DNA of 64,000 nucleotides. It comes from Burkholderiales bacterium (GTDB lineage Bacteria; Pseudomonadota; Gammaproteobacteria; Burkholderiales; SG8-39). The notes beneath the pieces are model-generated. The model saw only the letters and a list, made by a program, of their open reading frames with translations, had not been told where the DNA came from and searched no databases. Below are positions 1-64,000 of the stretch, one piece after another. Both the position numbers and the translations under genes were made by a program. Within the stretch, counting starts at the first letter, position 1. Every line of letters starts with the position of its first letter. The DNA is taken from positions 36,025 through 100,024 of the forward strand of contig JBBRAI010000001.1 of assembly GCA_038206915.1 (NCBI GenBank). The letters are read 5' to 3'.

Positions 1-157
1 GAGGCAGCCTTGGGCTCAATTATGGCATGATGCGCGCACTGTCGTATGCACGGGTGCCGCTGCCCATTTGCCGCCAGGAAATCATTGGCCGGGCGATGCC
101 CGATCGAACAAGCCTGCTGCGGCAAAATCGCCGCGGCGCGAAGAGGTGCTGAGCCCG

Positions 158-1093
158 ATGGACAAACGCGAACGATTTTTAGCCGCGGTACGCGGCGAAG
201 CCGTGGACCGGCCGCCGGTGACGGCGTGGGTGCATTTCCTGTCCGACCACCTGTCAGGCGAGGAGACCGCGCGGCTGCACCAGCGCTTCGTCGAAACCTA
301 CGACTGGGACGTGGTCAAGGTCATGAACGACTACCGCTACCCGGTCCCCGCCGCGGTGCGCGATTTCGCCGACCCGGCAAACCTGGCGGCCTTCGAACCC
401 CTGACGCTGAACGCGCCCTGCTACGCCGAACAGCTGAAATGCCTGCAGGCTCTGCGCGCGTCTCTCGGCGCCAAAATCGCGCTCATCGAGACCGGTTTCG
501 ATCCCTACCAGCAGATACTGCGCAACGTAGGCTTTTCCGAGGCGGCGAATCTGTGGAAGCACAAGGCGGCTACGCTCAAAATGCTCGCGATCGTGGCCGA
601 AAATACCGTCGCCTATATAAAAGCGGTGAAGGCGCTGGGCGTGGAGGCGTACTTCCTTTCGATCAACGGCGCGATCCGGGAAGGCTATCCACGCGGCTCC
701 GCGCGCGAAGTCTATGAAACGTTTCAGCGCCCGTTCGAACTGCAGTTGTTACAGGCCGCCGAAGGCATGGTGCGGATCCTACACGTGCATGGAGTCGGGC
801 TGGATCTCGCGCGCGTACTCGACTATCCCTGCGAAGTGTTCAGCCTATCCGATCGGCTGCCGGGCAATCCCAGCCTCGCGCAACTGCGCAAGCTCACACC
901 CAGGTGCCTGATGGGCGGGCTGGACGAAACGAAAATCCAGGAGCGCACGCTGCCGGCGCTGGCGCGCGAAATCGACGATGCGCTCGCACGGGCCGGGCGG
1001 CAGAAACTCATCCTGGCTCCGGGCTGCACCATCCCTTCGTTCTGCCCGAAACGCACACTCGATTTCCTGCGCGATTACACGCGCCAGGCATAG
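158..1093 (+). CDS. uroporphyrinogen decarboxylase-fold (URO-D/MtaA-CmuA-like) family protein
   Basis: ORF 68..1093 trimmed to ATG 158 (MDKRERFLAAVRGEAVDRPPVTAWVHF...). N-terminal motif and ~310 aa length fit the URO-D-fold family. Family-level call from recalled motifs only. Confidence 0.65.
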   Translation: MDKRERFLAAVRGEAVDRPPVTAWVHFLSDHLSGEETARLHQRFVETYDWDVVKVMNDYRYPVPAAVRDFADPANLAAFEPLTLNAPCYAEQLKCLQALRASLGAKIALIETGFDPYQQILRNVGFSEAANLWKHKAATLKMLAIVAENTVAYIKAVKALGVEAYFLSINGAIREGYPRGSAREVYETFQRPFELQLLQAAEGMVRILHVHGVGLDLARVLDYPCEVFSLSDRLPGNPSLAQLRKLTPRCLMGGLDETKIQERTLPALAREIDDALARAGRQKLILAPGCTIPSFCPKRTLDFLRDYTRQA

Positions 1094-1231
1094 CCGGGAG
1101 CTGGCATGCAGGAGGCCCGGCAGGTATTCGCGCGCGCCGTGAATCCGCCCGCGCTACGCTGGGGCTAATAGGGCGTAGACACTGGGAGACAGGAAACAGG
1201 ACCAGGCTGGCCTGAATGCGGCGCCGGAAAG

Positions 1232-2620
1232 CTATCCCGCAGCGCTATGCACGGAACACCCGTTGGTCGGAGATTGGCTTGCAGAGCCGCTCTCCGGGTG
1301 AATGCCCAACGCCGGAAACGCGTGCGGCAGGATCTTGCGCTCCCATGCCTCCTGCTCCAGCGCGGCGCGAAAATCCGGATGCGCGACCTCCATCAGTTCG
1401 CGCACGCGCTGCCTGAGCGTCTTGCCGTAGAGCTGCGCGATGCCGTACTCGGTGACAACATAGTGCACGTCGGCACGGGTCGTCACCACCCCGGCCCCCG
1501 GCTGCAGCATCGGCACGATGCGCGATAATCTGCCGCCCGCCGCCGTCGAGGGCAAGGCGATGATGGGCGCGCCGCCCTTGCTCATCGCAGCGCCGCGAAT
1601 GAAATCGACCTGCCCGCCGAATCCGGAAAAAATCCGTTTCCCGACCGACTCGGCGCAGACCTGGCCGGTGATGTCCACCTCCAATGCCGAGTTGATCGCG
1701 ACCATGTTGTCGTTCTGGGCGATGACAAAGGGATCGTTGGTATAGTCCGCCGGCCGCATCTCGAACAAGGGATTGTTGTCGATATAGTCGTACAAGGCGC
1801 GGCTTCCCATGGCGAAGGTCGCAACCACCTTGCCCGGATGCAGCGTCTTGCGCGCGCCGGTGATCACGCCCGATTCGATCGCGTCCATCACCCGGTCGGA
1901 CACCATTTCCGTATGTACGCCGAGGTCGCGCTTGCCGGCAAGCGCCGCCACGACGGCATCCGGGATCGCGCCGATGCCGAGCTGCAGCGTCGCGCCATCC
2001 TGGACCAGCGACGCGACGAACCCGCCGATGCGCGTATGAACCTCGGACGGCGGCTCGATGCGCAATTGCGGCAGCGCAAACGATGCTTCCACCACCGCCG
2101 TCACTTTGTGCGCCGGCACGAAGCAATCGCCCAGGGTGCGCGGCATCTGCTCGTTCACGACGGCGATAACGACGTCGGCGACTTCAACCGCGGCCAGGCT
2201 TGCCAGGCATTCGACGCCCAGCGACAGGTAACCGTGCGCGTCCGGCGGCGCGGTGGATATGATCGCCACCCTGAGGGGAAGGACGCCGCTCTTGAACATC
2301 TTCGGAATGTCATGCAGGTGCACCGGCAGATAGGCCGCACGCCCCTCCTGCACCGCGTCGCGGTCCGCGCTGCCCACGAACAGGACGGTATGGCGAAAAT
2401 GCCCTTCCATCTCCGGCGCCGCAAGCGGGTCGTCCCCGGCGAACAGCAAATGCAGCAGCTCCACCTTTTCCAGGGTATCGGCGCGATCGCGCAGCGCGTA
2501 GAGCATCGGCCGCGGCGCGGCGGCGTTACCGCCCACGAACACGCGATCGTGCGAGCGCACCAGCCGCGCAGCGTCTGCGACGCTCATGCGCCGGCTGTTG
2601 TAATGGTCGCGCCATGTCAT
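1232..2620 (-). CDS. acetyl-CoA hydrolase/transferase family protein (4-hydroxybutyrate CoA-transferase-like)
   Basis: 462-aa ORF with blocks LQLGIGAIPDAV, SGFGGQVDFIRGA and HYVVTEYG typical of this CoA-transferase family. The last ~30 aa read through a 28-bp repeat, so the exact C-terminus is uncertain. Confidence 0.85.
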   Translation of the reverse strand: MTWRDHYNSRRMSVADAARLVRSHDRVFVGGNAAAPRPMLYALRDRADTLEKVELLHLLFAGDDPLAAPEMEGHFRHTVLFVGSADRDAVQEGRAAYLPVHLHDIPKMFKSGVLPLRVAIISTAPPDAHGYLSLGVECLASLAAVEVADVVIAVVNEQMPRTLGDCFVPAHKVTAVVEASFALPQLRIEPPSEVHTRIGGFVASLVQDGATLQLGIGAIPDAVVAALAGKRDLGVHTEMVSDRVMDAIESGVITGARKTLHPGKVVATFAMGSRALYDYIDNNPLFEMRPADYTNDPFVIAQNDNMVAINSALEVDITGQVCAESVGKRIFSGFGGQVDFIRGAAMSKGGAPIIALPSTAAGGRLSRIVPMLQPGAGVVTTRADVHYVVTEYGIAQLYGKTLRQRVRELMEVAHPDFRAALEQEAWERKILPHAFPALGIHPESGSASQSPTNGCSVHSAAG

Positions 2621-2836
2621 GCCAGTCTCCCGATGCCCGCAGGCAAACGTGTTTCAACAATCAATAGCACCTTGCGCCAATCGGCACAAACGCAAATCTG
2701 GATCGGCCGCATCCAAAATATAGAAGCACCGCGCCGGCGTTCGCGCGCAGCGCGGGGCGCGGCCGTCACGCCAAACCGATCGCGCACCCGCCGCAGGATC
2801 GAAGCGGCCCGCGCAGGCGCGCGAAGCGGAATCCGA

Positions 2837-3133
2837 CTAGTTTGCCATCGCGGTCCAGGTCACGCCGATCACGCCGATCGCCGCGCCGGGCAAGGGCTCG
2901 ACCATCAGCGCGACGATCACGCCGGCGAAGATCGCGAAGCAATACCACGCGTGCTGCGGCAGCCCGTCCGGCGCAGGCATCAGCGCAGGGACGACCGCGA
3001 CCAGCAGCGGAAGCAAAGCCTTCCAGGACGATTTCACGATTGCTCTCCCAAAGAATCCGCCCGGTCCGATGCGGACCGGGCGCGTTGAATACATCGTATC
3101 GGTCGACGGGGGGTATGGATTGACAACTGTCAT
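2837..3133 (-). pseudogene. N-terminal remnant of a DASS-family (divalent anion:Na+ symporter) transporter
   Basis: The 98-aa ORF (..WKALLPLLVAVVPALMPAPDGLPQHAWYCFAIFAGVIVALMVEPLPGAAIGVIGVT..) matches the characteristic first two TM helices of ~470-aa DASS permeases. It stops after 98 aa, and only 216 bp remain before the next gene. Confidence 0.5.
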
Positions 3134-3595
3134 GGCAAAGCGAAATTGCGCGCTGGCCTGCTGCGGACGCGAACAGCCTTAAGATTGGCTTGCACAGCCG
3201 CTCTACAGGCTATTTTCGCCTGGGCGCCCGCGCGATTAGGCGAGTTTGTCGATGCGGTTCGGGGCGCGATCCGGGGAGCAGTTCAGCGGGGACCGGGCAC
3301 CGTGATCGCGGCGAATATCGTCGCCCGCGTCGTTGCCCAATGTCGCGCCAAATCGCACACGGGCCACGACCTTTGTTCTATGGACATGCGTAACACTCGG
3401 GTTTAGGCTGTGCACCGGCAGCGTCCCGTGTTACTCGAGCAGGGCCGGAACGCCCAGGCTGACGACTGCTGTTTTGCCGGATCGTTTATTTGCGGCTAAG
3501 GACGGGAGCGGAAAGAGTTTTTCATGAAAAAAACTCCGCAAGACCGCAGCGCGATATATGGCACTCTTGCAACATATTAAACGTCAGGGATTCGC

Positions 3596-3967
3596 ATGGT
3601 ACGCGCGTGGCTAGCGGCGACGGTCGTATTAATCGGCGGATTGGTGCTCTACGCCGTCACATACAAACTCGTCCGTGGCACTTTTGTCGCCGATGCAATT
3701 ATTTGGTCTACTCCGGGTATTGCTTCCTTTGTAGCGGCGATCCTAGCGTCGCGTAGCCGCGTGGCAGTTGGACTGGGGGTCATTTTCCCAGCCGCTTTGC
3801 TGATGGGCATCGGCAATTTTGTTCTTGGTAAATTGGGGTACATGGACCTGGTGGGCATCAAGGTTTCGATCATAGTCGCGATTCTTGCGTTGCCAGTGGT
3901 GACGATACCCTGTGCCATCGGCACTCTGGCGGGAGACTGGCTTGCGAAGCGACGAGCGAACGCCTAA
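3596..3967 (+). CDS. hypothetical integral membrane protein (about 4 TM helices)
   Basis: 123-aa ORF with an AGGGA Shine-Dalgarno 6 nt upstream and four hydrophobic stretches. No family recognised. The local region is AT-richer. Confidence 0.45.
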   Translation: MVRAWLAATVVLIGGLVLYAVTYKLVRGTFVADAIIWSTPGIASFVAAILASRSRVAVGLGVIFPAALLMGIGNFVLGKLGYMDLVGIKVSIIVAILALPVVTIPCAIGTLAGDWLAKRRANA

Positions 3968-4066
3968 CTCGAGGTCGAGCGGACGGAGAACTTCATCCGA
4001 TAAAGTAGACACCTCGGCCTAACGCTTGAGCATGTAAAGCGGGAACGAGAAATCGAGCAGACTGAA

Positions 4067-4249
4067 CTAGCTCTTCTTGAAATCCTCAACTGCCTGCTTC
4101 ACGTCGCCGACGCCCTTCTGCAACTTCCCGGAAATCTGCTTGGAAAGGCCCTTTATCTGCTGATCCTTGTTCCCGACGAGCTTTCCCGTTTCTTCCTGGA
4201 TTTTGCCGACCAGGTCCTTCGTCGCGCCCTTCACTTGATCTTTGTTCAT
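4067..4249 (-). CDS. CsbD-family general stress protein
   Basis: 60 aa, MNKDQVKGATKDLVGKIQEETGKLVGNKDQQIKG.. is the typical CsbD repeat pattern. Confidence 0.85.
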   Translation of the reverse strand: MNKDQVKGATKDLVGKIQEETGKLVGNKDQQIKGLSKQISGKLQKGVGDVKQAVEDFKKS

Positions 4250-4306
4250 GCTCTAGTACTCCTTGTAGTGTTAGCGCCAAGCTCGGCGCGATGAAAAAAA
4301 CAAGGG

Positions 4307-4465
4307 CTAAATCTTGCCCAGCAGAAACAGAATCAGCACGATCAACAATATCAAGCCAACGCCGCCGCTGGGACCATAGCCCCATTGTCTGCTGTGGGGC
4401 CAGGTCGGAATCACGCCCGCAAGCGCCAAAACCAGAACTACCAATAGTATGGTTCCAAGCCCCAT
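4307..4465 (-). CDS. DUF3309-like small membrane protein (52 aa)
   Basis: Not in the ORF track because it is under 60 aa. Hand translation gives MGLGTILLVVLVLALAGVIPTWPHSRQWGYGPSGGVGLILLIVLILFLLGKI with a GGAGAA SD 5 nt upstream. The PxWPxSRxWGYxPSG motif is typical of DUF3309. Confidence 0.7.
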   Translation of the reverse strand: MGLGTILLVVLVLALAGVIPTWPHSRQWGYGPSGGVGLILLIVLILFLLGKI

Positions 4466-4515
4466 CTCGTTCTCCTGGCCCGGCCTGCGAGCATCGGCTC
4501 GCAGGTCAGGTGGTG

Positions 4516-5130
4516 TTACTGGGTCCCTTTGAGGATCATGTCGTTCTTGACCGACTTCACGCCCTTGACGCGCTTGGCGACTTCGACGGCCTTGTTGATA
4601 TCGGCGCGCGACCGGACAAATCCAGTCAACTGAACCGTGCCCTTCAATGTCTCGACGTTGATTTCGGCTGACTTGAGCGAAGGCTCTTCCAGCACGGCCG
4701 CCTTCACTTTGGTGGTGATGACGGCATCATCGACGTATTCCCCGGGGGATTCGTCTTTCGACGCGGAGTTGGCCGATTTCTCTTTGGCGCCCTTGTCGGC
4801 GCCGGCGCCGCCCGCTGCATGGCATTTGACGCAATCGGCCGCAGCCTTGGCGCTGAACGCCTTCTTGCCATCATGGCAGGCGCCGCAGAACTTGCCGTCG
4901 TTGATCGCGGCCATGCTGATCTTGTCGCCGCCTTTTTTCATCTCGAACAGCTTGGGCTTGGTGTGGCAATCCGCGCATTTGAATCCCTTGTCCGCGTGCA
5001 CCTTGCCGTCAAAGACGACCTTGCCCTTGGGGCTGGCGAACTCCACTGTCTTGCCTGCCGGAACCGCCATGACGTTTCCGGTCCAAAGCACCGATACTGC
5101 AATTACCGCCAAAAATCGCGCAAAATTCAT
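4516..5130 (-). CDS. exported triheme c-type cytochrome (c7/c3-like) fused to a C-terminal BON domain
   Basis: Start trimmed to MNFARFLAVIAVSVLW (signal peptide, GGGGA SD). There are three CxxCH motifs (CADCH, CGACH, CVKCH) with upstream His. After a Gly/Ala/Lys linker comes a BON-type segment DDAVITTKVKAAVLEEPSLKSAEINVETLKGTVQLTGFV..GVKSVKNDM. Confidence 0.8.
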   Translation of the reverse strand: MNFARFLAVIAVSVLWTGNVMAVPAGKTVEFASPKGKVVFDGKVHADKGFKCADCHTKPKLFEMKKGGDKISMAAINDGKFCGACHDGKKAFSAKAAADCVKCHAAGGAGADKGAKEKSANSASKDESPGEYVDDAVITTKVKAAVLEEPSLKSAEINVETLKGTVQLTGFVRSRADINKAVEVAKRVKGVKSVKNDMILKGTQ

Positions 5131-5348
5131 CTTGTTTCCCCTTTTGTACATGGCCATCGAAAGACACCCCGCTCGACGCGGCAACTGCCGAGTCGGCTCT
5201 ACCCGTACACATTAAATACCGCCCCAGCGGGATGTTCTGTGCGACGGCGCACATATGCATTGCGGACGGGATTGAGGCACGGGCGAATCGGGGCGACAAT
5301 GTCGCCTGCAATTTCGACAGCCGGTTTCAGCAACCGTACGGAGAAACC

Positions 5349-6260
5349 ATGCCTGACTACGCACTGCGCTCGTTCTCGCCGCACGACGTCTACGACAGCC
5401 CGGACGGCGCCAGCCCGAGGTGGGACGATTTCGACACGCGCTTCCTCGCGCAGGGAGATTCCTGGTTCTCCATCGGCGCGATGCCGCCCTGGGCAACGTC
5501 GAACATCCTGCAGCGGCTGCAGTTCGGCTTCGAAGCCAGCGCGATCAACTGCGCCTACCCGGGGCGCGAACTGGCCTATATGGTGGACTGGAAGCAGGAC
5601 ACGGGTTTTTCGCGTCTGCTCGTCGGGAATTTCGCCTACAAATGGAAGGCGATCCTGCTCTCCGGCGGCGGCAACGACCTGATCGGCGCGGCCGGCGTGC
5701 TGCCGCGCACCGCGGACAAGAATCCAGTGCCGCAGGACTCGCGGCTGTTCCTCAAGCCTGATGAATGGGGGCCGCCGGAACAGGGCGTTGGCCGCTACCT
5801 TAGCGCCGCCGGCTGGAACACCTTTGCCGCGCACCTGGCGCCGCAATTCGGCGAGGTGATCGCGCTGCGCGACAGCGGCGTCAATCGCGGCGTGCCGCTG
5901 TTCTGCCACGCCTACGCCTACCCTATGCCGCGCAACTCGCCGGCCTCGGAACTGTTCCACATGGGGCCCTGGCTCTACCCTGCTGTCGTCGCGTACACAA
6001 TTCCGGCTGGCGACTGGCTGGCCGTCGCGACCGAACTGATCGACCGCCTCGCCGCGCTCTTGCGCAGCATCGTCGACGATCTCAACCGCGGCGCGGGCCT
6101 GAACATCCACCTGATCCAGACGCAGCAGGCGCTGGATCCGGCGCTGCCCGGAACCAGCGGGCCGAGCGATGACTGGGAAAACGAAATTCACCCGACTCCG
6201 CGCGGCTACAGCAAACTCGCCGCGCTGTGGCGGCCGGTAATCGAGGCGCAGTTGCGCTAA
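5349..6260 (+). CDS. SGNH/GDSL-like hydrolase family protein
   Basis: Start trimmed to ATG 5349 (GGAGAA SD). Block I GDSWFSIG and block III GGGNDL are present. Block V is degenerate (WENEIHPT, with N where the DxxH Asp is expected). No signal peptide. Confidence 0.6.
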   Translation: MPDYALRSFSPHDVYDSPDGASPRWDDFDTRFLAQGDSWFSIGAMPPWATSNILQRLQFGFEASAINCAYPGRELAYMVDWKQDTGFSRLLVGNFAYKWKAILLSGGGNDLIGAAGVLPRTADKNPVPQDSRLFLKPDEWGPPEQGVGRYLSAAGWNTFAAHLAPQFGEVIALRDSGVNRGVPLFCHAYAYPMPRNSPASELFHMGPWLYPAVVAYTIPAGDWLAVATELIDRLAALLRSIVDDLNRGAGLNIHLIQTQQALDPALPGTSGPSDDWENEIHPTPRGYSKLAALWRPVIEAQLR

Positions 6261-6263
6261 GTG

Positions 6264-6289
6264 CCCCGCACTGCGCTTGCCGTGCGGGG
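6264..6289 (+). terminator. GC-rich hairpin downstream of the SGNH-like gene
   Basis: CCCCGCAC-N10-GTGCGGGG lies 4 nt after the stop. There is no clear U-tract, so this is only terminator-like. Confidence 0.35.
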
Positions 6290-6562
6290 GCTAGTTCCGC
6301 CAATTGATCCATGCCGGTGCCGCGCCGATCTCGATCCATCCCGCCTCCGTGGCGCCGGATGCGCTTCTGTTGACCAAACTCAATATATGCCCCGGCCGAA
6401 CGCTTAACTTGTCCCGGGTAGGGCGTTGCCACGCCAGCGGGTCCGCCGGGTCTTTGTGCGCGCGTTTGAACTCTCGAATGCCGGCAATGTCCGGACGCAG
6501 CGGTTTTCGCCGGCCGCGTTTCACGCAAGACAATGTTCGATCACACTGGGAGCCGCTTCAAC

Positions 6563-7054
6563 ATGGCAGCATCGAAAAGCATCACCCGTATCGCCGCACT
6601 TTTGGCATTTTGTCTCGCGCTGACCGTCCCGGCTTCAGTCTCGGCCGCAGAAGTCGACAGTTCGATCGCCGCCTGCCTGAAAGCCTGGGGCGATCATCCG
6701 TTCGGCAAGACGCCGCAGTTCAAGACCCTGGGTACATCGGTAAAGGTGTTCGGAATCGGGAGCAATACCGCCGATACTGCAGCTACCGATGCTCCCGCCC
6801 TGGTATTGGTCGAGCCGGAATTCAATTTGATGGGCGCATCCACCGTCGATTTGCTCAATCCCAACGGCTGGTATTGCCTGCGGACCACGGTAAGCATTCT
6901 GGGCACGGTGAAAATTCGCGCGCACTGCAAGGCGCAGCTGGCCTCGACCTCATCCGGTTCGACGGTGCTGGGCAACGAGGGCGCAAACCGAAGCCTCAAG
7001 GACCTGACCGTGACGGTGATCGGCTCCGTCGCCGTCGAGCGGCCGTGCAATTGA
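6563..7054 (+). CDS. hypothetical exported protein
   Basis: Start trimmed to MAASKSITRIAALLAFCLALTVPASVSA/AE (signal peptide with AxA site). The mature part has 4 Cys. No family recognised. Confidence 0.55.
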   Translation: MAASKSITRIAALLAFCLALTVPASVSAAEVDSSIAACLKAWGDHPFGKTPQFKTLGTSVKVFGIGSNTADTAATDAPALVLVEPEFNLMGASTVDLLNPNGWYCLRTTVSILGTVKIRAHCKAQLASTSSGSTVLGNEGANRSLKDLTVTVIGSVAVERPCN

Positions 7055-7118
7055 CATTCGCCGGCCCTGCCGCAGGCGGCGAAAGCGGGATTTTCATTTC
7101 CGCTTGATTCGAACTCAG

Positions 7119-7132
7119 TTGACTCAGGTCAA
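7119..7132. promoter_or_regulatory. perfect TTGAC-N4-GTCAA palindrome (FNR/CRP-superfamily-like box) upstream of the hemerythrin gene
   Basis: ttgactcaggtcaa lies 110 nt upstream of ATG 7242 and resembles the TTGAT-N4-ATCAA FNR/Anr/Dnr consensus. Confidence 0.35.
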
Positions 7133-7241
7133 GACCCCCGCGCCGGACGCGCGCAGAATTTTTACATGCAGACCGGCGGCGGCAGATGCGCAATTCGGCT
7201 GACGCCGCGATTCGGCCGCGATCATTGAGGGAGCAAGACTC

Positions 7242-7664
7242 ATGGCGAAATTTATTTGGACCGATGACCTGAACACCGGAAGCAGCCTGATCGACAGCGA
7301 CCACCGCGAACTCGTCGACCGCGTCAACACCCTGTTCGAAGTCATGGACAGCGGCGGCGAGCGCCTTCGCAGCGCGATGGATGAACTCATCGCATACAGC
7401 GGGGAGCATTTCGGCCGCGAGGAAACGGAAATGCAGCGCATCGATTACGTCGCCGCGCTCGCGCACCAGGCCGAGCATGCGAAGCTGCTGAAGCAGGTGA
7501 TCGAACTTAAAAAAGTCGTGGAAGCGCACGGAAAGCTGAACGTGCCCGCAGTCGCTGCATTTCTCGACGAGTGGCTGCGCGAGCATATTCATGGCGCGGA
7601 CATGAAACTGGCCACCGCGCTGAAGCGCGCGGGCAGCACTGAAAAGACCGTGCAGCCGCACTAA
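7242..7664 (+). CDS. bacteriohemerythrin (hemerythrin-like metal-binding protein)
   Basis: MAKFIWTDDLNTGSSLIDSDHRELV.., with HF..EE, HQAEHAKL and EHIHGADMKL His/Glu/Asp ligand motifs. 140 aa. GAGGGAG SD. Confidence 0.85.
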   Translation: MAKFIWTDDLNTGSSLIDSDHRELVDRVNTLFEVMDSGGERLRSAMDELIAYSGEHFGREETEMQRIDYVAALAHQAEHAKLLKQVIELKKVVEAHGKLNVPAVAAFLDEWLREHIHGADMKLATALKRAGSTEKTVQPH

Positions 7665-7691
7665 ATCGCGGCAGCGCCCGGTGCCAGGCGC

Positions 7692-8099
7692 TCAGCGACG
7701 CTCGGGGCGGCGCCGTTCGCCGCGACCCTGCCGCATCGGACGGTAGATATCCTTGCCCGCATCCTGTATGTCGCGGCGCAGCTGGTGGCGCTGCTCCGGG
7801 CTCATGCGGTCGCGCTCGGTTTCGTTCGTACCGCGCATTCCGCGCTGCGGCACACCTTGTTGCGCCTCTCCCTGCGGATCCGGCCTGGGACGCTGGTCCT
7901 GTGCAGGCTCCCGCCCGAAGGGCGCCGCGGCGGCCGGACCGGCGAGTCCGGCAGCGGCAATTCCGCAGAACAATGCCACGAGCGCGCCTGCGCGCAGGGC
8001 CACGAGCGCGCCTGCACGCAGCGAGCGCAGCGCCTTTGCGCGCCGGCCGGTGGTGAAGGTCGCTCGGGTTTTGCTTGCGGCAGCGGGAAGTAATTTCAT
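7692..8099 (-). CDS. hypothetical exported Arg/Pro/Gln-rich protein
   Basis: Start trimmed to MKLLPAAASK.. It has a hydrophobic signal/anchor and a low-complexity charged C-terminus (MSPEQRHQLRRDIQDAGKDIY). It sits upstream of ompR. The function and exact start are uncertain. Confidence 0.45.
   Translation of the reverse strand: MKLLPAAASKTRATFTTGRRAKALRSLRAGALVALRAGALVALFCGIAAAGLAGPAAAAPFGREPAQDQRPRPDPQGEAQQGVPQRGMRGTNETERDRMSPEQRHQLRRDIQDAGKDIYRPMRQGRGERRRPERR
7975..8022. repeat. 24-bp tandem duplication (2 units, 2 mismatches), in frame in the signal/anchor region
   Basis: gccacgagcgcgcctgcgcgcagg / gccacgagcgcgcctgcacgcagc encodes LRAGALVA twice on the minus strand. Confidence 0.9.
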
Positions 8100-8264
8100 G
8101 TCGAGTTGTTCGAATTCAGACGGTGGATGCATACTAGCGCCCCGAAGCGCCGAAAGTATGTGTGTCGGCGCGGAATTTGTAATAATTTGTAAGCCCACGG
8201 CGTTTTGACATCGTTTATTACCCTTAGGCCGCTTGCGGCCGCCGGCATTGAGTAGGATACCTGC

Positions 8265-8987
8265 ATGCCTACAGCACTAACAAGAATTCTCGTGGTCGAC
8301 GACGACCTGCGCCTGCGCGACCTGCTCAAGCGCTATCTGTCCGAACAGGGCTTCGGCGTGCACGTCGCCCAGGACGCTGCGAGCATGGACAAGCTTCTCG
8401 CGCGCGAACGCTTCGACCTCATCGTACTCGACCTGATGATGCCGGGCGAGGACGGGCTGTCGGTGTGCCGGCGGCTGCGCGGCGCCAAGGACGCGATCCC
8501 GATCATCATGCTGACCGCCAAAGGCGACGACGTCGACCGCATCATCGGCCTGGAAATGGGCGCGGACGACTACCTGCCCAAGCCGTTCAACCCGCGCGAG
8601 CTGGTGGCGCGCATCCACGCGGTGCTGCGCCGGCGCGCCGCGCCTCTGCCGCCGGGCGCGCCCGCGCTCGAGGAAGGCGAGGTGAGTTTCGGCGAGGTGA
8701 CGGTCGATCTGGCCACGCGCGCGCTGACGCGCGCGGGCAGCACAATTTCCCTTACCACCGGCGAATTCGCACTGCTCAAAGTGCTGCTGGCGCACCCGCG
8801 CGTGCCGCTGTCGCGCGACAAGCTGATGGAACTCGCGCGCGGGCGCGAGTACGAGGTGTTCGACCGCGCCATCGACGTGCAGATATCGCGCCTGCGCAAG
8901 CTGGTCGAACCCGATCCGGCGCATCCGCTGCACATCCAGACGGTGTGGGGTTTCGGCTACGTGTTCGTACCGGACGGAAAGGCATGA
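8265..8987 (+). CDS. ompR: OmpR-family two-component response regulator
   Basis: [14 protein letters not shown].., [14 protein letters not shown], the LTAKG..DYLPKPF receiver domain, and a winged-helix C-terminus (..[11 protein letters not shown]). Confidence 0.9.
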
Positions 8988-9054
8988 GCCCGACGGGCCG
9001 CCCCGAGGGCCGCATTTTCGATTTGGCCTTGGCGCGCAGCGACAAGTTGGTCCG

Positions 9055-10371
9055 ATGAAGCTCGCGCCGCGCACGCTGCTGTGGCGCTCCTTCCTGCTGA
9101 TCAGCATCCTGATGGTGATTTCGGCGGCGGCCTGGTTCCAGATCCTGCGCGCCTACGAGCGCGAGCCGCGCGCGCGCCAGGTCGCGCAGACGGTAGTGAG
9201 CGTGGTCAACCTCACGCGCGCGGCGCTGGTAACTGCGGAGGCGGACAAGCGAGGCGAACTGCTGGCCGAGCTGTCTGAAACTGAAGGCGTGCGTGTCTAT
9301 CCAGCCGAACCGGGCGACAAGCTGGCGCCCTCACCCGATACACCCTTCGTGAATATGCTGCATGCGGAGATTCGCCGGCGGTTGGGCGAAGATACGCGCT
9401 TTGCCAGCGGCCTCGGCGGGTTGCGCGGCTTCTTCATCAGCTTTCATATCGACGACGACGAGTACTGGGTAATGATGCAGCGCGAGCGCGTCGAGCGGCC
9501 GTTTCCCTGGCAGTGGCTGGGCTGGACCGGGCTCGCGCTGCTGCTATCGCTGATCGGCGCCTGGCTGATCGTGTCGCGCATCAACCGGCCGCTCAAGGCG
9601 CTCGCGGCCGCCGCAGCCGACATCGGCCAGGGCAGGATGCCCGCGCCGCTGCCGGAATCAGGTCCGGCCGAGATCGAGACGCTGGCGCGCTCGTTCAACC
9701 AGATGTCGCGCGACCTCGCGCGCCTGGACGCCGACCGCGCGCTGATCCTCGCGGGCGTGTCGCACGACTTGCGCACGCCGCTGTCGCGTCTGCGTCTGTC
9801 GACCGAAATGAGCGCCAGCGAAGACAAGGCCGAGATGATCGCGGACATTGCCGAAATGGATTCCATCATCGGCCAGTTTCTCGATTTCGCGCGCGCCGAA
9901 AGCGACGAGCCGGCCGAGCCCACCGACCTCGCCGCGCTGGCGCGCGAGGTGGTGGAGCGCGAGCAGCGCTACGGCAACGCGGTGCAAACCAGGCTGGAGC
10001 CCGTGCCCGAGCAGCCGCTGCGGCGCTTGGGGCTAAAGCGCCTGGTCACCAACCTGGTGGACAACGCGCTTGCCTATGGCGGAAACGAGGTGTGCGTCGC
10101 CACGCGCGCCGAGGGCGGCAGGCTGATCCTCGAAGTGCTCGACCGCGGGCCCGGCATCCCTCCCGAGGAGGTCGAGCGGCTGAAACAGCCGTTTACGCGC
10201 CTGGAGCAGGCGCGCAGCGGCAAGGGCGGCTCGGGCCTGGGTTTGGCGATCGTCGATCGCATCGCGCGCCATCACGGCGGCAGCCTGGAACTGCTCCCGC
10301 GCGAGGGCGGCGGTCTGATTGCACGTGTTACGCTGCCTTTGCGGGAAAGCGCTGCAACACCTGGTAGTTGA
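9055..10371 (+). CDS. envZ: EnvZ-like sensor histidine kinase
   Basis: Two TM segments, a HAMP domain, H-box [16 protein letters not shown]-box LVDNALAYG and G-box [10 protein letters not shown]. It lies immediately downstream of ompR. Confidence 0.85.
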
Positions 10372-10855
10372 CGCGACCTTCGGTTTCGACCGAGCTCACC
10401 AGAGCGAAATCGTTTGCGCTCCACAGTAGCGGACTCCAGCGCGGCGCGCCCTCCAGGCCGGACGCTTTGCGCACCAGCGTCACGTGCGTGACGAAGGGTT
10501 TGCGGTCATAGCGTATGCCGGCCGCATCGAGTCCCGCACGCAGGCCGGAGACCAGCGCGTTTAGCGCCGGCGGTTCTTCGCCCGCGCCGCACCAGAGGAC
10601 GCGATTGTGTTTCCAATAGCCCACCTGATCCAGCGCAAGTCGGATCGGGTCGAAGTGCACTTCCGCCGCGAGAGCGTTCAGCGTTGGAAGCAATGCTGTA
10701 TCGGTGGCGCCGAGGAAGGCCAGCGTAAGGTGGATGTTCTCGCGCCGCATCGCGCGGCCCCTGCCGGCCGCGAGCTTCGCCCACGCGGCGAGCTGCGCCT
10801 GCAGATCGGCATCGGGCCATAGCGCGAAGAACAATCTGAGGCTGGCGCTTTCCAT
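10328..10855 (-). CDS. thpR: RNA 2',3'-cyclic phosphodiesterase (2H family)
   Basis: 175 aa with two HxT motifs (HLTLAFLG and HVTLVR) and N-terminus LRLFFALWP. Confidence 0.85.
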
Positions 10856-10919
10856 GTGGACATCTCACGTAGCGCAGGCGAGGGCGCCTGCGCTACAAGA
10901 CACCTGCCGCAACACCCGC

Positions 10920-12137
10920 TCAAGTGGTCAGACGGCGGAATACCAGGCAGGCGTTGGTGCCGCCGAAGCCAAAGCTGTTCGACATCACCGTGTTGAGTCC
11001 GGCGGCGTCGACACGCTCGCGCACGATCGGCATGCCCTCGCCCGAAGGGTCCAGGGTCTCGATGTTGGCCGAGGCGCAGACGAAATCGTGCTCCAGCATC
11101 AGCAGCGAATAGATCACCTCGGTGACCCCCGCCGCGCCCTGCGCGTGACCGGTGAGCGATTTGGTCGAGCTGATCAGCGGCATGTTCGCGCCAAACACCG
11201 CGCGCACCGCCTCCAGCTCCTTCGGGTCGCCGACCGGCGTGCTGGTGCCGTGGGTGTTGAGGTAATCGACCGGCGTGTCCACGCCGGCGAGCGCCATGCG
11301 CATGCAGCGTACCGCGCCCTCGCCCGAAGGCTGCACCATATCGAAGCCGTCGGAGGTCGCGCCATAGCCGACGAGCTCGGCATAGATCTTCGCGCCGCGC
11401 GCGCGCGCATGCTCGAGTTCTTCCAGCACCACCACGCCGCCGCCGCCGGATACGACGAATCCGTCGCGGTCGGCGTCGTAGGCGCGCGAGGCGCGCGTCG
11501 GCGTGTCGTTGTACTTCGAGGACAGCGCGCCCATGGCGTCGAACAGCATGGATAGGTTCGGATGCACCTCTTCGCCGCCGCCGGCGAAGACGATGTCCTG
11601 CTTGCCCCACTGGATCTGCTCGAAGGCGTTGCCGATGCAATGCGCGCTGGTGGAGCAGGCCGAGCTGATCGAGTAGTTCATGCCCTTGATCTTGAACGGC
11701 GTCGCGAGGCAGGCCGAGGTGGTGCTCGACATGCAGCGCGGCACCATGTAAGGCCCGATGCGCTTCACGCCCCTGGAGCGCGCGATGTCGGCCGCTTCGA
11801 CCTGGTTCTCCGGCGAACCGCCGCCGGAGCCGACGATCAGTCCGGTGCGCTCGTGCGACACCATGTCCTCGGGCAGGCCGGCGTCGGCAATCGCCTGGCT
11901 CATCGCGATGTAGGTAAATGCGGCTGCGTCGCCCATGAAGCGCAGCAGCTTGCGTTCGATTAATTCTTCCGTCTTCACCCGCACCGGGCCGTGCACCTGC
12001 GAACGAAAACCCAGCCTCTGGTACTCGGGGGCGAATTCGATGCCGCTGCGGCCGTCGCGCAGCGCGGCCAGCACCTCACCCTTGTTGGTGCCGATGCTGG
12101 AGACTATGCCCAATCCGGTGACGACGACGCGACGCAT
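10920..12137 (-). CDS. fabB: beta-ketoacyl-ACP synthase I
   Basis: 405 aa, [16 protein letters not shown].., active-site [16 protein letters not shown]-terminus [10 protein letters not shown]. Adjacent to fabA. Confidence 0.9.
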
Positions 12138-12146
12138 GGCGCTGTC

Positions 12147-12662
12147 CTAAAACCCTTCGGTGGAGGTGAACAATCCCACCTGCAGGTCCTTGCCCGCATA
12201 GATGTCGCGGCCATCGACCTCCATGGCGGCGTCTGCGATACCCATCACCAGCTTGCGCAGAATCACGCGCTTCATGCTGACGCGGTAGGTGATTTTCTTC
12301 GCGCTCGGCAGCACCTGGCCGCTGAATTTGACTTCGCCGCAGCCAAGCGCGCGCCCGCGCCCCTTGCCGCCCATCCAGCCCAGGTAAAAACCGATCAGCT
12401 GCCACATCGCATCCAGCCCGAGACAACCCGGCATCACCGGGTCACCCTGGAAATGGCAGCCGAAAAACCACAGCTCCGGGCGGATATCGAGTTCAGCGAC
12501 GACTTCGCCCTTGCCGTAGACGCCGCCTTTCTCGCTGATGTAGATGACGCGGTCGAACATAAGCATCGGCGGCAGGGGCAGTTGCGCGTTGCCGGCGCCG
12601 AACATCTCCCCGCGCCCGCAGGCGAGAAGTTGCTCATGGTTGAAACTGGATTTCTTGGTCAA
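12147..12662 (-). CDS. fabA: 3-hydroxydecanoyl-ACP dehydratase/isomerase
   Basis: Tail of ORF 12147..13130. A TTG start at 12662 with a GAGGAAG SD gives 171 aa ([22 protein letters not shown]..), matching the usual FabA length. Active-site [24 protein letters not shown]. An alternative ATG lies at 12716. Confidence 0.88.
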
Positions 12663-12784
12663 AACGCTTGCTTCCTCAGAAAATGCCGGGACGGTGCGGG
12701 CGGCACGCGCAATCATGGATGTAGCAAGTATAAATGCTTTTTCGCGGGCGAAGCTGCGAGACGCATGCTGCGGTACGTTTCGGC

Positions 12785-13261
12785 TCACACCGCCCAGTTC
12801 AGCAACACCGCCGCCTGCGCTGCGATGCCATCGCCGCGGCCAGTGAATCCCAGGCCCTCGGTGGTGGTCGCCTTGATGTTGATCTGGCCGCGCGACAGGC
12901 CGAGGTCGGCGGCGATGTTGTTCACCATTGCCGGAATGTGCGGCGCCATCTTCGGCGCCTGGGCGATGATGGTGGCGTCCAGATTGACGATGCGGTAGCC
13001 CGCGTCCTGCACCAGCGCGCTCACCGCGCGCAGCAGCACGCGGCTGTCGGCATCCTTGTAGCGCGCATCGGTGTCCGGAAAATGCGCGCCGATGTCGCCC
13101 ATGGCGGCGGCGCCCAGCAGCGCGTCGCACAGCGCATGCAGCAGCACGTCGGCGTCCGAATGCCCGTCCAGGCCTTTGTCGTAGGCAATGTCCACCCCGC
13201 CGACGATCAGCCTGCGCCCGGGCACGAGGGCGTGAACGTCGAATCCCTGCCCTATTCTCAT
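12785..13261 (-). CDS. ispF: 2-C-methyl-D-erythritol 2,4-cyclodiphosphate synthase
   Basis: [12 protein letters not shown].., [11 protein letters not shown], 158 aa. It overlaps the ispD stop by 4 nt. Confidence 0.95.
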
Positions 13262-13959
13262 GCCTGTGCCTCCCGGCTCGTGAGGATGGTCTGTGCCAGC
13301 TGCAGGTCCTCCGGATACGTAACCTTCAAGTTCGCCGCCGAGCCCTGCACCAGCTTCGGCTTCAGCCCCAGCGCCTCGACCGCCCCGGCTTCGTCGCTAA
13401 ATCGGGCCGTGCGTCCCAGCGCATCCAGCAGCAGTCCGTGGCGGAACATCTGCGGCGTCTGCGCCTGCCACAGTTGCTCGCGCGCCTCGGTCGCCTGAAT
13501 GCGGCCGGCGGCGTCGGCGCGCTTGAGCGTATCGGCCACCGGCACCGCGAGTATACCGCCGACCTCGTCTGCCTCGAGCGTGTCGAGCATGCGCCGCAGT
13601 TCGCGCGGCGCGAGGCAGGGCCGCGCCGCATCGTGCACCAGCATCCAGTCGTCGGATTCGACCGCGGAGGACGCCGCTACCAGTCCGTTGAGCACGCTGT
13701 CGTGCCGCGTCGCGCCGCCGCAGTACAGCGGCGCGACGCGCGCGCCGAACTCATCCCAGCAATGCTGCTTGAACGCATCGTCCGCCGGCGCGAGCACGAC
13801 GAACACCGTGTCTATCCTGACGTCCGCGAGCAGCGCCTTCACGCTGTAATGGAGCATCGGCCGCCCGAGCAGTTCCAGGTATTGTTTGGGTGCGGCCCGG
13901 CCCATGCGCTCGCCCGCGCCGGCCGCCGGAACCAGACCGAAAAATCGCTCGGACGTCAT
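13258..13959 (-). CDS. ispD: 2-C-methyl-D-erythritol 4-phosphate cytidylyltransferase
   Basis: C-terminal 233 aa of the long ORF 13258..16068, starting at [20 protein letters not shown] (P-loop-like motif). ATG at 13959. Confidence 0.9.
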
Positions 13960-14085
13960 TGTTTTTTCATAATAATTTCCTGACGAAGCCGTTATAATAC
14001 AGCTTAGTGAAACTATGATGTCAGCCGAATCGCTACTCCCAGGGCAGCGCCGCGCATGGCCTAGCCCGCGGCCTACTTTTTCCCG

Positions 14086-17000
14086 ATGACTGCCGACCCG
14101 ACGCGAACGCCGCACAAGCGCCGCTATACCCAGCTGCATGGCTCGGCCGATGCGCTGGCGCTCGCGCGCCTGGCGCAGCAGACCAAGCCGTTGATCGTGC
14201 TGTGCGCCTCGGCACTGGATGCGCAGCGCCTGCTGGAGGAAATTCCCTATTTCGCGCCAGGGCTCACGGTGAACCTGCTGCCGGACTGGGAAACGCTGCC
14301 CTATGACAGCTTCTCGCCGCACCACGACCTGATCTCCGAGCGCCTCGCCACGCTCTACGCAATCACGCGCGGCAGCTGCGACCTGACGCTGATCCCGGCG
14401 AGCACTGCGCTTTACCGCCTCGCGCCGCCGTCCTATCTCGCCGCCTATACCTTCTTTCTCAAGCAGGACGAAAAATTCAGCCTGCCGCAGCTGCGCGAAC
14501 AATTGACGCTCGCCGGCTACAGCCACGTCACCCAGGTGGTGGCGCCGGGGGAATACTGCGTGCGCGGCGGACTGATCGACCTGTTCCCGATGGGCAGCGC
14601 CCTGCCCTACCGCATCGACCTGCTCGACGAGGAGATCGAGTCGATCCGCACTTTCGACGTGGATACGCAGCGCACCATCTACAAGGTGAACGAAGTGCGC
14701 CTGCTGCCTGCGCGCGAATTTCCGCTGGACGAAGCCGGCAGGACGCGCTTTCGCGCGCGCTTTCGCGAAACCTTCGAGGGCGACCCCTCGCGCAGCAACA
14801 TCTACAAGGACGTGAGCAACGGCATCGCGCCGGCCGGCATCGAATACTACCTGCCGCTTTTCTTCGAGCACACCGCGACCATTTTCGACTACCTGCCCGC
14901 CCAAGCCACGCTGTGCCTGCACCGCGACGTCGCCGCGGGCATAGACGCGTTCTGGAAGGACACTCTGTCGCGCTATCAGCTGCTGCGCGGGGACCGCACG
15001 CAGCCGCTGCTCTCGCCGGTGGACATGTTCGTGCCGGCGGAGGAATTCTTCGTCGCCGCGAAAAACTACGCGCGCATCGACATCTCCGCGCCCGGGGAAG
15101 CCGGCGGCGCGCCCGGCGGTGAAATTGTCGCCACCGCGCTGCCGCCGCTCGCGGTCGAGCGCCGCGCCGCCGATCCGCTGACGCGGCTGAAGGCGTTCCT
15201 CGTCGGCACCGGCGCGCGCGTGCTGCTGCTCGCCGAATCCGCGGGCCGGCGCGAAACCATGAGTCAGTATCTGGCCGAATACGGCGTGCTGCCTGCGCCC
15301 TGCGCCAGCTACGCGGAGTTTCTCGCCTCCGGCGCGCGCTGCATGCTCGGCACGGCGCCGCTGTTCAACGGCTTCACGCTCGAAGCCGAAAATCTCTGCG
15401 TGGTCACCGAGGCCGAACTCTACGCCGGCACGGTGCGCAGCGGCCGCCGCGCAGAGACGCGCGCGACTTCGGTCGAGGGCATGGTGCGCGACCTGTCGGA
15501 GCTGCGCATCGGCGACCCGGTGGTGCATGCCCAGCATGGCATCGGCCGCTATCTCGGTTTGGTCAATCTCGACCTCGGCGAGGGCGAAACCGAATTCCTG
15601 CACCTGGAATATGCCGGACACGACAAGCTCTACGTGCCGGTGGCGCAGCTGCATCTGATCAGCCGCTACAGCGGCATGGCGCCGGAGCAGGCGCCGCTGC
15701 ACAAGCTGGGCAGCGGCGACTGGGATCGCGCCAAGAAGAAAGCCGCGGCGCAGATTCGCGACACCGCCGCCGAACTGCTCGAACTTTACGCGCGGCGCGC
15801 GGCGCGCGAAGGGCACAAGTTCGAAATCAAGCAGCACGACCTGGACGCGTTCTCCGAGGGTTTCGGATTCGAGGAGACGCCGGACCAGGCGGGGGCGATC
15901 CGCGCCGTGGTCGAGGACATGCGTTCGGGCAAGCCCATGGACCGCCTGATCTGCGGCGATGTCGGCTTCGGCAAGACCGAGGTCGCGCTGCGCGCCGCCT
16001 TCGTCGCGGTCTGCGGCGGCAAGCAGGTTGCCATCCTCACGCCGACCACGCTGCTGGCCGAGCAGCACTTCCAGACCTTCTCCGACCGCTTCGCGCAGAT
16101 CGCCGACGAGTGGCCGATCAAGGTCGCCCAGTTATCGCGCTTTCGCAGCGCGAAGGAGCAGACGCAGAGTGTGAAGGCCCTTGCCGACGGCTCGGTCGAC
16201 GTCGCCATCGGCACGCACAAGCTGCTGCAGCGCGGTATCAAGTTCGCACGCCTCGGGCTGGTGATCATCGACGAGGAGCATCGCTTCGGCGTGCGCCAGA
16301 AAGAAGTGCTGAAGGCGCTGCGCGCCGAAGTGGACGTGCTCACGCTCACCGCGACGCCGATTCCGCGCACCCTGGCGATGTCGCTCGAGGGCCTGCGCGA
16401 TTTCTCGGTGATCGCGACCGCGCCGCAGAAGCGCCTCGCGATCAAGACTTTCGTCAGCCGCGAAAGCGCCGGCGTGATCCGCGAAGCGGTGCTGCGCGAA
16501 CTCAAGCGCGGCGGGCAGATTTACTTCCTGCACAATGAAGTGCAGACCATAGAGAACATGCACGCCAAGCTCGCCAAGCTGGTACCCGAGGCGCGCATCG
16601 TGGTCGCGCACGGCCAGATGCGCGAGCGCGAGCTGGAGCGCGCGATGCGCGAATTCCACCAGCAGCGCTACAACCTGCTGCTTTGCACCACCATCATCGA
16701 GACCGGCATCGACATTCCGACCGCCAACACCATGCTGATCAACCGCGCCGATAAGTTCGGCCTGGCGCAGCTGCACCAGCTGCGCGGCCGCGTCGGGCGT
16801 TCGCACCACCAGGCCTACGCCTATCTGCTCACCCACGGCGAGGAAACGCTGTCGGCGCAGGCGAAGAAGCGCCTCGAGGCGATCCAGATGATGGACGAGC
16901 TCGGCGCGGGCTTCTTCCTCGCGATGCACGACCTGGAGATCCGCGGCGCGGGCGAAGTGCTGGGCGAATCGCAGTCCGGGGAAATGCAGGAAATCGGATT

Positions 17001-17568
17001 TAATCTCTATGCCGACATGCTCAACCACGCGGTGCGCTCGCTCAAGGCCGGGCGCGAGCCGGACCTGTCGGCGCCGCTGTCGATCACCACCGAAATCAAC
17101 CTGCACCTGCCGGCGCTGCTGCCAAACGACTATTGCAGCGACGTGCACGAGCGCCTGACGCTGTACAAGCGCCTCGCCAACTGCGATACCGCGGAGCAGC
17201 TCGACCGCATGCAGGAAGAGCTGATCGACCGCTTCGGCCCCGCGCCCGATGCGGCGCAGGCGCTGATCGAAACGCACCGCCTGCGCGTGGCCGCGCTCGC
17301 CCTGGGCGTGGCGCGCATCGACGCCAGCGGCGATGCGATTGCGCTGCAATTCATCGACAAGCCGCCGCTGGACGGCGCGCGCTTCATGCAGCTGCTGCAG
17401 CGCCAGCGCCACTGGAAACTGTCCGGCCCGAGCAAGCTGCGCGCGCAAACGCCGAGCGAAGGCCTGGCGCCGCGCGCGCGCGCAGTGAAGGAGTTGCTCA
17501 GGACGCTGCATTCGGCGCTGCCGCCAGTGCCGGCCGAAGCGGCACGCGCCGTAGCGGGTGCGGCATGA
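14086..17568 (+). CDS. mfd: transcription-repair coupling factor
   Basis: 1160 aa. GDVGFGKTEVALRAAF Walker A, the DEEHRFG box, and CarD-like and TRG motifs. Confidence 0.95.
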   Translation: MTADPTRTPHKRRYTQLHGSADALALARLAQQTKPLIVLCASALDAQRLLEEIPYFAPGLTVNLLPDWETLPYDSFSPHHDLISERLATLYAITRGSCDLTLIPASTALYRLAPPSYLAAYTFFLKQDEKFSLPQLREQLTLAGYSHVTQVVAPGEYCVRGGLIDLFPMGSALPYRIDLLDEEIESIRTFDVDTQRTIYKVNEVRLLPAREFPLDEAGRTRFRARFRETFEGDPSRSNIYKDVSNGIAPAGIEYYLPLFFEHTATIFDYLPAQATLCLHRDVAAGIDAFWKDTLSRYQLLRGDRTQPLLSPVDMFVPAEEFFVAAKNYARIDISAPGEAGGAPGGEIVATALPPLAVERRAADPLTRLKAFLVGTGARVLLLAESAGRRETMSQYLAEYGVLPAPCASYAEFLASGARCMLGTAPLFNGFTLEAENLCVVTEAELYAGTVRSGRRAETRATSVEGMVRDLSELRIGDPVVHAQHGIGRYLGLVNLDLGEGETEFLHLEYAGHDKLYVPVAQLHLISRYSGMAPEQAPLHKLGSGDWDRAKKKAAAQIRDTAAELLELYARRAAREGHKFEIKQHDLDAFSEGFGFEETPDQAGAIRAVVEDMRSGKPMDRLICGDVGFGKTEVALRAAFVAVCGGKQVAILTPTTLLAEQHFQTFSDRFAQIADEWPIKVAQLSRFRSAKEQTQSVKALADGSVDVAIGTHKLLQRGIKFARLGLVIIDEEHRFGVRQKEVLKALRAEVDVLTLTATPIPRTLAMSLEGLRDFSVIATAPQKRLAIKTFVSRESAGVIREAVLRELKRGGQIYFLHNEVQTIENMHAKLAKLVPEARIVVAHGQMRERELERAMREFHQQRYNLLLCTTIIETGIDIPTANTMLINRADKFGLAQLHQLRGRVGRSHHQAYAYLLTHGEETLSAQAKKRLEAIQMMDELGAGFFLAMHDLEIRGAGEVLGESQSGEMQEIGFNLYADMLNHAVRSLKAGREPDLSAPLSITTEINLHLPALLPNDYCSDVHERLTLYKRLANCDTAEQLDRMQEELIDRFGPAPDAAQALIETHRLRVAALALGVARIDASGDAIALQFIDKPPLDGARFMQLLQRQRHWKLSGPSKLRAQTPSEGLAPRARAVKELLRTLHSALPPVPAEAARAVAGAA

Positions 17569-18395
17569 TTCTCGTGATCCAGGGGGCCGCCCTCGCCGAC
17601 GCAGACGTGGGGCACCTGGCGGCATTGAGCGGCGCGTCGCGCACCGAGCGCCTGGGCAACTCGGCCTGCCGGCTTTACGGCGCGCGCCAGAATACGGAAA
17701 TCGCCGCCTACTGCACGCGTGCCAGATTGGACTTCGGCTTCGTGCCGGAGGCGCGCAGGCTCGCGGACATGCGCCTGCTCGCGATCGACATGGATTCCAC
17801 CCTGATCACCATCGAGTGCATCGACGAAGTCGCCGACCTCGCCGGGGTCAAGGCCGAGGTGTCGGCGATCACCGCCGCCGCGATGGCGGGAGAAATGGAC
17901 TATGCGCAAAGCCTGCAGCGCCGCGTCGCCCTGCTGCAGGGTGTGGATCAGCGCGCGCTGGCGCGCGTGTACGACGAGCGCCTGAGCCTGTCCCCCGGCG
18001 CCGAGTCCCTGCTCGCCGCGGCGCGCCGCGCCGGCATGAAGACGCTGCTGGTGTCGGGCGGCTTCAGTTTCTTTACCGAACGCCTGAAAGCGCGGCTGGG
18101 CCTGGACTACAGCATCTCGAACGAACTGGAGATCGCGGACGGCCGGCTCAGCGGCAGGGTGATCGGGCGCATCGTCGACGCGCAGGCGAAGGCGGCGAAA
18201 CTGCGCGTGCTACGCGACGAATTCGGCATCGCAAAGGCGGCGGTCATCGCCATAGGCGACGGCGCGAACGACCTGCCGATGATGGCCGAAGCCGGCGTGT
18301 CCATCGCATACCACGCCAAGGCGATGGCGCGAAACAAGGCCGACTATGCGCTGGATTACTGCGGCCTGGACGGGGTGTTGAACCTGTTCGCCTGA
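17565..18395 (+). CDS. serB: phosphoserine phosphatase
   Basis: Starts at MILVIQG, with an ATGA overlap on the mfd stop. HAD motifs IDMDSTLI, LVSGGF and GDGANDLPM. Confidence 0.9.
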   Translation: MILVIQGAALADADVGHLAALSGASRTERLGNSACRLYGARQNTEIAAYCTRARLDFGFVPEARRLADMRLLAIDMDSTLITIECIDEVADLAGVKAEVSAITAAAMAGEMDYAQSLQRRVALLQGVDQRALARVYDERLSLSPGAESLLAAARRAGMKTLLVSGGFSFFTERLKARLGLDYSISNELEIADGRLSGRVIGRIVDAQAKAAKLRVLRDEFGIAKAAVIAIGDGANDLPMMAEAGVSIAYHAKAMARNKADYALDYCGLDGVLNLFA

Positions 18396-18417
18396 ACGGC
18401 GTTGAAGGAGGCTGGCA

Positions 18418-18434
18418 AGGGGGCGGATCCCCCT
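18418..18434. terminator. GC hairpin between convergent serB and iscA (AGGGGG-cggat-CCCCCT)
   Basis: 6-bp G/C stem in the 51-bp gap between convergent genes. It belongs to the G5/C5 hairpin family also seen at 40371-40385 and 51241-51259. No U-tract. Confidence 0.35.
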
Positions 18435-18446
18435 GTCCGGCAAATA

Positions 18447-18770
18447 CTAGACGTTAAAGCTTTCGCCGCAGCCGCACTGGTCCTTCACGTTCGGATTGTT
18501 GAACTTGAAGCTTTCGTTCAGGCCTTCGCGCGCGAAATCGAGTTCCATGCCTTCCAGCAGCGGCAGGCTTTTCGGATCCACGATCAGCTTCACGCCATGG
18601 CATTCGAACATGACGTCATCCGGATTGACGCTATCGGCGTACTCCAGTTTGTAGGCGAAACCGGAACAGCCGCTGGTGCGCACACCCAAGCGCAATCCGA
18701 CACCCTTGCCGCGCTTGGCGATGTGGCTGGTGACGTGTCTGGCGGCTTTTTCAGTCAATGTGACGGGCAT
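18447..18770 (-). CDS. iscA: A-type iron-sulfur cluster carrier
   Basis: 107 aa, [16 protein letters not shown].. and C-terminal CGCGESFNV. Near-collinear with the recalled E. coli IscA. Confidence 0.88.
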
Positions 18771-18815
18771 CTCAACCTCGTGTAATTTCGTTTCCGCTTC
18801 GAACCTGCCAGCGCC

Positions 18816-19295
18816 TCAGACCGGGAGCGATATGACTTTTCGCGCGGCCGTGGTGCGCCGGTCCATGATCACGGCCACGTTGCCATCCTTCGCCTGCTGC
18901 TCGTTCACCAGGTCCTGCAGGGTGACGGAATTCAGGTACTCGTACAGCTTGTCGTTCAGCGTAGCCCACAGATTGTGGGTCATGCAGCGCTTGTCTTCCT
19001 GGCAGTTTTCCAGGCCGCCGCACTGCGTCGCGTCAAGTGGTTCGTCCACGGCGAGAATTATGTCGGCCACCGTCACCTTTTCCGTCGGTAGCGCCAGGTT
19101 GTAACCGCCGCCCGGGCCGCGCACGCTTTCGACCAGGTTGTGCCGGCGCAGCTTGCCGAAGAGTTGTTCGAGATAGGACAGCGAAATGCTTTGGCGCGCG
19201 CCGATGCCGGCCAGCGTTACCGGTCCGTGTTGGTGGCGCAGCGCCAGATCTAGCATGGCGGTTACCGCGAAGCGGCCTTTGGTCGTCAGTCTCAT
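18816..19295 (-). CDS. iscR: Rrf2-family Fe-S cluster regulator IscR
   Basis: Start trimmed to MRLTTKGRFAVTAMLDLAL. Cluster ligands are spaced C-x5-C-x5-C-x2-H (QCGGLENCQEDKRCMTH), exactly as in IscR. Confidence 0.9.
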   Translation of the reverse strand: MRLTTKGRFAVTAMLDLALRHQHGPVTLAGIGARQSISLSYLEQLFGKLRRHNLVESVRGPGGGYNLALPTEKVTVADIILAVDEPLDATQCGGLENCQEDKRCMTHNLWATLNDKLYEYLNSVTLQDLVNEQQAKDGNVAVIMDRRTTAARKVISLPV

Positions 19296-19313
19296 CGATT
19301 CGTCTCCGGCTGA

Positions 19314-19338
19314 ATACCCGATAAGGAGAGTCAAGTAT
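19314..19338. promoter_or_regulatory. IscR type-1-like box (weaker) overlapping the iscR leader
   Basis: atacccgataaggagagtcaagtat matches about 20/25 of the recalled consensus ATASYYGACTRWWWYAGTCRRSTAT. Confidence 0.4.
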
Positions 19339-19342
19339 AGCC

Positions 19343-19367
19343 AAACCCGACTGATTTGGTCAACTAT
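19343..19367. promoter_or_regulatory. IscR type-1-like box upstream of iscR (autoregulation)
   Basis: Minus-strand ATAGTTGACCAAATCAGTCGGGTTT matches about 23/25 of the type-1 consensus. It lies 48-72 nt upstream of the iscR start. Confidence 0.6.
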
Positions 19368-19380
19368 TAGCCGAAATCAA

Positions 19381-20139
19381 TCATTTATCCGCCGCGCGGC
19401 GCGGCCTGCCGGGCGCAAAACGATCCGCAACGGCCAAATCGTCTTCGGTGCGCAGCTTGAGCGATTCGATTTCCTGCTGCAGTTGTTCCAGGCGATGATC
19501 CTGTTCCATCGAGTGGTCGAGCAGGCCCTGCAGCGCCTTGGCGAATGGATCGTCGGTGGCTTTCGCGGTGACGGCATAGGCGGAAAAGCCCAATTTGGCC
19601 GCCTTTTCCTCGCGCGACTTGTCCTGCTCGTCGAGGATGAAGCGCGCCGGTATCCCGACCGCAGAGGCGCCCGGCGGGACGTCTTTCACCACCACGGCGT
19701 TGGAGCCGATTTTCGCCCCCTCGCCTACGATTATCGGGCCGAGGATCTTGGCGCCGGCGCCGACGACCACGCCGTTTCTGAGCGTCGGATGGCGCTTGCC
19801 CTTGTTCCAGGACGTGCCGCCGAGGGTCACGCCGTGATACAGCGTGACATCGTCGCCTATCTCGGCGGTCTCCCCGATGACCACGCCCATGCCGTGGTCG
19901 ATGAAGAAGCGCCGCCCAATGGTTGCGCCCGGATGGATCTCGATGCCGGTCAGCCAGCGGCCCATGTTCGAGATCCAACGACCCAGCCAGCGCAGGTTCA
20001 TGCGCCACAGCCAATTGGCGACGCGGTGAATGCGCAGCGCGTGAAACCCCGGGTAGCAGGTCAGGACTTCCCAGGTGGTGCGTGCCGCGGGGTCGCGGTC
20101 GAAGACGCTGGCTATATCTTCTCGGATGCGGTTGAACAT
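19381..20139 (-). CDS. cysE: serine O-acetyltransferase
   Basis: 252 aa. N-terminus [19 protein letters not shown], hexapeptide region [41 protein letters not shown]. Confidence 0.9.
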
Positions 20140-20283
20140 AAGCGTGCCTGGGAATTACCCAGTCTCCGGTACGATTTGGTGCAAATTCATTATTAATATT
20201 TATGATTAACTAGATTCACCAACATAATGTTTTAATGTGAATAAGTTGATACAAAAACCCTCCGACCTACGCTTTATCTTACT

Positions 20284-20308
20284 AATCCCTAGTGTTTTAG
20301 TCAAGTAT
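20284..20308. promoter_or_regulatory. possible IscR type-1-like box at the trmJ/cysE junction
   Basis: aatccctagtgttttagtcaagtat matches about 21/25 and shares the AGTCAAGTAT half-site with the iscR and sufB boxes. It overlaps the trmJ stop codon. Confidence 0.35.
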
Positions 20309-21023
20309 TTTTGTCGAAGGCCTTGAGCATGCCGCGCAGGATGTTGACCTCTTCCTGCTCCAGCCGGCTGCGCCCGAACAGGCGCCGCAGGCGTGGCATC
20401 AGGCGCCGCGGAATCGCCGGGTCGAGAAAGCCGCTTGCGACCAGGCTCTGTTCGAGATGGACGTAGAGATTCTCTATATCCTCGTGCCGCGCCGGCGCGA
20501 ACTCCGCGGCCGGCAGGAGCTCGGTTCCGAGCGCGGCCACGCGCACTTCATACGCCATCACCTGTACCGCCGCCGCCAGGTTCAGCGAGGAATAACCCGG
20601 GTCGGCGGGGATATGCGCCGCAGCGCTGCACTGCAGGATTTCGTCGTTGGTCAGGCCCGACATTTCGGTGCCGAACACCAGCGCGACCTCGCCCTCCCGC
20701 GCCGCCGCGATCAAAGGCTGCACCGCACTGCGCGCGTCGGCCGATGCATGGGCGAGCTCGCGCCGGCGCGCGCTGACGGCCAGCGCGTAGACCGTGCCCT
20801 GCAGCGCCTCGCCCAGGCTCGCGCACAGGCGCGCGCCGCGCAACAGGTCGGAGGCGCCGCTCGCCATGGCTTCGGCTTCCGCGTCGATCGGCTTTTTCGG
20901 CTCGACCAGATACAGCGCGCTGATGCCCATGGTCTTCATCGCGCGCGCCGCCGCGCCGATGTTGCCCGGATGCGACGTGCGCGACAGCACCACACGAATG
21001 CGCGACAGCAGCTCGGCGCTCAT
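20301..21023 (-). CDS. trmJ: SpoU/TrmH-class tRNA 2'-O-methyltransferase
   Basis: 240 aa, VLSRTSHPGNIGAAARAMKTMG, LVFGTEMSGLTN, SLNLAAAVQVMAYE. It holds the conserved position divergent from suhB. Confidence 0.8.
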   Translation of the reverse strand: MSAELLSRIRVVLSRTSHPGNIGAAARAMKTMGISALYLVEPKKPIDAEAEAMASGASDLLRGARLCASLGEALQGTVYALAVSARRRELAHASADARSAVQPLIAAAREGEVALVFGTEMSGLTNDEILQCSAAAHIPADPGYSSLNLAAAVQVMAYEVRVAALGTELLPAAEFAPARHEDIENLYVHLEQSLVASGFLDPAIPRRLMPRLRRLFGRSRLEQEEVNILRGMLKAFDKNT

Positions 21024-21076
21024 ATTAAAATCGACACTTCCGCGCAGTCCGCGAACACACGCAAAGACCCCATCCC

Positions 21077-21862
21077 ATGCACCCCATGCTCAATATCGCG
21101 GTGAAAGCCGCGCGGCGCGCCGGCGTCATCATCAACCGTGCGGCACAGGACCTGGACGCCCTGACCGTGTCGACCAAGCGCCACAATGATTTCGTCACCG
21201 AGGTCGACCAGGCGGCGGAACAGGCAGTGATCCAGATACTGCTGAAGGCGTTTCCGGACCACGCAATTCTGGCAGAGGAGTCCGGCGCGACCGGCAAGTC
21301 GGACTACGTCTGGATCATAGACCCGCTGGACGGCACCACTAATTTTATCCACGGTTTTCCCCAGTATTGCGTGTCGATCGGCCTGCAGCACAAAGGCATA
21401 TTGACCCAGGCGGTGATCTACGACCCCGGGCGCAACGAACTCTACACTGCCTCGCGCGGACACGGCGCCTATCTCAACGACCGGCGCATACGCGTGTCCA
21501 AGCGCAGGCAATTGGACGATGCGCTGATCGGCACCGGTTTTCCGTTCCGTGAAATGCAGAATATCGAGCGCTACGCACCCGCATTGATCCAGCTCATGGG
21601 GCAGACCGCGGGCGTGCGCCGCGCCGGTGCCGCCGCGCTCGATCTCGCCTATGTCGCGGCCGGCCGGCTCGACGGCTTCTGGGAAATGGGGCTGTCGCCC
21701 TGGGACATGGCCGCGGGCTGCCTGCTGATCCTCGAAGCCGGCGGCCTGGTAAGCGACTTCGACGGCGACGGCAATTACCTGAAGACCGGCAACGTCGTCA
21801 CCGGCACGCCCAGGGTATTTACGCCGCTGCTGCAGATCGTGGCCGCGCACCACAACAAGTAG
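21077..21862 (+). CDS. suhB: inositol monophosphatase family protein
   Basis: [16 protein letters not shown].., [22 protein letters not shown] motifs. Confidence 0.9.
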
Positions 21863-21868
21863 CCGCTG

Positions 21869-23899
21869 ATGCGACTGCTGCGCTCGCTGCAGGCATGGAT
21901 CGGCGGCGGTAGCGCCGCCGCGCTGGAGGCGGCGATCCGGCTGCACGAAAGCGGCGACCTCGCCGGCGCGCAGCGCTGCTACCGCGAAATCCTGCGGGTC
22001 GATGTGCGCGACGCCGACGCGACCCACTTGCTTGGGCTGATCGCGCACCAGCGCGGCGAGCACGCGCAGGCCGCCGCGCAGATCGGCGCGGCGATTGCGC
22101 TCAGGGGCGACAAGGCGATCTATCACTACAACCTCGGCAACGCGCTCGCCGCGCTCGACCGGCCGCAGGAGGCCGCGCAGAGCTTTCGCGCGGCGATGCG
22201 GCTCGATCCGGCGCACGCCGCCACGCGCGCCAACCTCGCCCTCGCGCTGACCCAGTCCGGCCGCCATCAGGAGGCGGCCGTCGAATTGCGCCAGCTGTTG
22301 AAACTGAGCCCGTCGCCAGCGGCGCGCAACGCGCTTGCGAGCGCTCTGATCCGCTGCGCCGACGCCGATCCCGCGGCAAGCGGCGCCTACGCCGAGGCGG
22401 CCGCACTGCTGCGCGAGGCGTGGCGCGACGCCGACGATCCGGCCGAGGCCAGGCTCGCCCTCGCCTACTGCCTGCAGCAAGACAGGCACTGGAGCGAAGC
22501 CGCGGAGCACTACGCGGCCGTGCTTGCGCTGAAACCGGCCGACGCCGGCGCGCACAACAAGCTCGCTAACTGCTACAACCAGCTCGGCCGCATGGGCGAG
22601 GCGATCCTGCACTACCGCGAAACCTACCGGCTCGCGCCGGATTTTCCCGAGGCGCTGGCGAGCGTGCTCGCCTGCCTGAACTACGACCCGGACTGCAGCC
22701 CGGAGCAATCGGCAGCCGAGCACCGGCACTGGGCCGAGCGCGTGGCGGCACCGCATTACCCCAAGTCCGCGCGCTTCGACAACGAACGCGATCCGCAGCG
22801 GCGCCTGCGCGTAGGCTATGTCTCACCGGATCTGCGCCGCCATCCGGTGAGCGCCATATTCGAACCCATTCTCGCCGCGCACGACCGCAGCCGCATCGAG
22901 GCGACCTGTTACTACAATTTCGCCGGCGAAGATGCGGTGACGCTGCGGCTGAAACACCAAGCCAAACGCTGGCGGCCGGTCGCCGGCCTGTCCGACGCCG
23001 CGCTGTGCGAGCAGATCCGCGCCGATGGCATCGACATCCTGGTCGACCTCGCCGGCCACACCACGCACAACCGCCTGCTCGCCTTTGCACGCAAGCCCGC
23101 GCCGGTGCAGGTGAGCTGGCTCGGCTACTTCAACAGCACCGGGCTCGCCACGATGGACTGTTTCATCAGCGACCCGTGGTCTTCGCCGGCGGGCCAGGAG
23201 CGCTACTATGTCGAGCGGCTGCTGCGCCTGCCAGACACGCGCTTTTGCTATCTGCCGCCGGAATACATGCCCGATGTCGGCCCGCTTCCCGCCGCGAGCG
23301 CGGGCCGGGTCACCTTCGGCTGCCTCAACAACCTGGCCAAGCTCAACGAAAGCGTGCTGGCGCTGTGGGGGAAAGTGCTGCACGCGGTGCCGGATTCGAG
23401 GCTGCTGGTGCAGGCCGCGGCGCTGGACGACGCGCCCAACCGCGAGCGCTTCGGCGCGTTGTGCGCGCGCCACGGCATCGCGCCCCAGCGACTGGAACTG
23501 CGCGGCTTCGTCCCCATCGATCAGTCTCCGGCAAGCTATGCCGGCATCGACATCGCGCTCGACCCGTTCCCGTTCTGCGGCGGCATGACCAGCCTGGAAG
23601 CGCTGTGGCTGGGCGTCCCGGTCCTCACGCTGCCCGGCGAAACCATCGCCAGCCGTCAGAGCGCGAGCATGCTGATGAACCTCGACCTTCCCGGGCTGAT
23701 CGCGCAGGACGCCGGACAGTACGTCGATAGCGCGGCGCTGCTTGCGCGCGATCTGCCGCGCCTGGCCGCGCTGCGCGCCGGCTTGCGCACGCGTTTCGCC
23801 GCCTCGCCGCTGATGGATTACGCCGGCTTCGCGCGCGCGCTCGAATCGGCTTACCGCGACATGTGGATCAACTGGCTTGCCGACCAGCCCGTCGGCTGA
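21869..23899 (+). CDS. TPR-repeat protein with C-terminal O-GlcNAc-transferase (SPINDLY/GT41)-like domain
   Basis: 676 aa. The N-terminal half has TPR-like repeats (AxxxYxxAL patterns). The C-terminal half (RVGYVSPDLRRHPV.., GCLNNLAKLN, LDPFPFCGGMTSLEALWLGVPVLT) is typical of bacterial GT41-like proteins. Confidence 0.75.
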   Translation: MRLLRSLQAWIGGGSAAALEAAIRLHESGDLAGAQRCYREILRVDVRDADATHLLGLIAHQRGEHAQAAAQIGAAIALRGDKAIYHYNLGNALAALDRPQEAAQSFRAAMRLDPAHAATRANLALALTQSGRHQEAAVELRQLLKLSPSPAARNALASALIRCADADPAASGAYAEAAALLREAWRDADDPAEARLALAYCLQQDRHWSEAAEHYAAVLALKPADAGAHNKLANCYNQLGRMGEAILHYRETYRLAPDFPEALASVLACLNYDPDCSPEQSAAEHRHWAERVAAPHYPKSARFDNERDPQRRLRVGYVSPDLRRHPVSAIFEPILAAHDRSRIEATCYYNFAGEDAVTLRLKHQAKRWRPVAGLSDAALCEQIRADGIDILVDLAGHTTHNRLLAFARKPAPVQVSWLGYFNSTGLATMDCFISDPWSSPAGQERYYVERLLRLPDTRFCYLPPEYMPDVGPLPAASAGRVTFGCLNNLAKLNESVLALWGKVLHAVPDSRLLVQAAALDDAPNRERFGALCARHGIAPQRLELRGFVPIDQSPASYAGIDIALDPFPFCGGMTSLEALWLGVPVLTLPGETIASRQSASMLMNLDLPGLIAQDAGQYVDSAALLARDLPRLAALRAGLRTRFAASPLMDYAGFARALESAYRDMWINWLADQPVG

Positions 23900-23902
23900 T
23901 GC

Positions 23903-23927
23903 AAAGTTGACCAATTAAGTCAAGTAT
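23903..23927. promoter_or_regulatory. IscR type-1-like box 1 upstream of sufB
   Basis: aaagttgaccaattaagtcaagtat matches about 22/25 of ATASYYGACTRWWWYAGTCRRSTAT. Confidence 0.6.
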
Positions 23928-23930
23928 TGT

Positions 23931-23955
23931 ATAGTTGACAAAATTACTCGTGTAT
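23931..23955. promoter_or_regulatory. IscR type-1-like box 2 upstream of sufB
   Basis: atagttgacaaaattactcgtgtat matches about 22/25 and closely resembles the recalled E. coli iscR-promoter site ATAGTTGACCAATTTACTCGGGAAT. It is 3 nt from box 1. Confidence 0.6.
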
Positions 23956-24090
23956 TCCTTGTGTAAAGCATATACATCTGATATCTAATGATTTTCCCGT
24001 TGAAATCCAGCATCGAAGCCGTGGCGCGGGCCGCGAAGGCAGTCACGGCCTACCGTTTCCAGTATATTCGACAAGGCTGGTGAATCCTCT

Positions 24091-26314
<2,224 letters not shown>

Positions 26315-26318
<4 letters not shown>

Positions 26319-27628
26319 ATTCCGTCTCGACCAAGGCTTATCTCGACAGCCTGCTTGAGGGCCGCCCCGAAGCGAGCCCGCTCAGCTGGCTGAACGAGCT
26401 GCGCGCGCACGCGGTCGACCGGGTCGGCGCGCTCACCGTGCCGACCACACGCGACGAGGACTGGCGCTTCACCGACATCTCGCCGCTGACCAAGCTCAGT
26501 TTCCAGCCGGCGCGGGACGCGCAGGCCATCGCGGCCGACGCGCTGCAGCCGTGGGCCCTGAACGAAGCCGCTGCGCGCCTGGTATTCGTCGACGGCATTT
26601 ACGCGCCGCAGCACTCGTTCAACAACACCGGGCTCACGGTGGAAAATTTCGCCGCGGGCCTGGAGCGACACGGCGCCGCCGTGCAGGCGCAGCTCGGCCG
26701 GCACGCCGCATTCGAGCACAATGCGTTCGCCGCGCTCAACACCGCGTTCCTGCACGACGGGGCGCTGATCCTGGTGCCGCGCGGGCTCGCCCCTGCCGCG
26801 CCGGTGCATCTGCTGTTCATCACGACACGCAAGCACGCGGCCAACTACCCGCGCTGCCTGGTGATCGCCGAGCCCGGCAGCGCGCTGACGCTGGTGGAAG
26901 ATTATGTATCGCTGCAGGACGAGGCCTATTTCACCAACGCGGTCACCGAAATCGCGCTCGCCGGCGACGCGCAGCTGCATCATGTGCGGGTGCAGCGCGA
27001 GGGCGCCGAGGCTTTCCATATCGCCAATTGCGCGGTGTCGCTGGCGCCTTCGAGCCGCTACCACTCGGTGAGCGTCGCGCTGGGCGCGCGCATCTCGCGC
27101 TTCAACCTGGGCGTGCTGCTCGGCGCCGAAGGCGCGCAGTGCAGCATCGACGGGCTCGCCCTGATCGGCGGCAAGCAGCTGGCCGACACGCATACGCTGA
27201 TCGACCACGCCCAGCCGCAATGCACCAGCCGGCAATTGCACAAATGCATCGTCGACGGCGCCGCGCACGCGGTGTTCAACGGCAACGTCATGGTGCGCGC
27301 CGGTGCGCAGCGCACCGATTCCGCGCAATCGAGCCGCAATCTCCTCTTGAGCGGCAAAGCGCGCGTCGACACCAAGCCGCAGCTGGAGATTTTCGCCGAC
27401 GACGTGAAATGCGCGCACGGCGCGACCGTGGGCCAGCTCGACCTGGACGAGGTGTTCTACCTCAAGAGCCGCGGACTGTCCGAAACCGCCGCGCGCAATC
27501 TGCTGACTTACGCCTTCGGCGCCGAGGTCATCGAGCGCATCCCGGTCGCCACGCTCAGGCAGCGGCTGGAACAGACGGTCATGGCGCGCACCCAGAGCGC
27601 CAAAGCGGTCGCGGGGAGCGCGCCATGA
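26315..27628 (+). CDS. sufD: Fe-S cluster assembly protein SufD
   Basis: ATGA overlap with sufC. 437 aa, with a C-terminal beta-helix region similar to SufB (..[42 protein letters not shown]..). Confidence 0.9.
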
Positions 27629-28884
27629 CCGCGCGGCCGAGCGCGCTGCAGCCGGTGATCGCGCCGCTGCTGGACCTCGAGCGCATCCGCGCCGATTTTC
27701 CGATCCTCGGCCTCAGGCCGGGCGGCAAGCCGCTGGTCTATCTGGACAACGCGGCCTCGAGCCAGATGCCGCAGCAGGTGATCGACCGCCTGGTGCGCTA
27801 CCAGACCAGCCAGCACGCCAACATCCACCGCGCGGTGCATACGCTGTCCGAGATCGCCACCGCGGAATACGAGGCGGCGCGGCGCAAGCTGGCGCGCTTC
27901 ATCAATGCGCGCGAAGAGCGCGAAGTGATTTTCACCAGCGGCACCACCGATGCCATCAACCTGGTCATGCACGGCTACGGCCGCAAGTTCATCGGCGCCG
28001 GCGACGAAATCATCCTCACCACGCTGGAGCACCATTCGAATATCGTGCCCTGGCAGATGCTGGCCGAGGAGAAAGGCGCGAAGATCCGCGTCGTGCCCGT
28101 CAACGACGCGGGAGAACTCCTGATCGAGGACTACGAGCGGCTGTTCAGCGCGCGCACCAGGCTGGTCGGGGTGATGCATGTCTCGAACGCGCTCGGCAGC
28201 ATCAATCCGGTCAAGCAGATGGCTGCGTTTGCGCATGCGCGCGGCGTGCCGGTGCTGGTGGACGGCGCACAGGCGGTGCCGCACATGCGCGTCGACGTGC
28301 AGGACCTCGATTGCGATTTCTACGCGTTTTCCGGGCACAAGCTGTGCGGCCCGACCGGCATCGGCATCCTCTACGGCAAGGCGGCGCTGCTCGAGCGCAT
28401 GCAGCCGTTCAAGGGCGGCGGCGACATGATCCTGTCGGTCACGTTCGAGAAGACCACCTACAACGTAATCCCGCAGAAGTTCGAAGCGGGCACGCCGCCC
28501 ATTGCGCAAGCTATCGGCCTGGGCGCGGCGGTCGACTATCTTGGCGCGATAGGCATGGACGCGATCGCGGCGCACGAGCGCGCGCTGCTCGACTATGCCA
28601 CCGCGAAACTCGCGCGCATGGCGGGCGTGCGCCTCATCGGCACCGCCGCCGAGAAGGCTGCGGTGCTGTCGTTCGCGCTCGAAGGCGTGCACCCGCACGA
28701 CGTCGGCACGCTGCTCAACGAGGACGGGATCGCGGTGCGCACCGGCCATCATTGTGCGCAGCCGGTGATGCAGCGTTTCAAGGTGCCGGCGACCACGCGC
28801 GCCTCCTTCGCCTTCTACAACACGGTGGCGGAGATCGACGCGCTCGCCGCGGGCATCGCCAACGTACAAAAGGTCTTCCGCTGA
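27625..28884 (+). CDS. sufS: cysteine desulfurase SufS (group II)
   Basis: ATGA overlap with sufD. FPILG..VYLDNAASSQ, PLP-Lys region FSGHKLCGPTGIG, catalytic loop RTGHHCAQP. Confidence 0.95.
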   Translation: MTARPSALQPVIAPLLDLERIRADFPILGLRPGGKPLVYLDNAASSQMPQQVIDRLVRYQTSQHANIHRAVHTLSEIATAEYEAARRKLARFINAREEREVIFTSGTTDAINLVMHGYGRKFIGAGDEIILTTLEHHSNIVPWQMLAEEKGAKIRVVPVNDAGELLIEDYERLFSARTRLVGVMHVSNALGSINPVKQMAAFAHARGVPVLVDGAQAVPHMRVDVQDLDCDFYAFSGHKLCGPTGIGILYGKAALLERMQPFKGGGDMILSVTFEKTTYNVIPQKFEAGTPPIAQAIGLGAAVDYLGAIGMDAIAAHERALLDYATAKLARMAGVRLIGTAAEKAAVLSFALEGVHPHDVGTLLNEDGIAVRTGHHCAQPVMQRFKVPATTRASFAFYNTVAEIDALAAGIANVQKVFR

Positions 28885-29372
28885 TGACCGACCCGAAATC
28901 GCTGTACCAGGAAGTCATACTCGACCACAACCGCAAGCCGCGCAATTTCGGCACGCTGGAGCAGGCGAGCCATCACGCCAAAGGCCACAATCCGCTGTGC
29001 GGCGACCATCTAAGCCTGGCGCTGAACCTGGACGGGGAGCGCATTTCGGCCATCGCGTTCGAGGGCGAGTCCTGCGCCATCTGCAAGGCGTCGGCATCGA
29101 TGATGACGGCCAACGTCAAGGGCAAGACGACGCAGGAGGCCGAAACCATGGTGCAGGAGTTCCGCGACATGGCGACCGGCCAGCTCGACACCGAGAAGCA
29201 GGAGCACCATCTGGGCCGGCTAACCGTATTCGCCGGCGTGCGCGACCTGCCGACGCGCGTCAAATGCGCGATCCTGCCCTGGCACACACTGCATGCCGCG
29301 CTGCATTCGGTCGCGGACACCTCGACCGAATCCGACAACGATCCGATGCACGCACCCATCGGCGATGCCTGA
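28884..29372 (+). CDS. sufU: SufU-type (IscU-like, Zn-dependent) sulfur acceptor
   Basis: Overlaps the sufS stop by 1 nt (TGATG). YQEVILDHNRKPRNFG, NPLCGD, ESCAICKASASMM, RVKCAILPW. Confidence 0.85.
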   Translation: MTDPKSLYQEVILDHNRKPRNFGTLEQASHHAKGHNPLCGDHLSLALNLDGERISAIAFEGESCAICKASASMMTANVKGKTTQEAETMVQEFRDMATGQLDTEKQEHHLGRLTVFAGVRDLPTRVKCAILPWHTLHAALHSVADTSTESDNDPMHAPIGDA

Positions 29373-29383
29373 ACTGATTTGCC

Positions 29384-29947
29384 ATGCCTAAAATTGCCGA
29401 AATCGAAGACACGCCGAACCCGAACGCGAAGAAGTTCATCCTCAAGGAACCGCTGAGCTGGGGCATCACGCATTCCTACGACACCGCCGCGCAGGCGGAG
29501 GACGATCTGCTCGCCGCGTCGATATTCGATATCGAGCACGTGACCAACGTGTTCTACGTCGATCGCTGGCTAACGGTGACGCAGGATGGCGCCGCCGACT
29601 GGCAGCAATTGCTGCGCCGGGTCGCCGACCGGGTGCGCGCCGCGCCTGCGGCAAGCGAACAATCCGCCCAGCTCGCCTCCGCTGCGGCTGCTACCCAACT
29701 CGCCGACCTGAGCCCCGACGACCAGCAGCGCCTGTACATGATCAACGGCCTGCTCGACGAGCAGATCCGCCCCTACCTGCAGGGCGACGGCGGCGACCTG
29801 TTTGTGCTCGGCCTCGAAGGTAACAAGCTGACAGTGCACTATCAGGGCGCCTGCGGCAGTTGCCCGAGTTCCCTGTCGGGCACGCTGGTCGGCATCGAAC
29901 AGCTGCTGCGTACGATAGAGCCCGATATCGAAGTGTTGGCGGTATAG
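29384..29947 (+). CDS. Nfu-type Fe-S carrier (Nfu_N domain plus NifU C-terminal CxxC domain)
   Basis: N-terminus IEDTPNPNAKKFIL.. (Nfu_N-like). C-terminus IRPYLQGDGGDLFVLG..YQGACGSCPSS (NifU-C). An Ala/Gln-rich linker joins them. Confidence 0.8.
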   Translation: MPKIAEIEDTPNPNAKKFILKEPLSWGITHSYDTAAQAEDDLLAASIFDIEHVTNVFYVDRWLTVTQDGAADWQQLLRRVADRVRAAPAASEQSAQLASAAAATQLADLSPDDQQRLYMINGLLDEQIRPYLQGDGGDLFVLGLEGNKLTVHYQGACGSCPSSLSGTLVGIEQLLRTIEPDIEVLAV

Positions 29948-30054
29948 CCGATCGCGAATATCATCGCCGCGAGCGCGGCGCTGCCTTGTCCTGCAGCGCC
30001 ATCAAGATGGTGCCCGAGTCGACTTAAGGACCTGAACCAGGGCCGCGCCCGGGT

Positions 30055-30483
30055 TCAATGCGCCAGGCCCGCGAGGATCTGACGCACCTCCTGTTCCAGG
30101 CCGGTGGACGGAATGACCACCGCCTTTCTGCCGCCTACCTCGGTCGAGAATCGCGGGGTTTCGCCGGCGCGCTCATAAGCCACGCCGAGCTTGTTGATCA
30201 GCTTGCCGGTCTCGACCGGCGACAGCTTGTTCAGGCTTGCCAATTCCTTGAGGCTGCTCACCTTGCCATCGTGGATCCAGGCGATGCCGAAACGCTTCGG
30301 CGGTTTGCCGAGGAACACGAAGGCCTCGCGCTCGCCGGGCACCACCTCCAGTGGGTCGGACGCCTGGCGCGCCAGCTCTTCGAGCGGCGCCTTTACCGCG
30401 CTTAACCCGGCGTATGCCGCATTGTCTTCGGGCAGCGGCGGGTAACCCTTGTCGCCGCCAAACATCTTGTCGAATAATCCCAT
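30055..30483 (-). CDS. hypothetical protein (142 aa, orphan)
   Basis: Start trimmed to MGLFDKMFGG.. with a strong AGAGGAGG SD 5 nt upstream. High third-position GC. No family recognised. Confidence 0.55.
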   Translation of the reverse strand: MGLFDKMFGGDKGYPPLPEDNAAYAGLSAVKAPLEELARQASDPLEVVPGEREAFVFLGKPPKRFGIAWIHDGKVSSLKELASLNKLSPVETGKLINKLGVAYERAGETPRFSTEVGGRKAVVIPSTGLEQEVRQILAGLAH

Positions 30484-30672
30484 GCTGACCTCCTCTGGTT
30501 GGGGCAAAAACGCAGCCTGATGGCAGGGCTTCCCGGGCGCATGCCGCGGCCGTAGACCCGGATGCAACGCCAGTCGATGCGCTTTCTTGGGGGAGTCTGG
30601 TCAATGGGATTGTTGCGCGATCGACGTACCAGCAGACGAACTGGCCAGATTACGCTTCATAGAATACTATTG

Positions 30673-30942
30673 TTACAAACAATAGTCCAATCGGGTGCGC
30701 ATGCCGCGTTTGGCGAGCCGCGCGGCGATGGCTTCGATTTCGCCGGCGATAGCCGCAAGCGCTTGCTCGCGCGGCATTTGCCATGGCATATAGACCACGT
30801 CGATATCGACCGACAGGCGCGGCATGTCGCGCACGAAGAGGTTGATGGCGGTGCCGCCCTTCATCGCGAAGATGTCATTGGCGAAGACGTCCGGCGCGGC
30901 GGCCAGCAGCAGGCGCACGGCATCAGCGTAGACCTTATCCAT
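30673..30942 (-). pseudogene. truncated nucleotidyltransferase AbiEii/AbiGii-family toxin (N-terminal 89 aa only)
   Basis: ..FAMKGGTAINLFVRDMPRLSVDIDVVY.. is the N-terminal NTase motif of ~250-300-aa AbiEii toxins. It overlaps the abiEi stop by 8 nt. Its stop codon lies inside a 9-bp perfect palindrome at 30666-30686. Confidence 0.65.
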
Positions 30943-31690
30943 GCGGTTTCAGACTCAGTAAAGTGCCGTCTTTCAAGCGGCTCATCCAGCGCTTGTCGCT
31001 GCCGACCGGCAGCGTGTACTGCTGCTGAAGTTCGGCGACGTCCACCACCTTTGTCTCGCGCGCCCAGGTCAGGAAAAGCCGCACCGTCTTGACGCTAGTG
31101 CAACAGGCAAGCAGGCGGCCGAACATCTCCTTGCGCGGATTGCTCAAACCATCGAACAGATTGCGCGCTTCTTCCAGGCTCTGATGCGTGCCCACTTCGT
31201 ACAGCAACTCGAGCAGCGCGCGCTCGGTCACCGACACGCTCAAGCCCTCGGTCACGCCGGGGGGCGTGGCCAGGGTCTTTGCGGCCAGCGCTTCGTCCGG
31301 CCAATCGAAAAGCCGGGCCGACACGTAACGTGCGGGGAAGCGCGTTGTGAACCAAGCGGGCAGCACGAAGCGCACATCACCCCAGAGGACCCACTGCTCG
31401 CGCGTGGCCAGATTGTGGCGCACGCCCTGTAAAGCGAGTGCGCTCTTGCCGGCTACGTGCAGGCCGGTCACGCGGCTTTGCAGGAACTTGATCGCGCCGT
31501 GCGCACTCAGCCCGTCGGCAGGAAAGGCGTACACGCCCTGCGCCAGCCGGACCAGCCAACCCGTCGCGGCGTAGTGGGCCGCCAGCGTCGAGGAGACGCC
31601 CAGGCGCGCGAGCTCGCCCACGTCGAATGGCGCCCCGCGCGGAAGGCTGGTCTGGAGCTGCTTGATTAGAGAATATCTTGAAGTTCCCAT
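30935..31690 (-). CDS. type IV toxin-antitoxin AbiEi-family antitoxin/transcriptional regulator
   Basis: 251 aa. N-terminal wHTH-like FDVGELARLGVSSTLAAHYAATGWLVRLAQGVYAF. Operon arrangement with the AbiEii fragment. Confidence 0.7.
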   Translation of the reverse strand: MGTSRYSLIKQLQTSLPRGAPFDVGELARLGVSSTLAAHYAATGWLVRLAQGVYAFPADGLSAHGAIKFLQSRVTGLHVAGKSALALQGVRHNLATREQWVLWGDVRFVLPAWFTTRFPARYVSARLFDWPDEALAAKTLATPPGVTEGLSVSVTERALLELLYEVGTHQSLEEARNLFDGLSNPRKEMFGRLLACCTSVKTVRLFLTWARETKVVDVAELQQQYTLPVGSDKRWMSRLKDGTLLSLKPHG

Positions 31691-31875
31691 AATGATTGAA
31701 TATTACGGCATTTTCTAATCACATTCAATCTTATTGATTAAATGTTACATGTATATTATTATATAGCTATAATTTAATAACCATATCTAATCAGAAGGTA
31801 ATTGACGCCAGAATCCCCAGATTTTTATGTATTTTACGGTATTTAATCCACGTTCTATGCTGTATTATACATTTA

Positions 31876-32202
31876 ATGAAGTCAAAGCTCCACGAGACTA
31901 TTCGAGCGCGACGGCTTGCCTTGGGCCTGTCGCAAATCGAGGTTGCGCGCCGAAGCGGTATTCAGCAGCGGCAGGTGTCGCTGTTCGAGCGCGGAGGAGA
32001 TGTAACGCTATCCACGCTCTTGAAGCTGGCCCAGGCGCTAAACATGGAACTGCTACCGATTCCACGCGAGGACAGCGCAAAGGTCGCGGCCGTAATTAAA
32101 GTCCAGGCCAAACGCGCGCCGGCCTCTTCTGCCGCTTCGTCGCCGCCTTCCCTGCTTGACCGCTATCAGGTAAAAGAGGACGAGGAGCCGTCAGATGGCT
32201 GA
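31876..32202 (+). CDS. hipB: XRE-family HTH antitoxin (HipB-like)
   Basis: 108 aa, IRARRLALGLSQIEVARRSGIQQRQVSLFERG HTH. It overlaps the HipA-like gene by 8 nt. Confidence 0.75.
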   Translation: MKSKLHETIRARRLALGLSQIEVARRSGIQQRQVSLFERGGDVTLSTLLKLAQALNMELLPIPREDSAKVAAVIKVQAKRAPASSAASSPPSLLDRYQVKEDEEPSDG

Positions 32203-33448
32203 AACCCGCGTGCTCAAGATTCTGCTGGGCAATGTACCTGTCGGCCACCTCACCGGCTTTCAGGACGGCAAGAGCCTGTTCGCCTTTGATGACAGCTACA
32301 TCGACCTGGGACCCGGCCGGCCGGTCCTGAGCCTGTCATTCAACACGCCCGGAGACGAAGAAGCGACCGAGCGCACGCTGCGCGAAATTTATCCCAGCCG
32401 GATGAAGTTACCACCTTTCTTCAGCAACCTGCTGCCCGAAGGCGTGCTGCGAGAATACATGGTCAAGCGACTGAAGATTCACCACGACCATGAATTCGAC
32501 CTGCTCATGGCACTGGGCGCGAGCCTGCCCGGCGCGGTTCGCGCGCTTCCCGCAGACGAATTGCCGCATGCCGCCATTCACTACCGGCCTGGCACCACGC
32601 ACGCCGCACCCGAGGAAACACCGATCAAGTTTTCGCTGGGCGGATCACAGCTCAAGTTCTCGATGATCGAGCGCGGTGGGCGATTCACGCTGGCCGATGG
32701 CGACGACGAGTGGATCGTCAAGCCACCGCACCCGACGTATCCCAACGTCCCTGCGAACGAGTACACGATGATGCTCCTTGCGGCCGCCGCTGGAATACAA
32801 ACGCCCGAAGTCAAGCTGGTGCAGCTCGGAGACATAGATCTGGCGGGACTGGCCGGCCTCTCGATACCGCAATGGGAAACCTGGGCCTACGCCGTCAAGC
32901 GCTACGACCGCACTGCCAACGGACGCGTCCACGTCGAAGACTTCGCGCAGGTATTCAACGTCCCTGCCGACCAGGAATATAAAGCGACCAATTACGACAC
33001 GATCGGCAGATTGATCTTCGATCTCTTTCCCAATCGCTTCGAGCAGCTCGCGGAATTCATTCGGCGACTAGTCGTCAACATTCTCATCGGCAACGGCGAC
33101 GCACATCTCAAGAACTGGTCAGTGATCTATCAAGACAAAGTGACGCCCCAGCTGGCGCCGGCATACGACCTCGTATCGACGATTCACTATGTCGCGAACG
33201 ACAGCCTTGCACTGAATCTGGGTGGGGAAAAGCGTTTCGAATCCATCGACCAAGAACATTTCGACCGGCTCGCCCGTCGGATGGACGCGCCACCGAAGTT
33301 CGTGCTGGACATCGTCAAGGAGACGGTGACAATCGCCCAAAAAGCGTGGCCCGGGATCATTCGCGAAGTCGGTCTCCCGGAGGATATTCGTAACCGCCTT
33401 TACCGCCATTGGGACGGGCTTTCCGAGCTGCTGCGGATAAGGCGATAG
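32195..33448 (+). CDS. hipA: HipA-family serine/threonine kinase toxin
   Basis: 417 aa. HipA N-terminal coupling region (VGHLTGFQDGKSLFAFDDSY), SLGGSQLKFS, catalytic GNGDAHLKNWSVIY. Confidence 0.85.
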   Translation: MAETRVLKILLGNVPVGHLTGFQDGKSLFAFDDSYIDLGPGRPVLSLSFNTPGDEEATERTLREIYPSRMKLPPFFSNLLPEGVLREYMVKRLKIHHDHEFDLLMALGASLPGAVRALPADELPHAAIHYRPGTTHAAPEETPIKFSLGGSQLKFSMIERGGRFTLADGDDEWIVKPPHPTYPNVPANEYTMMLLAAAAGIQTPEVKLVQLGDIDLAGLAGLSIPQWETWAYAVKRYDRTANGRVHVEDFAQVFNVPADQEYKATNYDTIGRLIFDLFPNRFEQLAEFIRRLVVNILIGNGDAHLKNWSVIYQDKVTPQLAPAYDLVSTIHYVANDSLALNLGGEKRFESIDQEHFDRLARRMDAPPKFVLDIVKETVTIAQKAWPGIIREVGLPEDIRNRLYRHWDGLSELLRIRR

Positions 33449-33525
33449 CACTCGCTTACCTCTCCCGTCGCACGGCACCGATCGAGCAGCTGTCATACTC
33501 CGCTGCACGTCTATAATGGCGGCCG

Positions 33526-36084
33526 ATGAAGCCTGAAGCGCACGCGCCGGCCAGTTTGACCGCGCACACTCCGATGATGCAGCAGTACCTGCGCCTTAAA
33601 GCGCAGCATCCGGACATCCTGCTGTTCTACCGCATGGGCGACTTTTACGAGCTGTTCCACGACGACGCCGAGAAAGCGGCGCGCCTGCTCGACATCACGC
33701 TCACCACGCGCGGCGCATCAGCCGGCGTGCCGATCAAAATGGCGGGCGTGCCCTATCACGCGGTGGAACAGTACCTGGCGAAGCTGCTTAAGCTCGGCGA
33801 GTCGGTCGCGATCTGCGAGCAGATCGGCGATCCGAACGCTTCGAAGGGACCGGTGGAGCGCGCAGTGACGCGCATCGTCACTCCGGGCACGCTGACCGAT
33901 TCCGCGCTGCTCGACGAGAAATCCGACCAGTTGCTGCTCGCGCTCGCGGTCGAGGACAACAGCGTGGGCCTGGCATGGCTGAATCTCGCGAGCGGAGAGC
34001 TGCGCGTGGCCGAAATGCCGCAGCGCCAGCTCGCGGGCGAGCTCACGCGGCTGCGTCCGGCCGAAATCCTGGTCGCCGACGGCGCTGCGCACGCCGGCCT
34101 CAGCACCACCGCCGCGCTTACCCGGCTGCCGCAATGGCATTTCGACTACGCCGCCGCGCACGAGCAGCTGCTCAAGCATTTCAATGTGCACTCGCTCGCG
34201 GGCTTCGGCTGCGAGGACCTGCGCCCCGCGATCGCCGCCGCCGGCGCGCTGCTCGCGTACGCGCGCAAGACCCAGGGCCAGGCGCTGTCGCACGTGAACG
34301 CGCTGCGCGCCGAGCGCGCCGACGATTACGTGCGCATGGATGCGGCCACGCGGCGCAATCTGGAGCTCACCGAAACCCTGCGCGGCACGCCCGCGCCCAC
34401 GCTGTGCAGCCTGCTCGACGGCTGCGCCACCGGCATGGGCAGCCGCCTGCTGCGCCACTGGCTGCATCATCCCTTGCGCGACCGCGCCGTGCTGGCCAAT
34501 CGCCATGAGGCGGTGGACGAGCTTGCGCAGGGCTCGCCGGCGCTGCGCGAGGCGCTGCGCCGCATCGCGGACGTGGAGCGCATCGGCGCGCGCATCGCGC
34601 TGAAGAGCGCGCGCCCGCGCGATCTCTCTGGGCTGCGCGACAGCCTCGCCGCGCTGCCCGCGCTGGCCGCGCCGCTCGCCGGCGCAGGCGCGCCGCGCCT
34701 CGCCGAGTTGCGCGACGGTCTCGCCGTGCCGCCGCAGTGCGCCTCACTGCTCGTGCGCGCGATCCTGCCCGAGCCCGCGACCTTGTTGCGCGAGGGCGGT
34801 GTCATCAACCACGGCTACGACGCCGGGCTGGACGAACTGCGCGCGCTGCAGACCAATTCGAGCGAATTCCTGGTCGCGCTGGAGGCGCGCGAGCGCGCGC
34901 GCAGCGGCATCCCCAACCTCAAGGTCGAATACAACCGCGTGCACGGCTTTTACATCGAAGTGACCCACGCGCACGTGGAAAAGATTCCGGCCGATTACCG
35001 CCGTCGTCAGACGCTGAAGAACGCGGAGCGCTACATCACGCCCGAACTCAAGGCATTCGAGGACAAGGCGCTGTCGGCGCAGGAGCGCGCGCTGGCGCTG
35101 GAAAAGACGCTGTACGAGCAACTGCTGGAGCAGCTGCAGCCGCATGTTCCCGCGCTGCAGCGCATCGCGCGCAGCCTGGCCGAGCTGGATCTCCTGGCGG
35201 CATTCGCCGATCACAGCCTGCGCTCGAACTGGTGCCGGCCGCAGTTCGTCGACGACGCGCTGATCGAAATCGAGGCCGGGCGCCACCCGGTGGTCGAGGC
35301 GCAGTTGGACCAGTTCATCGCCAACGACTGCCGCCTGAACGCCGCGCGCCGGCTGCTGCTGATCACCGGGCCGAACATGGGCGGCAAGTCCACCTACATG
35401 CGCCAGGTGGCGCTGATCGCGCTGCTCGCCCATATAGGCGCCTTCGTGCCGGCGCGCGCGGCGCGCCTGGGACCGATCGACCAGATCTTCACGCGCATCG
35501 GCGCCGCCGACGACCTCGCCGGCGGCCGCTCCACGTTCATGGTGGAAATGACTGAAAGCGCCAATATCCTGCACAACGCCACGCCGGCGAGCCTGGTGCT
35601 GATGGACGAGGTCGGGCGCGGCACCTCGACCTTCGACGGCCTCGCGTTGGCCTGGGCCATCGCGCGCCACCTGATTGATAAGAACCGCAGCTACACCTTG
35701 TTCGCCACGCATTATTTCGAGCTCACGCGGCTCGCGCTGGAGTACCGCGAGGCCGCCAACATCCACCTGGACGCCGTCGAGCACAAGGATTCGATCGTGT
35801 TTCTGCACGCGGTCGAGGAAGGCCCGGCCTCGCAGAGCTACGGCCTGCAGGTGGCGGCGCTCGCCGGCGTGCCCGGCAGCGTGACGCGCGCGGCGAAGCG
35901 CTACCTGCTGCAGCTGGAGGAGCAGAGCCTGACCCGCGGCGGACAAACTGACCTGTTCGCCGGCGTCACGCCCGCCGCCGAGGCCGAGCCGCATCCGGTG
36001 CTGGATCTGCTCGCCGGCGTCAAACCGGACGAGCTCAGCCCGAAAGAGGCGCTGGAACTGCTCTACAAGCTGAAGAATCTATAG
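33526..36084 (+). CDS. mutS: DNA mismatch repair protein MutS
   Basis: 852 aa. [22 protein letters not shown], Walker [26 protein letters not shown]. Confidence 0.95.
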
Positions 36085-36114
36085 CATGGCATTGCAAAAC
36101 AGACCTAATCTGCG

Positions 36115-36196
36115 ATGTCATCCCGAGCAGCGCGAGGGATCTGCTTTTGATTCGAACAAAAAGCAGATCCCTCGGCCGCTGGCCTCGGAATGACAT
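36115..36196. repeat. 82-bp near-perfect palindromic (REP-like) element, a probable bidirectional hairpin after mutS
   Basis: Inner 16-bp perfect stem cgagggatctgctttt/aaaagcagatccctcg (36133-36148 / 36159-36174). Outer 13-bp arms atgtcatcccgag/ctcggaatgacat have 1 mismatch. Confidence 0.7.
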
Positions 36197-36202
36197 GTCG
36201 TA

Positions 36203-37162
36203 TTGCGACAGATGCTAAGGCCTTTCCTTCTCTGCATCGCCTTAACGCTGTGCGCAAGCCCTGCGCAGGCCGACGCGCCCTCGCCTTTTTCCTTCGCCAT
36301 CGTCGGCGACGCGCCCTACAACGCGCTGGAAGAACCGGAGTTCGCGCGGGAACTGGAAGAGATCAACCGGGTGGACCTTGCCTTCGTCGTTCATGTCGGC
36401 GATATCAAGAACGGCAGCAGTCCCTGCGGCGACGCCTTGTATGCCAAACGCGTGCAGCAGTTCCAGTCGGTGCGCCATCCGTTCATTTACGTTCCCGGCG
36501 ACAACGAATGGACCGATTGCCACCGCAGCGGCGCGGACCCGCTGGAGCGCCTGGCGAAACTGCGCGAGACGTTCTATCCGGACGACGACAGCCTGGGCAA
36601 GCGCAAGCTCAGGCTGGCACACCAGAGCGCAGACCCGCATTTTGCCGAATACCGCGAGAACGTGCGCTGGCGCTATGGCGGCGCATTGTTCCTCGGCCTG
36701 AACGTTCCCGGCAGCAACAATAATCTCGGCCGCACTCAGCAGATGGACGCGGAACACGCGCGGCGCAGCGCGGCCAACGCCGCCTGGCTGGCACAGGGCT
36801 TCGATCTGGCGACCAGGAACGGGGACTGGGCGGTTTTCATCGTGATGCAGGCCGATCCGCGTTTCGAAGGCCCGTTCCAGCGCCCGGCGGGCGCGGCCGA
36901 CGGCTATGCCGCGTTACGGCAGGAATTGCTCGCGCACACGCTGGCGTTCGGCAAGCCGGTGATCCTGATCCACGGCGATACCCACCGCTACCGCGTCGAT
37001 CACCCCCTGATCGATCCGGCGACGCAGCAGCCGGTCGCACTGTTCACGCGCGTCGAGAGTTTCGGCTCGCCGCTGGTGGATTGGATCGAAGTAAGCGTAG
37101 AGCCGGCCGGGCCGCAGTTGCTGCGCTTCAGGACCGGCACCGAGATCAACGCGGCGCGCTGA
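36203..37162 (+). CDS. exported calcineurin-like metallophosphoesterase
   Basis: Signal peptide MRQMLRPFLLCIALTLCASPAQA. Motifs VGDAPY, HVGDI, GDNEW, IHGDTH. Confidence 0.75.
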   Translation: MRQMLRPFLLCIALTLCASPAQADAPSPFSFAIVGDAPYNALEEPEFARELEEINRVDLAFVVHVGDIKNGSSPCGDALYAKRVQQFQSVRHPFIYVPGDNEWTDCHRSGADPLERLAKLRETFYPDDDSLGKRKLRLAHQSADPHFAEYRENVRWRYGGALFLGLNVPGSNNNLGRTQQMDAEHARRSAANAAWLAQGFDLATRNGDWAVFIVMQADPRFEGPFQRPAGAADGYAALRQELLAHTLAFGKPVILIHGDTHRYRVDHPLIDPATQQPVALFTRVESFGSPLVDWIEVSVEPAGPQLLRFRTGTEINAAR

Positions 37163-37290
37163 CGCTGCGCCGCCTGACGCTGCGCCTTATATCTTAAACA
37201 ATTGTTTGCTAGGAATGGCGCCCGACTTGCCCGCCAGGCCTGCACTCGTGCCAAATTTGACAACGGCAAGAACGCCGCGACGACTGTTGG

Positions 37291-38703
37291 TCAATCCCCG
37301 CTGTGGCGTTCGATGTAGGCCTTGACCGCCCCGGCGTCGGCGTCCATGAGTTCGAAGCGCTGCGGCAGCGACTCCAGTTTTTCGCAGCCCGGGGGATAAT
37401 CCGGATCGCGTCCCAGCGCTTCGCGGATGGTCGCGGCGAATTTCACCGGCAAGGCTGTTTCCAGGCACACCAGCGGCACGCCCGCCGGGCGCTGCTCCAG
37501 CCCGACCTTGAGCCCGTCGGCGGTATGGGTATCGATCATCACGCCGTAGTCGCGGTACACGCGGCGTATGGTATCCAGCCGGTCGGCATGCGAGCTCGAG
37601 CCGGAGACGAAGCCATACTCCTTGATTTTCGCGAAATAGGGCGTGGCGGACAGGTCGAACGCGCCTTCGGCATCGAGCCTGCGCCATAGCTCCTTCACCT
37701 GCGCCGCATCGCGTCCGACCAGATCGTATATGAAACGCTCGAAATTGGACGCTTTCGAAATGTCCATCGACGGGCTGGACGTCTGCACCACCGCCGACGC
37801 GGGGCGCACGCGATACATGCCGGTGCGGAAAAATTCGTCCAGCACCTTGTTTTCGTTAGTCGCGAGTATCAGTCGTGCGACGGGAAGTCCCATCATACGC
37901 GCGATGTGCCCGGCGCAGATATTGCCGAAATTGCCGCTGGGCACCGAGAACGCGACTTGCTCGTCGTCCGAGCGTGTCGCGGCGAAATAGCCGCGAAAGT
38001 AATACACCACCTGCGCCGCAACGCGCGCCCAGTTGATCGAATTCACCGCGCCTATATGATGGCGCGCCTTGAACGCTGCATCGTTGCTGACCGCCTTGAC
38101 GATGTCCTGGCACTCGTCGAACACGCCGCGGATGGCGATGTTAAAAATATTCGCGTCCTGCAGCGAAAACATCTGCGCCACCTGGAACGGGCTCATTTTT
38201 TCGTGCGGCGACAGCATAAACACGTTTACGCCGCGCTTGCCGCGCATCGCGTATTCGGCCGAGGACCCGGTGTCGCCCGAAGTCGCGCCGAGGATGTTGA
38301 TGTGCTCGCCGCGCCTGGCGAGCACGTACTCGAACAGGTTGCCGAGCAGCTGCATCGCCATGTCCTTGAACGCGAGCGTCGGCCCCTCCGACAGGCCGAG
38401 CAGGTGCAACCCCGGCGCCAGCGTCTTCAGCGGCGCGATCGCCTCGCTGCGGAACGCCGCCTTGGTGTAGGTGCGCGCGCACAGGCCGCGCAAGTCATCC
38501 GCCGGGACGTCGTCGCAGAACTTGCGCAGCACTTCGAAAGCGAGATCGGCGTATGGCAGGCCGCGCCAGGCGGCCAGCTCGGCCGGGCTGACGCGCGGAT
38601 AGCGCTCGGGCATCGCCAGGCCGCCGTCCGGACACAGGCCGGCAAGCATGATCTCGGTGAAGGGCTGCGGCTGCATGCCGCCGCGGGTGCTCAGGTAGCG
38701 CAT
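37291..38703 (-). CDS. thrC: threonine synthase
   Basis: 470 aa, MRYLSTRGG.., PLP-Lys region GPTLAFKDMAMQ. Confidence 0.95.
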   Translation of the reverse strand: MRYLSTRGGMQPQPFTEIMLAGLCPDGGLAMPERYPRVSPAELAAWRGLPYADLAFEVLRKFCDDVPADDLRGLCARTYTKAAFRSEAIAPLKTLAPGLHLLGLSEGPTLAFKDMAMQLLGNLFEYVLARRGEHINILGATSGDTGSSAEYAMRGKRGVNVFMLSPHEKMSPFQVAQMFSLQDANIFNIAIRGVFDECQDIVKAVSNDAAFKARHHIGAVNSINWARVAAQVVYYFRGYFAATRSDDEQVAFSVPSGNFGNICAGHIARMMGLPVARLILATNENKVLDEFFRTGMYRVRPASAVVQTSSPSMDISKASNFERFIYDLVGRDAAQVKELWRRLDAEGAFDLSATPYFAKIKEYGFVSGSSSHADRLDTIRRVYRDYGVMIDTHTADGLKVGLEQRPAGVPLVCLETALPVKFAATIREALGRDPDYPPGCEKLESLPQRFELMDADAGAVKAYIERHSGD

Positions 38704-38711
38704 GAGGATTT

Positions 38712-38948
38712 GGGACAGTCCGTTTGCGCGCTTCGCGCGCCAACCGTGTTTCCAGTACGGATAAAAAGCATCCGTACTGGAAACACGGTTACGGTTAAAG
38801 TACGGTCGGCGTGGGTCTCAATACAAGATCGTCGATTTCGCGCGGATGGCTTTTTCATCCGTGCGGAATCGACGATCCGCGCGGACGGGTTTGTGTCCGC
38901 GCAAAATCGCAACTCTGCAACAACGGCGGGCACAAATAAAGTCGCCAT
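38712..38948 (+). repeat. multi-hairpin intergenic repeat element, full copy 1 (between hom and thrC)
   Basis: Modules: GCGCGC-N3-GCGCGC (38726-38740). A 21-bp perfect hairpin (38742-38762/38770-38790, loop aaaaagc). A 22-bp hairpin with 2 G.U pairs (38827-38848/38856-38877, loop gcttttt). An 8-bp hairpin (38879-38886/38895-38902). Collinear with 48544-48775. Confidence 0.85.
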
Positions 38949-38973
38949 CATGAACTTTCATTAGATCGAAGCT

Positions 38974-40290
38974 TCAATTCCGCCCCAGCGCTTCCAGTCG
39001 GATGCGCGTGACCTTGCCCGTCACGACCGCGAGCTTTTCCATGCCCGCGATCGCCTTGTTGATCTGCTTCTCGCGCGTCTGGTGGGTGAGCATGATAATG
39101 TCCGCCTGCTCCTCGCCCTCGGAAGGCTCCTTCTGCACCATCGCGTCGATCGACACCTCGTGGTCGGCGAGGATACGCGTGATGTCGGCGAGCACGCCCG
39201 GCCGGTCCACGACGCGCATGCGCAGGTAGTAGGAGGTGACCACCTCCTCCATCGGCAGCATCGGGATGTCGGAGAGTTGGTCCGGCTGGAACGCGAGGTG
39301 CGGCACGCGGTGCTCCGGGTCGGCCGTATGCATGCGCGTCACGTCGACCAGGTCGGCCACCACCGCGCTCGCGGTCGGCTCCGCGCCCGCCCCCGCGCCG
39401 TAGTACAGCGTCGCGCCGACCGCGTCGCCTTTCACCAGTATCGCGTTCATCACGCCCTCGACATTGGCGATCAGGCGCCGCACCGGGACCAGCGTCGGGT
39501 GCACGCGCAGCTCGATGCCTTCGGGCGTCCGGCGCGTGATGCCGAGCAGCTTGATGCGATAGCCGAGCTGCTCGGCGTAGCGTATGTCCTCCTGCGTCAG
39601 CGCAGAGATGCCCTCCGTATAGGCCTTGTCCAGCTGCATCGGCACGCCGAACGCGATCGCAGACATGATGGTGAGCTTGTGCGCCGCGTCGATGCCCTCG
39701 ATGTCAAAGCTCGGATCCGCTTCGGCATAGCCCAGGCGCTGCGCTTGCTTCAGCACCGTATCGAACGGCAGGCCCTTGTCGCGCATTTCCGACAGGATGA
39801 AATTCGAGGTGCCGTTGATAATGCCGGCGATCCATTCGATGCGGTTCGCGGTGAGGCCCTCGCGCAGCGCCTTGATGATCGGGATGCCGCCCGCCACCGC
39901 GCCTTCGAACGCGACCATGACGCCCTTTTCCTGCGCCGCGGCGAATATTTCGTTGCCGTGCGTCGCCAGCAGCGCCTTGTTGGCGGTGACCACATGCTTG
40001 CCGTTGGCGATCGCCTGCAGCACCAGCTTGAGCGCGATGCCGCAGCCGCCGATCAGCTCGACCACGATGTCGATATCCGGATCGTTCACCACTTCCCAGG
40101 CATCGGCGGTGAGCGCGGCTTTGTCGCCAACCAGCTGCTGCGCGCGCGCGAGGTCCTGGTCGGCAACCTTGGTGATGCGGATGCCGCGGCCCGCGCGGCG
40201 CTGGATTTCCTCCTGGTTGCGCGCGAGCACGTTCCAGGTGCCCCCACCCACCGTCCCGACGCCAAGCAGTCCTACGCTAATCGGGTTCAT
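38974..40290 (-). CDS. hom: homoserine dehydrogenase
   Basis: 438 aa, GLLGVGTVGGG Rossmann motif, C-terminal ACT domain. Confidence 0.95.
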   Translation of the reverse strand: MNPISVGLLGVGTVGGGTWNVLARNQEEIQRRAGRGIRITKVADQDLARAQQLVGDKAALTADAWEVVNDPDIDIVVELIGGCGIALKLVLQAIANGKHVVTANKALLATHGNEIFAAAQEKGVMVAFEGAVAGGIPIIKALREGLTANRIEWIAGIINGTSNFILSEMRDKGLPFDTVLKQAQRLGYAEADPSFDIEGIDAAHKLTIMSAIAFGVPMQLDKAYTEGISALTQEDIRYAEQLGYRIKLLGITRRTPEGIELRVHPTLVPVRRLIANVEGVMNAILVKGDAVGATLYYGAGAGAEPTASAVVADLVDVTRMHTADPEHRVPHLAFQPDQLSDIPMLPMEEVVTSYYLRMRVVDRPGVLADITRILADHEVSIDAMVQKEPSEGEEQADIIMLTHQTREKQINKAIAGMEKLAVVTGKVTRIRLEALGRN

Positions 40291-40333
40291 CTAAGAGGCC
40301 ATTTCAGAATTATCGAAATAACCCCTGGTTTAA

Positions 40334-40392
40334 GGGAGCACGAGGGGAGGTCCCCCAAGGGGACTTCCTTCGGGGCGGATCCCCTCGTTTTG
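40334..40392 (+). repeat. GGGAGC-ACGAGGGGA...TCCCCTCGT-TTTG hairpin element (long form, with a 31-nt structured insert)
   Basis: 9-bp outer stem 40340-40348/40380-40388. Inner GTCCCC/GGGGAC stem (40350-40355/40359-40364) and a CC-UUCG-GG mini-hairpin (40367-40374). Same flanks as 58826-58858. Confidence 0.65.
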
Positions 40393-40426
40393 AAATTAAC
40401 TCGCAGCCCCGCCCGTGCAATCTGTC

Positions 40427-41611
40427 TCACAGCAATCCGTCCTTTTTGAACATTTCCTTGATGCCGCGCAGCGCCTGGCGCGAGCGCGCTTCGTTCTCGA
40501 TCAGCGCGATGCGCACATGGTCGTCGCCGTAATCGCCGAAGCCTATGCCCGGGGACACCGCCGCCTTGGCGTCGGTGAGCACCTTCTTGGCGAATTCGAG
40601 CGAGCCCATGCCGGCGTAATGCTCGGGAATTTTCGCCCAGATGTACATCGACGCCTTGGGATTGGCCACCATCCAGCCCATTTCGTGCAGCCCTTTCACC
40701 ATGACGTCGCGCCGCTTCTGGTACTTGAGGCGGATTTCCTCGACGCATTCCTGCGGCCCTTCCAGCGCCACGATCGAGGCCACCTGGATCGGCGCGAAGG
40801 TGCCGTAGTCGTGATAGCTCTTGATGCGCGCCAGTGCGTGCACCAGGTCCTTGTTGCCGACCATGAAGCCGATGCGCCAGCCGGCCATGTTGTAGCTCTT
40901 CGACATGGTGAAAAACTCCACCGCCACGTCGCGCGCGCCGGGCACCTGCATGATCGAGGGCGCCTTCCAGCCGTCGAAAGTGATGTCGGCATAGGCGAGG
41001 TCGTGCACCACCATGATGTCGTGCGCCTTGGCCAGCGCGATCACGCGTTCGAAGAACTCCAGCTCGACGCACATCGCCGTGGGGTTGGACGGAAAACCGA
41101 TCACCAGCATCTTGGGCTTGGGGATGAGTTCGCGGATCGCACGCTCGGTCTCGGCGAAAAAATCCACGCCCGGCGTCATGCGCACCGAGCGGATATCGGC
41201 CCCGGCGATGATCGCGCCGTAGATATGGATCGGATAGCTCGGGTTCGGCACCAGCACGGTATCGCCGCGATTCAGCGTGGCGAGCATCAGGTGCGCCAGG
41301 CCCTCCTTCGAGCCTATGGTGACGATGGCTTCGGAATCCGGATCGAATTCCACCCCGTAGCGCCGCTGATACCAGGCCGTGATGGCGCGGCGCAGGCGCG
41401 GTATGCCCTTGGACACCGAGTAGCCGTGCGTATCGGTGCGTTGCGCCGCTTCCACCAGCTTGTCGACGATGTGCTTCGGCGTGGGGCCGTCCGGGTTGCC
41501 CATGCTCATGTCGATGATGTCTTCGCCGGCGCGCCGCGCCGCCATCTTCAGCTCGTTGGTGATGTTGAAGACGTAGGGCGGCAGGCGGTTGATGCGGTCG
41601 AACTGTCTCAT
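40427..41611 (-). CDS. class I/II pyridoxal-phosphate aminotransferase (AlaC/AlaT-like)
   Basis: 394 aa, [15 protein letters not shown].., [21 protein letters not shown] (PLP-Lys). Confidence 0.85.
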
Positions 41612-41692
41612 ATGGCGCGTTTCAATTTGATGGTACGTCAGTCGCGGTAAGTGCTGAAAAAGTCTATAATTTTAGCCTATTTGAGGCGCGCC

Positions 41693-42064
41693 TTGAAGCT
41701 CCATCTGTCCAACATTTCCGGCATCAACGCCTTCACCGGCTACGGCGAGGGCTACGTCATGGTCAACCGCATGCGCTATGAGCGCAGCCTGGTGCTGCTG
41801 CCGGAGCAAATCATCAGCGACTGGCGGCCCACGGGCTTCGATGCGCTCGGCGCCGCGGATTTCGCCCAGCTCGCCGAACTGGCGCCGGAAATCGTGCTGC
41901 TCGGCACCGGCTCGCGCCTGCGCTTTCCGCGGCCCGAACTCACGCGCGCGCTGCACGAGGCGCGCATCGGTCTCGAGGTCATGGACCTGCAGGCCGCCTG
42001 CCGCACCTTCAATATCCTTGCAGCGGAGGACCGCAAGGTCGCCGCCGCACTCCTGTTCAGTTGA
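41693..42064 (+). CDS. Mth938/DUF498 (NDUFAF3-like) domain protein
   Basis: C-terminal part of ORF 41651..42064. TTG 41693 is preferred because GAGG lies 6 nt upstream and a TATAAT at 41665-41670 falls inside the longer ORF. LLGTG..P.. and GIGLEVMDLQAACRTFNIL motifs. Confidence 0.6.
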   Translation: MKLHLSNISGINAFTGYGEGYVMVNRMRYERSLVLLPEQIISDWRPTGFDALGAADFAQLAELAPEIVLLGTGSRLRFPRPELTRALHEARIGLEVMDLQAACRTFNILAAEDRKVAAALLFS

Positions 42065-42233
42065 ATAGCTATATATCCGGTGCCGAAGCGAACAGGGCGT
42101 CTCCGGCCGGCGTAACACCCCATTCAAACGAACAAGGGGGCCGCGCCCGCCTTATTTATCCCTCGCGCATGCGGATTTACCTCGCTATAAAAACTTTGCC
42201 TGTTTTGTCACCTTATGACTATAGGGCGACGTT

Positions 42234-43880
42234 ATGACTAGGCGCCTGACGATCGTGCTGCTGCTCGCGTTCGCCGCGGTCTGGTTCTCCAATCTCGAAT
42301 ACCGCAAGCTGGTCAACCCGGACGAGGGGCGCTACGCCGAAATCCCGCGCGAAATGGTCGCCAGCGGCGACTGGATCACGCCGCGCCTGAACGGCATCAA
42401 ATACTTCGAAAAGCCCGCTCTGCAGTACTGGGCCACGGCGGCCGCATTCGAGCTCTTCGGCGAGCATGAATGGACCGCCAGGCTGTGGAGCGCGCTCACC
42501 GGCTTCCTCGGTGTGCTTCTGGTGTTTTTTACCGGCCGGGCGCTGTTCGGGCGCGAAGCCGGCTGGTACGCGGCACTGGTGCTCGGCTCGAGCCTGCTGT
42601 GGGTGCTGATCGGCCACGTCAACACGCTCGACATGGGCGTGAGCTTCTTTCTCTCCGCGGCGGTCTGCGCCTTCCTCCTCGCCCAGCACGACGCCGCCGA
42701 GGCGCGCGCGCGCGCACGCTGGATGCTCGCCGCGTGGGCCGCGCTCGCGCTGGCGCTGCTGTCCAAAGGACTGATCGGCCTGGCGTTGCCCGGCGCGGCG
42801 CTGTTCCTCTACGTCCTGCTGGAACGCGACTGGCGTCTTGCCGGGCGCCTGCGCCTGCTTGCCGGCACCGCGCTGCTGCTCGCGATCACCCTGCCCTGGT
42901 TTGTCGCGGTGTCGCGCGCGAATCCGGAGTTTTTCCATTTCTTCTTCATACACGAGCACTTCGAGCGCTTTCTGACCAAGCAGCACGGCCGCTACCAGCC
43001 GCCCTACTATTTCATTCCTGTGTTGCTCGCAGGCATGCTGCCGTGGACGGTGACCCTGCTCGACACGCTGGCGCGCGCCTGGAAGCGCGAGCCGCAGAAA
43101 ATCTTTCAGCCGCAGCGCTTTCTGCTAGTGTGGTCGACGCTGGTGTTCCTGTTCTTTTCGGTCTCGGACTCGAAGCTGGTGTCCTACATCCTGCCGATAT
43201 TTCCCGCGCTGGCGCTGCTGATCGGCGTGCGCCTGAGCCGCATCGGCGCGCGCGCGCTGGCCTGGCAGACGCTGCCGGCCGTGCTTGCGGGCGTCGCGCT
43301 GCTCGCGCTGCTGCCGGGCATCGAGCGCTACGCCAGCCGCGAGGTGCCGGCGGAAATGTTCCGCAACTACGCCGACTGGCTGATCGCGGCCGGCGTGTTG
43401 CTCGCTTGCGGCGCGGCGGGAAGCGTCTGGTTCGCGTGGCGCGGCAAGACCAACGCGGCGATCACGCTGCTGGCGGCTGCAGGGCTCGCATTCGCGCAAC
43501 TCGCGCTGAGCGGCCACGAAAGCCTGTCTCAGGCGAATTCCGCGTATCATATCGTCCAGAAAATCAAGCCCGAACTGAAGCCCGGCATGCCCTTTTACAG
43601 CGTCGACACCTATGACCAATCGCTGCAGTTCTATCTGCGGCGCACCACCAGCATGGTGTCCTACAAGGACGAGCTCGGCTTCGGCATCGCGCAGGAGCCG
43701 GGAAGATTCATCCCCGATGTTGCGCAGTTCGAAAACAACTGGGATGCCGACACCGATGCGCTCGCGCTGATGTCGCCGCGCACCTACGACGCGCTGCGCG
43801 GCAAGGGCCTGCCGATGCGCCTGGTCGCGCGCGACACGCGCCGCGTCATCGTCTCGCGGCGGCTGGCGGCGAATCCGTGA
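42234..43880 (+). CDS. arnT: GT39/PMT-family undecaprenyl-phosphate-L-Ara4N:lipid A transferase (ArnT-like)
   Basis: 548 aa, polytopic. DEGRYAEIPREMVASGDWITP.., YFEKPALQYW. First gene of the arn cluster. Confidence 0.8.
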   Translation: MTRRLTIVLLLAFAAVWFSNLEYRKLVNPDEGRYAEIPREMVASGDWITPRLNGIKYFEKPALQYWATAAAFELFGEHEWTARLWSALTGFLGVLLVFFTGRALFGREAGWYAALVLGSSLLWVLIGHVNTLDMGVSFFLSAAVCAFLLAQHDAAEARARARWMLAAWAALALALLSKGLIGLALPGAALFLYVLLERDWRLAGRLRLLAGTALLLAITLPWFVAVSRANPEFFHFFFIHEHFERFLTKQHGRYQPPYYFIPVLLAGMLPWTVTLLDTLARAWKREPQKIFQPQRFLLVWSTLVFLFFSVSDSKLVSYILPIFPALALLIGVRLSRIGARALAWQTLPAVLAGVALLALLPGIERYASREVPAEMFRNYADWLIAAGVLLACGAAGSVWFAWRGKTNAAITLLAAAGLAFAQLALSGHESLSQANSAYHIVQKIKPELKPGMPFYSVDTYDQSLQFYLRRTTSMVSYKDELGFGIAQEPGRFIPDVAQFENNWDADTDALALMSPRTYDALRGKGLPMRLVARDTRRVIVSRRLAANP

Positions 43881-44248
43881 ACCTGGTCAGCTTCTCGCTG
43901 CTGATGCTGGGCGTCGGCCTCAACGCCACGGCCCAGCTGCTGCTCAAGGCCGGTACCAACGCGGTGGGGCATTTCGATTTCAGCGCCGGCAACATCGTTC
44001 CGGTGGGCATGAAGCTGGCGCTGGAACCGCACATCATGGGCGGTGTCGCGTGCTATGTGGTGAGTTTGGTGGTATGGATCATGGGTCTGTCGCGGGTCGA
44101 GGTCTCGATCGCCTACCCGATGCTATCGGTCGGCTATGCGCTCAACGCCGTGGCGGCCTGGTACCTGTTCGGCGAAGCCGTCAGCGTGATGCGCCTGACC
44201 GGTATCGGCGTAATCATCATCGGCGTCTATATCGTCGCGCGCTCCTGA
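43877..44248 (+). CDS. SMR/EamA-like small membrane protein (ArnE/ArnF-like flippase subunit)
   Basis: 123 aa, 4 TM helices, GTGA overlap with arnT. Only one such gene is present. Confidence 0.65.
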   Translation: MNLVSFSLLMLGVGLNATAQLLLKAGTNAVGHFDFSAGNIVPVGMKLALEPHIMGGVACYVVSLVVWIMGLSRVEVSIAYPMLSVGYALNAVAAWYLFGEAVSVMRLTGIGVIIIGVYIVARS

Positions 44249-44351
44249 TGACCCGCTTGTCGCAAAATATACTCTGCATCGATTGCGCCGCGACCACTGC
44301 GGTCGCGAACGCCTTGCGCGCGGCTCGGTAGCATTCCTTGGCGCGCTTCTG

Positions 44352-45476
44352 ATGGACTACCTGCCCTTCACCCGCCCTTCGATAGACGAAGAGACCATCG
44401 CCGGGGTGGCCGAGGTGCTGCGCTCCGGCTGGATCACCAGCGGACCCTGCGTCAAGCAATTCGAGCAGGAACTGTCGCAGTATTTCGGCGGCCGGCCGGT
44501 GCGCGCGATGAGCTCCGCCACGGGCGCGCTGGAAATCGCGATCGCGGTCGCCGGCGTGCAGCCCGGCGACGAAGTCATCACCACGCCCCTGTCCTGGGTG
44601 GCAACGGCCAACGTGATCCTGCGCGCGGGCGCGCGGCCGGTGTTCGTCGATGTGGACGCCGCGACGCGCAACATCGACCTCGAGCGCATGGAAGCGGCGA
44701 TCACTTCCAAGACTCGCGCGCTGCTGCCGGTCGACATGGCGGGGCTGCCGGTGGACCGCGAGCGCTTGAATGGCATCGCGCGGCGCCACAACCTGCGCGT
44801 GATCGAGGACGCGGCGCAGAGCATGGGCGCGAGCTGGAACGGCCGGCGCATCGGCAGTTTCGGCGACCTCGTGGCGATCAGCTTTCACGCCAACAAAAAC
44901 ATCACCACCGCGGAAGGCGGCTGCCTCGTGCTGGACGACGCGGGCGAAACCGATTTGTGCACACGGCTGCGCCTGCAGGGCGTGCTGCGCCTGCCCGACG
45001 GCGGCCAGGAAGTCGAGGTCGCCGGCGGCAAGCACAATCTGACCGACCTCGCCGCGCGCATCGGCCTGGGACAGCTCAAGCACCTGGAAGCGTTCACCGA
45101 GCGGCGCCGCCTGCTTGCGCGGCGCTACTTCGAGCGCTTCGATGCGGCGCCGGGCTGCGGGCTGCCGCTGGCCGATTATGCCAATTGCAACTGGCACATG
45201 TTCCAGGTATTGCTGCCGCTGGAGCGACTGCGCATAGACCGCGGCGATTTCATCCAGGCGATGCACCAGCGCGGCATCGGCACGGGCGTGCATTACCCGG
45301 CGATGCATCTATTCAAGCTCTACCGCAAGCTCGGCTACAATCCGGGTGACTTCCCGCGCGCGGAGCACATCGGCGCAAGCACGCTGACGCTGCCGCTGTT
45401 CCCGGCGATGCTGGAGTCTGACGTCGACCGCGTTTGCGCGGCGGTCGCAGAAATCATCCGGGAAAACAAGAAATGA
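44352..45476 (+). CDS. arnB: UDP-4-amino-4-deoxy-L-arabinose aminotransferase (DegT/DnrJ/EryC1 family)
   Basis: Start trimmed to MDYLPFTRPSIDEE.. PLP-Lys region SFHANKNITTAEGG. Confidence 0.85.
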   Translation: MDYLPFTRPSIDEETIAGVAEVLRSGWITSGPCVKQFEQELSQYFGGRPVRAMSSATGALEIAIAVAGVQPGDEVITTPLSWVATANVILRAGARPVFVDVDAATRNIDLERMEAAITSKTRALLPVDMAGLPVDRERLNGIARRHNLRVIEDAAQSMGASWNGRRIGSFGDLVAISFHANKNITTAEGGCLVLDDAGETDLCTRLRLQGVLRLPDGGQEVEVAGGKHNLTDLAARIGLGQLKHLEAFTERRRLLARRYFERFDAAPGCGLPLADYANCNWHMFQVLLPLERLRIDRGDFIQAMHQRGIGTGVHYPAMHLFKLYRKLGYNPGDFPRAEHIGASTLTLPLFPAMLESDVDRVCAAVAEIIRENKK

Positions 45477-45500
45477 ACGTCTGGAAATGAGCGCTGGCAG

Positions 45501-46496
45501 ATGAATCCAGAGCTCTCGGTCGTGATTCCGGTGTACAACGAGGAGCAGGGGCTCGCGACGCTGTTCGCGCGCCTGTATCCGGCGCTGGACGCGCTCGGCA
45601 TCGCCTATGAAATCATCTTCGTCAACGACGGCAGCCGCGACCGTTCCGCCGCGCTGCTGCGCGAGCAGTACCAGCGCCGCCCCGACGTCACCCGGGTGGT
45701 CCTGTTCAACGGCAACTTCGGCCAGCACATGGCCATCATGGCCGGCTTCGAGCAGGTGCGCGGCCGGCGCGTCGTCACCCTGGATGCCGACCTGCAGAAT
45801 CCGCCCGAGGAAATCGGCAATCTGATCGCAAAAATGGACGAAGGCTACGACTACGTCGGCAGCATACGCCGCATGCGCCAGGACAGCGCCTTCCGCCGCT
45901 ACGCGTCCAAGGCGATGAACCTGGTGCGCGAGCGCATCACGCGCATACGCATGACCGACCAGGGCTGCATGCTGCGCGCCTACAGCCGGGAAATCGTCGA
46001 AGCCATCAACAACTGCCATGAAGTCAGCACCTATATTCCGGCGCTGGCTTACACCTTCGCCCAGCGCCCGGTGGAGATCGAGGTCGAACACGAAGAGCGC
46101 GCTGCAGGGGAGTCGAAGTATTCGCTGTACCAGCTGATTCGACTCAATTTCGACCTGGTGACCGCCTTTTCGCTGGTGCCGCTGCAGCTGTTCTCGCTCG
46201 CCGGCATGCTGATTTCGCTGGCCTCGCTGCTGTTCGTCGGCTTTCTTGCCATCCGGCGGCTGCTGCTGGGCCCGGAAGCCGAAGGCGTGTTCACGCTGTT
46301 CGGCATTGTCTTTTTCCTGCTTGGCATCGCGCTGTTCGGCATCGGCCTGCTCGGCGAGTACGTCGGCCGCATTTCGCAGCAGGTGCGCCAGCGGCCGCGC
46401 TACCTGATCCAGGCGGTGCTGGAACAGCGCGAAGGCGTGGCCGAGGCGGCGCTGCTGCGTCCGGTGTCTGCCGCGGGCGAAAGCAGCCGAAGCTGA
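45501..46496 (+). CDS. arnC: undecaprenyl-phosphate 4-deoxy-4-formamido-L-arabinose transferase (GT2)
   Basis: LSVVIPVYNEE, DADLQNPPEEI, two C-terminal TM helices. Confidence 0.85.
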   Translation: MNPELSVVIPVYNEEQGLATLFARLYPALDALGIAYEIIFVNDGSRDRSAALLREQYQRRPDVTRVVLFNGNFGQHMAIMAGFEQVRGRRVVTLDADLQNPPEEIGNLIAKMDEGYDYVGSIRRMRQDSAFRRYASKAMNLVRERITRIRMTDQGCMLRAYSREIVEAINNCHEVSTYIPALAYTFAQRPVEIEVEHEERAAGESKYSLYQLIRLNFDLVTAFSLVPLQLFSLAGMLISLASLLFVGFLAIRRLLLGPEAEGVFTLFGIVFFLLGIALFGIGLLGEYVGRISQQVRQRPRYLIQAVLEQREGVAEAALLRPVSAAGESSRS

Positions 46497-46554
46497 TGCG
46501 GGAGGCCGCCCGCCGTACGCCGCCCGCCGCCGAGCATGCCGCGTCGCGCGCATC

Positions 46555-47466
46555 ATGACTACGGCCGTCGTCTTCGCCTATCACGACGTAGGCGTACGCT
46601 GCCTGTCGGTGCTGCTCGCGCAAGGGGTGAAGGTCGCGCTGGTGCTGACCCACGAAGACAAACCGGGCGAGAACATCTGGTTCGGCAGCGTTGCGGCGCT
46701 CGCGCGCGAGCACTCCCTTGCGGTGATCACGCCGGAGAACCCGAACGCCCCGGCGGTGGTCGCGCGGATTAAGGCGCTGGCGCCCGATTTCCTGTTTTCC
46801 TTCTACTACCGCAGCATGCTCGGGCCTGACCTGCTCGACCTGCCGCGGCGCGGCGCCTACAACATGCACGGCTCGCTGCTGCCGAAATACCGCGGACGCG
46901 TGCCGGTCAACTGGGCGGTGATCAGGGGCGAGCGCGAAACCGGCGCCAGCCTGCACGAAATGGTGGCGAAACCCGACGCCGGCGGCATCGTCGACCAGCA
47001 GGCCGTGTCCATAGGCCCGGACGACGCCGCCGCCGAGGTATTCGCCAGGGTCGCCGCGGCCGCCGAGCAGGTGCTCGCGCGCGCGCTGCCGGGCCTGATT
47101 GCGGGCAGCGCGCAGATCAAGGCGCAGGACCTGAGCCAGGGCAGCTACTACGGCGGGCGCAAGCCCGAGGACGGCCGCATCGACTGGAGCCGCAGCGCGC
47201 AGGAGGTGCACAACCTGGTGCGCGGCGTGGCCCCGCCCTATCCGGGCGCATTTACCCGCGCCGACGGCCTGGGCTTGCGCATCCTGCGCACCCGCCTGGA
47301 GCCAAATAGGCGCCCGCGCAGCGGTGCACCTGGGTTATATTTCGAGGCAGGCGCGTTCTTCGCCGACTGCGGCGACGGCAAGGTGCTGCGGATACTGGAA
47401 CTCGAAGCGCAGGACGGCACGCTCGATCCTGCAGCGTTTGCCACAAAGACAACCACTCTCGCGTGA
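46555..47466 (+). CDS. arnA: UDP-L-Ara4N formyltransferase (ArnA N-terminal-domain homolog, stand-alone)
   Basis: 303 aa, NMHGSLLPKYRGRVPVNWA formyltransferase motif. Confidence 0.85.
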   Translation: MTTAVVFAYHDVGVRCLSVLLAQGVKVALVLTHEDKPGENIWFGSVAALAREHSLAVITPENPNAPAVVARIKALAPDFLFSFYYRSMLGPDLLDLPRRGAYNMHGSLLPKYRGRVPVNWAVIRGERETGASLHEMVAKPDAGGIVDQQAVSIGPDDAAAEVFARVAAAAEQVLARALPGLIAGSAQIKAQDLSQGSYYGGRKPEDGRIDWSRSAQEVHNLVRGVAPPYPGAFTRADGLGLRILRTRLEPNRRPRSGAPGLYFEAGAFFADCGDGKVLRILELEAQDGTLDPAAFATKTTTLA

Positions 47467-47470
47467 TCAC

Positions 47471-48514
47471 ATGAAAAAAATCCTGATACTCGGCGTCAAC
47501 GGCTTCATCGGCCACCATCTGTCCAAGCGCATCATCGCCAAGACCGACTGGGAGGTCTACGGCATGGACATGCAGACGGAACGCATCTCCGACCTGCTGA
47601 AGGAGAAACGCTTCAGTTTCTTCGAGGGCGACATCACCATCAACAAGGAGTGGATCGAATACCACGTGCGCAAGTGCGACACCGTGCTCCCGCTGGTGGC
47701 GATCGCCACGCCGGCGACCTACGTAAAAGAGCCGCTCAAGGTATTCGAACTCGACTTCGAGGCCAATCTGCCCATCATCCGCTCGGCGGTGAAGTACAAG
47801 AAGCGCGTGGTATTCCCTTCCACCTCCGAGGTCTACGGCATGTGCCGCGACGCGGAATTCGATCCGCACGCCTCCGAACTCGTGCTTGGCCCCATCAACA
47901 AGCCACGCTGGATCTATTCTTGCGCCAAACAGCTGATGGACCGCGTGATCCACGCCTACGGCATGCAGGAAGGCCTGGACTACACGCTGTTCCGGCCGTT
48001 CAACTGGATCGGCGCCGGCCTGGATTCGATCCGAACCCCGAAGGAAGGCAGTTCGCGCGTCATCACCCAGTTTCTCGGCCACATAGTGCGCGGCGAGAAC
48101 ATCAAACTGGTCGACGGCGGCGGCCAGAAGCGCGCCTTCACCTACATCGACGACGGCATCGACGCGCTGCTCAAGATCATTGACAATCCGGGCGGCATCG
48201 CGAGCGGACAAATCTACAACATCGGCAACCCGAAGAACAACTACTCGGTGAAGGAACTGGCCGAGATGATGCTGAAACTGGCGCTCGAATACCCCGAGTA
48301 CCGCAGCCATGCGAAGAAAGTAAAGCTGGTCAAGACCAGTTCCGCACAGTACTACGGCAAGGGTTACCAGGACGTGCAGAACCGGGTGCCGAAAATCACC
48401 AATACCTGCGAGGACCTGAACTGGCGGCCCCGGGTCAACATGCAGCAGGCGATGAAGCACATATTCGACTTCTATCGCGGCCATGTCGCCGAAGCGCGCA
48501 ACCTCGTAGATTGA
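47471..48514 (+). CDS. arnA: UDP-glucuronate dehydrogenase/decarboxylase (ArnA C-terminal-domain homolog, stand-alone)
   Basis: Start at ATG 47471. ILILGVNGFIGHHL Rossmann motif, PSTSEVYG, YSCAKQ (YxxxK). Confidence 0.85.
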   Translation: MKKILILGVNGFIGHHLSKRIIAKTDWEVYGMDMQTERISDLLKEKRFSFFEGDITINKEWIEYHVRKCDTVLPLVAIATPATYVKEPLKVFELDFEANLPIIRSAVKYKKRVVFPSTSEVYGMCRDAEFDPHASELVLGPINKPRWIYSCAKQLMDRVIHAYGMQEGLDYTLFRPFNWIGAGLDSIRTPKEGSSRVITQFLGHIVRGENIKLVDGGGQKRAFTYIDDGIDALLKIIDNPGGIASGQIYNIGNPKNNYSVKELAEMMLKLALEYPEYRSHAKKVKLVKTSSAQYYGKGYQDVQNRVPKITNTCEDLNWRPRVNMQQAMKHIFDFYRGHVAEARNLVD

Positions 48515-48543
48515 AGCACAGCAAACACTGTCGCATGCCACCA

Positions 48544-48775
48544 ATGGACTTGCGCGCTGCGCGCGCCAACCGCGATTTCTGTACGGATAAAAAGCATCCG
48601 TACAGAAATCGCGGTTACGGCTAACAGCAAGTCCAGTGTGGGGTCGTTATACGAGATCGTCGATTGCGCGCGGATGGCTTTTTCATCCGTGCGCAATCGA
48701 CGATCCGCGCGGACGGCTTTTCGTCCGCGCAAAATCAAAACCCTGCAATAACGCGTACGCGATTTGAGTCGCCAC
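48544..48775 (+). repeat. multi-hairpin intergenic repeat element, full copy 2 (between arnA-DH and arnD)
   Basis: Same module order as copy 1. GCGCGC-N3-GCGCGC (48552-48566). 21-bp perfect hairpin (48568-48588/48596-48616). 22-bp hairpin (48655-48676/48684-48705). 8-bp hairpin (48707-48714/48723-48730). Confidence 0.85.
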
Positions 48776-48793
48776 GTATAGACATTGATCCCC

Positions 48794-49702
48794 GTGAAGC
48801 TCGCCCTAAAAATCGACGTCGACACCTATCGCGGCACGCGCGTTGGCGTGCCGCGACTGATTGACGCGCTGAAAAAGCACCAGGCCGGCGCGACCTTCCT
48901 GTTCAGCCTCGGACCGGACCACACCGGCCGGGCGGTCACGCGCGCCCTGCGCCCGGGCTTCATGAAGAAAGTGTCGCGCACCTCGGTGCTGGAGCATTAC
49001 GGACTCAAGACCCTGTTATACGGCACCCTGCTTCCGGGCCCGGACATAGGCAAGCGCTGCGCCGACACCCTGCGCGCCGTGCGCGACACGGGCTTCGAAG
49101 TCGGCATCCATACCTGGGACCACGTCAAATGGCAGGACAAGGTCGCGCAGCGCGGCGAGCGCTGGACCGGCGATCAAATGGGCGCCGCCTACCTGCGCTT
49201 TTCGGAGATCTTCGGCGAATCTGCGCGCACCCATGGCGCCGCCGGCTGGCAGATGAACCTGCACGCGCTGCGCCTGACGCAGCGCCTTGGATTCGACTAT
49301 TGTTCGGACACGCGCGGCAGCTGTCCCTTCATCCCCATCTATCGCGGCGAGATCGTCGCCTGCCCGCAGCTGCCGACCACCCTGCCGACGCTGGACGAAT
49401 TGATCGGCCTGGACGGACTGACCGCGGACAATGTGGCCGCGCACCTGCTCAAGCTGTCGGAAAATCCGCCGCCCACCGGCCACGTGTACACGCTGCATGC
49501 TGAGCTCGAAGGCATGAAACTGATGCCGGTATTCGAAGCCCTGCTCGAGGGCTGGCGCGCCATGGGCTATGAGCTGGTGCGCGTGCGCGATCTGTTCGAT
49601 ACGCTCAAGCTAAATGATCTGCCGCGCCACGAGGTGCGCATGGGCGAAATTCCCGGCAGGTCCGGCACGCTGGCGCTGCAGGGGAAGGAATTCCTGACAT
49701 GA
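48794..49702 (+). CDS. arnD: 4-deoxy-4-formamido-L-arabinose-phosphoundecaprenol deformylase (polysaccharide deacetylase family)
   Basis: (M)KLALKIDVDTYRGTRVGVPRL.. is collinear with the recalled E. coli ArnD N-terminus MTKVGLRIDVDTFRGT. GTG 48794 is preferred, with TTG 48785 as the alternative. No clear SD for either. Confidence 0.8.
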   Translation: MKLALKIDVDTYRGTRVGVPRLIDALKKHQAGATFLFSLGPDHTGRAVTRALRPGFMKKVSRTSVLEHYGLKTLLYGTLLPGPDIGKRCADTLRAVRDTGFEVGIHTWDHVKWQDKVAQRGERWTGDQMGAAYLRFSEIFGESARTHGAAGWQMNLHALRLTQRLGFDYCSDTRGSCPFIPIYRGEIVACPQLPTTLPTLDELIGLDGLTADNVAAHLLKLSENPPPTGHVYTLHAELEGMKLMPVFEALLEGWRAMGYELVRVRDLFDTLKLNDLPRHEVRMGEIPGRSGTLALQGKEFLT

Positions 49703-50577
49703 GCGCACTGTTCCCCGGATTCGAGCGTAAGCGCGTCGAAGTGAGCGGCGCCAGCATCAATGCGGTGTGTGGCGGTAGCGGTCCGGCGCTGCTGCTGCTG
49801 CACGGCTATCCGCAGTCGCATTGCATCTGGCACCGGGTGGCGCCGCTGCTCGCGCCCGAGTTCACGCTGGTGGCCGCGGACCTGCGCGGCTACGGCGACT
49901 CGTCCAAACCGGCCGGCCTGCCCGACCACAGCAATTATTCCAAGCGCGCCATGGCGCAGGACCAGGTCGAGCTCATGCAGGCGCTGGGACACGACAGCTT
50001 CTTCCTCGCCGGCCACGACCGCGGCGGCCGCGTCGCGCACCGCCTTGCGCTGGACCACCCGCGGCGCGTGAAAAAGCTCGCCGTGCTGGATATCTGTCCG
50101 ACCCGCGCCATGTACACGCACACCGACCGCGCCTTCGCCAAAGCTTATTTCCACTGGTTCTTCTTGATCCAGCCCGCACCCTTCCCGGAAACGCTGATCG
50201 GCGCCGATGCGGAATATTTCATCAAGTATCAGATGGGACGGCGCCATGGCGGGCTCAAGGCGTTCGCGCGCGAAGCGATGGCGGAGTATGTGCGCTGTTT
50301 CTCGGACCCGGCGGCCATCCACGCAAGCTGCGAAGACTACCGCGCGGCCGAATCCATCGACCTTGAGCACGATGCCGCCGACGCGGCGAAGAAGATCGAG
50401 TGCCCGGTGCTCGCGCTGTGGGGCAGGCACGGCGTCGTCGAACAGCAGTTCGACTGCCTTGCCGAATGGCGCGCGGTCGCCGGCGACGTACGCGGCCAGG
50501 CCCTGGATTGCGGCCACTACCTGCCCGAAGAGCAGCCGCAGGAGGTCGCGCGGCAGCTGGAAAGCTTTCTGCTCTAG
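49699..50577 (+). CDS. alpha/beta hydrolase (haloacetate dehalogenase / epoxide hydrolase-like)
   Basis: ATGA overlap with the arnD stop. LLLLHGYPQS and an Asp nucleophile elbow in AGHDRGGRVAHRLALD. Confidence 0.8.
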   Translation: MSALFPGFERKRVEVSGASINAVCGGSGPALLLLHGYPQSHCIWHRVAPLLAPEFTLVAADLRGYGDSSKPAGLPDHSNYSKRAMAQDQVELMQALGHDSFFLAGHDRGGRVAHRLALDHPRRVKKLAVLDICPTRAMYTHTDRAFAKAYFHWFFLIQPAPFPETLIGADAEYFIKYQMGRRHGGLKAFAREAMAEYVRCFSDPAAIHASCEDYRAAESIDLEHDAADAAKKIECPVLALWGRHGVVEQQFDCLAEWRAVAGDVRGQALDCGHYLPEEQPQEVARQLESFLL

Positions 50578-50598
50578 ATACTTAGCCCTTATTACAAT

Positions 50599-50696
50599 AT
50601 GAGGGGACCACGCTGGGAACGGAAGGGACCCAGCCCTTCCTCTGCCCCTCATACTCCCCTAGGTCAGGGACCGTTTCGTACTACTCGAAACGGTCC
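50599..50696 (+). other. densely structured intergenic segment upstream of bcp (nested or alternative hairpins)
   Basis: 8-bp outer stem atgagggg/cccctcat (50599-50606/50645-50652) encloses mutually exclusive GCTGGG/CCCAGC and GGAAGGG/CCCTTCC pairings. An 11-bp perfect hairpin ggaccgtttcg/cgaaacggtcc follows (50668-50678/50686-50696). Confidence 0.4.
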
Positions 50697-50774
50697 AACT
50701 GGAAAGGTTGCGTTCGTAACGCGATTAATAAACAATATCGGAAAGCGCCCGCTCCCGGGCCCAAGAACGAGATT

Positions 50775-51227
50775 ATGGAAAAGAAAGTCAGCGAATTTTC
50801 CCTGCCTTGTACCGGCGGCAAGACCTTCCAGCTTTCCGCAATAACCGACAAATTCCTGGTGCTGTATTTCTACCCGAAGGACAACACCCCGGGTTGCACC
50901 AACGAGAGCATCCAGTTTCGCGAACTGCATCCAAAGTTCCGCGCGCTCGGCGGCGCGGTCTACGGCATCTCGCGCGACAGCCTGAAAACGCACGAGGGTT
51001 TCAAGGCGAAGCACGGCTTTCCGTTTGACCTGCTCTCGGACGCGCAAGAAATAGCCTGCAACTTATTCGGCGTCATCAAAATGAAGAACATGTATGGCAA
51101 GCAGGTGCGCGGCATCGAGCGCAGCACGTTCGTTCTCGATCGCCTCGGCGTCATTCTGCGCGAATGGCGCGGCGTAAAGGTTCCCGGTCACGTTCAGGAG
51201 GTACTCGATTTTGCTGAATCCCTTTGA
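50775..51227 (+). CDS. bcp: thiol peroxidase, bacterioferritin comigratory protein
   Basis: 150 aa, YFYPKDNTPGCT peroxidatic Cys motif. Confidence 0.9.
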   Translation: MEKKVSEFSLPCTGGKTFQLSAITDKFLVLYFYPKDNTPGCTNESIQFRELHPKFRALGGAVYGISRDSLKTHEGFKAKHGFPFDLLSDAQEIACNLFGVIKMKNMYGKQVRGIERSTFVLDRLGVILREWRGVKVPGHVQEVLDFAESL

Positions 51228-51364
51228 GCGTGGTACGAACAAGGGGGCGATGCCCCCTTATAGATCCCCCAAGTCAGAGGAAGCAACTAGTGCGTAACGA
51301 ACTTGACCATAGCTTCCCCAGAAACAATGGCGCGGCGTTCGAAGAAAATGCCGACGTGCCTCCC

Positions 51365-52783
51365 ATGACCAAGCGCAAGAATAGATCCGAATCCGGCAAG
51401 TCCCTGACCAAGCTGTTCGTGCTCGACACCAATGTCCTGATGCACGATCCCACCAGCCTGTTCCGCTTCGAGGAGCACGATGTGTTCCTGCCGATCATGA
51501 CGCTGGAAGAACTCGACGGGCACAAGAAAGGCTTGTCCGAAGTCGCCCGCAACGCGCGCCAGGCAAGCCGCTACCTCGACGATATCGTCAGCAGCGTCGC
51601 CGGCAAGATCGACTCAGGCATCCCGCTCAGGCGCCACAAGGGTGATTTTGCGGAGGGCAAGCTGTTCCTGCAGACCCAGGCGCTGGACAGCGCGCTTCCC
51701 GCGTCGCTCGCCATGGGCAAGGCGGACAATCACATCATCGGCGTGGTAATGGCCCTGCAGCGCGAACAGCCGCAGCGCCAGGTCATCCTGGTGTCCAAGG
51801 ACATCAACATGCGCATCAAGGCGCGCGCGCTCGGGCTCGCCGCCGAAGACTATTTCAACGACAAGGTGCTGGAGGATATCGACCGGCTCTACACCGGCGT
51901 GCGCGAATTGCCGCAGGATTTCTGGGACACTCACGGCAAGGACATGGAGTCGTGGAAGAAGGAAGGACGCAGCTTCTATCGCATCAAGGGTCCGCTGTGC
52001 CAGCAGATGCTGGTCAATGAATTCGTCTATCAGGAAGGCGAGCGTCCGCTGCACGCGATCGTGCGCGAACAGAGCGGGCGCACCGCGGTGCTGGAAACCA
52101 TCAAGGACTATTCACATCAGAAGAACAACATCTGGGGCATCACCGCGCGCAACCGCGAACAGAACTTCGCGCTCAATCTGTTGATGAACCCGGATATCGA
52201 TTTCATCACCCTGCTCGGCCAGGCGGGCACCGGCAAGACCCTGCTCACCCTCGCAGCCGGGCTGATGCAGACGCTTGAGGCCAAGATATTCTCCGAAATC
52301 ATCATTACCCGCGTGACCGTTCCCGTCGGCGAGGACATCGGTTTCCTCCCCGGGACCGAGGAAGAAAAGATGAATCCCTGGATGGGCGCGCTCGAAGACA
52401 ATCTCGATGTGCTCAACAAATCGGATGACGAAGGCGGCGACTGGGGACGCGCCGCGACGCGCGACCTGATCCGTTCGCGCATCAAGGTGAAATCGCTCAA
52501 TTTCATGCGCGGCCGCACCTTCCTCAACAAATACCTGATCATAGATGAAGCGCAGAACCTCACGCCCAAGCAGATGCGCACACTGATCACCCGCGCGGGC
52601 CCCGGCACCAAGGTGGTGTGTCTGGGCAACATCGCGCAGATAGACACACCCTACCTCACCGAAGGCTCATCCGGCCTGACCTACGTCGTCGATCGTTTCA
52701 AAGGCTGGGTCCACGGCGGCCACGTCACCCTGCAGCGCGGCGAGCGCTCGCGCCTGGCCGACCACGCAGCCGAGGTGCTCTAG
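51365..52783 (+). CDS. PIN-domain plus PhoH-like ATPase (PhoH2/YlaK-type)
   Basis: Start trimmed to MTKRKNRSE.. PIN region LFVLDTNVLMHDP..LEELD. Walker A GQAGTGKTLLTLAAG. Walker B LIIDEAQNL. Confidence 0.85.
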   Translation: MTKRKNRSESGKSLTKLFVLDTNVLMHDPTSLFRFEEHDVFLPIMTLEELDGHKKGLSEVARNARQASRYLDDIVSSVAGKIDSGIPLRRHKGDFAEGKLFLQTQALDSALPASLAMGKADNHIIGVVMALQREQPQRQVILVSKDINMRIKARALGLAAEDYFNDKVLEDIDRLYTGVRELPQDFWDTHGKDMESWKKEGRSFYRIKGPLCQQMLVNEFVYQEGERPLHAIVREQSGRTAVLETIKDYSHQKNNIWGITARNREQNFALNLLMNPDIDFITLLGQAGTGKTLLTLAAGLMQTLEAKIFSEIIITRVTVPVGEDIGFLPGTEEEKMNPWMGALEDNLDVLNKSDDEGGDWGRAATRDLIRSRIKVKSLNFMRGRTFLNKYLIIDEAQNLTPKQMRTLITRAGPGTKVVCLGNIAQIDTPYLTEGSSGLTYVVDRFKGWVHGGHVTLQRGERSRLADHAAEVL

Positions 52784-52892
52784 CGCCGCGCCGGGCGGCT
52801 GGACAATAATTGTCGAAATTGCCCGCCTTGGATAGACTGAGACAGGTATAGCCATCGGAGTTGGATAGGCGCACGTTGCCGGGGAGGGAACT

Positions 52893-55511
52893 GTGAGTGC
52901 TGGTGTCCTGTGGTTGGACGAGGTCGGGGCGACTGACGGCCAGCTTGTCGGCGGCAAGGCTGCGAATCTCGGTGAACTTCTGCGCATAGGCTTCCCGGTT
53001 CCCAACGGATTTGTCGTTTCCGCAGACGCCTACTCGCGCTTCTACCAAAGCCTCGGACTGCAGGCCAACCTGGCTCGCGACGCATCCGCGACCGAAATCG
53101 CGCAGGAATGCGCAGCCATTCGCAGCACTATAGAAGGCGCAGATCTGACGCCGGAACTCGCTGACGCGATCCTTAGCGCGCACGCCACGCTGGTGGCGGG
53201 CCATGCGCGCAAGGTCCTATGCGCAGTGCGAAGTTCCGCGACAGCGGAAGATCTGGGCGCGGCAAGCTTCGCCGGACAGCATGGTACCTACTACTACGTC
53301 GACCGCGAAAACCTGCTCACAAAAGTGAAGCAGTGCTGGGCCTCGCTGTGGAGTCCGGAAGCCGCATCCTACCGGGCGACACATGGAATCGACGATGCAT
53401 CGGTTTCGATGGCGGTCGTGGTGCAGGAGATGATCCCCTCTGAAATTGCCGGAGTTGCGTTTACCGCGAACCCGGTCACTGGTGCCCGTGATGAGGTGGT
53501 CATCGAGTCGAGCTGGGGCATGGGTGCTGCGATCGTGGACGGACGCGTCACGCCCGATCACTACGTTGTCGCTCGAGATGGCCTGAAATTGCGCGACAAG
53601 CGCATCGCCGAGAAGCGGCTGATGGTGTCAGCGCACCTCGAGCCCGGTCAACATGCCCGGCTCGAACAGGTGCCGAATGAAATGCGGCTCAAGGAAGCGC
53701 TTCCGCCGGGCATGGTCGACACGATCGTGGAGTGGTCGCTGAAATCCGAGGCCCATTTTGGCAAACCACAGGACGTTGAATGGGCCGTCTGCGAAGGCCG
53801 GTTCTATATTCTTCAATCGCGACCGGTCACGGTCATGGGGCGCGAAGAGATTGGCGCCGGACTCAGTGGCAAGCATGTATTGTTCAAGCCGATATTCGAG
53901 AACTTCACCGATCCCCTGACACCGCTCACGCAAGATCTGTTCGAGGTCTACCCGATGCTGAGCATGCGCTTCGTTCGCGGCTGGCTATATATGGATATAA
54001 GTCACCTGCGGCGCCTGTTGCCATTCAAGGTCAGCGACCAGGATCTTGCCGAACGCATGTACTCGGTCTCGAAGGAGCCGCCCGACTGGCCACTTTCCTT
54101 GGCCAAACTACCCGCATCTCTGCTTGCCGGCTTCGTGTTCTATCTCACGGCTGCGGTTCTGTTCGCGCGGTCGAATTCGCTGCCGGATGATGCCCTGGAC
54201 AGCCATCGCGCGACCTGCCGCAGAATGGCACAGAACGAATCCGTTTCGGCAGAAGACACACTACCGCGCTTATGGATGTTACCTCGCCTGTTCGCACCGG
54301 TTGCCGACCTGCCGCTGCTGCTGAATCTGGCGTCATTTCGCTTTACGCTGTGGATGGGCATTCTGCGCCGATTAGTGCGGCGCTGGGCGCCAGAGATCCG
54401 ATCGGATGCGGAAACCTTGCTCGGATCCGGCACCGATGGCGTGCTTTCCGCGGAGATGGGTCGTGGGATCTGGGCTCTCGCGCAGGAAGCGCGAAGAAGC
54501 GCGCGCGTTCGCGAAATATTTCTCAAGCAACGACCCGAGCAGACTCTTATGACTTTGAAGCGAGAGCCCGAGGCGCGCATTTTTCTTGCCCGGCTCGATC
54601 AGTTCCTGGCAATCAATGGCCATCGCGCAATCAAAGAGTTCGAATTGCGCTCGGTGCGCTGGGAGGAGGATCCATCAGTCGTGCTGGGCATGGTCCGCAA
54701 TTACGTGCTGGTCGAGGCGGAACCTGTGGTGCATGAGAAAAAGGCCGCAGAAGCGCGTACCGAATTTCTGCGCGAATTGAAGGCGGCGCTGATGAAACTC
54801 CCATTCGAATCCGCTCTGGGATTCCGGCTGCGCATGATCCGCCATGCGGCGGAACGAGTCAGGTACTTCATGAAGCTTCGCGAGAACACCCGCTTCTACC
54901 ACATCATGGGCCCCGGTACGGTGCGCAAGAAGGTGCTTAAGATCGAAGCCGAACTCATGCGCGACGGCAAGCTCAAGTGCAAGGACGACATTTTCTACAT
55001 GCGCTTTCCGGAAATTGCGGCATTGCAGTCAGGCGCTCTCAAATGGCTGGACGTCGAAGACAAAATCCGCGAACGACGCATCGAGCACATCCGGCTGTCG
55101 AAAATGGGACCGCCCAAGACGATCGGAATTGAACTCAAGGGCAAATCGGCCGCGCCCGACCTTGCCGTGGACGTTTCGCAACTGCGGGGCCAGCCTGCAT
55201 CGCCCGGCCGCTTCGAGGGCAATGCGCGGGTGATTCTGGATCCTTCCATCGACGCGAGTATCGAACCCGGTGAAATTTTGATTGCTCCGTATACCGATCC
55301 GGCGTGGACGCCGTTGTTTCTCACCGCAGGCGCGGCAGTGGTCGAAGTCGGGAGCTATCTTTCGCACGCGGGGACGGTGGCCAGGGAATTCGGCATGCCA
55401 TGCGTGGTGGATGTTCCCGGCGCGACCTTGAAAATCCACACTGGAGACCGCATTTCCGTCGATGGAGAACGCGGATCTGTTCGCGTTCTTTCAGGAGGCG
55501 CCGCCACATGA
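52893..55511 (+). CDS. PEP-utilizing kinase of the rifampin phosphotransferase (RPH) architecture
   Basis: 872 aa, GTG start. N-terminal PPDK_N ATP-grasp (VGGKAANLGEL, VRSSATAEDL..SFAGQH, DVEWAV..FYILQSRPVT). C-terminal swivel His domain (APYTDPAWTPLFLTAGAAVVEVGSYLSHAGTVAREFGMPCVV). Also collinear with the recalled Listeria RPH in the central domain. Confidence 0.8.
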   Translation: MSAGVLWLDEVGATDGQLVGGKAANLGELLRIGFPVPNGFVVSADAYSRFYQSLGLQANLARDASATEIAQECAAIRSTIEGADLTPELADAILSAHATLVAGHARKVLCAVRSSATAEDLGAASFAGQHGTYYYVDRENLLTKVKQCWASLWSPEAASYRATHGIDDASVSMAVVVQEMIPSEIAGVAFTANPVTGARDEVVIESSWGMGAAIVDGRVTPDHYVVARDGLKLRDKRIAEKRLMVSAHLEPGQHARLEQVPNEMRLKEALPPGMVDTIVEWSLKSEAHFGKPQDVEWAVCEGRFYILQSRPVTVMGREEIGAGLSGKHVLFKPIFENFTDPLTPLTQDLFEVYPMLSMRFVRGWLYMDISHLRRLLPFKVSDQDLAERMYSVSKEPPDWPLSLAKLPASLLAGFVFYLTAAVLFARSNSLPDDALDSHRATCRRMAQNESVSAEDTLPRLWMLPRLFAPVADLPLLLNLASFRFTLWMGILRRLVRRWAPEIRSDAETLLGSGTDGVLSAEMGRGIWALAQEARRSARVREIFLKQRPEQTLMTLKREPEARIFLARLDQFLAINGHRAIKEFELRSVRWEEDPSVVLGMVRNYVLVEAEPVVHEKKAAEARTEFLRELKAALMKLPFESALGFRLRMIRHAAERVRYFMKLRENTRFYHIMGPGTVRKKVLKIEAELMRDGKLKCKDDIFYMRFPEIAALQSGALKWLDVEDKIRERRIEHIRLSKMGPPKTIGIELKGKSAAPDLAVDVSQLRGQPASPGRFEGNARVILDPSIDASIEPGEILIAPYTDPAWTPLFLTAGAAVVEVGSYLSHAGTVAREFGMPCVVDVPGATLKIHTGDRISVDGERGSVRVLSGGAAT

Positions 55512-55795
55512 TCGTGCTGGGACAAATCGGGACATTTGGGGTCGGCGTGTTTCTGATGATCGCAATGATCGGCGCCCTCTACGGCGTTGTCGATCTTTGG
55601 TACATGATCGGCAGCGCCTGGCCGCGGGTGGTTCGCGCGATCCTGGCTTGGGCAATTGCGATAGCAGCGGTTGCATGGCTGCTCCCATTGCCATACCGGT
55701 TGGCGTTTGCTTGGGGACTGACGGCATATCTGGTCGTCTATATCAGTCTGTTTCCAATGTTACGTATTTTCATGCGCGTTCACCGCAGGACTTAG
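55508..55795 (+). CDS. small hydrophobic membrane protein (95 aa, about 3 TM helices), translationally coupled to the RPH-like gene
   Basis: ATGA overlap with the upstream stop. MIVLGQIGTFGVGVFLMIAMIGALYG.. No family recognised. Confidence 0.5.
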   Translation: MIVLGQIGTFGVGVFLMIAMIGALYGVVDLWYMIGSAWPRVVRAILAWAIAIAAVAWLLPLPYRLAFAWGLTAYLVVYISLFPMLRIFMRVHRRT

Positions 55796-56027
55796 ACCGC
55801 CCCCGGCTGTTAGCGGAGAAGCAGATGGTCGACGATCGCAGGCGCGGAGCCGCGGTGGTGACCGCAGCATCCTATGGGATCGGTTAGGCATGCGTACTGC
55901 GACCTACCGCTCACGGCTTTCGCGTGCTCGGGACAGTGCGCAGGCCGGTAGACGGCGAGGCGCTTGAGTTGTTGCCGCCGCTGCGCAAGTCGACCGGGCG
56001 AATCGTCAACGTAGCAAAGGACCGACA

Positions 56028-56585
56028 TTGAGGCCATTCAACGCGAATCAGGAAAGCCCCGGTCACGTATGGTTCATGCGCATCGCGTCGCTGGCCGCGA
56101 TATTTGCCGTCCTCGCAGCGATCGGCTTCTTCCTGCGCCGAGGTGATACCCTGTATGCCATCTTCATGTTGGCGGCGGTTCCGGTCGTTGCAGGCCTGCT
56201 TGCGTGGACCTGGACCGGATCGCTGTTCACGTCGCTGGAATGGGCAAAGCGGTATGTCCAGGGTGCGGAAGGCGCGCATCGACATGAGTGGTATTCATTC
56301 AAAAGCCAGCGCGTGCGCGTGTTTCTCGACGATGCGCGGCAACCCTGGTTCCCGGTAATCGAAATTGCTTTCATCCTGGATATCAAAGTCGAAAAGAACA
56401 CATTCCGCCATTACGGGTCGGATCAGTATGGAATCCCCGATTCCGCGTCCGAACCCTGTCTATCCGAAACCGGGCTGCGACGCCTGATCAAATACAGCAC
56501 CCACCCCGACGCGGGCGCACTGCACAACTGGCTTGAGCGCGAGGTATTGCGCATGCTGAGAAACAGGAGAGAGCGTCAGGTCTGA
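56028..56585 (+). CDS. membrane-anchored protein with a Bro-N/KilA-N-like domain
   Basis: TTG start with AAGGA 6 nt upstream (alternative ATG 56076). Two N-terminal TM helices, then WYSFKSQRVRVFLDDARQPWFPVIEIAFILDI...LSETGLRRLIKYSTHPDAGALHNWLEREVL, which resembles the Bro-N pattern (F.F....VRV...G.PWF.A.D....L). Confidence 0.55.
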   Translation: MRPFNANQESPGHVWFMRIASLAAIFAVLAAIGFFLRRGDTLYAIFMLAAVPVVAGLLAWTWTGSLFTSLEWAKRYVQGAEGAHRHEWYSFKSQRVRVFLDDARQPWFPVIEIAFILDIKVEKNTFRHYGSDQYGIPDSASEPCLSETGLRRLIKYSTHPDAGALHNWLEREVLRMLRNRRERQV

Positions 56586-56741
56586 GCCGGGACGAAGCAG
56601 GAAGCCGGGACCCACGATCGAAGCTGGACTGGATATCTGCTTCCGAGCCGATCGAACGGCTGCTTAGGGTTGCGGATTCAACCCGTACGCCGACCCGCAG
56701 GCGGCAACAACCAATCCGGGCCGAAACTGCACCAACTCAAA

Positions 56742-58130
56742 TCAATATCGGCCCGGGTCCGCGTAATTTTCGAAGCGCGTGTACTCGCCGATGAAGGTCA
56801 GGTTCAGCGTGCCGATCGGGCCGTTGCGCTGCTTGCCGATGATGATCTCGGCCTTGCCCTTGTCGGCTGACTCGGGGTTGTAGACCTCGTCGCGATAGAT
56901 GAACAGGATCAGGTCTGCGTCCTGCTCGATCGCGCCCGATTCGCGCAGATCGGACATCACCGGGCGCTTGTTCGGGCGCTGCTCCAGGCCGCGATTGAGC
57001 TGCGACAGCGCGACCACCGGCACATGCAGCTCCTTTGCCAGCGCCTTGAGCGAGCGCGAGATCTCGGAAATCTCGGTAGCGCGATTCTCGCCGGAGGAGG
57101 TGGAGGACATCAGCTGCAGGTAGTCGACCACCACCAGGCCGAGGCCGTCGTACTGGCGGTGCATGCGGCGCGCGCGCGCGCGCAGCTCAAGGCAGTTCAG
57201 CGCCGGCGTTTCGTCGATGTGGATGGGCGCATCGTGCACCTTGCCCACCGCGTCGGTCAGGCGGCTCCAGTCCTCGTCGGTCAGGCGCCCGGTGCGCAGC
57301 TTCATCTGGTCCAGCCGGCCTATGGAGCCGAGCATGCGCATGGCAAGCTGCGAGCCCGCCATTTCCATGCTGAACACTGCCACCGGCAGGCGGTCGTTCA
57401 CCGACACGTGCTCGGCGATATTGAGCGCGAACGCGGTCTTGCCCATGCTCGGCCGTCCGGCGACGATGATCAGGTCGCCCTGCTGCAGCCCCGAGGTCTT
57501 CTGGTCGAGATCGTGGAAGCCGGTCGCGAGCCCGGTTATGTCCGAAGGATTGTCGCGGTGATAGAGCATGTCGATGCGCTCCATCACCTGCGCCAGGATA
57601 GGCTGGATTTCGACCAGGCCCTGGCGTCCGCGCGCCCCCGCCTCGGCGATCTCGAACACGCGCGACTCGGCCTCGTCGAGCAATTTTGCCACTTCCTTGC
57701 CCATCGGATTAAGGGCGGAGTCGGCGATGCCGGTGCCGACTTCTATCAGTCTCCTCTGGATCGCGCGCTCGCGCACGATCTCGGCGTAGCGCCGGATGTT
57801 GTGCGCCGAGGGCGTGTTCTGCGCCAGCGCGCCGAGATACGCAAGCCCGCCGGTCTTGTCCTTGTCCTCGCTTTGCTCGATCGACTCGAACACCGTGACC
57901 ATATCGGCCGGCCGGTTCTTCTCCATCAGCTTGCCGATGTGGCGGAAGATGCGGCGGTGATCGTCGCGATAGAAATTGCTCTCCGCGAGGATGTCGGCGA
58001 CGCGCTCCCAGGCCTGGTTGTCGAGCAGCAGACCGCCCAGCACCGACTGCTCCGCCTCGATCGAATGCGGCGGCACGCGCAGCTGCGCGAGCTGCGGGTC
58101 GTTCACGGATTGAGGGATTGCCTGCGCCAT
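56742..58130 (-). CDS. dnaB: replicative DNA helicase
   Basis: Start trimmed to MAQAIPQS.. PPHSIEAEQSVLGGLL, Walker A GRPSMGKTAFALNIA. Confidence 0.95.
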   Translation of the reverse strand: MAQAIPQSVNDPQLAQLRVPPHSIEAEQSVLGGLLLDNQAWERVADILAESNFYRDDHRRIFRHIGKLMEKNRPADMVTVFESIEQSEDKDKTGGLAYLGALAQNTPSAHNIRRYAEIVRERAIQRRLIEVGTGIADSALNPMGKEVAKLLDEAESRVFEIAEAGARGRQGLVEIQPILAQVMERIDMLYHRDNPSDITGLATGFHDLDQKTSGLQQGDLIIVAGRPSMGKTAFALNIAEHVSVNDRLPVAVFSMEMAGSQLAMRMLGSIGRLDQMKLRTGRLTDEDWSRLTDAVGKVHDAPIHIDETPALNCLELRARARRMHRQYDGLGLVVVDYLQLMSSTSSGENRATEISEISRSLKALAKELHVPVVALSQLNRGLEQRPNKRPVMSDLRESGAIEQDADLILFIYRDEVYNPESADKGKAEIIIGKQRNGPIGTLNLTFIGEYTRFENYADPGRY

Positions 58131-58187
58131 GGGGTGCACTCTGCGGGAGTGCAAATTCTACTCCAAGATGTTCCTGTTTTTATCCAT

Positions 58188-58255
58188 AACCGTGTTTTTG
58201 GTGCGGATACGCTTTTCATCCGCGCCAAAAAACGCGGTTGGCGCGCAGAGCGCGC
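58188..58255 (-). repeat. partial, inverted copy 3 of the multi-hairpin repeat (hairpin-1 module plus GCGCGC-N3-GCGCGC)
   Basis: aaccgtgtttttggtgcggat / atccgcgccaaaaaacgcggtt (58188-58208/58218-58239, 2 G.U pairs plus 1 bulge), followed by gcgcgcagagcgcgc (58241-58255). The reverse complement aligns with the first ~70 nt of copies 1 and 2. Confidence 0.65.
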
Positions 58256-58272
58256 AATCGGCGATCTTGAAT

Positions 58273-58301
58273 AAAAAAAGGCCGGAACCCCGGCCTTTTT
58301 T
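58273..58301. terminator. bidirectional Rho-independent terminator after rplI
   Basis: A7-GGCCGG-aacc-CCGGCC-T6, located 17 nt downstream of the rplI stop. Confidence 0.8.
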
Positions 58302-58317
58302 AATCAACAGCTTGAAG

Positions 58318-58773
58318 CTATTCGGCTGCTTCGCCGAGCACCGAAACGGTGATGTGCACCACTACGTCCGAGTGCAGGCCGATGGCGATCGAATTGTCGC
58401 CGATCTGCTTCAGCGGCCCCTCGGGCAGCCTGACATGGGAACGCTCCACGGCAAAGCCCTGTGCCTCCAGCGCCTCTACGATGTCATGCGTGGTGACCGA
58501 GCCGAACAGGCGCCCGTCCACGCCGGTCTTGCGCGTGATCTGGACCGTGAGGCCGTCGACCTTGGCGCCCAGTTCCTGCGCCTTGGCCAGCGCCTCGTTC
58601 TGCGCCTTTTCCAGATCGCCGCGGCGCGCTTCGAAAGCGGCGAGGTTTTCCGGCGTGGCGCGCTTGGCCTTGCCGTGCGGGATCAGGAAATTGCGGGCGT
58701 AACCCTCCTTCACCTTGACCACTTCGCCGAGGCCGCCGAGATTGACCACTTTTTCCAGCAGTATTACTTGCAT
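58318..58773 (-). CDS. rplI: 50S ribosomal protein L9
   Basis: Start trimmed to [32 protein letters not shown]. Confidence 0.95.
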
Positions 58774-58825
58774 GGTGATACTCCTAAGAACCCGTAACAA
58801 TAGTCATTTTGTTACGGCTGATATA

Positions 58826-58858
58826 GGGGAGCACGAGGGGAGTTATCCCCTCGTTTTG
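58826..58858 (+). repeat. GGGAGC-ACGAGGGGA-gtta-TCCCCTCGT-TTTG hairpin element (short form)
   Basis: 9-bp stem 58833-58841/58846-58854, 4-nt loop, T4 tail on the plus strand only. The genes here are on the minus strand. Confidence 0.65.
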
Positions 58859-58868
58859 TTGCGAAATC

Positions 58869-59165
58869 TTAATGCAGGTCGGTGTACGGCAGCAGCGCCA
58901 GATAGCGCGCACGCTTGATCGCCGTCGACAACTGGCGCTGGTATCCGGCTTTGGTGCCGGTGATGCGCGCCGGAATGATCCTGCCGTTCTCGTTGATGAA
59001 GTCCTTGAGTATCTCGATGTCCTTGTAGTCGATCCACTCGATCTTCTCCGCGGTGAAGCGGCAAAACTTGCGCCGTTTGAACAGCTGACGACCGCCCTTC
59101 TTGTCGTCTTTCTTGAGATTCTTGCCCTTGCCTTTACCTTTGGCGCCTCTTCTTGGTGGTGGCAT
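58869..59165 (-). CDS. rpsR: 30S ribosomal protein S18
   Basis: ..[46 protein letters not shown]. It has a Lys/Gly-rich N-terminal extension. Confidence 0.95.
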
Positions 59166-59166
59166 G

Positions 59167-59469
59167 TCAGACTCCTTCTACGAATTCAATGTTGGTTGCG
59201 TGTAATACCAGCTGCTTGCTGTCGCGGCTCTTTTCCGCCAGGAATCCGGTGACCGTCACCTGCATTCCAGGCTTTGCCGCAGCGATCAGGCGCGCCTCGC
59301 GCTCGAAGGCCATTCCGGCCACCTCGCACTGCACCGCGCGCTTCGTGCCGGCTTCGACCTGCTCGGACGCGTGGCTGAGCCTGAAATTGACCACCGGAAT
59401 GCCGGCGGGCGTGTAGCGCAGCGCGTCGAGCTCGATCAGTTTGCCGGACAGCACGAACTGGTTGTCCAA
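59167..59469 (-). CDS. priB: primosomal replication protein N (PriB)
   Basis: C-terminal part of ORF 59167..59715. TTG start at 59469 gives 100 aa ([31 protein letters not shown]..). OB-fold pattern and the rpsF-priB-rpsR context. Confidence 0.8.
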
Positions 59470-59474
59470 TATGC

Positions 59475-59909
59475 TCAGGCAGCTTCGGCCGGCGTTTCTG
59501 CCCCGGCTGCTTCCGCGGCCCTGGGCGACTCCGACGCTCTGGGAGCATCGGCTGCCCGCGGCGCATCGCCGTTCAGCACCGAGCGCGATTTCTCTTCCTT
59601 CATCATCGGCGACGGCGCGGTGACTGCGGCCTTCATCTGCACGGTGAGGTGGCGCAGAACGGCATCGTTGAACTTGAACGAATGCTCGAGCTCGTCCAGG
59701 GTCTCCTGATCGCACTCGATGTTCATGAGCACGTAATGCGCCTTGTGCATCTTGGCGATCGGGAAGGTCATCTGGCGCCGGCCCCAGTCCTCGAGGCGGT
59801 GGATTGCGCCCTTGCGGGCGGCGATGGTGCCGCGATAGCGCTCGATCATCGCGGGCACCTGCTCGCTTTGATCGGGATGGACAATGAATACGATTTCGTA
59901 ATGTCGCAT
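59475..59909 (-). CDS. rpsF: 30S ribosomal protein S6
   Basis: [25 protein letters not shown].. with an acidic/Ala-rich C-terminal tail. Confidence 0.95.
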
Positions 59910-60032
59910 GCAGTCTCCTTATGGGTTAAGCCTCCCGTCATGCGTAACGGTGAGGCAAGGTAAGCCGGATGGAAAAATCCGGCAATCAGCGGAAAGCGCG
60001 TGATTATAAAGGAAAAGTGCGCCTTCGGGCAA
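59910..60032 (-). promoter_or_regulatory. putative rpsF promoter plus structured 5' leader
   Basis: Minus strand: TTGCCC-18 nt-TATAAT (plus coordinates 60027-60032 / 60003-60008). The leader has GCCGGAT-ttttcc-ATCCGGC and CCTCACCGT-N8-ACGGGAGG hairpins just upstream of the AAGGAG SD. Confidence 0.4.
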
Positions 60033-60039
60033 GTATTTC

Positions 60040-60783
60040 TCAGGACCTGCCTGAGCGCCGTCGACGAGCCTCGAACAGCACCACCCCGCTCGCGACCGAA
60101 ACATTCAGGCTCTCGACCTGGCCCAGCATCGGAATCTTCACCAGCTGGTCGCAGGTGTCGCGCGTGAGGCGCCGCAGGCCCTCGCCTTCGGCGCCCAGCA
60201 CCCACGCGGTCGCGTCAGGCAGCTGCGCCGCGTAGATATCTTCGCTCGCGCCCGAATCCGCGCCCACTACCCAGATGTTGCGCTCCTTAAGTTCGCGCAG
60301 CGTGCGCGCGAGATTAGTCACCGCGATATAGGGCACGCTGTCGGCAGCGCCGCTTGCCACCTTGATCACCGCAGCCGACAGGCCCACCGCGCGGTCCTTG
60401 GGCGCAATCACCGCGTGGCAGCCGGCAGCATCGGCTACGCGTAGGCAGGCGCCGAGGTTGTGCGGGTCCTGCACCCCGTCGAGAACCAGCAGCAGCGCCG
60501 GCTCCTTCAGCGCGTCAAGCAGGTCTTCGAGCGAAACATGCCGGCGCACCGCATCCACCCTGGCGACCACACCCTGATGCCTGCCCGGCGGCGCCATGCC
60601 GTCCAGGCGCCTTGAATCCACGTGCAGCACGCGCAGCTTCAGGTTCTCCGCGAGCTTGACCAGATCGCGCATGCGCGGATCGGCGCGCGCACTGTCGCAG
60701 TAGAGTTCATGCACGCTTTTCGCATCGAGCCGCAAGCGCGCGGTGATGGCGTGAAAGCCGTGGATGAAACTGGTGCCGCCCAC
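60040..60783 (-). CDS. rlmB: 23S rRNA (guanosine-2'-O-)-methyltransferase RlmB (SpoU family)
   Basis: 247 aa, GTG start. [42 protein letters not shown]. Confidence 0.9.
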
Positions 60784-60786
60784 CGA

Positions 60787-63018
60787 TCAGGCCCTTTTCT
60801 TCTTCGGCGCAGCTTCTTCGGCGAGGCGGAAATCGATTTTGCTCGTATCCAGGTCCACGCGCACCAGCTTCACCCGCACGCGGTCGGCCAGCCGAAACCT
60901 CCGCGCGGTGCGCTCGCCGAGCAGCTGGTGCCTGGCGGCGTCGAAATTGAAGTAGTCCTCGCCGAGTTCTGAGATGTGCACCAGGCCTTCGACATAGACG
61001 TCGTCCAGCGCGACGAATATGCCGAATCCGGTGACCGCGCTGATCGAGCCGGGAAATTCCTCGCCGATGCGGTCCTGCATGAAGTAGCACTTGAGCCAGG
61101 ACTCCACGTCGCGCGTCGCGTCGTCGGCGCGCCGCTCGGTCATGGAACAGTGCGCGCCCAGTTCCTCCCAGTTGCCCGGGTTGTAGCTCTTGCCCGCGAG
61201 AGCCGCGTTGATCGCGCGATGCACCACCAGATCCGGGTAGCGCCGGATGGGCGAGGTGAAATGGGTATATGACTCGTAGGCGAGGCCGAAATGACCGACG
61301 TTTTCCGGACTGTACTGTGCCTGCCGCAGCGAGCGCAGCAGCACCGTCTGCAGCAGCTGGATGTCGGGACGGCCCTTGATTTTGGCGAGCAGCTTGGCGT
61401 AGTCCTTCGCGTGCGGTGTGTCGCCTCCGGACAAGTCCAGGCCGAACTGCTTGAGGAAAATGCGCAGCGCCTCCAGCTTCTCCGGCGTCGGCCCTTCGTG
61501 CACGCGGTACAGCGCCGGGTGCTTGCGGCTCTTGAGGAAATCGGAGGCGCAGACGTTGGCCGCCAGCATGCATTCCTCGATCAGACGGTGCGCGTCGTTG
61601 CGCTGCGTCGCCACGATGTTCTCGATCTTGCCCTGGTCATCGAACAGCATCTGCGTTTCGATGGTCTCGAAATCGATCGCACCGCGCTTTTCGCGCGCCT
61701 TGGCGAGCACGTGGTAGAGCGCGTACAGGTCCTCGAGGTGCGGCACCAGCTGCGCCGGCACCGGCTCGCCCTTCTGCGGCTGCAGGCTGAGCGCGGCCGC
61801 CACGCGGTTGTAGGTGAGGCGCGCCTGCGAGCGCATGACCGCGGCGTAGAAGCGGTACGGGCCGACCTCGCCCTGCGCGTCCACGCTCATCTCGCACACC
61901 ATGCACAGGCGGTCCACGTTCGCGTTGAGTGAACACAGGCCGTTGGAGAGCTTCTCCGGCAGCATCGGAATCACGCGCCGCGGGAAATACACCGAGGTGC
62001 CGCGCTCGCGTGAATCGGCATCCAGCGCGTCGCCCGGACGCACGTAGTGGCTGACGTCGGCGATCGCGACCCACAGGCGAAAGCCCTTGCCCTCGCGCTT
62101 GCAGTACACCGCGTCGTCGAAATCCCGCGCCGTCTCGCCGTCGATGGTCAGCAGCGGCAGCGCGCGCAGGTCTTCGCGTCCCTTGCAATCGTTCGTGCGC
62201 ACTTCGTCGGGCAGCTTTTCGGTGAGGCGCAGCGCCGCGCTCGAAAATTCATAGGGCAGCTCGTGCTTTCTCAGCGCAATCTCGATTTCCATGCCCGGGT
62301 CGGCGTAATTGCCCAGCACTTCGACGATGCGACCGGCGGGCTGCGCATTCTTGTTCGGCTGCGCGACGATTTCCACCGTCACCACCTGGCCCGGCTTCGC
62401 CCCCATCTCCGCGCCGGGCGGGATCAGGATGTCCTGGCTGATGCGCCGGTTCTCCGCCGCGACGAAGGCGACGCCGTGCGGCTTGTGCAAGCGGCCGACG
62501 AGGCGCGTATTGGCGCGCGAAATGATTTCGACAATAGTGCCTTCCGGGCGTCCGCGCCGGTCCACCCCGCTGGCGCGCGCCATGACGCGGTCGCCGTGCA
62601 GCACCTTGCGCATTTCCTTCTCGGACAGGAACATGTCCGGTCCGGACTCGTCGGGCACGAGGAAACCGAAACCGTCCGGGTGGCCTTCTACGCGGCCGGC
62701 GACCAGATCGAGTTTGCCGGCGACGAGGATCGCGTCGCGGCGGTTGCGCATGATCTGGCCCTCGCGCTCCATCGCGCGCAGCCGCCGGCGGAAGCTGTCG
62801 AGTTCATCCGCTTCGATGTGCAGCAGGCGGCATAGATCTTCCTCCTGCACCGGTATGCCCTGCTTGGCCAGCGTGTCCAGCACCAGCTCGCGGCTGGGCA
62901 AGGGATGTTCGTATTGTTCGGCTTCGCGCGCGTAGTGCGGATCGCGCGTTGAACGCGTCTCCGCATTGCGCGTTGCACCCGCAATACGTCCGCGTTTCGG
63001 GGGTTTTTGCGTTGACAA
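60787..63018 (-). CDS. rnr: ribonuclease R
   Basis: 743 aa with cold-shock/OB, RNB and C-terminal S1 regions (..GSISAVTGFGIFVALDDVYVEGLVHISEL..) and a basic tail. The start codon (TTG 63018) is uncertain. Confidence 0.9.
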   Translation of the reverse strand: MSTQKPPKRGRIAGATRNAETRSTRDPHYAREAEQYEHPLPSRELVLDTLAKQGIPVQEEDLCRLLHIEADELDSFRRRLRAMEREGQIMRNRRDAILVAGKLDLVAGRVEGHPDGFGFLVPDESGPDMFLSEKEMRKVLHGDRVMARASGVDRRGRPEGTIVEIISRANTRLVGRLHKPHGVAFVAAENRRISQDILIPPGAEMGAKPGQVVTVEIVAQPNKNAQPAGRIVEVLGNYADPGMEIEIALRKHELPYEFSSAALRLTEKLPDEVRTNDCKGREDLRALPLLTIDGETARDFDDAVYCKREGKGFRLWVAIADVSHYVRPGDALDADSRERGTSVYFPRRVIPMLPEKLSNGLCSLNANVDRLCMVCEMSVDAQGEVGPYRFYAAVMRSQARLTYNRVAAALSLQPQKGEPVPAQLVPHLEDLYALYHVLAKAREKRGAIDFETIETQMLFDDQGKIENIVATQRNDAHRLIEECMLAANVCASDFLKSRKHPALYRVHEGPTPEKLEALRIFLKQFGLDLSGGDTPHAKDYAKLLAKIKGRPDIQLLQTVLLRSLRQAQYSPENVGHFGLAYESYTHFTSPIRRYPDLVVHRAINAALAGKSYNPGNWEELGAHCSMTERRADDATRDVESWLKCYFMQDRIGEEFPGSISAVTGFGIFVALDDVYVEGLVHISELGEDYFNFDAARHQLLGERTARRFRLADRVRVKLVRVDLDTSKIDFRLAEEAAPKKKRA

Positions 63019-63039
63019 AATCCTTGTTTCCTATAGAAT
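63012..63039 (+). promoter_or_regulatory. sigma70-like promoter for tRNA-Leu
   Basis: TTGACA (63012-63017), 16-nt spacer, TAGAAT (63034-63039), 12 nt upstream of the tRNA 5' end. It overlaps the rnr start region. Confidence 0.5.
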
Positions 63040-63051
63040 TGCGCACCTTGT

Positions 63052-63138
63052 GCCCAGGTGGCGGAATTGGTAGACGCACATGGTTCAGGTCCATGCGGTG
63101 GAGACACTGTGGGGGTTCGAGTCCCTTCCTGGGCACCA
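63052..63138 (+). tRNA. tRNA-Leu (anticodon CAG), class II with long variable arm, encoded CCA
   Basis: Hand fold: acceptor GCCCAGG/CCTGGGC. Anticodon stem CATGG/CCATG with loop TTCAGGT. T-arm GGGGG-TTCGAGT-CCCTT (two G.U pairs). 3' ACCA. Confidence 0.85.
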
Positions 63139-63375
63139 GACGGGCTGAGACCGTATTTTAGCTTAATTCTCAGTCCGTTATACTCCGGCGCCGCAGTGCC
63201 GGCAGCCCTACACCCAGATCCGCTTGCAGCATGGCGCTGCACTTCGATTCCAGATTTTTTTCCGGTGCTGGCACTACTTCAGCCAGGCCCGGCGCCCGGC
63301 TAACGCGTCGCAGTTGCGACTTCGGATGAGTGGATCGTCCCGGCACGCTGCTGCGTGCGGCTCACGCCCATACTT

Positions 63376-63813
63376 TCATTTGCCGCGACGATTCGGAAAC
63401 AGCCGCGAGGCCTGCCACATTTCGAATTTCATCTGGCCGGATGCGATCAGAACATTGCCGCCGCTGTCCAGCACGCGCGCTTCAAGGCTGTGCTCGCCGC
63501 GCACAATCCCGGTGAGCTTGAATTGCGTCGCGCTTCGCACCGATGCCGTGCGGCCGTCCAGAATCAGCGCGATCCGGTCGCCCGCTGCTGCATTCAGGTC
63601 AGGCGAAACCGCGACGCTGACCTCCATGTCGCCGGCATTGTTGAACACCGTTTCGCCGCGCGCCGGCTTGACTACGGCGATTGACTGATAGGAAGACGTT
63701 GCGCCCGGCGCCGGCTCGTCTGGCGCGGCGAGCACCATTCCACTGCCGAGCACCGCCGCCAGCGCGATGCAAACGCACGCTGCACCGAAGTGAAGCCGCG
63801 CGCTTGGTCTCAT
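63376..63813 (-). CDS. hypothetical exported protein
   Basis: Start trimmed to MRPSARLHFGAACVCIALAAVLGSGMVLA (signal peptide). ATGA overlap with the upstream partial gene. No family recognised. Confidence 0.5.
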   Translation of the reverse strand: MRPSARLHFGAACVCIALAAVLGSGMVLAAPDEPAPGATSSYQSIAVVKPARGETVFNNAGDMEVSVAVSPDLNAAAGDRIALILDGRTASVRSATQFKLTGIVRGEHSLEARVLDSGGNVLIASGQMKFEMWQASRLFPNRRGK

Positions 63814-64000
63814 TGTCGGATCTCGGTGTACTGGCCTTCGATGACCGCCGGTTCGCGAAACGCAGGCCTGCGCGTCAACAAACCGCGCAGCCGCGACACG
63901 AACAGTGCCGCAGCGGCCACGACCGCGCAAACCAGCGCCAGCGCAAAACCGACCCAGAGCAAAACCACGCCGGCGAGCAAAGCCGCAACAACTAGCCACC
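63810..64000 (-). CDS. partial (3' end only) hypothetical membrane protein running off the window
   Basis: Hand translation of the minus strand gives ..LVVAALLAGVVLLWVGFALALVCAVVAAAALFVSRLRGLLTRRPAFREPAVIEGQYTEIRQ*, with the stop overlapping the next start. Confidence 0.3.
   Translation of the reverse strand, partial: WLVVAALLAGVVLLWVGFALALVCAVVAAAALFVSRLRGLLTRRPAFREPAVIEGQYTEIRQ

Follow-up and report, generated by a model that had tools for sequence, protein, structure and literature searches.

The choice of iron-sulphur (Fe-S) machinery and its regulation shape tolerance of oxidative stress and of iron limitation. According to recent phylogenomics, most bacteria keep just one Fe-S system (PMC11559095). 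In Escherichia coli and Pseudomonas the iscRSUA-hscBA-fdx-iscX operon is autorepressed by [2Fe-2S]-IscR at type-1 sites and, in Betaproteobacteria, iscRS forms part of the isc operon, as in E. coli (PMC11475020). The E. coli sufABCDSE operon is instead activated by apo-IscR at a type-2 site, and is also under Fur and OxyR. In Caulobacter crescentus and Rhodobacter sphaeroides, IscR controls SUF, apparently the only Fe-S system there, from within an iscRS-suf operon. Finally, SufBCDSU modules are known from Terrabacteria (for example sufCDSUB of Bacillus), with copies in a few Pseudomonas, and those in Proteobacteria are likely to be horizontal acquisitions (PMC11559095). Here we describe a region within a 64,000-nucleotide stretch of DNA (the window) from an uncultured betaproteobacterium of the GTDB order Burkholderiales, which probably represents a hybrid Fe-S biogenesis system, the product of gene losses in two systems that were each once complete.

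Gene content of the isc and suf regions

Genes were called with curated NCBIfam and Pfam models against their own cut-offs, and starts and stops were verified by translation (Table 1). The minus strand carries, in order, trmJ-cysE-iscR-iscA, after which comes the convergent serB; models and verified coordinates agree that iscR is directly followed by iscA, the sole ISC biosynthetic gene kept at the locus. In related genomes serB lies beyond iscX, and the isc operon once extended as far as this gene. The assignment of suhB is best taken at the family level: no other model reached its own cut-off, and its position is conserved.

Table 1. Features of the isc and suf regions, in window coordinates; bit scores are given with the cut-off of the model
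Feature	Position	Strand	Evidence or remark
serB, phosphoserine phosphatase	17565..18395	+	TIGR00338, 224 bits (cut-off 144)
iscA, ISC-type A-type Fe-S carrier	18447..18770	-	TIGR02011, 168 bits (150.6)
iscR-iscA spacer, 45 bp	18771..18815	-	junction from iscS-iscU deletion
iscR, [2Fe-2S]-type Rrf2 regulator	18816..19295	-	TIGR02010, 215.2 bits (207.55)
iscR promoter	19314..19367	-	TTGACC-18-TATACT
cysE, serine O-acetyltransferase, upstream of iscR	19381..20139	-	TIGR01172, 257 bits (211)
putative cysE promoter	20276..20308	-	TTGACT-17-TAAGAT
trmJ, tRNA 2'-O-methyltransferase, conserved context	20301..21023	-	TIGR00050, 200 bits (167)
suhB, inositol monophosphatase family, divergent from trmJ	21077..21862	+	NF008027, 309 bits, below cut-off (332)
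TPR and Glyco_transf_41 (GT41, OGT-like) glycosyltransferase	21869..23899	+	Pfam Glyco_transf_41, 3.8e-51, and TPR repeats
suf promoter	23903..23955	+	-35 TTGACC, 17-nt spacer, -10 TATAGT
87-bp stretch in place of iscR2 and sufA of relatives	23995..24081	+	blastn of L083 against the window
sufB	24091..25527	+	NF008773, 902 bits (717)
sufC, ATPase	25524..26318	+	TIGR01978, 350 bits (213)
sufD	26315..27628	+	TIGR01981, 295 bits (222)
sufS, group II cysteine desulfurase	27625..28884	+	TIGR01979, 582 bits (475)
sufU, SufS sulfur-transfer partner in place of SufE	28884..29372	+	TIGR01994, 161 bits (92.5); Pfam NifU_N
nfu, Nfu_N and NifU C-terminal domain, late-acting Fe-S carrier	29384..29947	+	Pfam PF08712, PF01106

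The cluster ligands of IscR (C-x5-C-x5-C-x2-H) can be read directly as C92, C98, C104 and H107, and are intact. Along with the recognition helix and the wing, they are invariant in an alignment with IscR1 and IscR2 of relatives and E. coli IscR. The window protein fails the model of the Xanthomonas-type SUF regulator (TIGR02944, 71.9 bits against a cut-off of 110.65).

The spacers on either side of iscA, of 45 bp towards iscR and 51 bp towards serB, are too short to hide a gene, and iscS, iscU, hscB, hscA, fdx and iscX were found nowhere in the 64-kb window. With E. coli IscS, IscU, HscB, HscA, Fdx, IscX and SufE as tblastn queries, the window gave matches to SufS (27% identical to IscS) and SufU alone; SufE had no match in the 64 kb, and HscB, HscA and Fdx no credible one (best E-value 0.08 or worse). 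Pfam scans of the other open reading frames in the window likewise yielded no ISC gene.

On the far side of suhB and the TPR/GT41 gene lies sufBCDS-sufU-nfu. The suf genes, sufU included, exceed their model cut-offs and nfu is identified by Pfam; the translation of sufS shows the SGHK and RTGHHCA motifs. From sufB to sufS each gene overlaps its predecessor by 4 nt, and sufS overlaps sufU by 1 nt, with an 11-nt gap before nfu, the final gene, which also lies 3' of sufU in two other loci (L043 and L080). The overlapping stops and starts and the one strong promoter upstream point to a tightly coupled predicted operon. It is a separate transcription unit from iscR, the latter being on the opposite strand and some 4.8 kb from sufB. 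No structured leader or riboswitch was evident ahead of sufB, where the fold z-score (+0.76) was no better than that of shuffled sequence, and an Rfam scan of the window matched only a tRNA-Leu. In these respects the original prediction, which had described intact IscR ligands, an isc locus reduced to iscR-iscA before a convergent serB with iscS, iscU, hscBA and fdx absent, and a suf operon beyond suhB and an OGT-like gene, is borne out.

The TPR/GT41 gene was itself considered as a suf component and rejected, as it adjoins suhB in L084, L033 and L068 where no suf genes are adjacent. Being next to suhB in relatives with or without suf, it belongs to the ancestral context, outside the suf operon.

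Deletions relative to related loci

Synteny was compared across 80 betaproteobacterial loci retrieved with IscR. Nearly all of those that extend far enough contain iscR-iscSUA-hscBA-fdx-iscX, and about half of the 80 have trmJ-cysE upstream, usually with a divergent suhB; the conserved suhB-trmJ-(cysE)-isc context that had been recognised in the window is thus seen directly. Among close relatives, at about 82-86% DNA identity, L084 has a full iscRSUA-hscBA-fdx-iscX at this very locus and L083 and L002 have TPR-iscR2-sufA-sufBCD; the canonical ISC locus is also found in four NCBI metagenome-assembled genomes of the clade. Since close relatives keep full ISC at exactly this locus, the state of the window is a deletion and not a different ancestral layout.

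Three deletions are seen. By blastn, the window lacks positions 5175-6862 of L084, which carry iscS and iscU, and has 32 unmatched bp instead; hscBA-fdx-iscX, which in relatives stand between iscA and serB, are gone; and 849 bp containing iscR2 and sufA (L083 4219-5067, again by blastn) are missing ahead of sufB. The spacers at the three junctions contain no recognisable fragments of iscS, iscU, hscB, iscR2 or sufA. What was kept resembles the ISC copies: IscR is 89% identical to that of L084, and IscA shares 84% identity with its counterparts in full-ISC relatives but only 53-55% with the SufA-like protein of L002 and L083.

Other combinations are found nearby. L002, the closest GTDB genome, has iscRSU along with suf, but its iscA breaks off after about 31 codons and it lacks hscBA-fdx, an independent decay of ISC. 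L094 has full ISC with an iscR2-like gene beside suhB. A single operon, cysE-iscR-(NifS-like)-sufA-sufBCDS-sufU-nfu, is present in L043 and L080, a layout that the window lacks; it is probably shared by L066, a short contig with iscR, NifS-like and sufA-like genes that ends before any suf gene. These three belong to the Betaproteobacteria or Burkholderiales. Full ISC, full ISC with an iscR2-like gene by suhB, and iscRSU with truncated iscA and SUF would fit intermediate states, the order of events (SUF gain, then ISC loss) being a parsimony order drawn from a handful of contigs rather than from a species tree.

Could iscS-iscU-hscBA-fdx simply have moved elsewhere, leaving ISC as the housekeeping system and SUF as an accessory stress system like that of E. 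coli? The visible sequence is the 64-kb window, part of a 162,865-bp contig, so another isc cluster, or a desulfurase of the NifS/IscS type, could lie outside it, and ISC and SUF do coexist in the clade, as L002 and L094 demonstrate. We nevertheless regard such a rearrangement as improbable. Two separate clean excisions that spared iscA fit loss better than the movement of two non-adjacent blocks. When HscB of the nearest full-ISC relative was used as a query, and the contexts of the four NCBI-sourced matches, all from other genomes, were opened, each of these homologues (81-86% identical) proved to lie in a canonical locus, preceded by iscA and with its own iscR, and none resembled iscSU-hscBA-fdx genes that had moved as a block. 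The redundant iscR2 and sufA have also been lost, which points to streamlining to one copy per function.

Promoters, selection and junctions

The two highest-ranking sigma-70-like promoters of the region both carry IscR boxes. At the iscR promoter a type-1 box (box A, 19343-19367, 2 mismatches) overlaps the -35 hexamer and a weaker one (box B, 19314-19338, 5 mismatches) begins at the -10 hexamer, while at the suf promoter tandem type-1 boxes (23903-23927 and 23931-23955, 3 mismatches each) lie over the -35, spacer and -10. A weaker type-1 box (20284-20308, 4 mismatches) overlaps the putative cysE promoter and recurs at the same position in many betaproteobacterial loci. The type-1 consensus, confirmed in PMC3899308, was defined in E. 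coli, and the boxes here have 2-5 mismatches to it. At up to three mismatches its matches in the window are confined to the iscR promoter (one) and the suf promoter (two), with 0 matches expected by chance, and across 1.33 Mb of related loci nearly every occurrence of the box lies immediately upstream of iscR or cysE. The suf promoter shares homology with the one ahead of iscR2-sufA-sufB in L002 and L083, and can be aligned with those of iscR and iscR2 in relatives.

The box architecture common to the suf and iscR promoters would tie SUF expression to predicted IscR control. Since the type-1 boxes overlap the core promoter, repression by holo-IscR is predicted rather than activation by apo-IscR, and the control logic appears to be of the ISC style and not that of E. 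coli suf; both IscR binding and the direction of regulation are predictions from the E. coli consensus. In the window the consensus of the type-2 IscR box gave 0 matches at up to three mismatches, with none upstream of suf, and a search for Fur boxes was likewise negative.

A second genome with the reduced locus (L088, run SRR26298340) allows selection to be measured. At a dS of 0.19-0.27 between the two, dN/dS is 0.10 for iscR and 0.24 for iscA; for iscA it is 0.12 against L084. Between these two reduced-locus genomes, iscR and iscA have been under purifying selection since the reduction. It might still be argued that iscR-iscA is non-functional debris, that suf is otherwise controlled and that the boxes are leftovers without function; ISC has, after all, been caught mid-decay in the clade, in the truncated iscA of L002. 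Here, however, both reading frames are intact with every ligand residue present, dN/dS lies at 0.10-0.24 between the two genomes, promoter and boxes alike are conserved and the -35 and -10 hexamers are good, and neither a Fur box nor a type-2 box was found as an alternative control. A decaying remnant is therefore very unlikely.

In L088, whose IscA is 91% identical, both ISC junctions are the same as in the window and the iscR-iscA spacer is identical at 43 of 48 nt. Window positions 18256-19809 recur at 100% identity in a 1,554-bp Logan contig from an independent assembly (SRR19962014). The cysE-iscR-iscA-serB junctions, on the ISC side, are therefore not an assembly artefact. Mis-assembly or mis-binning of paralogous iscR/iscR2 or iscA/sufA, conceivable in what is probably a metagenome-assembled genome with relatives whose paralogue pairs share about 66-74% DNA identity, is scarcely credible: beyond the agreement of the Logan assembly and of a second sample with diverged sequence, the junctions fall in intergenic spacers, outside the paralogous genes, and the kept iscR and iscA are clearly ISC-type orthologues, with 84-89% identity to L084 and 53-62% to SUF-type copies.

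A probable hybrid system and its relation to known ones

The original prediction held that SUF has replaced ISC as the housekeeping pathway, with IscR retained as the sensor. The deletion relative to relatives, the type-1 boxes upstream of sufB and the purifying selection all favour this, but it needs refining in two respects: the SUF module appears once to have had its own IscR paralogue and SufA, both of which have been deleted too, and control of suf seems to follow the ISC mode, with holo-IscR repressing at type-1 sites, instead of the activation known from E. coli.

A hybrid of the two systems is the most likely reading. The ancestor would have had suhB divergent from trmJ-cysE-iscR-iscSUA-hscBA-fdx-iscX with a convergent serB, and a SUF module, iscR2-sufA-sufBCDS-sufU-nfu, would have come to stand on the far side of suhB and the TPR/GT41 gene. 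Precise loss of three blocks (iscS-iscU, hscBA-fdx-iscX and iscR2-sufA) would then have left one copy per function: IscR as sensor, IscA as carrier, SufS-SufU as desulfurase pair, SufBC2D as scaffold and Nfu as a further carrier. We infer that SUF is the sole or housekeeping machinery and that IscA acts downstream of SufBCD, so that SufBCD and SufSU would build clusters for IscA and Nfu to deliver.

Judging from the cis-elements here and established IscR biology, when Fe-S clusters are sufficient SUF would load [2Fe-2S] onto IscR, and holo-IscR would bind the type-1 boxes over the -35 and -10 of suf, of iscR-iscA and probably of cysE, repressing them. Once clusters are destroyed or needed in greater amounts, apo-IscR would leave these sites and all three would be derepressed. 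SUF would thereby be wired with the negative feedback that E. coli uses for isc, and the predicted repression of suf by holo-IscR at type-1 sites is opposite in sign to the E. coli paradigm.

We are inclined, with some reserve, to see here a natural and traceable swap of machinery by reciprocal loss, in which the ISC sensor and A-type carrier were kept while the ISC core and the SUF-type sensor and carrier were lost, giving a chimeric SUF under type-1 logic. Passage between Fe-S machineries is rarely visible, and here its possible steps can be compared at one locus across close relatives; if the reading is true, the locus offers a neat case from nature of one Fe-S assembly machine taking the place of another. 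The mixture of IscR and IscA with SufBCDSU and Nfu supports the idea that A-type carriers and IscR-type sensors are interchangeable across machineries, and that a regulator can take over the promoter of a lost paralogue.

The concept is already known from the alphaproteobacterial iscRS-suf operons, and no new kind of system, component or mechanism is involved. There, as here, IscR is linked to SUF, but in the window iscR and suf are separate units, iscR is followed by iscA with no IscS-like gene, an ISC-type IscA is kept, and SufU and Nfu are present. In an iscR mutant of Caulobacter, promoter expression rose threefold, but RNA-seq showed no significant change for most isc-suf genes, which counts against the control proposed here. 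With the isc operons of E. coli and Pseudomonas the window shares the suhB-trmJ-cysE-iscR flank, an orthologous IscR with the same ligands and recognition helix, and tandem type-1 boxes over the promoter, like sites A and B of P. aeruginosa (PMC3899308); it differs in lacking iscS, iscU, hscBA, fdx and iscX and in having this box architecture on the suf promoter also. SufB, SufC, SufD and SufS are homologous to those of E. coli sufABCDSE, SufB even passing the enterobacterial-type model, and in both cases IscR would link Fe-S status to suf, although here with type-1 boxes instead of type-2 and Fur control, SufU for SufE and no sufA in the operon. Compared with the Terrabacteria modules, lastly, the SufS-SufU relay is the same, rather than SufS-SufE, but the order is sufBCDSU followed by nfu, sufT is absent, and IscR boxes lie on the promoter.

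Gene content of the reduced locus

The gene order between 17.5 and 30 kb is exactly that of the original prediction, and every Fe-S gene scores above its curated NCBIfam cut-off or, for Nfu, the Pfam gathering score (see table). IscR retains all the cluster ligands claimed for it (C92, C98, C104 and H107), and the absence of the ISC core genes from the locus was borne out. The spacers are short (45 bp for iscR-iscA and 51 bp for iscA-serB), SufS and SufU are the sole tblastn matches to the E. coli ISC proteins in the whole 64-kb window, and Pfam scans reveal no ISC components among its remaining ORFs. The TPR/GT41 gene and sufB are separated by 191 bp, and the suf genes, with overlaps of 4 nt at sufB/C/D/S and 1 nt at sufS/U, are translationally coupled.

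Genes, type-1 boxes and promoters of the isc-suf region (window positions; G+C of the window ~64%)
Feature	Position	Strand	Remarks
mfd	14086-17568	+	serB next; both convergent on iscA
serB	17565-18395	+	convergent on iscA
iscA	18447-18770	-	TIGR02011, 168 bits (cut-off 150.6)
iscR	18816-19295	-	TIGR02010, 215 bits (cut-off 207.6)
cysE	19381-20139	-	upstream of iscR
trmJ	20301-21023	-	upstream of cysE
suhB	21077-21862	+	divergent from trmJ
TPR/GT41 glycosyltransferase gene	21869-23899	+	3' of suhB
sufB, sufC, sufD, sufS, sufU, nfu	24091-29947	+	SufB, 902 bits (cut-off 717); SufU, TIGR01994, 161 (92.5)
Type-1 box	19343-19367		just upstream of iscR; <=3 mismatches
Type-1 box	23903-23927		upstream of sufB; <=3 mismatches
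Type-1 box	23931-23955		upstream of sufB, in tandem with the preceding box; <=3 mismatches
Type-1-like box	20284-20308		upstream of cysE; 4 mismatches
iscR promoter			TTGACC-18-TATACT, on type-1 box
suf promoter			TTGACC-17-TATAGT, on type-1 boxes
cysE promoter, sigma-70-like	20276-20308		TTGACT-17-TAAGAT, on cysE box

Several neighbouring features of the window may be recorded here. Directly downstream of nfu, and convergent with it, is an ORF of ~142-170 residues (30055-30567, minus strand) whose codon bias looks coding; searches of Pfam and NCBIfam gave no match. Between nfu and mutS lies a toxin-antitoxin islet (30673-33448). In it an AbiEi antitoxin gene (30935-31690) adjoins a probable truncated toxin, an 89-residue ORF whose match to AbiEii is confined to the N-terminal third; genes for a HipB-like HTH protein (31876-32202) and a HipA kinase (32195-33448) come next. 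An arn-like cluster for lipid A aminoarabinose modification (42234-49702) encodes an ArnT-like protein (PMT and Arnt_C), a small EamA-like protein, a DegT aminotransferase, a GT2, a formyltransferase, an epimerase/dehydratase and a polysaccharide deacetylase. Near the start of the window, a 98-residue ORF (2837-3133, minus strand), matching no more than the first ~60 of 472 positions of a Na/sulfate symporter model, is probably a gene fragment. It is followed by ~1.4 kb of lower G+C (3130-4500) holding small ORFs only, including CsbD-family-like (4067-4249) and small-membrane-protein-like (4307-4465) examples, as judged by eye from their translations. The gene at 4516-5184 (minus strand) unusually joins a cytochrome c7-type multihaem domain to a BON domain, and a stand-alone hemerythrin gene (7242-7664, plus strand) lies nearby.

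Deletions relative to related genomes

IscR, used as the query against GTDB species genomes, retrieved 80 loci, mostly betaproteobacterial, and nearly all of those extending far enough read iscR-iscSUA-hscBA-fdx-iscX. The conserved context named in the original prediction is recognisable in them: trmJ-cysE lies upstream in about half of the 80, usually with divergent suhB. A few (L033, L037 and L061) have convergent serB and mfd beyond iscX, the same frame as in the window with the ISC core still inside. Closer kin, at ~82% DNA identity, came from metagenomes scanned with the TPR/GT41 protein, which is poorly conserved. The contig L084 carries the whole of iscRSUA-hscBA-fdx-iscX at the window's locus, so that the proposed comparison of synteny does find the complete operon in relatives; its TPR gene is followed by c-di-GMP signalling genes, not suf. 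In L083 the order is TPR gene, iscR2 (the IscR paralogue of the SUF module, its product 62% identical to the window IscR), a SufA-like carrier gene and sufBCD. The canonical full ISC locus is seen again in four NCBI MAGs of the clade, in one of which (L094) an iscR2-like gene adjoins suhB as well.

Compared by blastn with L084, the window lacks 5175-6862 of that contig (iscS and iscU), and hscB to iscX are missing too, since the homology ends exactly at the iscA stop codon. Compared with L083, it lacks 4219-5067 (iscR2 and sufA), where 87 bp stand instead. The window IscR and IscA are 89% and 84% identical, respectively, to the L084 proteins and 60-62% and 53-55% identical to the SUF-type copies; the retained genes are the ISC-type orthologues. 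The closest GTDB genome (L002, a groundwater ‘Betaproteobacteria’ MAG with IscR 84%, SufB 93% and Mfd 88% identical to those of the window) has both iscR-iscS-iscU and iscR2-sufA-sufBC and is without hscBA-fdx. Its iscA (10080-10320) consists of ~31 conserved codons, six unrelated ones and a stop, and its serB of a 3' remnant, the last ~20 codons. Deletion appears to have removed the hscBA-fdx region together with most of serB, and iscA is a pseudogene: the same locus is decaying independently, unless there is a problem with the MAG assembly.

An independently assembled Logan contig (SRR19962014) is 100% identical to the window over 18256-19809, which spans cysE, iscR, iscA and the end of serB. 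In the diverged contig L088 (SRR26298340), encoding an IscA 91% identical to that of the window, iscA directly follows iscR after a spacer identical at 43 of 48 nucleotides, and the iscA-to-serB junction is again the same. Because these junctions are shared, at least two diverged genomes must have inherited the reduced locus. Between the two, dS is 0.19-0.27 and dN/dS is 0.24 for iscA and 0.10 for iscR; purifying selection has thus acted on both genes ever since the locus was reduced.

It is unlikely that the ISC core was relocated elsewhere in the genome, leaving a locus that is merely rearranged. Four NCBI-sourced HscB homologues of the clade were inspected; all belong to canonical loci of other genomes and, because iscA precedes each, none of the four represents a relocated iscSU-hscBA-fdx block. 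Furthermore, two non-adjacent clean excisions sparing iscA, together with the loss of the redundant iscR2-sufA, resemble streamlining more than relocation.

IscR boxes and the proposed control of suf

The type-1 consensus, originally defined in E. coli, has been confirmed, and type-1 sites are bound by [2Fe-2S]-IscR only, with repression of isc (PMC3899308). With up to three mismatches allowed, the motif has three matches in the 64-kb window against 0.00 expected from shuffles. The motif shows high specificity in this group: in 1.33 Mb of related loci, almost all matches with up to four mismatches lie just upstream of iscR or cysE. The two best sigma-70-like promoters in a promoter scan coincide exactly with the iscR and suf boxes. 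At all three promoters (iscR, suf and cysE) the -35 hexamer and the spacer fall within box A, and at the first two box B begins at the -10 hexamer, a geometry that predicts repression by occlusion, by analogy with sites A and B in P. aeruginosa. Consensus searches of the window found neither a type-2 IscR box nor a Fur box, and the 136-nt leader has no unusual structure.

The window suf promoter can be aligned with the iscR2-sufA-sufB promoters of L002 and L083 and also with those ahead of iscR in the window, in L043 and in L080. The recognition helix (ISLSYLEQLFGKLRR), wing (VRGPGGGY) and ligands are invariant in ISC-type IscR, IscR2 and E. coli IscR, so it is plausible that the surviving IscR can bind at boxes that IscR2 used to serve. 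A type-1-like box just upstream of cysE, ~800-900 bp upstream of iscR, occurs in ~18 of the 80 loci (including L007, L026, L043, L055-L057, L059, L062 and L073), which suggests that cysteine supply, through serine acetyltransferase, is part of the IscR regulon of this group.

We propose that sulfur is mobilised by SufS-SufU, that clusters are assembled on SufBC2D, which would be the only such machinery, and that Nfu and the retained IscA deliver them. These assembly and delivery roles rest on what is established for the protein families and on the interchangeability reported for A-type carriers. IscR would sample the output, its [2Fe-2S]-loaded form repressing suf, iscR-iscA and probably cysE, and lower cluster occupancy would derepress all three. 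Such a loop would be the E. coli isc feedback moved onto suf, opposite in sign to the apo-IscR control of E. coli suf.

Evolutionary history and known systems

The simplest history has four steps. From a canonical ISC locus, next door to which a SUF module with its own regulator and carrier would have arrived, ISC would have decayed (independently in L002), and the window's lineage would then have lost one copy of each redundant function. Relatives combining the same genes differently could represent intermediate states. Two-gene iscR-iscA units may recur in other lineages: the MAG Pseudomonadota bacterium KLAP73 (L060, 10001-10875) has a stand-alone iscR-iscA, then convergent lysS-prfB, in a context unrelated to the window's, with suhB, trmJ, cysE and suf all missing within 10 kb.

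Most bacteria have one Fe-S system, usually SUF, and some Pseudomonas have gained SufBCDS(T)U modules through horizontal transfer (PMC11559095). In Alphaproteobacteria, where iscRS-suf forms one operon, the single Fe-S system is a SUF-type machinery under the control of IscR (PMC11475020). A similar single operon, cysE-iscR-(NifS-like)-sufA-sufBCDS-sufU-nfu, is found in the Betaproteobacteria L043 and L080, and L066 shows its start before the contig ends. An extra class-V aminotransferase gene, its product ~40% identical to IscS, lies between iscR and sufA in these three, and between iscR and iscS in Accumulibacter and Rhodocyclaceae (L007, L008, L026, L027, L039, L041, L047, L049, L056, L070 and L078).

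The locus is no surprise for specialists but is a useful evolutionary case study with a clear regulatory prediction. In contrast to the single alphaproteobacterial operon, its architecture is split. Also particular to the window are the ISC-type regulator and carrier kept together with a SUF core, a suf promoter that bears type-1 boxes in a module that has lost its own regulator, and relatives in which these genes are combined differently at this locus.

Follow-up and report, generated by a model that had tools for sequence, protein, structure and literature searches.

The 64,000-nucleotide stretch of Burkholderiales DNA analysed here (the window) raises the question of what fills three gaps of 163 to 270 bp between neighboring genes transcribed in the same direction. 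An earlier note, made from the letters alone, had answered that each holds a copy of one multi-hairpin repeat, two of them full and one partial and inverted, and we find these sequences, with the modules described, where it had placed them. Copy 1 (38713/38724-38947, + strand, delimited by similarity to other family members) has the position given in the note. It lies in the 270-bp insert at 38704..38973 between thrC (37291-38703, - strand) and hom (38974-40290, - strand; both identified by Pfam), and its + strand is antisense to that operon. With nhmmer, 38713-38946 corresponds to profile positions 30-269 (E = 1.8e-64), and the BLAST pile-up of family members has sharp edges at 38724 and 38947. 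Along the + strand, copy 1 consists of box B (38724..38743; TTGCGCGC-TTC-GCGCGCCAA, a 6-bp GC hairpin with a 3-nt loop), hairpin 1 (38742..38790; 21-bp stem, loop AAAAAGC), the variable spacer S (38791..38826), hairpin 2 (38827..38877; a stem of ~22 bp, with an apex that is the reverse complement of the hairpin-1 apex), hairpin 3 (38878..38904; CGCGCGGACGG..GTCCGCGCAA, of conserved sequence) and a degenerate right tail R (38905..38947), across which the pile-up of family members falls off. Hairpin 3, credited earlier with 8 bp, is present but really has 9-10 pairs.

Copy 2 (48516/48522-48783, + strand) reaches slightly further left than first reported. It is a full-length L-B-H1-S-H2-H3-R unit, sense to an arn-like operon, within the 270 bp that separate an ArnA-like epimerase/dehydratase-family gene on its left (47324-48514, + strand) from an ArnD-like deacetylase gene on its right (48785-49702, + strand; both from Pfam). 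Its modules, all on the + strand, are L at ~48522-48549, B at 48550-48569, H1 at 48568-48616, S at 48617-48654, H2 at 48655-48705, H3 at 48706-48732 and R at 48733-48783; 48516-48778 matches profile positions 7-274 (nhmmer, E = 2.1e-74), with a pile-up over 48522-48783. The same intergenic site is also occupied in loci L004 and L028, there in the arrangement S-H2-H3 followed by B-H1-S. Copy 3 (58161-58257, - strand) is partial, comprising B (58238-58257), H1 (58188-58240) and part of S, and is sense to rplI-dnaB in the 163-bp gap between rplI (58318-58800, - strand) and dnaB (56742-58154, - strand; both by Pfam); it corresponds to profile positions 41-136 (nhmmer, E = 5.6e-25), in agreement with the BLAST pile-up. 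At the adjoining junction (58258..58304, - strand) the start of the hairpin-2 left arm is joined to the box (AAGATCGCCGA), and 58251-58304 gives a weak match to profile positions 113-163 (nhmmer, E = 4.4e-4); upstream of it lies a terminator-like hairpin of rplI (AAAAAAGGCCGGGGTTCCGGCCTTTTTTT) similar to module S. Orthologous rplI|dnaB sites in L011, L034, L081 and L113 are also occupied, mostly by S-H2-H3 followed by B-H1(-S), and because these relatives have a complete H2-H3 there, we infer that H2-H3 was deleted from copy 3 between two TTGCGCGC repeats. Profile and pattern scans found no further copies or solitary units elsewhere in the 64-kb window, in which a 51-nt hairpin-2 pattern and a hairpin-3 pattern match twice each, against 0 expected from shuffles in either case.

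Beyond the window the family is large. Two pattern scans of uncultured Burkholderiales metagenome-assembled genomes (MAGs) and metagenomes gave at least 233 loci and, among the matches listed, ~320 copies from more than 20 species-level genomes. The box-pattern genome scan contributed at least 113 loci from 21 MAG assemblies; these and the window hold 128 exact box matches, and an nhmmer census counted 166 copies in 823 kb. A scan with the hairpin-3 pattern, independent of the box, recovered at least 120 metagenome loci with 154 copies in which the module order is unchanged: L, GCGCGC box, hairpin 1, spacer S, hairpin 2, hairpin 3, R. Presence in many independent assemblies led us to reject an assembly artefact. 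Many copies sit at contig ends, marking the repeat as a frequent break point of MAG contigs. A subfamily of 13 copies is confined to the MAG JACQTO.

The repeat measures ~100-280 bp, and the full unit, at ~277 bp and without an ORF, is longer than first noted. There are also half-elements (B-H1-S and S-H2-H3) and tandem arrays, among which S-H2-H3, ~20 nt and then B-H1-S is recurrent; such forms probably result when shared short motifs recombine or the DNA between them is deleted. Hairpins 1 and 2 are each of ~50 nt with 21-22-bp stems. Both carry an apex unit of 25-27 nt (GYRCGGATG-loop-CATCCGYRC), the two units standing ~85 nt apart in opposite orientation, and ~22 of 25 consensus positions are identical by our own count once one apex is reverse-complemented; in the window, too, the hairpin-2 apex (GGATGGCTTTTTCATCC) is, as described before, the reverse complement of the hairpin-1 type. 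Between H1 and H2 the outer stems have no sequence relationship. Compared by eye, the hairpin-1 feet (CGCCAAC ... GTTAYGG) fit neither the integron attC core RYYYAAC nor GTTRRRY, and the neighbors are housekeeping genes as opposed to cassettes next to an integrase; an attC identity was hence rejected. In many copies S contains an A-tract/stem/T-tract hairpin, but it aligns poorly and is weakly structured in the copies of the window.

The best-conserved parts are internal (box, apex and hairpin 3) rather than terminal. Box B is invariant in 64 copies, for which the search pattern required the box; among 25 secondary copies that were not pattern-selected, 11 have exact boxes and most others are one base off. 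Hairpin 3, which the genome scan pattern did not require, shows no two-sided changes in the 64 copies, and 5 of its 9 pairs never vary; in both modules it is the sequence that is conserved, without covariation. The modules are enclosed by a weak ~24-nt terminal inverted repeat (TATACGGCGTC... / ...GtCGCCACGTATA), imperfect in full-length copies (TATACGGCGTCTTaAAT... and ...ATTTaAGTCGCCACGTATA; in detail TATACG-GCGTCTTAAAT versus TATACGTGGCGACTCAAAT). In 29 full copies L aligns with the reverse complement of R at a mean score of 4.9, against 2.25 for shuffled sequences. R (consensus CATCGCAACTCTGCAACAACGG..GCGATTTaAGTCGCCACGTATAG) is carried by only ~70 of the ~320 copies listed, some of which have no L, and R-less forms are conserved and abundant.

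The note's central claim was that the palindromic structure itself is maintained. Comparison of the arms of copies 1 and 2 by eye reproduces its base-level observations: in hairpin 1 the left arms (gtgtttccag versus gcgatttctg) are distinguished by 4 changes, each matched by a complementary change in the right arms (ctggaaacac versus cagaaatcgc), and hairpin 2 has a compensated change from T.G to G-C. Across 64 copies 97.1% of stem cells are paired, and two-sided changes affect 25 pairs in 217 cells, which, like the wobble counts given below, are not independent events because the copies share ancestry; 0 of 500 shuffles reached these pairing values, and slid controls paired 24-49% of cells. 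The strong two-sided covariation joins alignment columns 19-43 with 53-75 in hairpin 1 and columns 125-145 with 157-177 in hairpin 2. It also extends to orthologous copies of different species, between which pair differences are compensated in 18 cases, one-sided in 1 and disruptive in 12, while unpaired columns differ at 23%. These alignments bear the claim out and establish, at the level of sequence, that the stems stay paired while their sequence drifts; many stem positions are invariant.

The intermediates of this drift have a strand polarity. In the genome set, the G.U pairs of hairpin 1 number 39 on the + strand against 96 on the -, and those of hairpin 2 number 120 on the + against 39 on the -; the metagenome set repeats the polarity (29 versus 54 in hairpin 1; 102 versus 43 in hairpin 2), with the caveat on shared ancestry applying to all these counts. 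Individual column pairs illustrate it: columns 130/172 are CG in 25 copies, UG in 9, UA in 23 and CA in 4, and columns 140/162 are AU in 29, GU in 13, GC in 16 and AC in 2. Because the strand on which G.U-type wobbles gather switches between the two units along with their orientation, the hairpins appear to be read as folded single strands, probably of ssDNA.

Copies avoid coding sequence and promoter-side (divergent) regions. None is intragenic, 9 of 178 lie at divergent sites against 119 of 852 in the background, and 61 of 178 lie at convergent sites against a background of 130 of 852; most are found at the 3' ends of genes. The opposite orientations of copies 1 and 2 relative to their host operons, which the note had pointed out, are seen family-wide, with 64 copies sense and 44 antisense to flanking genes (p = 0.067, not significant). 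Nor is the orientation of elements tied to local GC skew (81 versus 62, p = 0.13), and there is therefore no sign of the replication-strand bias shown by ssDNA transposons.

Examination of orthologous sites indicates clearly that copies insert into and disappear from intergenic DNA. Only 4-7 bp separate hom from thrC in L115, L116/L117 and L118, whose Hom proteins are 90-95% identical, as against 270 bp in the window, and copy 1 is a lineage-specific insertion. The full-length copy at L007:4229-4502 is absent from L072, L099, L172 and L193; further full-versus-empty pairs are L232/L036, L235/L112, L134/L215 and L158/L008, and the site in L141 is short compared with L026, L133, L173 and L219. 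Several of the 'empty' sites are remnants of internal deletion rather than pristine. Copies likewise persist, as the aligned flanks document, at orthologous sites across species: where flanks are 80-92% identical, 151 pairs of sites are of the occupied type and 54 are shorter or empty. Two sites with flanks 10-20% diverged are informative on target duplication: L232/L036 shows neither a duplication nor TA at the target, and for L007 versus L072/L099 the junction can be explained without a duplication or with an ambiguous TA. No conserved target sequence was seen at the insertion sites, the left flanks of which share at most a loose YYA. With the empty sites in relatives, both orientations, the MAG-specific subfamily and the preference for gene 3' ends, the earlier preference for a DNA-level mobile or REP/BIME-like element over a cis-regulatory RNA is upheld.

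The search for a partner enzyme was negative wherever we looked. The note had thought a RAYT gene worth seeking, but tblastn with E. coli RayT, a distant relative, returned nothing below E = 0.5 in the window and the at least 233 loci (~1.6 Mb of genome fragments). No transposase lies between pairs of copies, the genes examined there being housekeeping by Pfam, and these loci show no link between the element and any type of transposase. The sole transposase, of an IS110-family insertion sequence (IS) in L056, belongs to an insertion inside a copy and is not a partner; a group II intron was also found inside a copy, both intruders being mobile elements of the sort that target hairpins or repeats. 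Allowing up to 2 mismatches, the terminal motif TATACGGCGTCTT is confined to element ends and chance intragenic sites in the window and the at least 113 genome loci (~820 kb), and no parent IS with these termini was detected there. At gathering thresholds Rfam finds only a tRNA in the whole window and nothing in three further family loci; at permissive E-values copy 1 matches only miRNA-hairpin models, at 39.7 bits against a threshold of 90. There is no match to PLSDB plasmids (blastn), the box and hairpin-3 patterns each give 0 matches in IMG/VR viral contigs, and full-text literature searches with the element's sequence motifs return only chance primer matches. The note's remark that this is not a recognized family agrees with these results; the family is apparently unnamed, although the kind of element is familiar (REP/BIME/MITE-like) and no new category of system is called for.

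We consider it likely that these repeats are a non-autonomous, mosaic, BIME/REPIN/MITE-like palindromic family of the intergenic DNA of an uncultured Burkholderiales lineage. A trans-acting enzyme would then recognize the box, the stem feet AACCG and GATCG, the apex CGGAT and hairpin 3; an HUH/Y1-type mechanism, RAYT-like or IS200/IS605-like, would be our preferred guess, since the two empty-site comparisons give no clear target duplication. A classical MITE, an internally deleted IS with terminal inverted repeats moved as dsDNA by a DDE transposase encoded elsewhere, with the hairpins as passengers, is in our estimate unlikely. The imperfect ~24-nt termini of full-length copies, the small ORF-less unit, its behavior as one discrete L..R insertion (L007 versus L072/L099; L232 versus L036) and an L007 junction readable as a TA duplication are what such an element should display. 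Yet L232/L036 has no duplication or target TA, L007 also fits no duplication, the many copies without L and/or R include conserved and abundant R-less forms, conservation peaks internally, no parent IS came to light, and opposite-strand wobble asymmetry is not expected of a dsDNA mechanism. With no clear target duplication and no conserved target, neither the DDE-MITE nor the IS200/IS605-type mechanism is demonstrated.

Retention of the elements by host use, whether as BIME/REP-like sites for DNA-binding proteins (gyrase, IHF or Pol I analogues) or as RNA hairpins that shield upstream mRNA against 3'-exonucleases, create RNase III sites or uncouple cistrons, is a reading we hold to be possible but doubtful. 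Many copies are old and retained at orthologous sites, which would fit a host function, as would the compensated changes of orthologous stems and the preference for gene 3' ends and convergent sites, which REP elements share (PMC3733652). Whichever strand is transcribed, moreover, the hairpins are predicted to be very stable (copy-1 gap, transcribed strand, z = -8.85; copy 2, -149.9 kcal/mol, z = -12.2). On the other hand, copy 1 is not needed at hom|thrC, because relatives function with 4-7 bp there; arnA|arnD and rplI|dnaB hold different module arrangements at orthologous sites; no promoter-like site rises above shuffle expectation at the three window sites, where terminator-like matches (one per region, inside copies 1 and 3) are no more frequent than in shuffles; and the wobble asymmetry tracks the polarity of the element itself, even though transcription runs through copies both ways. 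Intrinsic terminators were also rejected, no T-run following hairpins 1-3 in the window's copies. Under the mobile-repeat reading an effect on host mRNA, for instance of the strong hairpins predicted between hom and thrC, is possible as a by-product. A dedicated riboswitch, attenuator or leader of the hom-thrC, arn and rplI-dnaB operons might be suggested by the location of structured, co-varying sequence between cistrons, but it is extremely improbable: the distribution effectively refutes it, orientation to the operon differing between copies, hundreds of which adjoin unrelated housekeeping genes and are commonest at convergent 3' ends, with no Rfam match and none present at hom|thrC of close relatives. 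A tentative alternative of a different kind, to which we give only limited credence, attributes the compensated stems to a mutational process, namely template switching between quasi-palindrome arms or gene conversion between copies, in place of structural selection. That template switching corrects quasi-palindromes is established in E. coli. Near-perfect complementarity of the arms goes together with wide variation at several stem positions, the excess of two-sided (18) over one-sided pair-keeping changes (1) between orthologues is what conversion-like events yield, and rearranged modules at orthologous sites show exchange of sequence among copies. However, G.U-type intermediates are common and strand-biased, a better fit to stepwise compensation under single-strand selection, and the many invariant stem positions point to sequence-specific constraint.

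Whatever the mechanism, the family accounts for puzzling 160-270-bp intra-operon gaps in this lineage and carries a warning for annotation, in that such regions should not be called sRNAs, riboswitches or miRNA-like hairpins. As a new, well-populated repeat family from uncultured bacteria it is useful for the study of REP/REPIN-type persistence, combining conserved positions resembling protein contacts with freely co-varying stem positions, opposite wobble polarity in two oppositely oriented units, and clean recent insertions such as that into the 4-7-bp hom-thrC junction. A more specific version, which we regard as distinctly improbable, is a REPIN-like replicator with an enzyme other than a canonical RAYT that would read the opposite apices as ssDNA on opposite strands, the outer stems being constrained by pairing only, and with some copies domesticated by the host, e.g. 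to uncouple or stabilize the hom and thrC cistrons. If true, the lineage would harbor a REP/RAYT-type pairing of element and enzyme that is new, together with naturally occurring data on recognition by structure alone.

Several known systems offer comparisons with the present family. The Betaproteobacteria have a precedent in BRE, a ~90-bp repeat of the cultured genera of Bordetella and Comamonadaceae (69% G+C, VNTR-like; PMC3110155) that is also intergenic, sometimes tandem, sometimes transcribed and thought mobile; nothing in its published description fits the present module structure. Pneumococcal BOX elements (boxA-boxB-boxC) are likewise intergenic, with stable predicted structure and separable modules in variable combinations and numbers, but their sequence is unrelated, their host belongs to another phylum, and their modules are not oppositely oriented palindrome pairs with co-varying stems. 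The Correia elements of Neisseria and the enterobacterial ERIC/IRU MITEs resemble our family in being non-coding intergenic repeats of 100-300 bp with terminal inverted repeats, often co-transcribed with neighbors and polymorphic in presence; Correia elements, however, are identified by their termini and produce a TA target duplication, whereas here duplication is unclear, many copies have no termini and the internal hairpins are most conserved. PATEs derived from IS200/IS605 (HUH/Y1 'peel and paste') parallel the apparent reading of hairpins on one strand, the small size and the absence of evident target duplication; IS200/IS605 ends are asymmetric and inserted 3' of a fixed tetra- or pentanucleotide, in contrast to our family, where no such target, tnpA/tnpB relative or replication-strand bias was seen.

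The closest parallels are with REP-type sequences. Like the RAYT-associated REP/BIME of Enterobacteria and Pseudomonas, the family consists of high-copy extragenic palindromes, enriched downstream of genes and between convergent genes, in mosaic arrays in which conserved linkers join REP-sized units of alternating orientation; they maintain hairpin structure and serve as targets of IS110-family insertion. Nevertheless, REPs are imperfect palindromes of 20-40 nt, whereas here the apex of 25-27 nt is lengthened in each unit by its own local palindrome to a 21-22-bp stem within a hairpin of ~50 nt, and there are extra invariant modules (GCGCGC box, hairpin 3), unrelated sequence, uncultured Burkholderiales hosts and no RAYT found. 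A further defining mark of REPs is the GTAG or CGTC tetranucleotide that lies unpaired where the stem begins (PMC3733652); the family consensus has no GTAG, and CGTC occurs only in the paired hairpin-2 stem (GATCGTCGA) and in L (GGCGTC). With no RAYT or other partner found and the tag absent, 'REP/BIME-like' is a description of appearance, not of family membership. REPINs (Bertels and Rainey, 2011; PMC3116915) are defined by a single-copy RAYT partner, in contrast to the family described here, for which none was found, and their REPs pair mutually into one long hairpin, as opposed to two units ~85 nt apart that each fold into a separate local hairpin. What REPINs and the present family have in common is a pair of inverted REP-sized units with a spacer acting as one replicative unit, vertical persistence at orthologous sites and compensated changes in the stems.

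The hairpin-rich gaps of the window belong to an abundant, modular, structure-maintaining and insertion-polymorphic family of intergenic repeats. Copy 1 (38713/38724-38947, + strand), recognised by its resemblance to the rest of the family, occupies most of the 270 bp that separate hom (38974-40290, - strand) from thrC (37291-38703, - strand), both identified by Pfam. Copy 2 (~48516/48522-48783, + strand) fills another 270-bp gap, between genes that Pfam assigns to an ArnA-like epimerase/dehydratase family and an ArnD-like deacetylase, and copy 3 (58161-58257, - strand), limited to the box, hairpin 1 and a portion of the spacer, lies in the 163-bp gap between rplI and dnaB (again by Pfam). The earlier note had placed three copies at these sites, and the sequence bears this out, down to the four compensated differences between copies 1 and 2 in hairpin 1, the one T.G to G-C change in hairpin 2 and the reverse-complementary apices of the two hairpins. 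Profile and pattern searches found no additional copies or solitary units elsewhere in the window, and zero chance matches are expected for the hairpin-2 and hairpin-3 patterns. The predicted folds reach -121 kcal/mol (z = -8.9) for the transcribed strand of the copy-1 gap and -150 kcal/mol (z = -12.2) for copy 2.

That these are members of a wider repeat family, as the note had also proposed, holds across at least 113 genome loci and at least 120 metagenome loci. The former come from a scan of species-representative genomes with the box motif TTGCGCGCTNNGCGCGCCAACCG as pattern; every locus listed belongs to one of 21 MAG assemblies, which derive from groundwater, soil and lakes and carry the label Burkholderiales, Betaproteobacteria or Proteobacteria, apart from one 'uncultured Enterobacteriaceae'. 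Searching the 113 listed loci and the window with a profile of 46 full copies recovered 166 copies. The latter come from metagenome contigs scanned with hairpin 3 only, a pattern independent of the box, and those listed hold 154 copies, whose modules follow the same order. Since the window is 75-90% identical in nucleotide sequence to syntenic stretches of several repeat-bearing MAGs, it belongs to the same lineage. The density of three copies per 64 kb in the window, together with at least 22 loci in one MAG, suggests that a genome carries some tens to a few hundred copies. Copies in MAGs and metagenomes often lie at, or within ~150 bp of, contig ends (e.g. L012, L016, L022, L028, L037, L040, L066 and L108), which fits a repeat that breaks short-read assemblies.

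The full element has a consensus of ~277 bp and the order L-B-H1-S-H2-H3-R. The left end L (~40 nt) begins TATACGGCGTCTT and is followed by the GC box B (TTGCGCGC-NNN-GCGCGCCAA), hairpin 1 (AACCGnGnTTnnnGnnCGGATG, a loop AAAAGC(G) and the complement), an AT-rich spacer S with an A-tract/stem/T-tract hairpin in many copies, hairpin 2 (GATCGyCGATTGyGCrCGGATG, a loop (t)GCTTTTC and the complement), hairpin 3 (CGCGCGGACGG-loop-CGTCCGCGCAA) and the right end R (~50 nt), terminating in AAGTCGCCACGTATAG. GATC is conserved at each foot of hairpin 2 (AAGATCG...CGATCC) in the window (38827-38877 and 48655-48705) and in most other copies. The family is a mosaic of these modules: the half-elements B-H1-S and S-H2-H3 occur alone, arrays such as S-H2-H3, ~20 nt and then B-H1-S are frequent, and L and R take alternative forms in one MAG. 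Even a single site can differ in build: the arnA-arnD-like gap holds L-B-H1-S-H2-H3-R in the window, whereas in L004 and L028 S-H2-H3 comes first and B-H1-S second. In L034, L081 and L113, S-H2-H3 precedes B-H1(-S) in the rplI-dnaB gap; the window keeps no more of hairpin 2 there than the first bases of its left arm, fused to the box, from which we infer that the DNA between the two TTGCGCGC repeats was deleted.

In an alignment of 64 distinct copies (RNAalifold structure with three hairpin-3 pairs added manually), 97.1% of stem cells hold standard pairs and 25 of the 56 pairs show two-sided changes (217 cells in all); no shuffle out of 500 attained any of the five measures, and slid controls paired in 24-49% of cells. 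The covariation is confined to hairpins 1 and 2. The box and hairpin 3 are conserved in sequence: the former is invariant in the 64 copies, partly by ascertainment since the search pattern demanded it, and is exact in 11 of 25 secondary copies not selected by pattern, most of the rest being one base off; hairpin 3, absent from the genome scan pattern, has zero two-sided changes. Within the long stems, AACCG and GATCG at the feet and CGGAT at the apex are invariant, and other positions show three or four pair types each, a mix expected where a protein contacts certain fixed points of a hairpin. When orthologous copies from different species are compared, 18 of the differing pairs are compensated, 1 is one-sided and 12 are disruptive, and unpaired columns differ at 23%; pairing has therefore been kept in place after insertion, by selection or a conversion-like process. 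Correction of one arm by the other, instead of selection, may account for the compensation.

The central 25 nt of hairpins 1 and 2 are one REP-sized unit in opposite orientations, and their wobble pairs are polarised. Read as non-independent events, since copies share ancestry, G.U pairs number 39 as the + strand and 96 as the - strand in hairpin 1 and 120 versus 39 in hairpin 2, the metagenome set giving 29 versus 54 and 102 versus 43. The favoured strand is that on which the loop reads GCTTTTC in both hairpins; there, intermediates at the most variable positions are mostly G.U and less often A.C (e.g. columns 140/162: AU 29, GU 13, GC 16, AC 2). A duplex or cruciform would give no such asymmetry, and transcription fails to explain it because copies face both ways relative to genes. 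Most simply, selection would act on each unit as a folded single strand whose polarity belongs to the element itself.

With a GC3-based ORF caller that recovered the known window genes, no copy in the loci or window lies inside a called gene. Convergent gene pairs flank 61 of 178 classifiable copies against 130 of 852 background sites, and divergent pairs 9 of 178 against 119 of 852; tandem contexts hold 64 sense and 44 antisense copies (p = 0.067). The same placement distribution has been reported for REP-type elements (PMC3733652). Distribution and orientation rule out a cis-regulatory RNA and, with the insertion polymorphism, agree with the earlier preference for a mobile or REP-like DNA element. 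An attC site is likewise rejected, because its core sites are not matched and housekeeping genes flank the copies.

In three relatives with Hom 90-95% identical and the same neighbours, the hom-thrC gap is only 4-7 bp, with no copies within several kb, and copy 1 is therefore a lineage-specific insertion. A thrC start 4-7 bp past the hom stop suggests translational coupling in these relatives, and the junction was probably coupled before copy 1, whose insertion would have broken this close arrangement; no Shine-Dalgarno sequence is recognisable upstream of the window's thrC ATG (38680-38703, ...CCCAAATCCTCATG). Similarly, four syntenic contigs lack the full-length copy seen at L007:4229-4502, and several other pairs of full and empty sites occur. 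One MAG, JACQTO, has a private 13-copy subfamily (L009, L012, L016, L032, L037, L042, L056, L058, L067, L088, L090, L108 and L109) with a common stem CCGGGTTTTCA, its own end modules (a left GACGGTCAGTCAGCCGACCGCGGCC and a right hairpin GGAAGCCAAATTTCAAATATATTTGGCTAG) and, in some copies, an additional common upstream module of ~70 nt; the subfamily has the look of a recent burst confined to this genome. In most syntenic comparisons both genomes carry a copy (151 occupied-type pairs versus 54 shorter or empty), so that many insertions are old; some 'empty' sites are internal-deletion remnants.

The copies themselves host other elements. At L056:2818-4417 a 1.6-kb insertion sequence encoding a 498-aa IS110-family transposase (PF01548 + PF02371), with 11-bp near-inverted ends TACTAAATGCA and TGCATTTACTA, interrupts module S; REP-type repeats are known targets of the IS110 family. 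The 5' region of a group II intron (RF02005 group-II-D1D4-6, E = 1.3e-9), truncated by the contig edge, breaks hairpin 1 just past GTACG (L015:~7871-7961), which suggests that the intron homes to this hairpin. Several copies have another repeated module nested directly after hairpin 1 (L033:~1-207, L038:5391-5915, L073:303-735 and L077:123-197). It measures up to ~190 nt, less in L033, runs from CAATTAC...CAACAATTGCCAC to ...GGTTGCGGCCAnCGGCnGCGCTAAG and is either a site-targeting small mobile element or an optional module. In the window, a 3.9-kb segment (52784-56741; G+C slightly lower, ~0.59) with + strand ORFs of 872 aa (PPDK_N and PEP-utilizer domains, 52893-55511) and 185 aa (Bro-N domain, 56028-56585) is missing from the syntenic contigs L011 and L034, whose corresponding intergenic site is taken by an element copy; the segment may be an island that inserted here, replacing or targeting the repeat.

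As to mechanism, the element would be non-autonomous, moved by an enzyme recognising conserved positions of the folded single-stranded hairpins. Our preferred guess is an HUH/Y1 route (RAYT or IS200/IS605-like), because of the wobble polarity and the lack of duplication: the two informative junctions show no convincing target-site duplication or common target motif. Against it count the failure of tblastn with E. coli RayT, a distant query, to find any such gene in ~1.6 Mb of loci and window, the lack of a GTAG or CGTC tag and the lack of association between element orientation and local GC skew. A DDE-MITE route may operate instead through weak terminal inverted repeats, L and the reverse complement of R matching weakly over ~24 nt. 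The family may also have a primary host function. In the window, the practical outcome is that hom-thrC and the arn-like operon each hold 270 bp of predicted very stable hairpins between cistrons, which may alter expression. Promoter and terminator scans of the three window sites gave nothing over shuffle expectation.

The note's failure to recognise a named family was upheld by searches of Rfam (window scan and a permissive scan of the element), plasmid and viral sequences and, for its motifs, the literature, all without a match to the element. At the gathering threshold, Rfam matches nothing in the window but a tRNA gene (63052-63135). Closest in behaviour are BIMEs and REPINs, which share the alternating REP-sized units and linkers, the bias towards gene 3' ends, the persistence and the upkeep of structure; MITEs (e.g. 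Correia elements) are alike in being TIR-bounded and polymorphic, and BOX elements in modularity. However, the tag that defines REPs, the single joint hairpin that defines REPINs and, at the two junctions, a convincing target duplication of the classical MITE type are all lacking, no RAYT was found in the ~1.6 Mb searched, and the element is therefore filed under no named family. We file it as a new family within a known kind, the bacterial interspersed palindromic mosaic repeats; it adds no new category of element and is useful for annotation and for population studies of the REPIN type.
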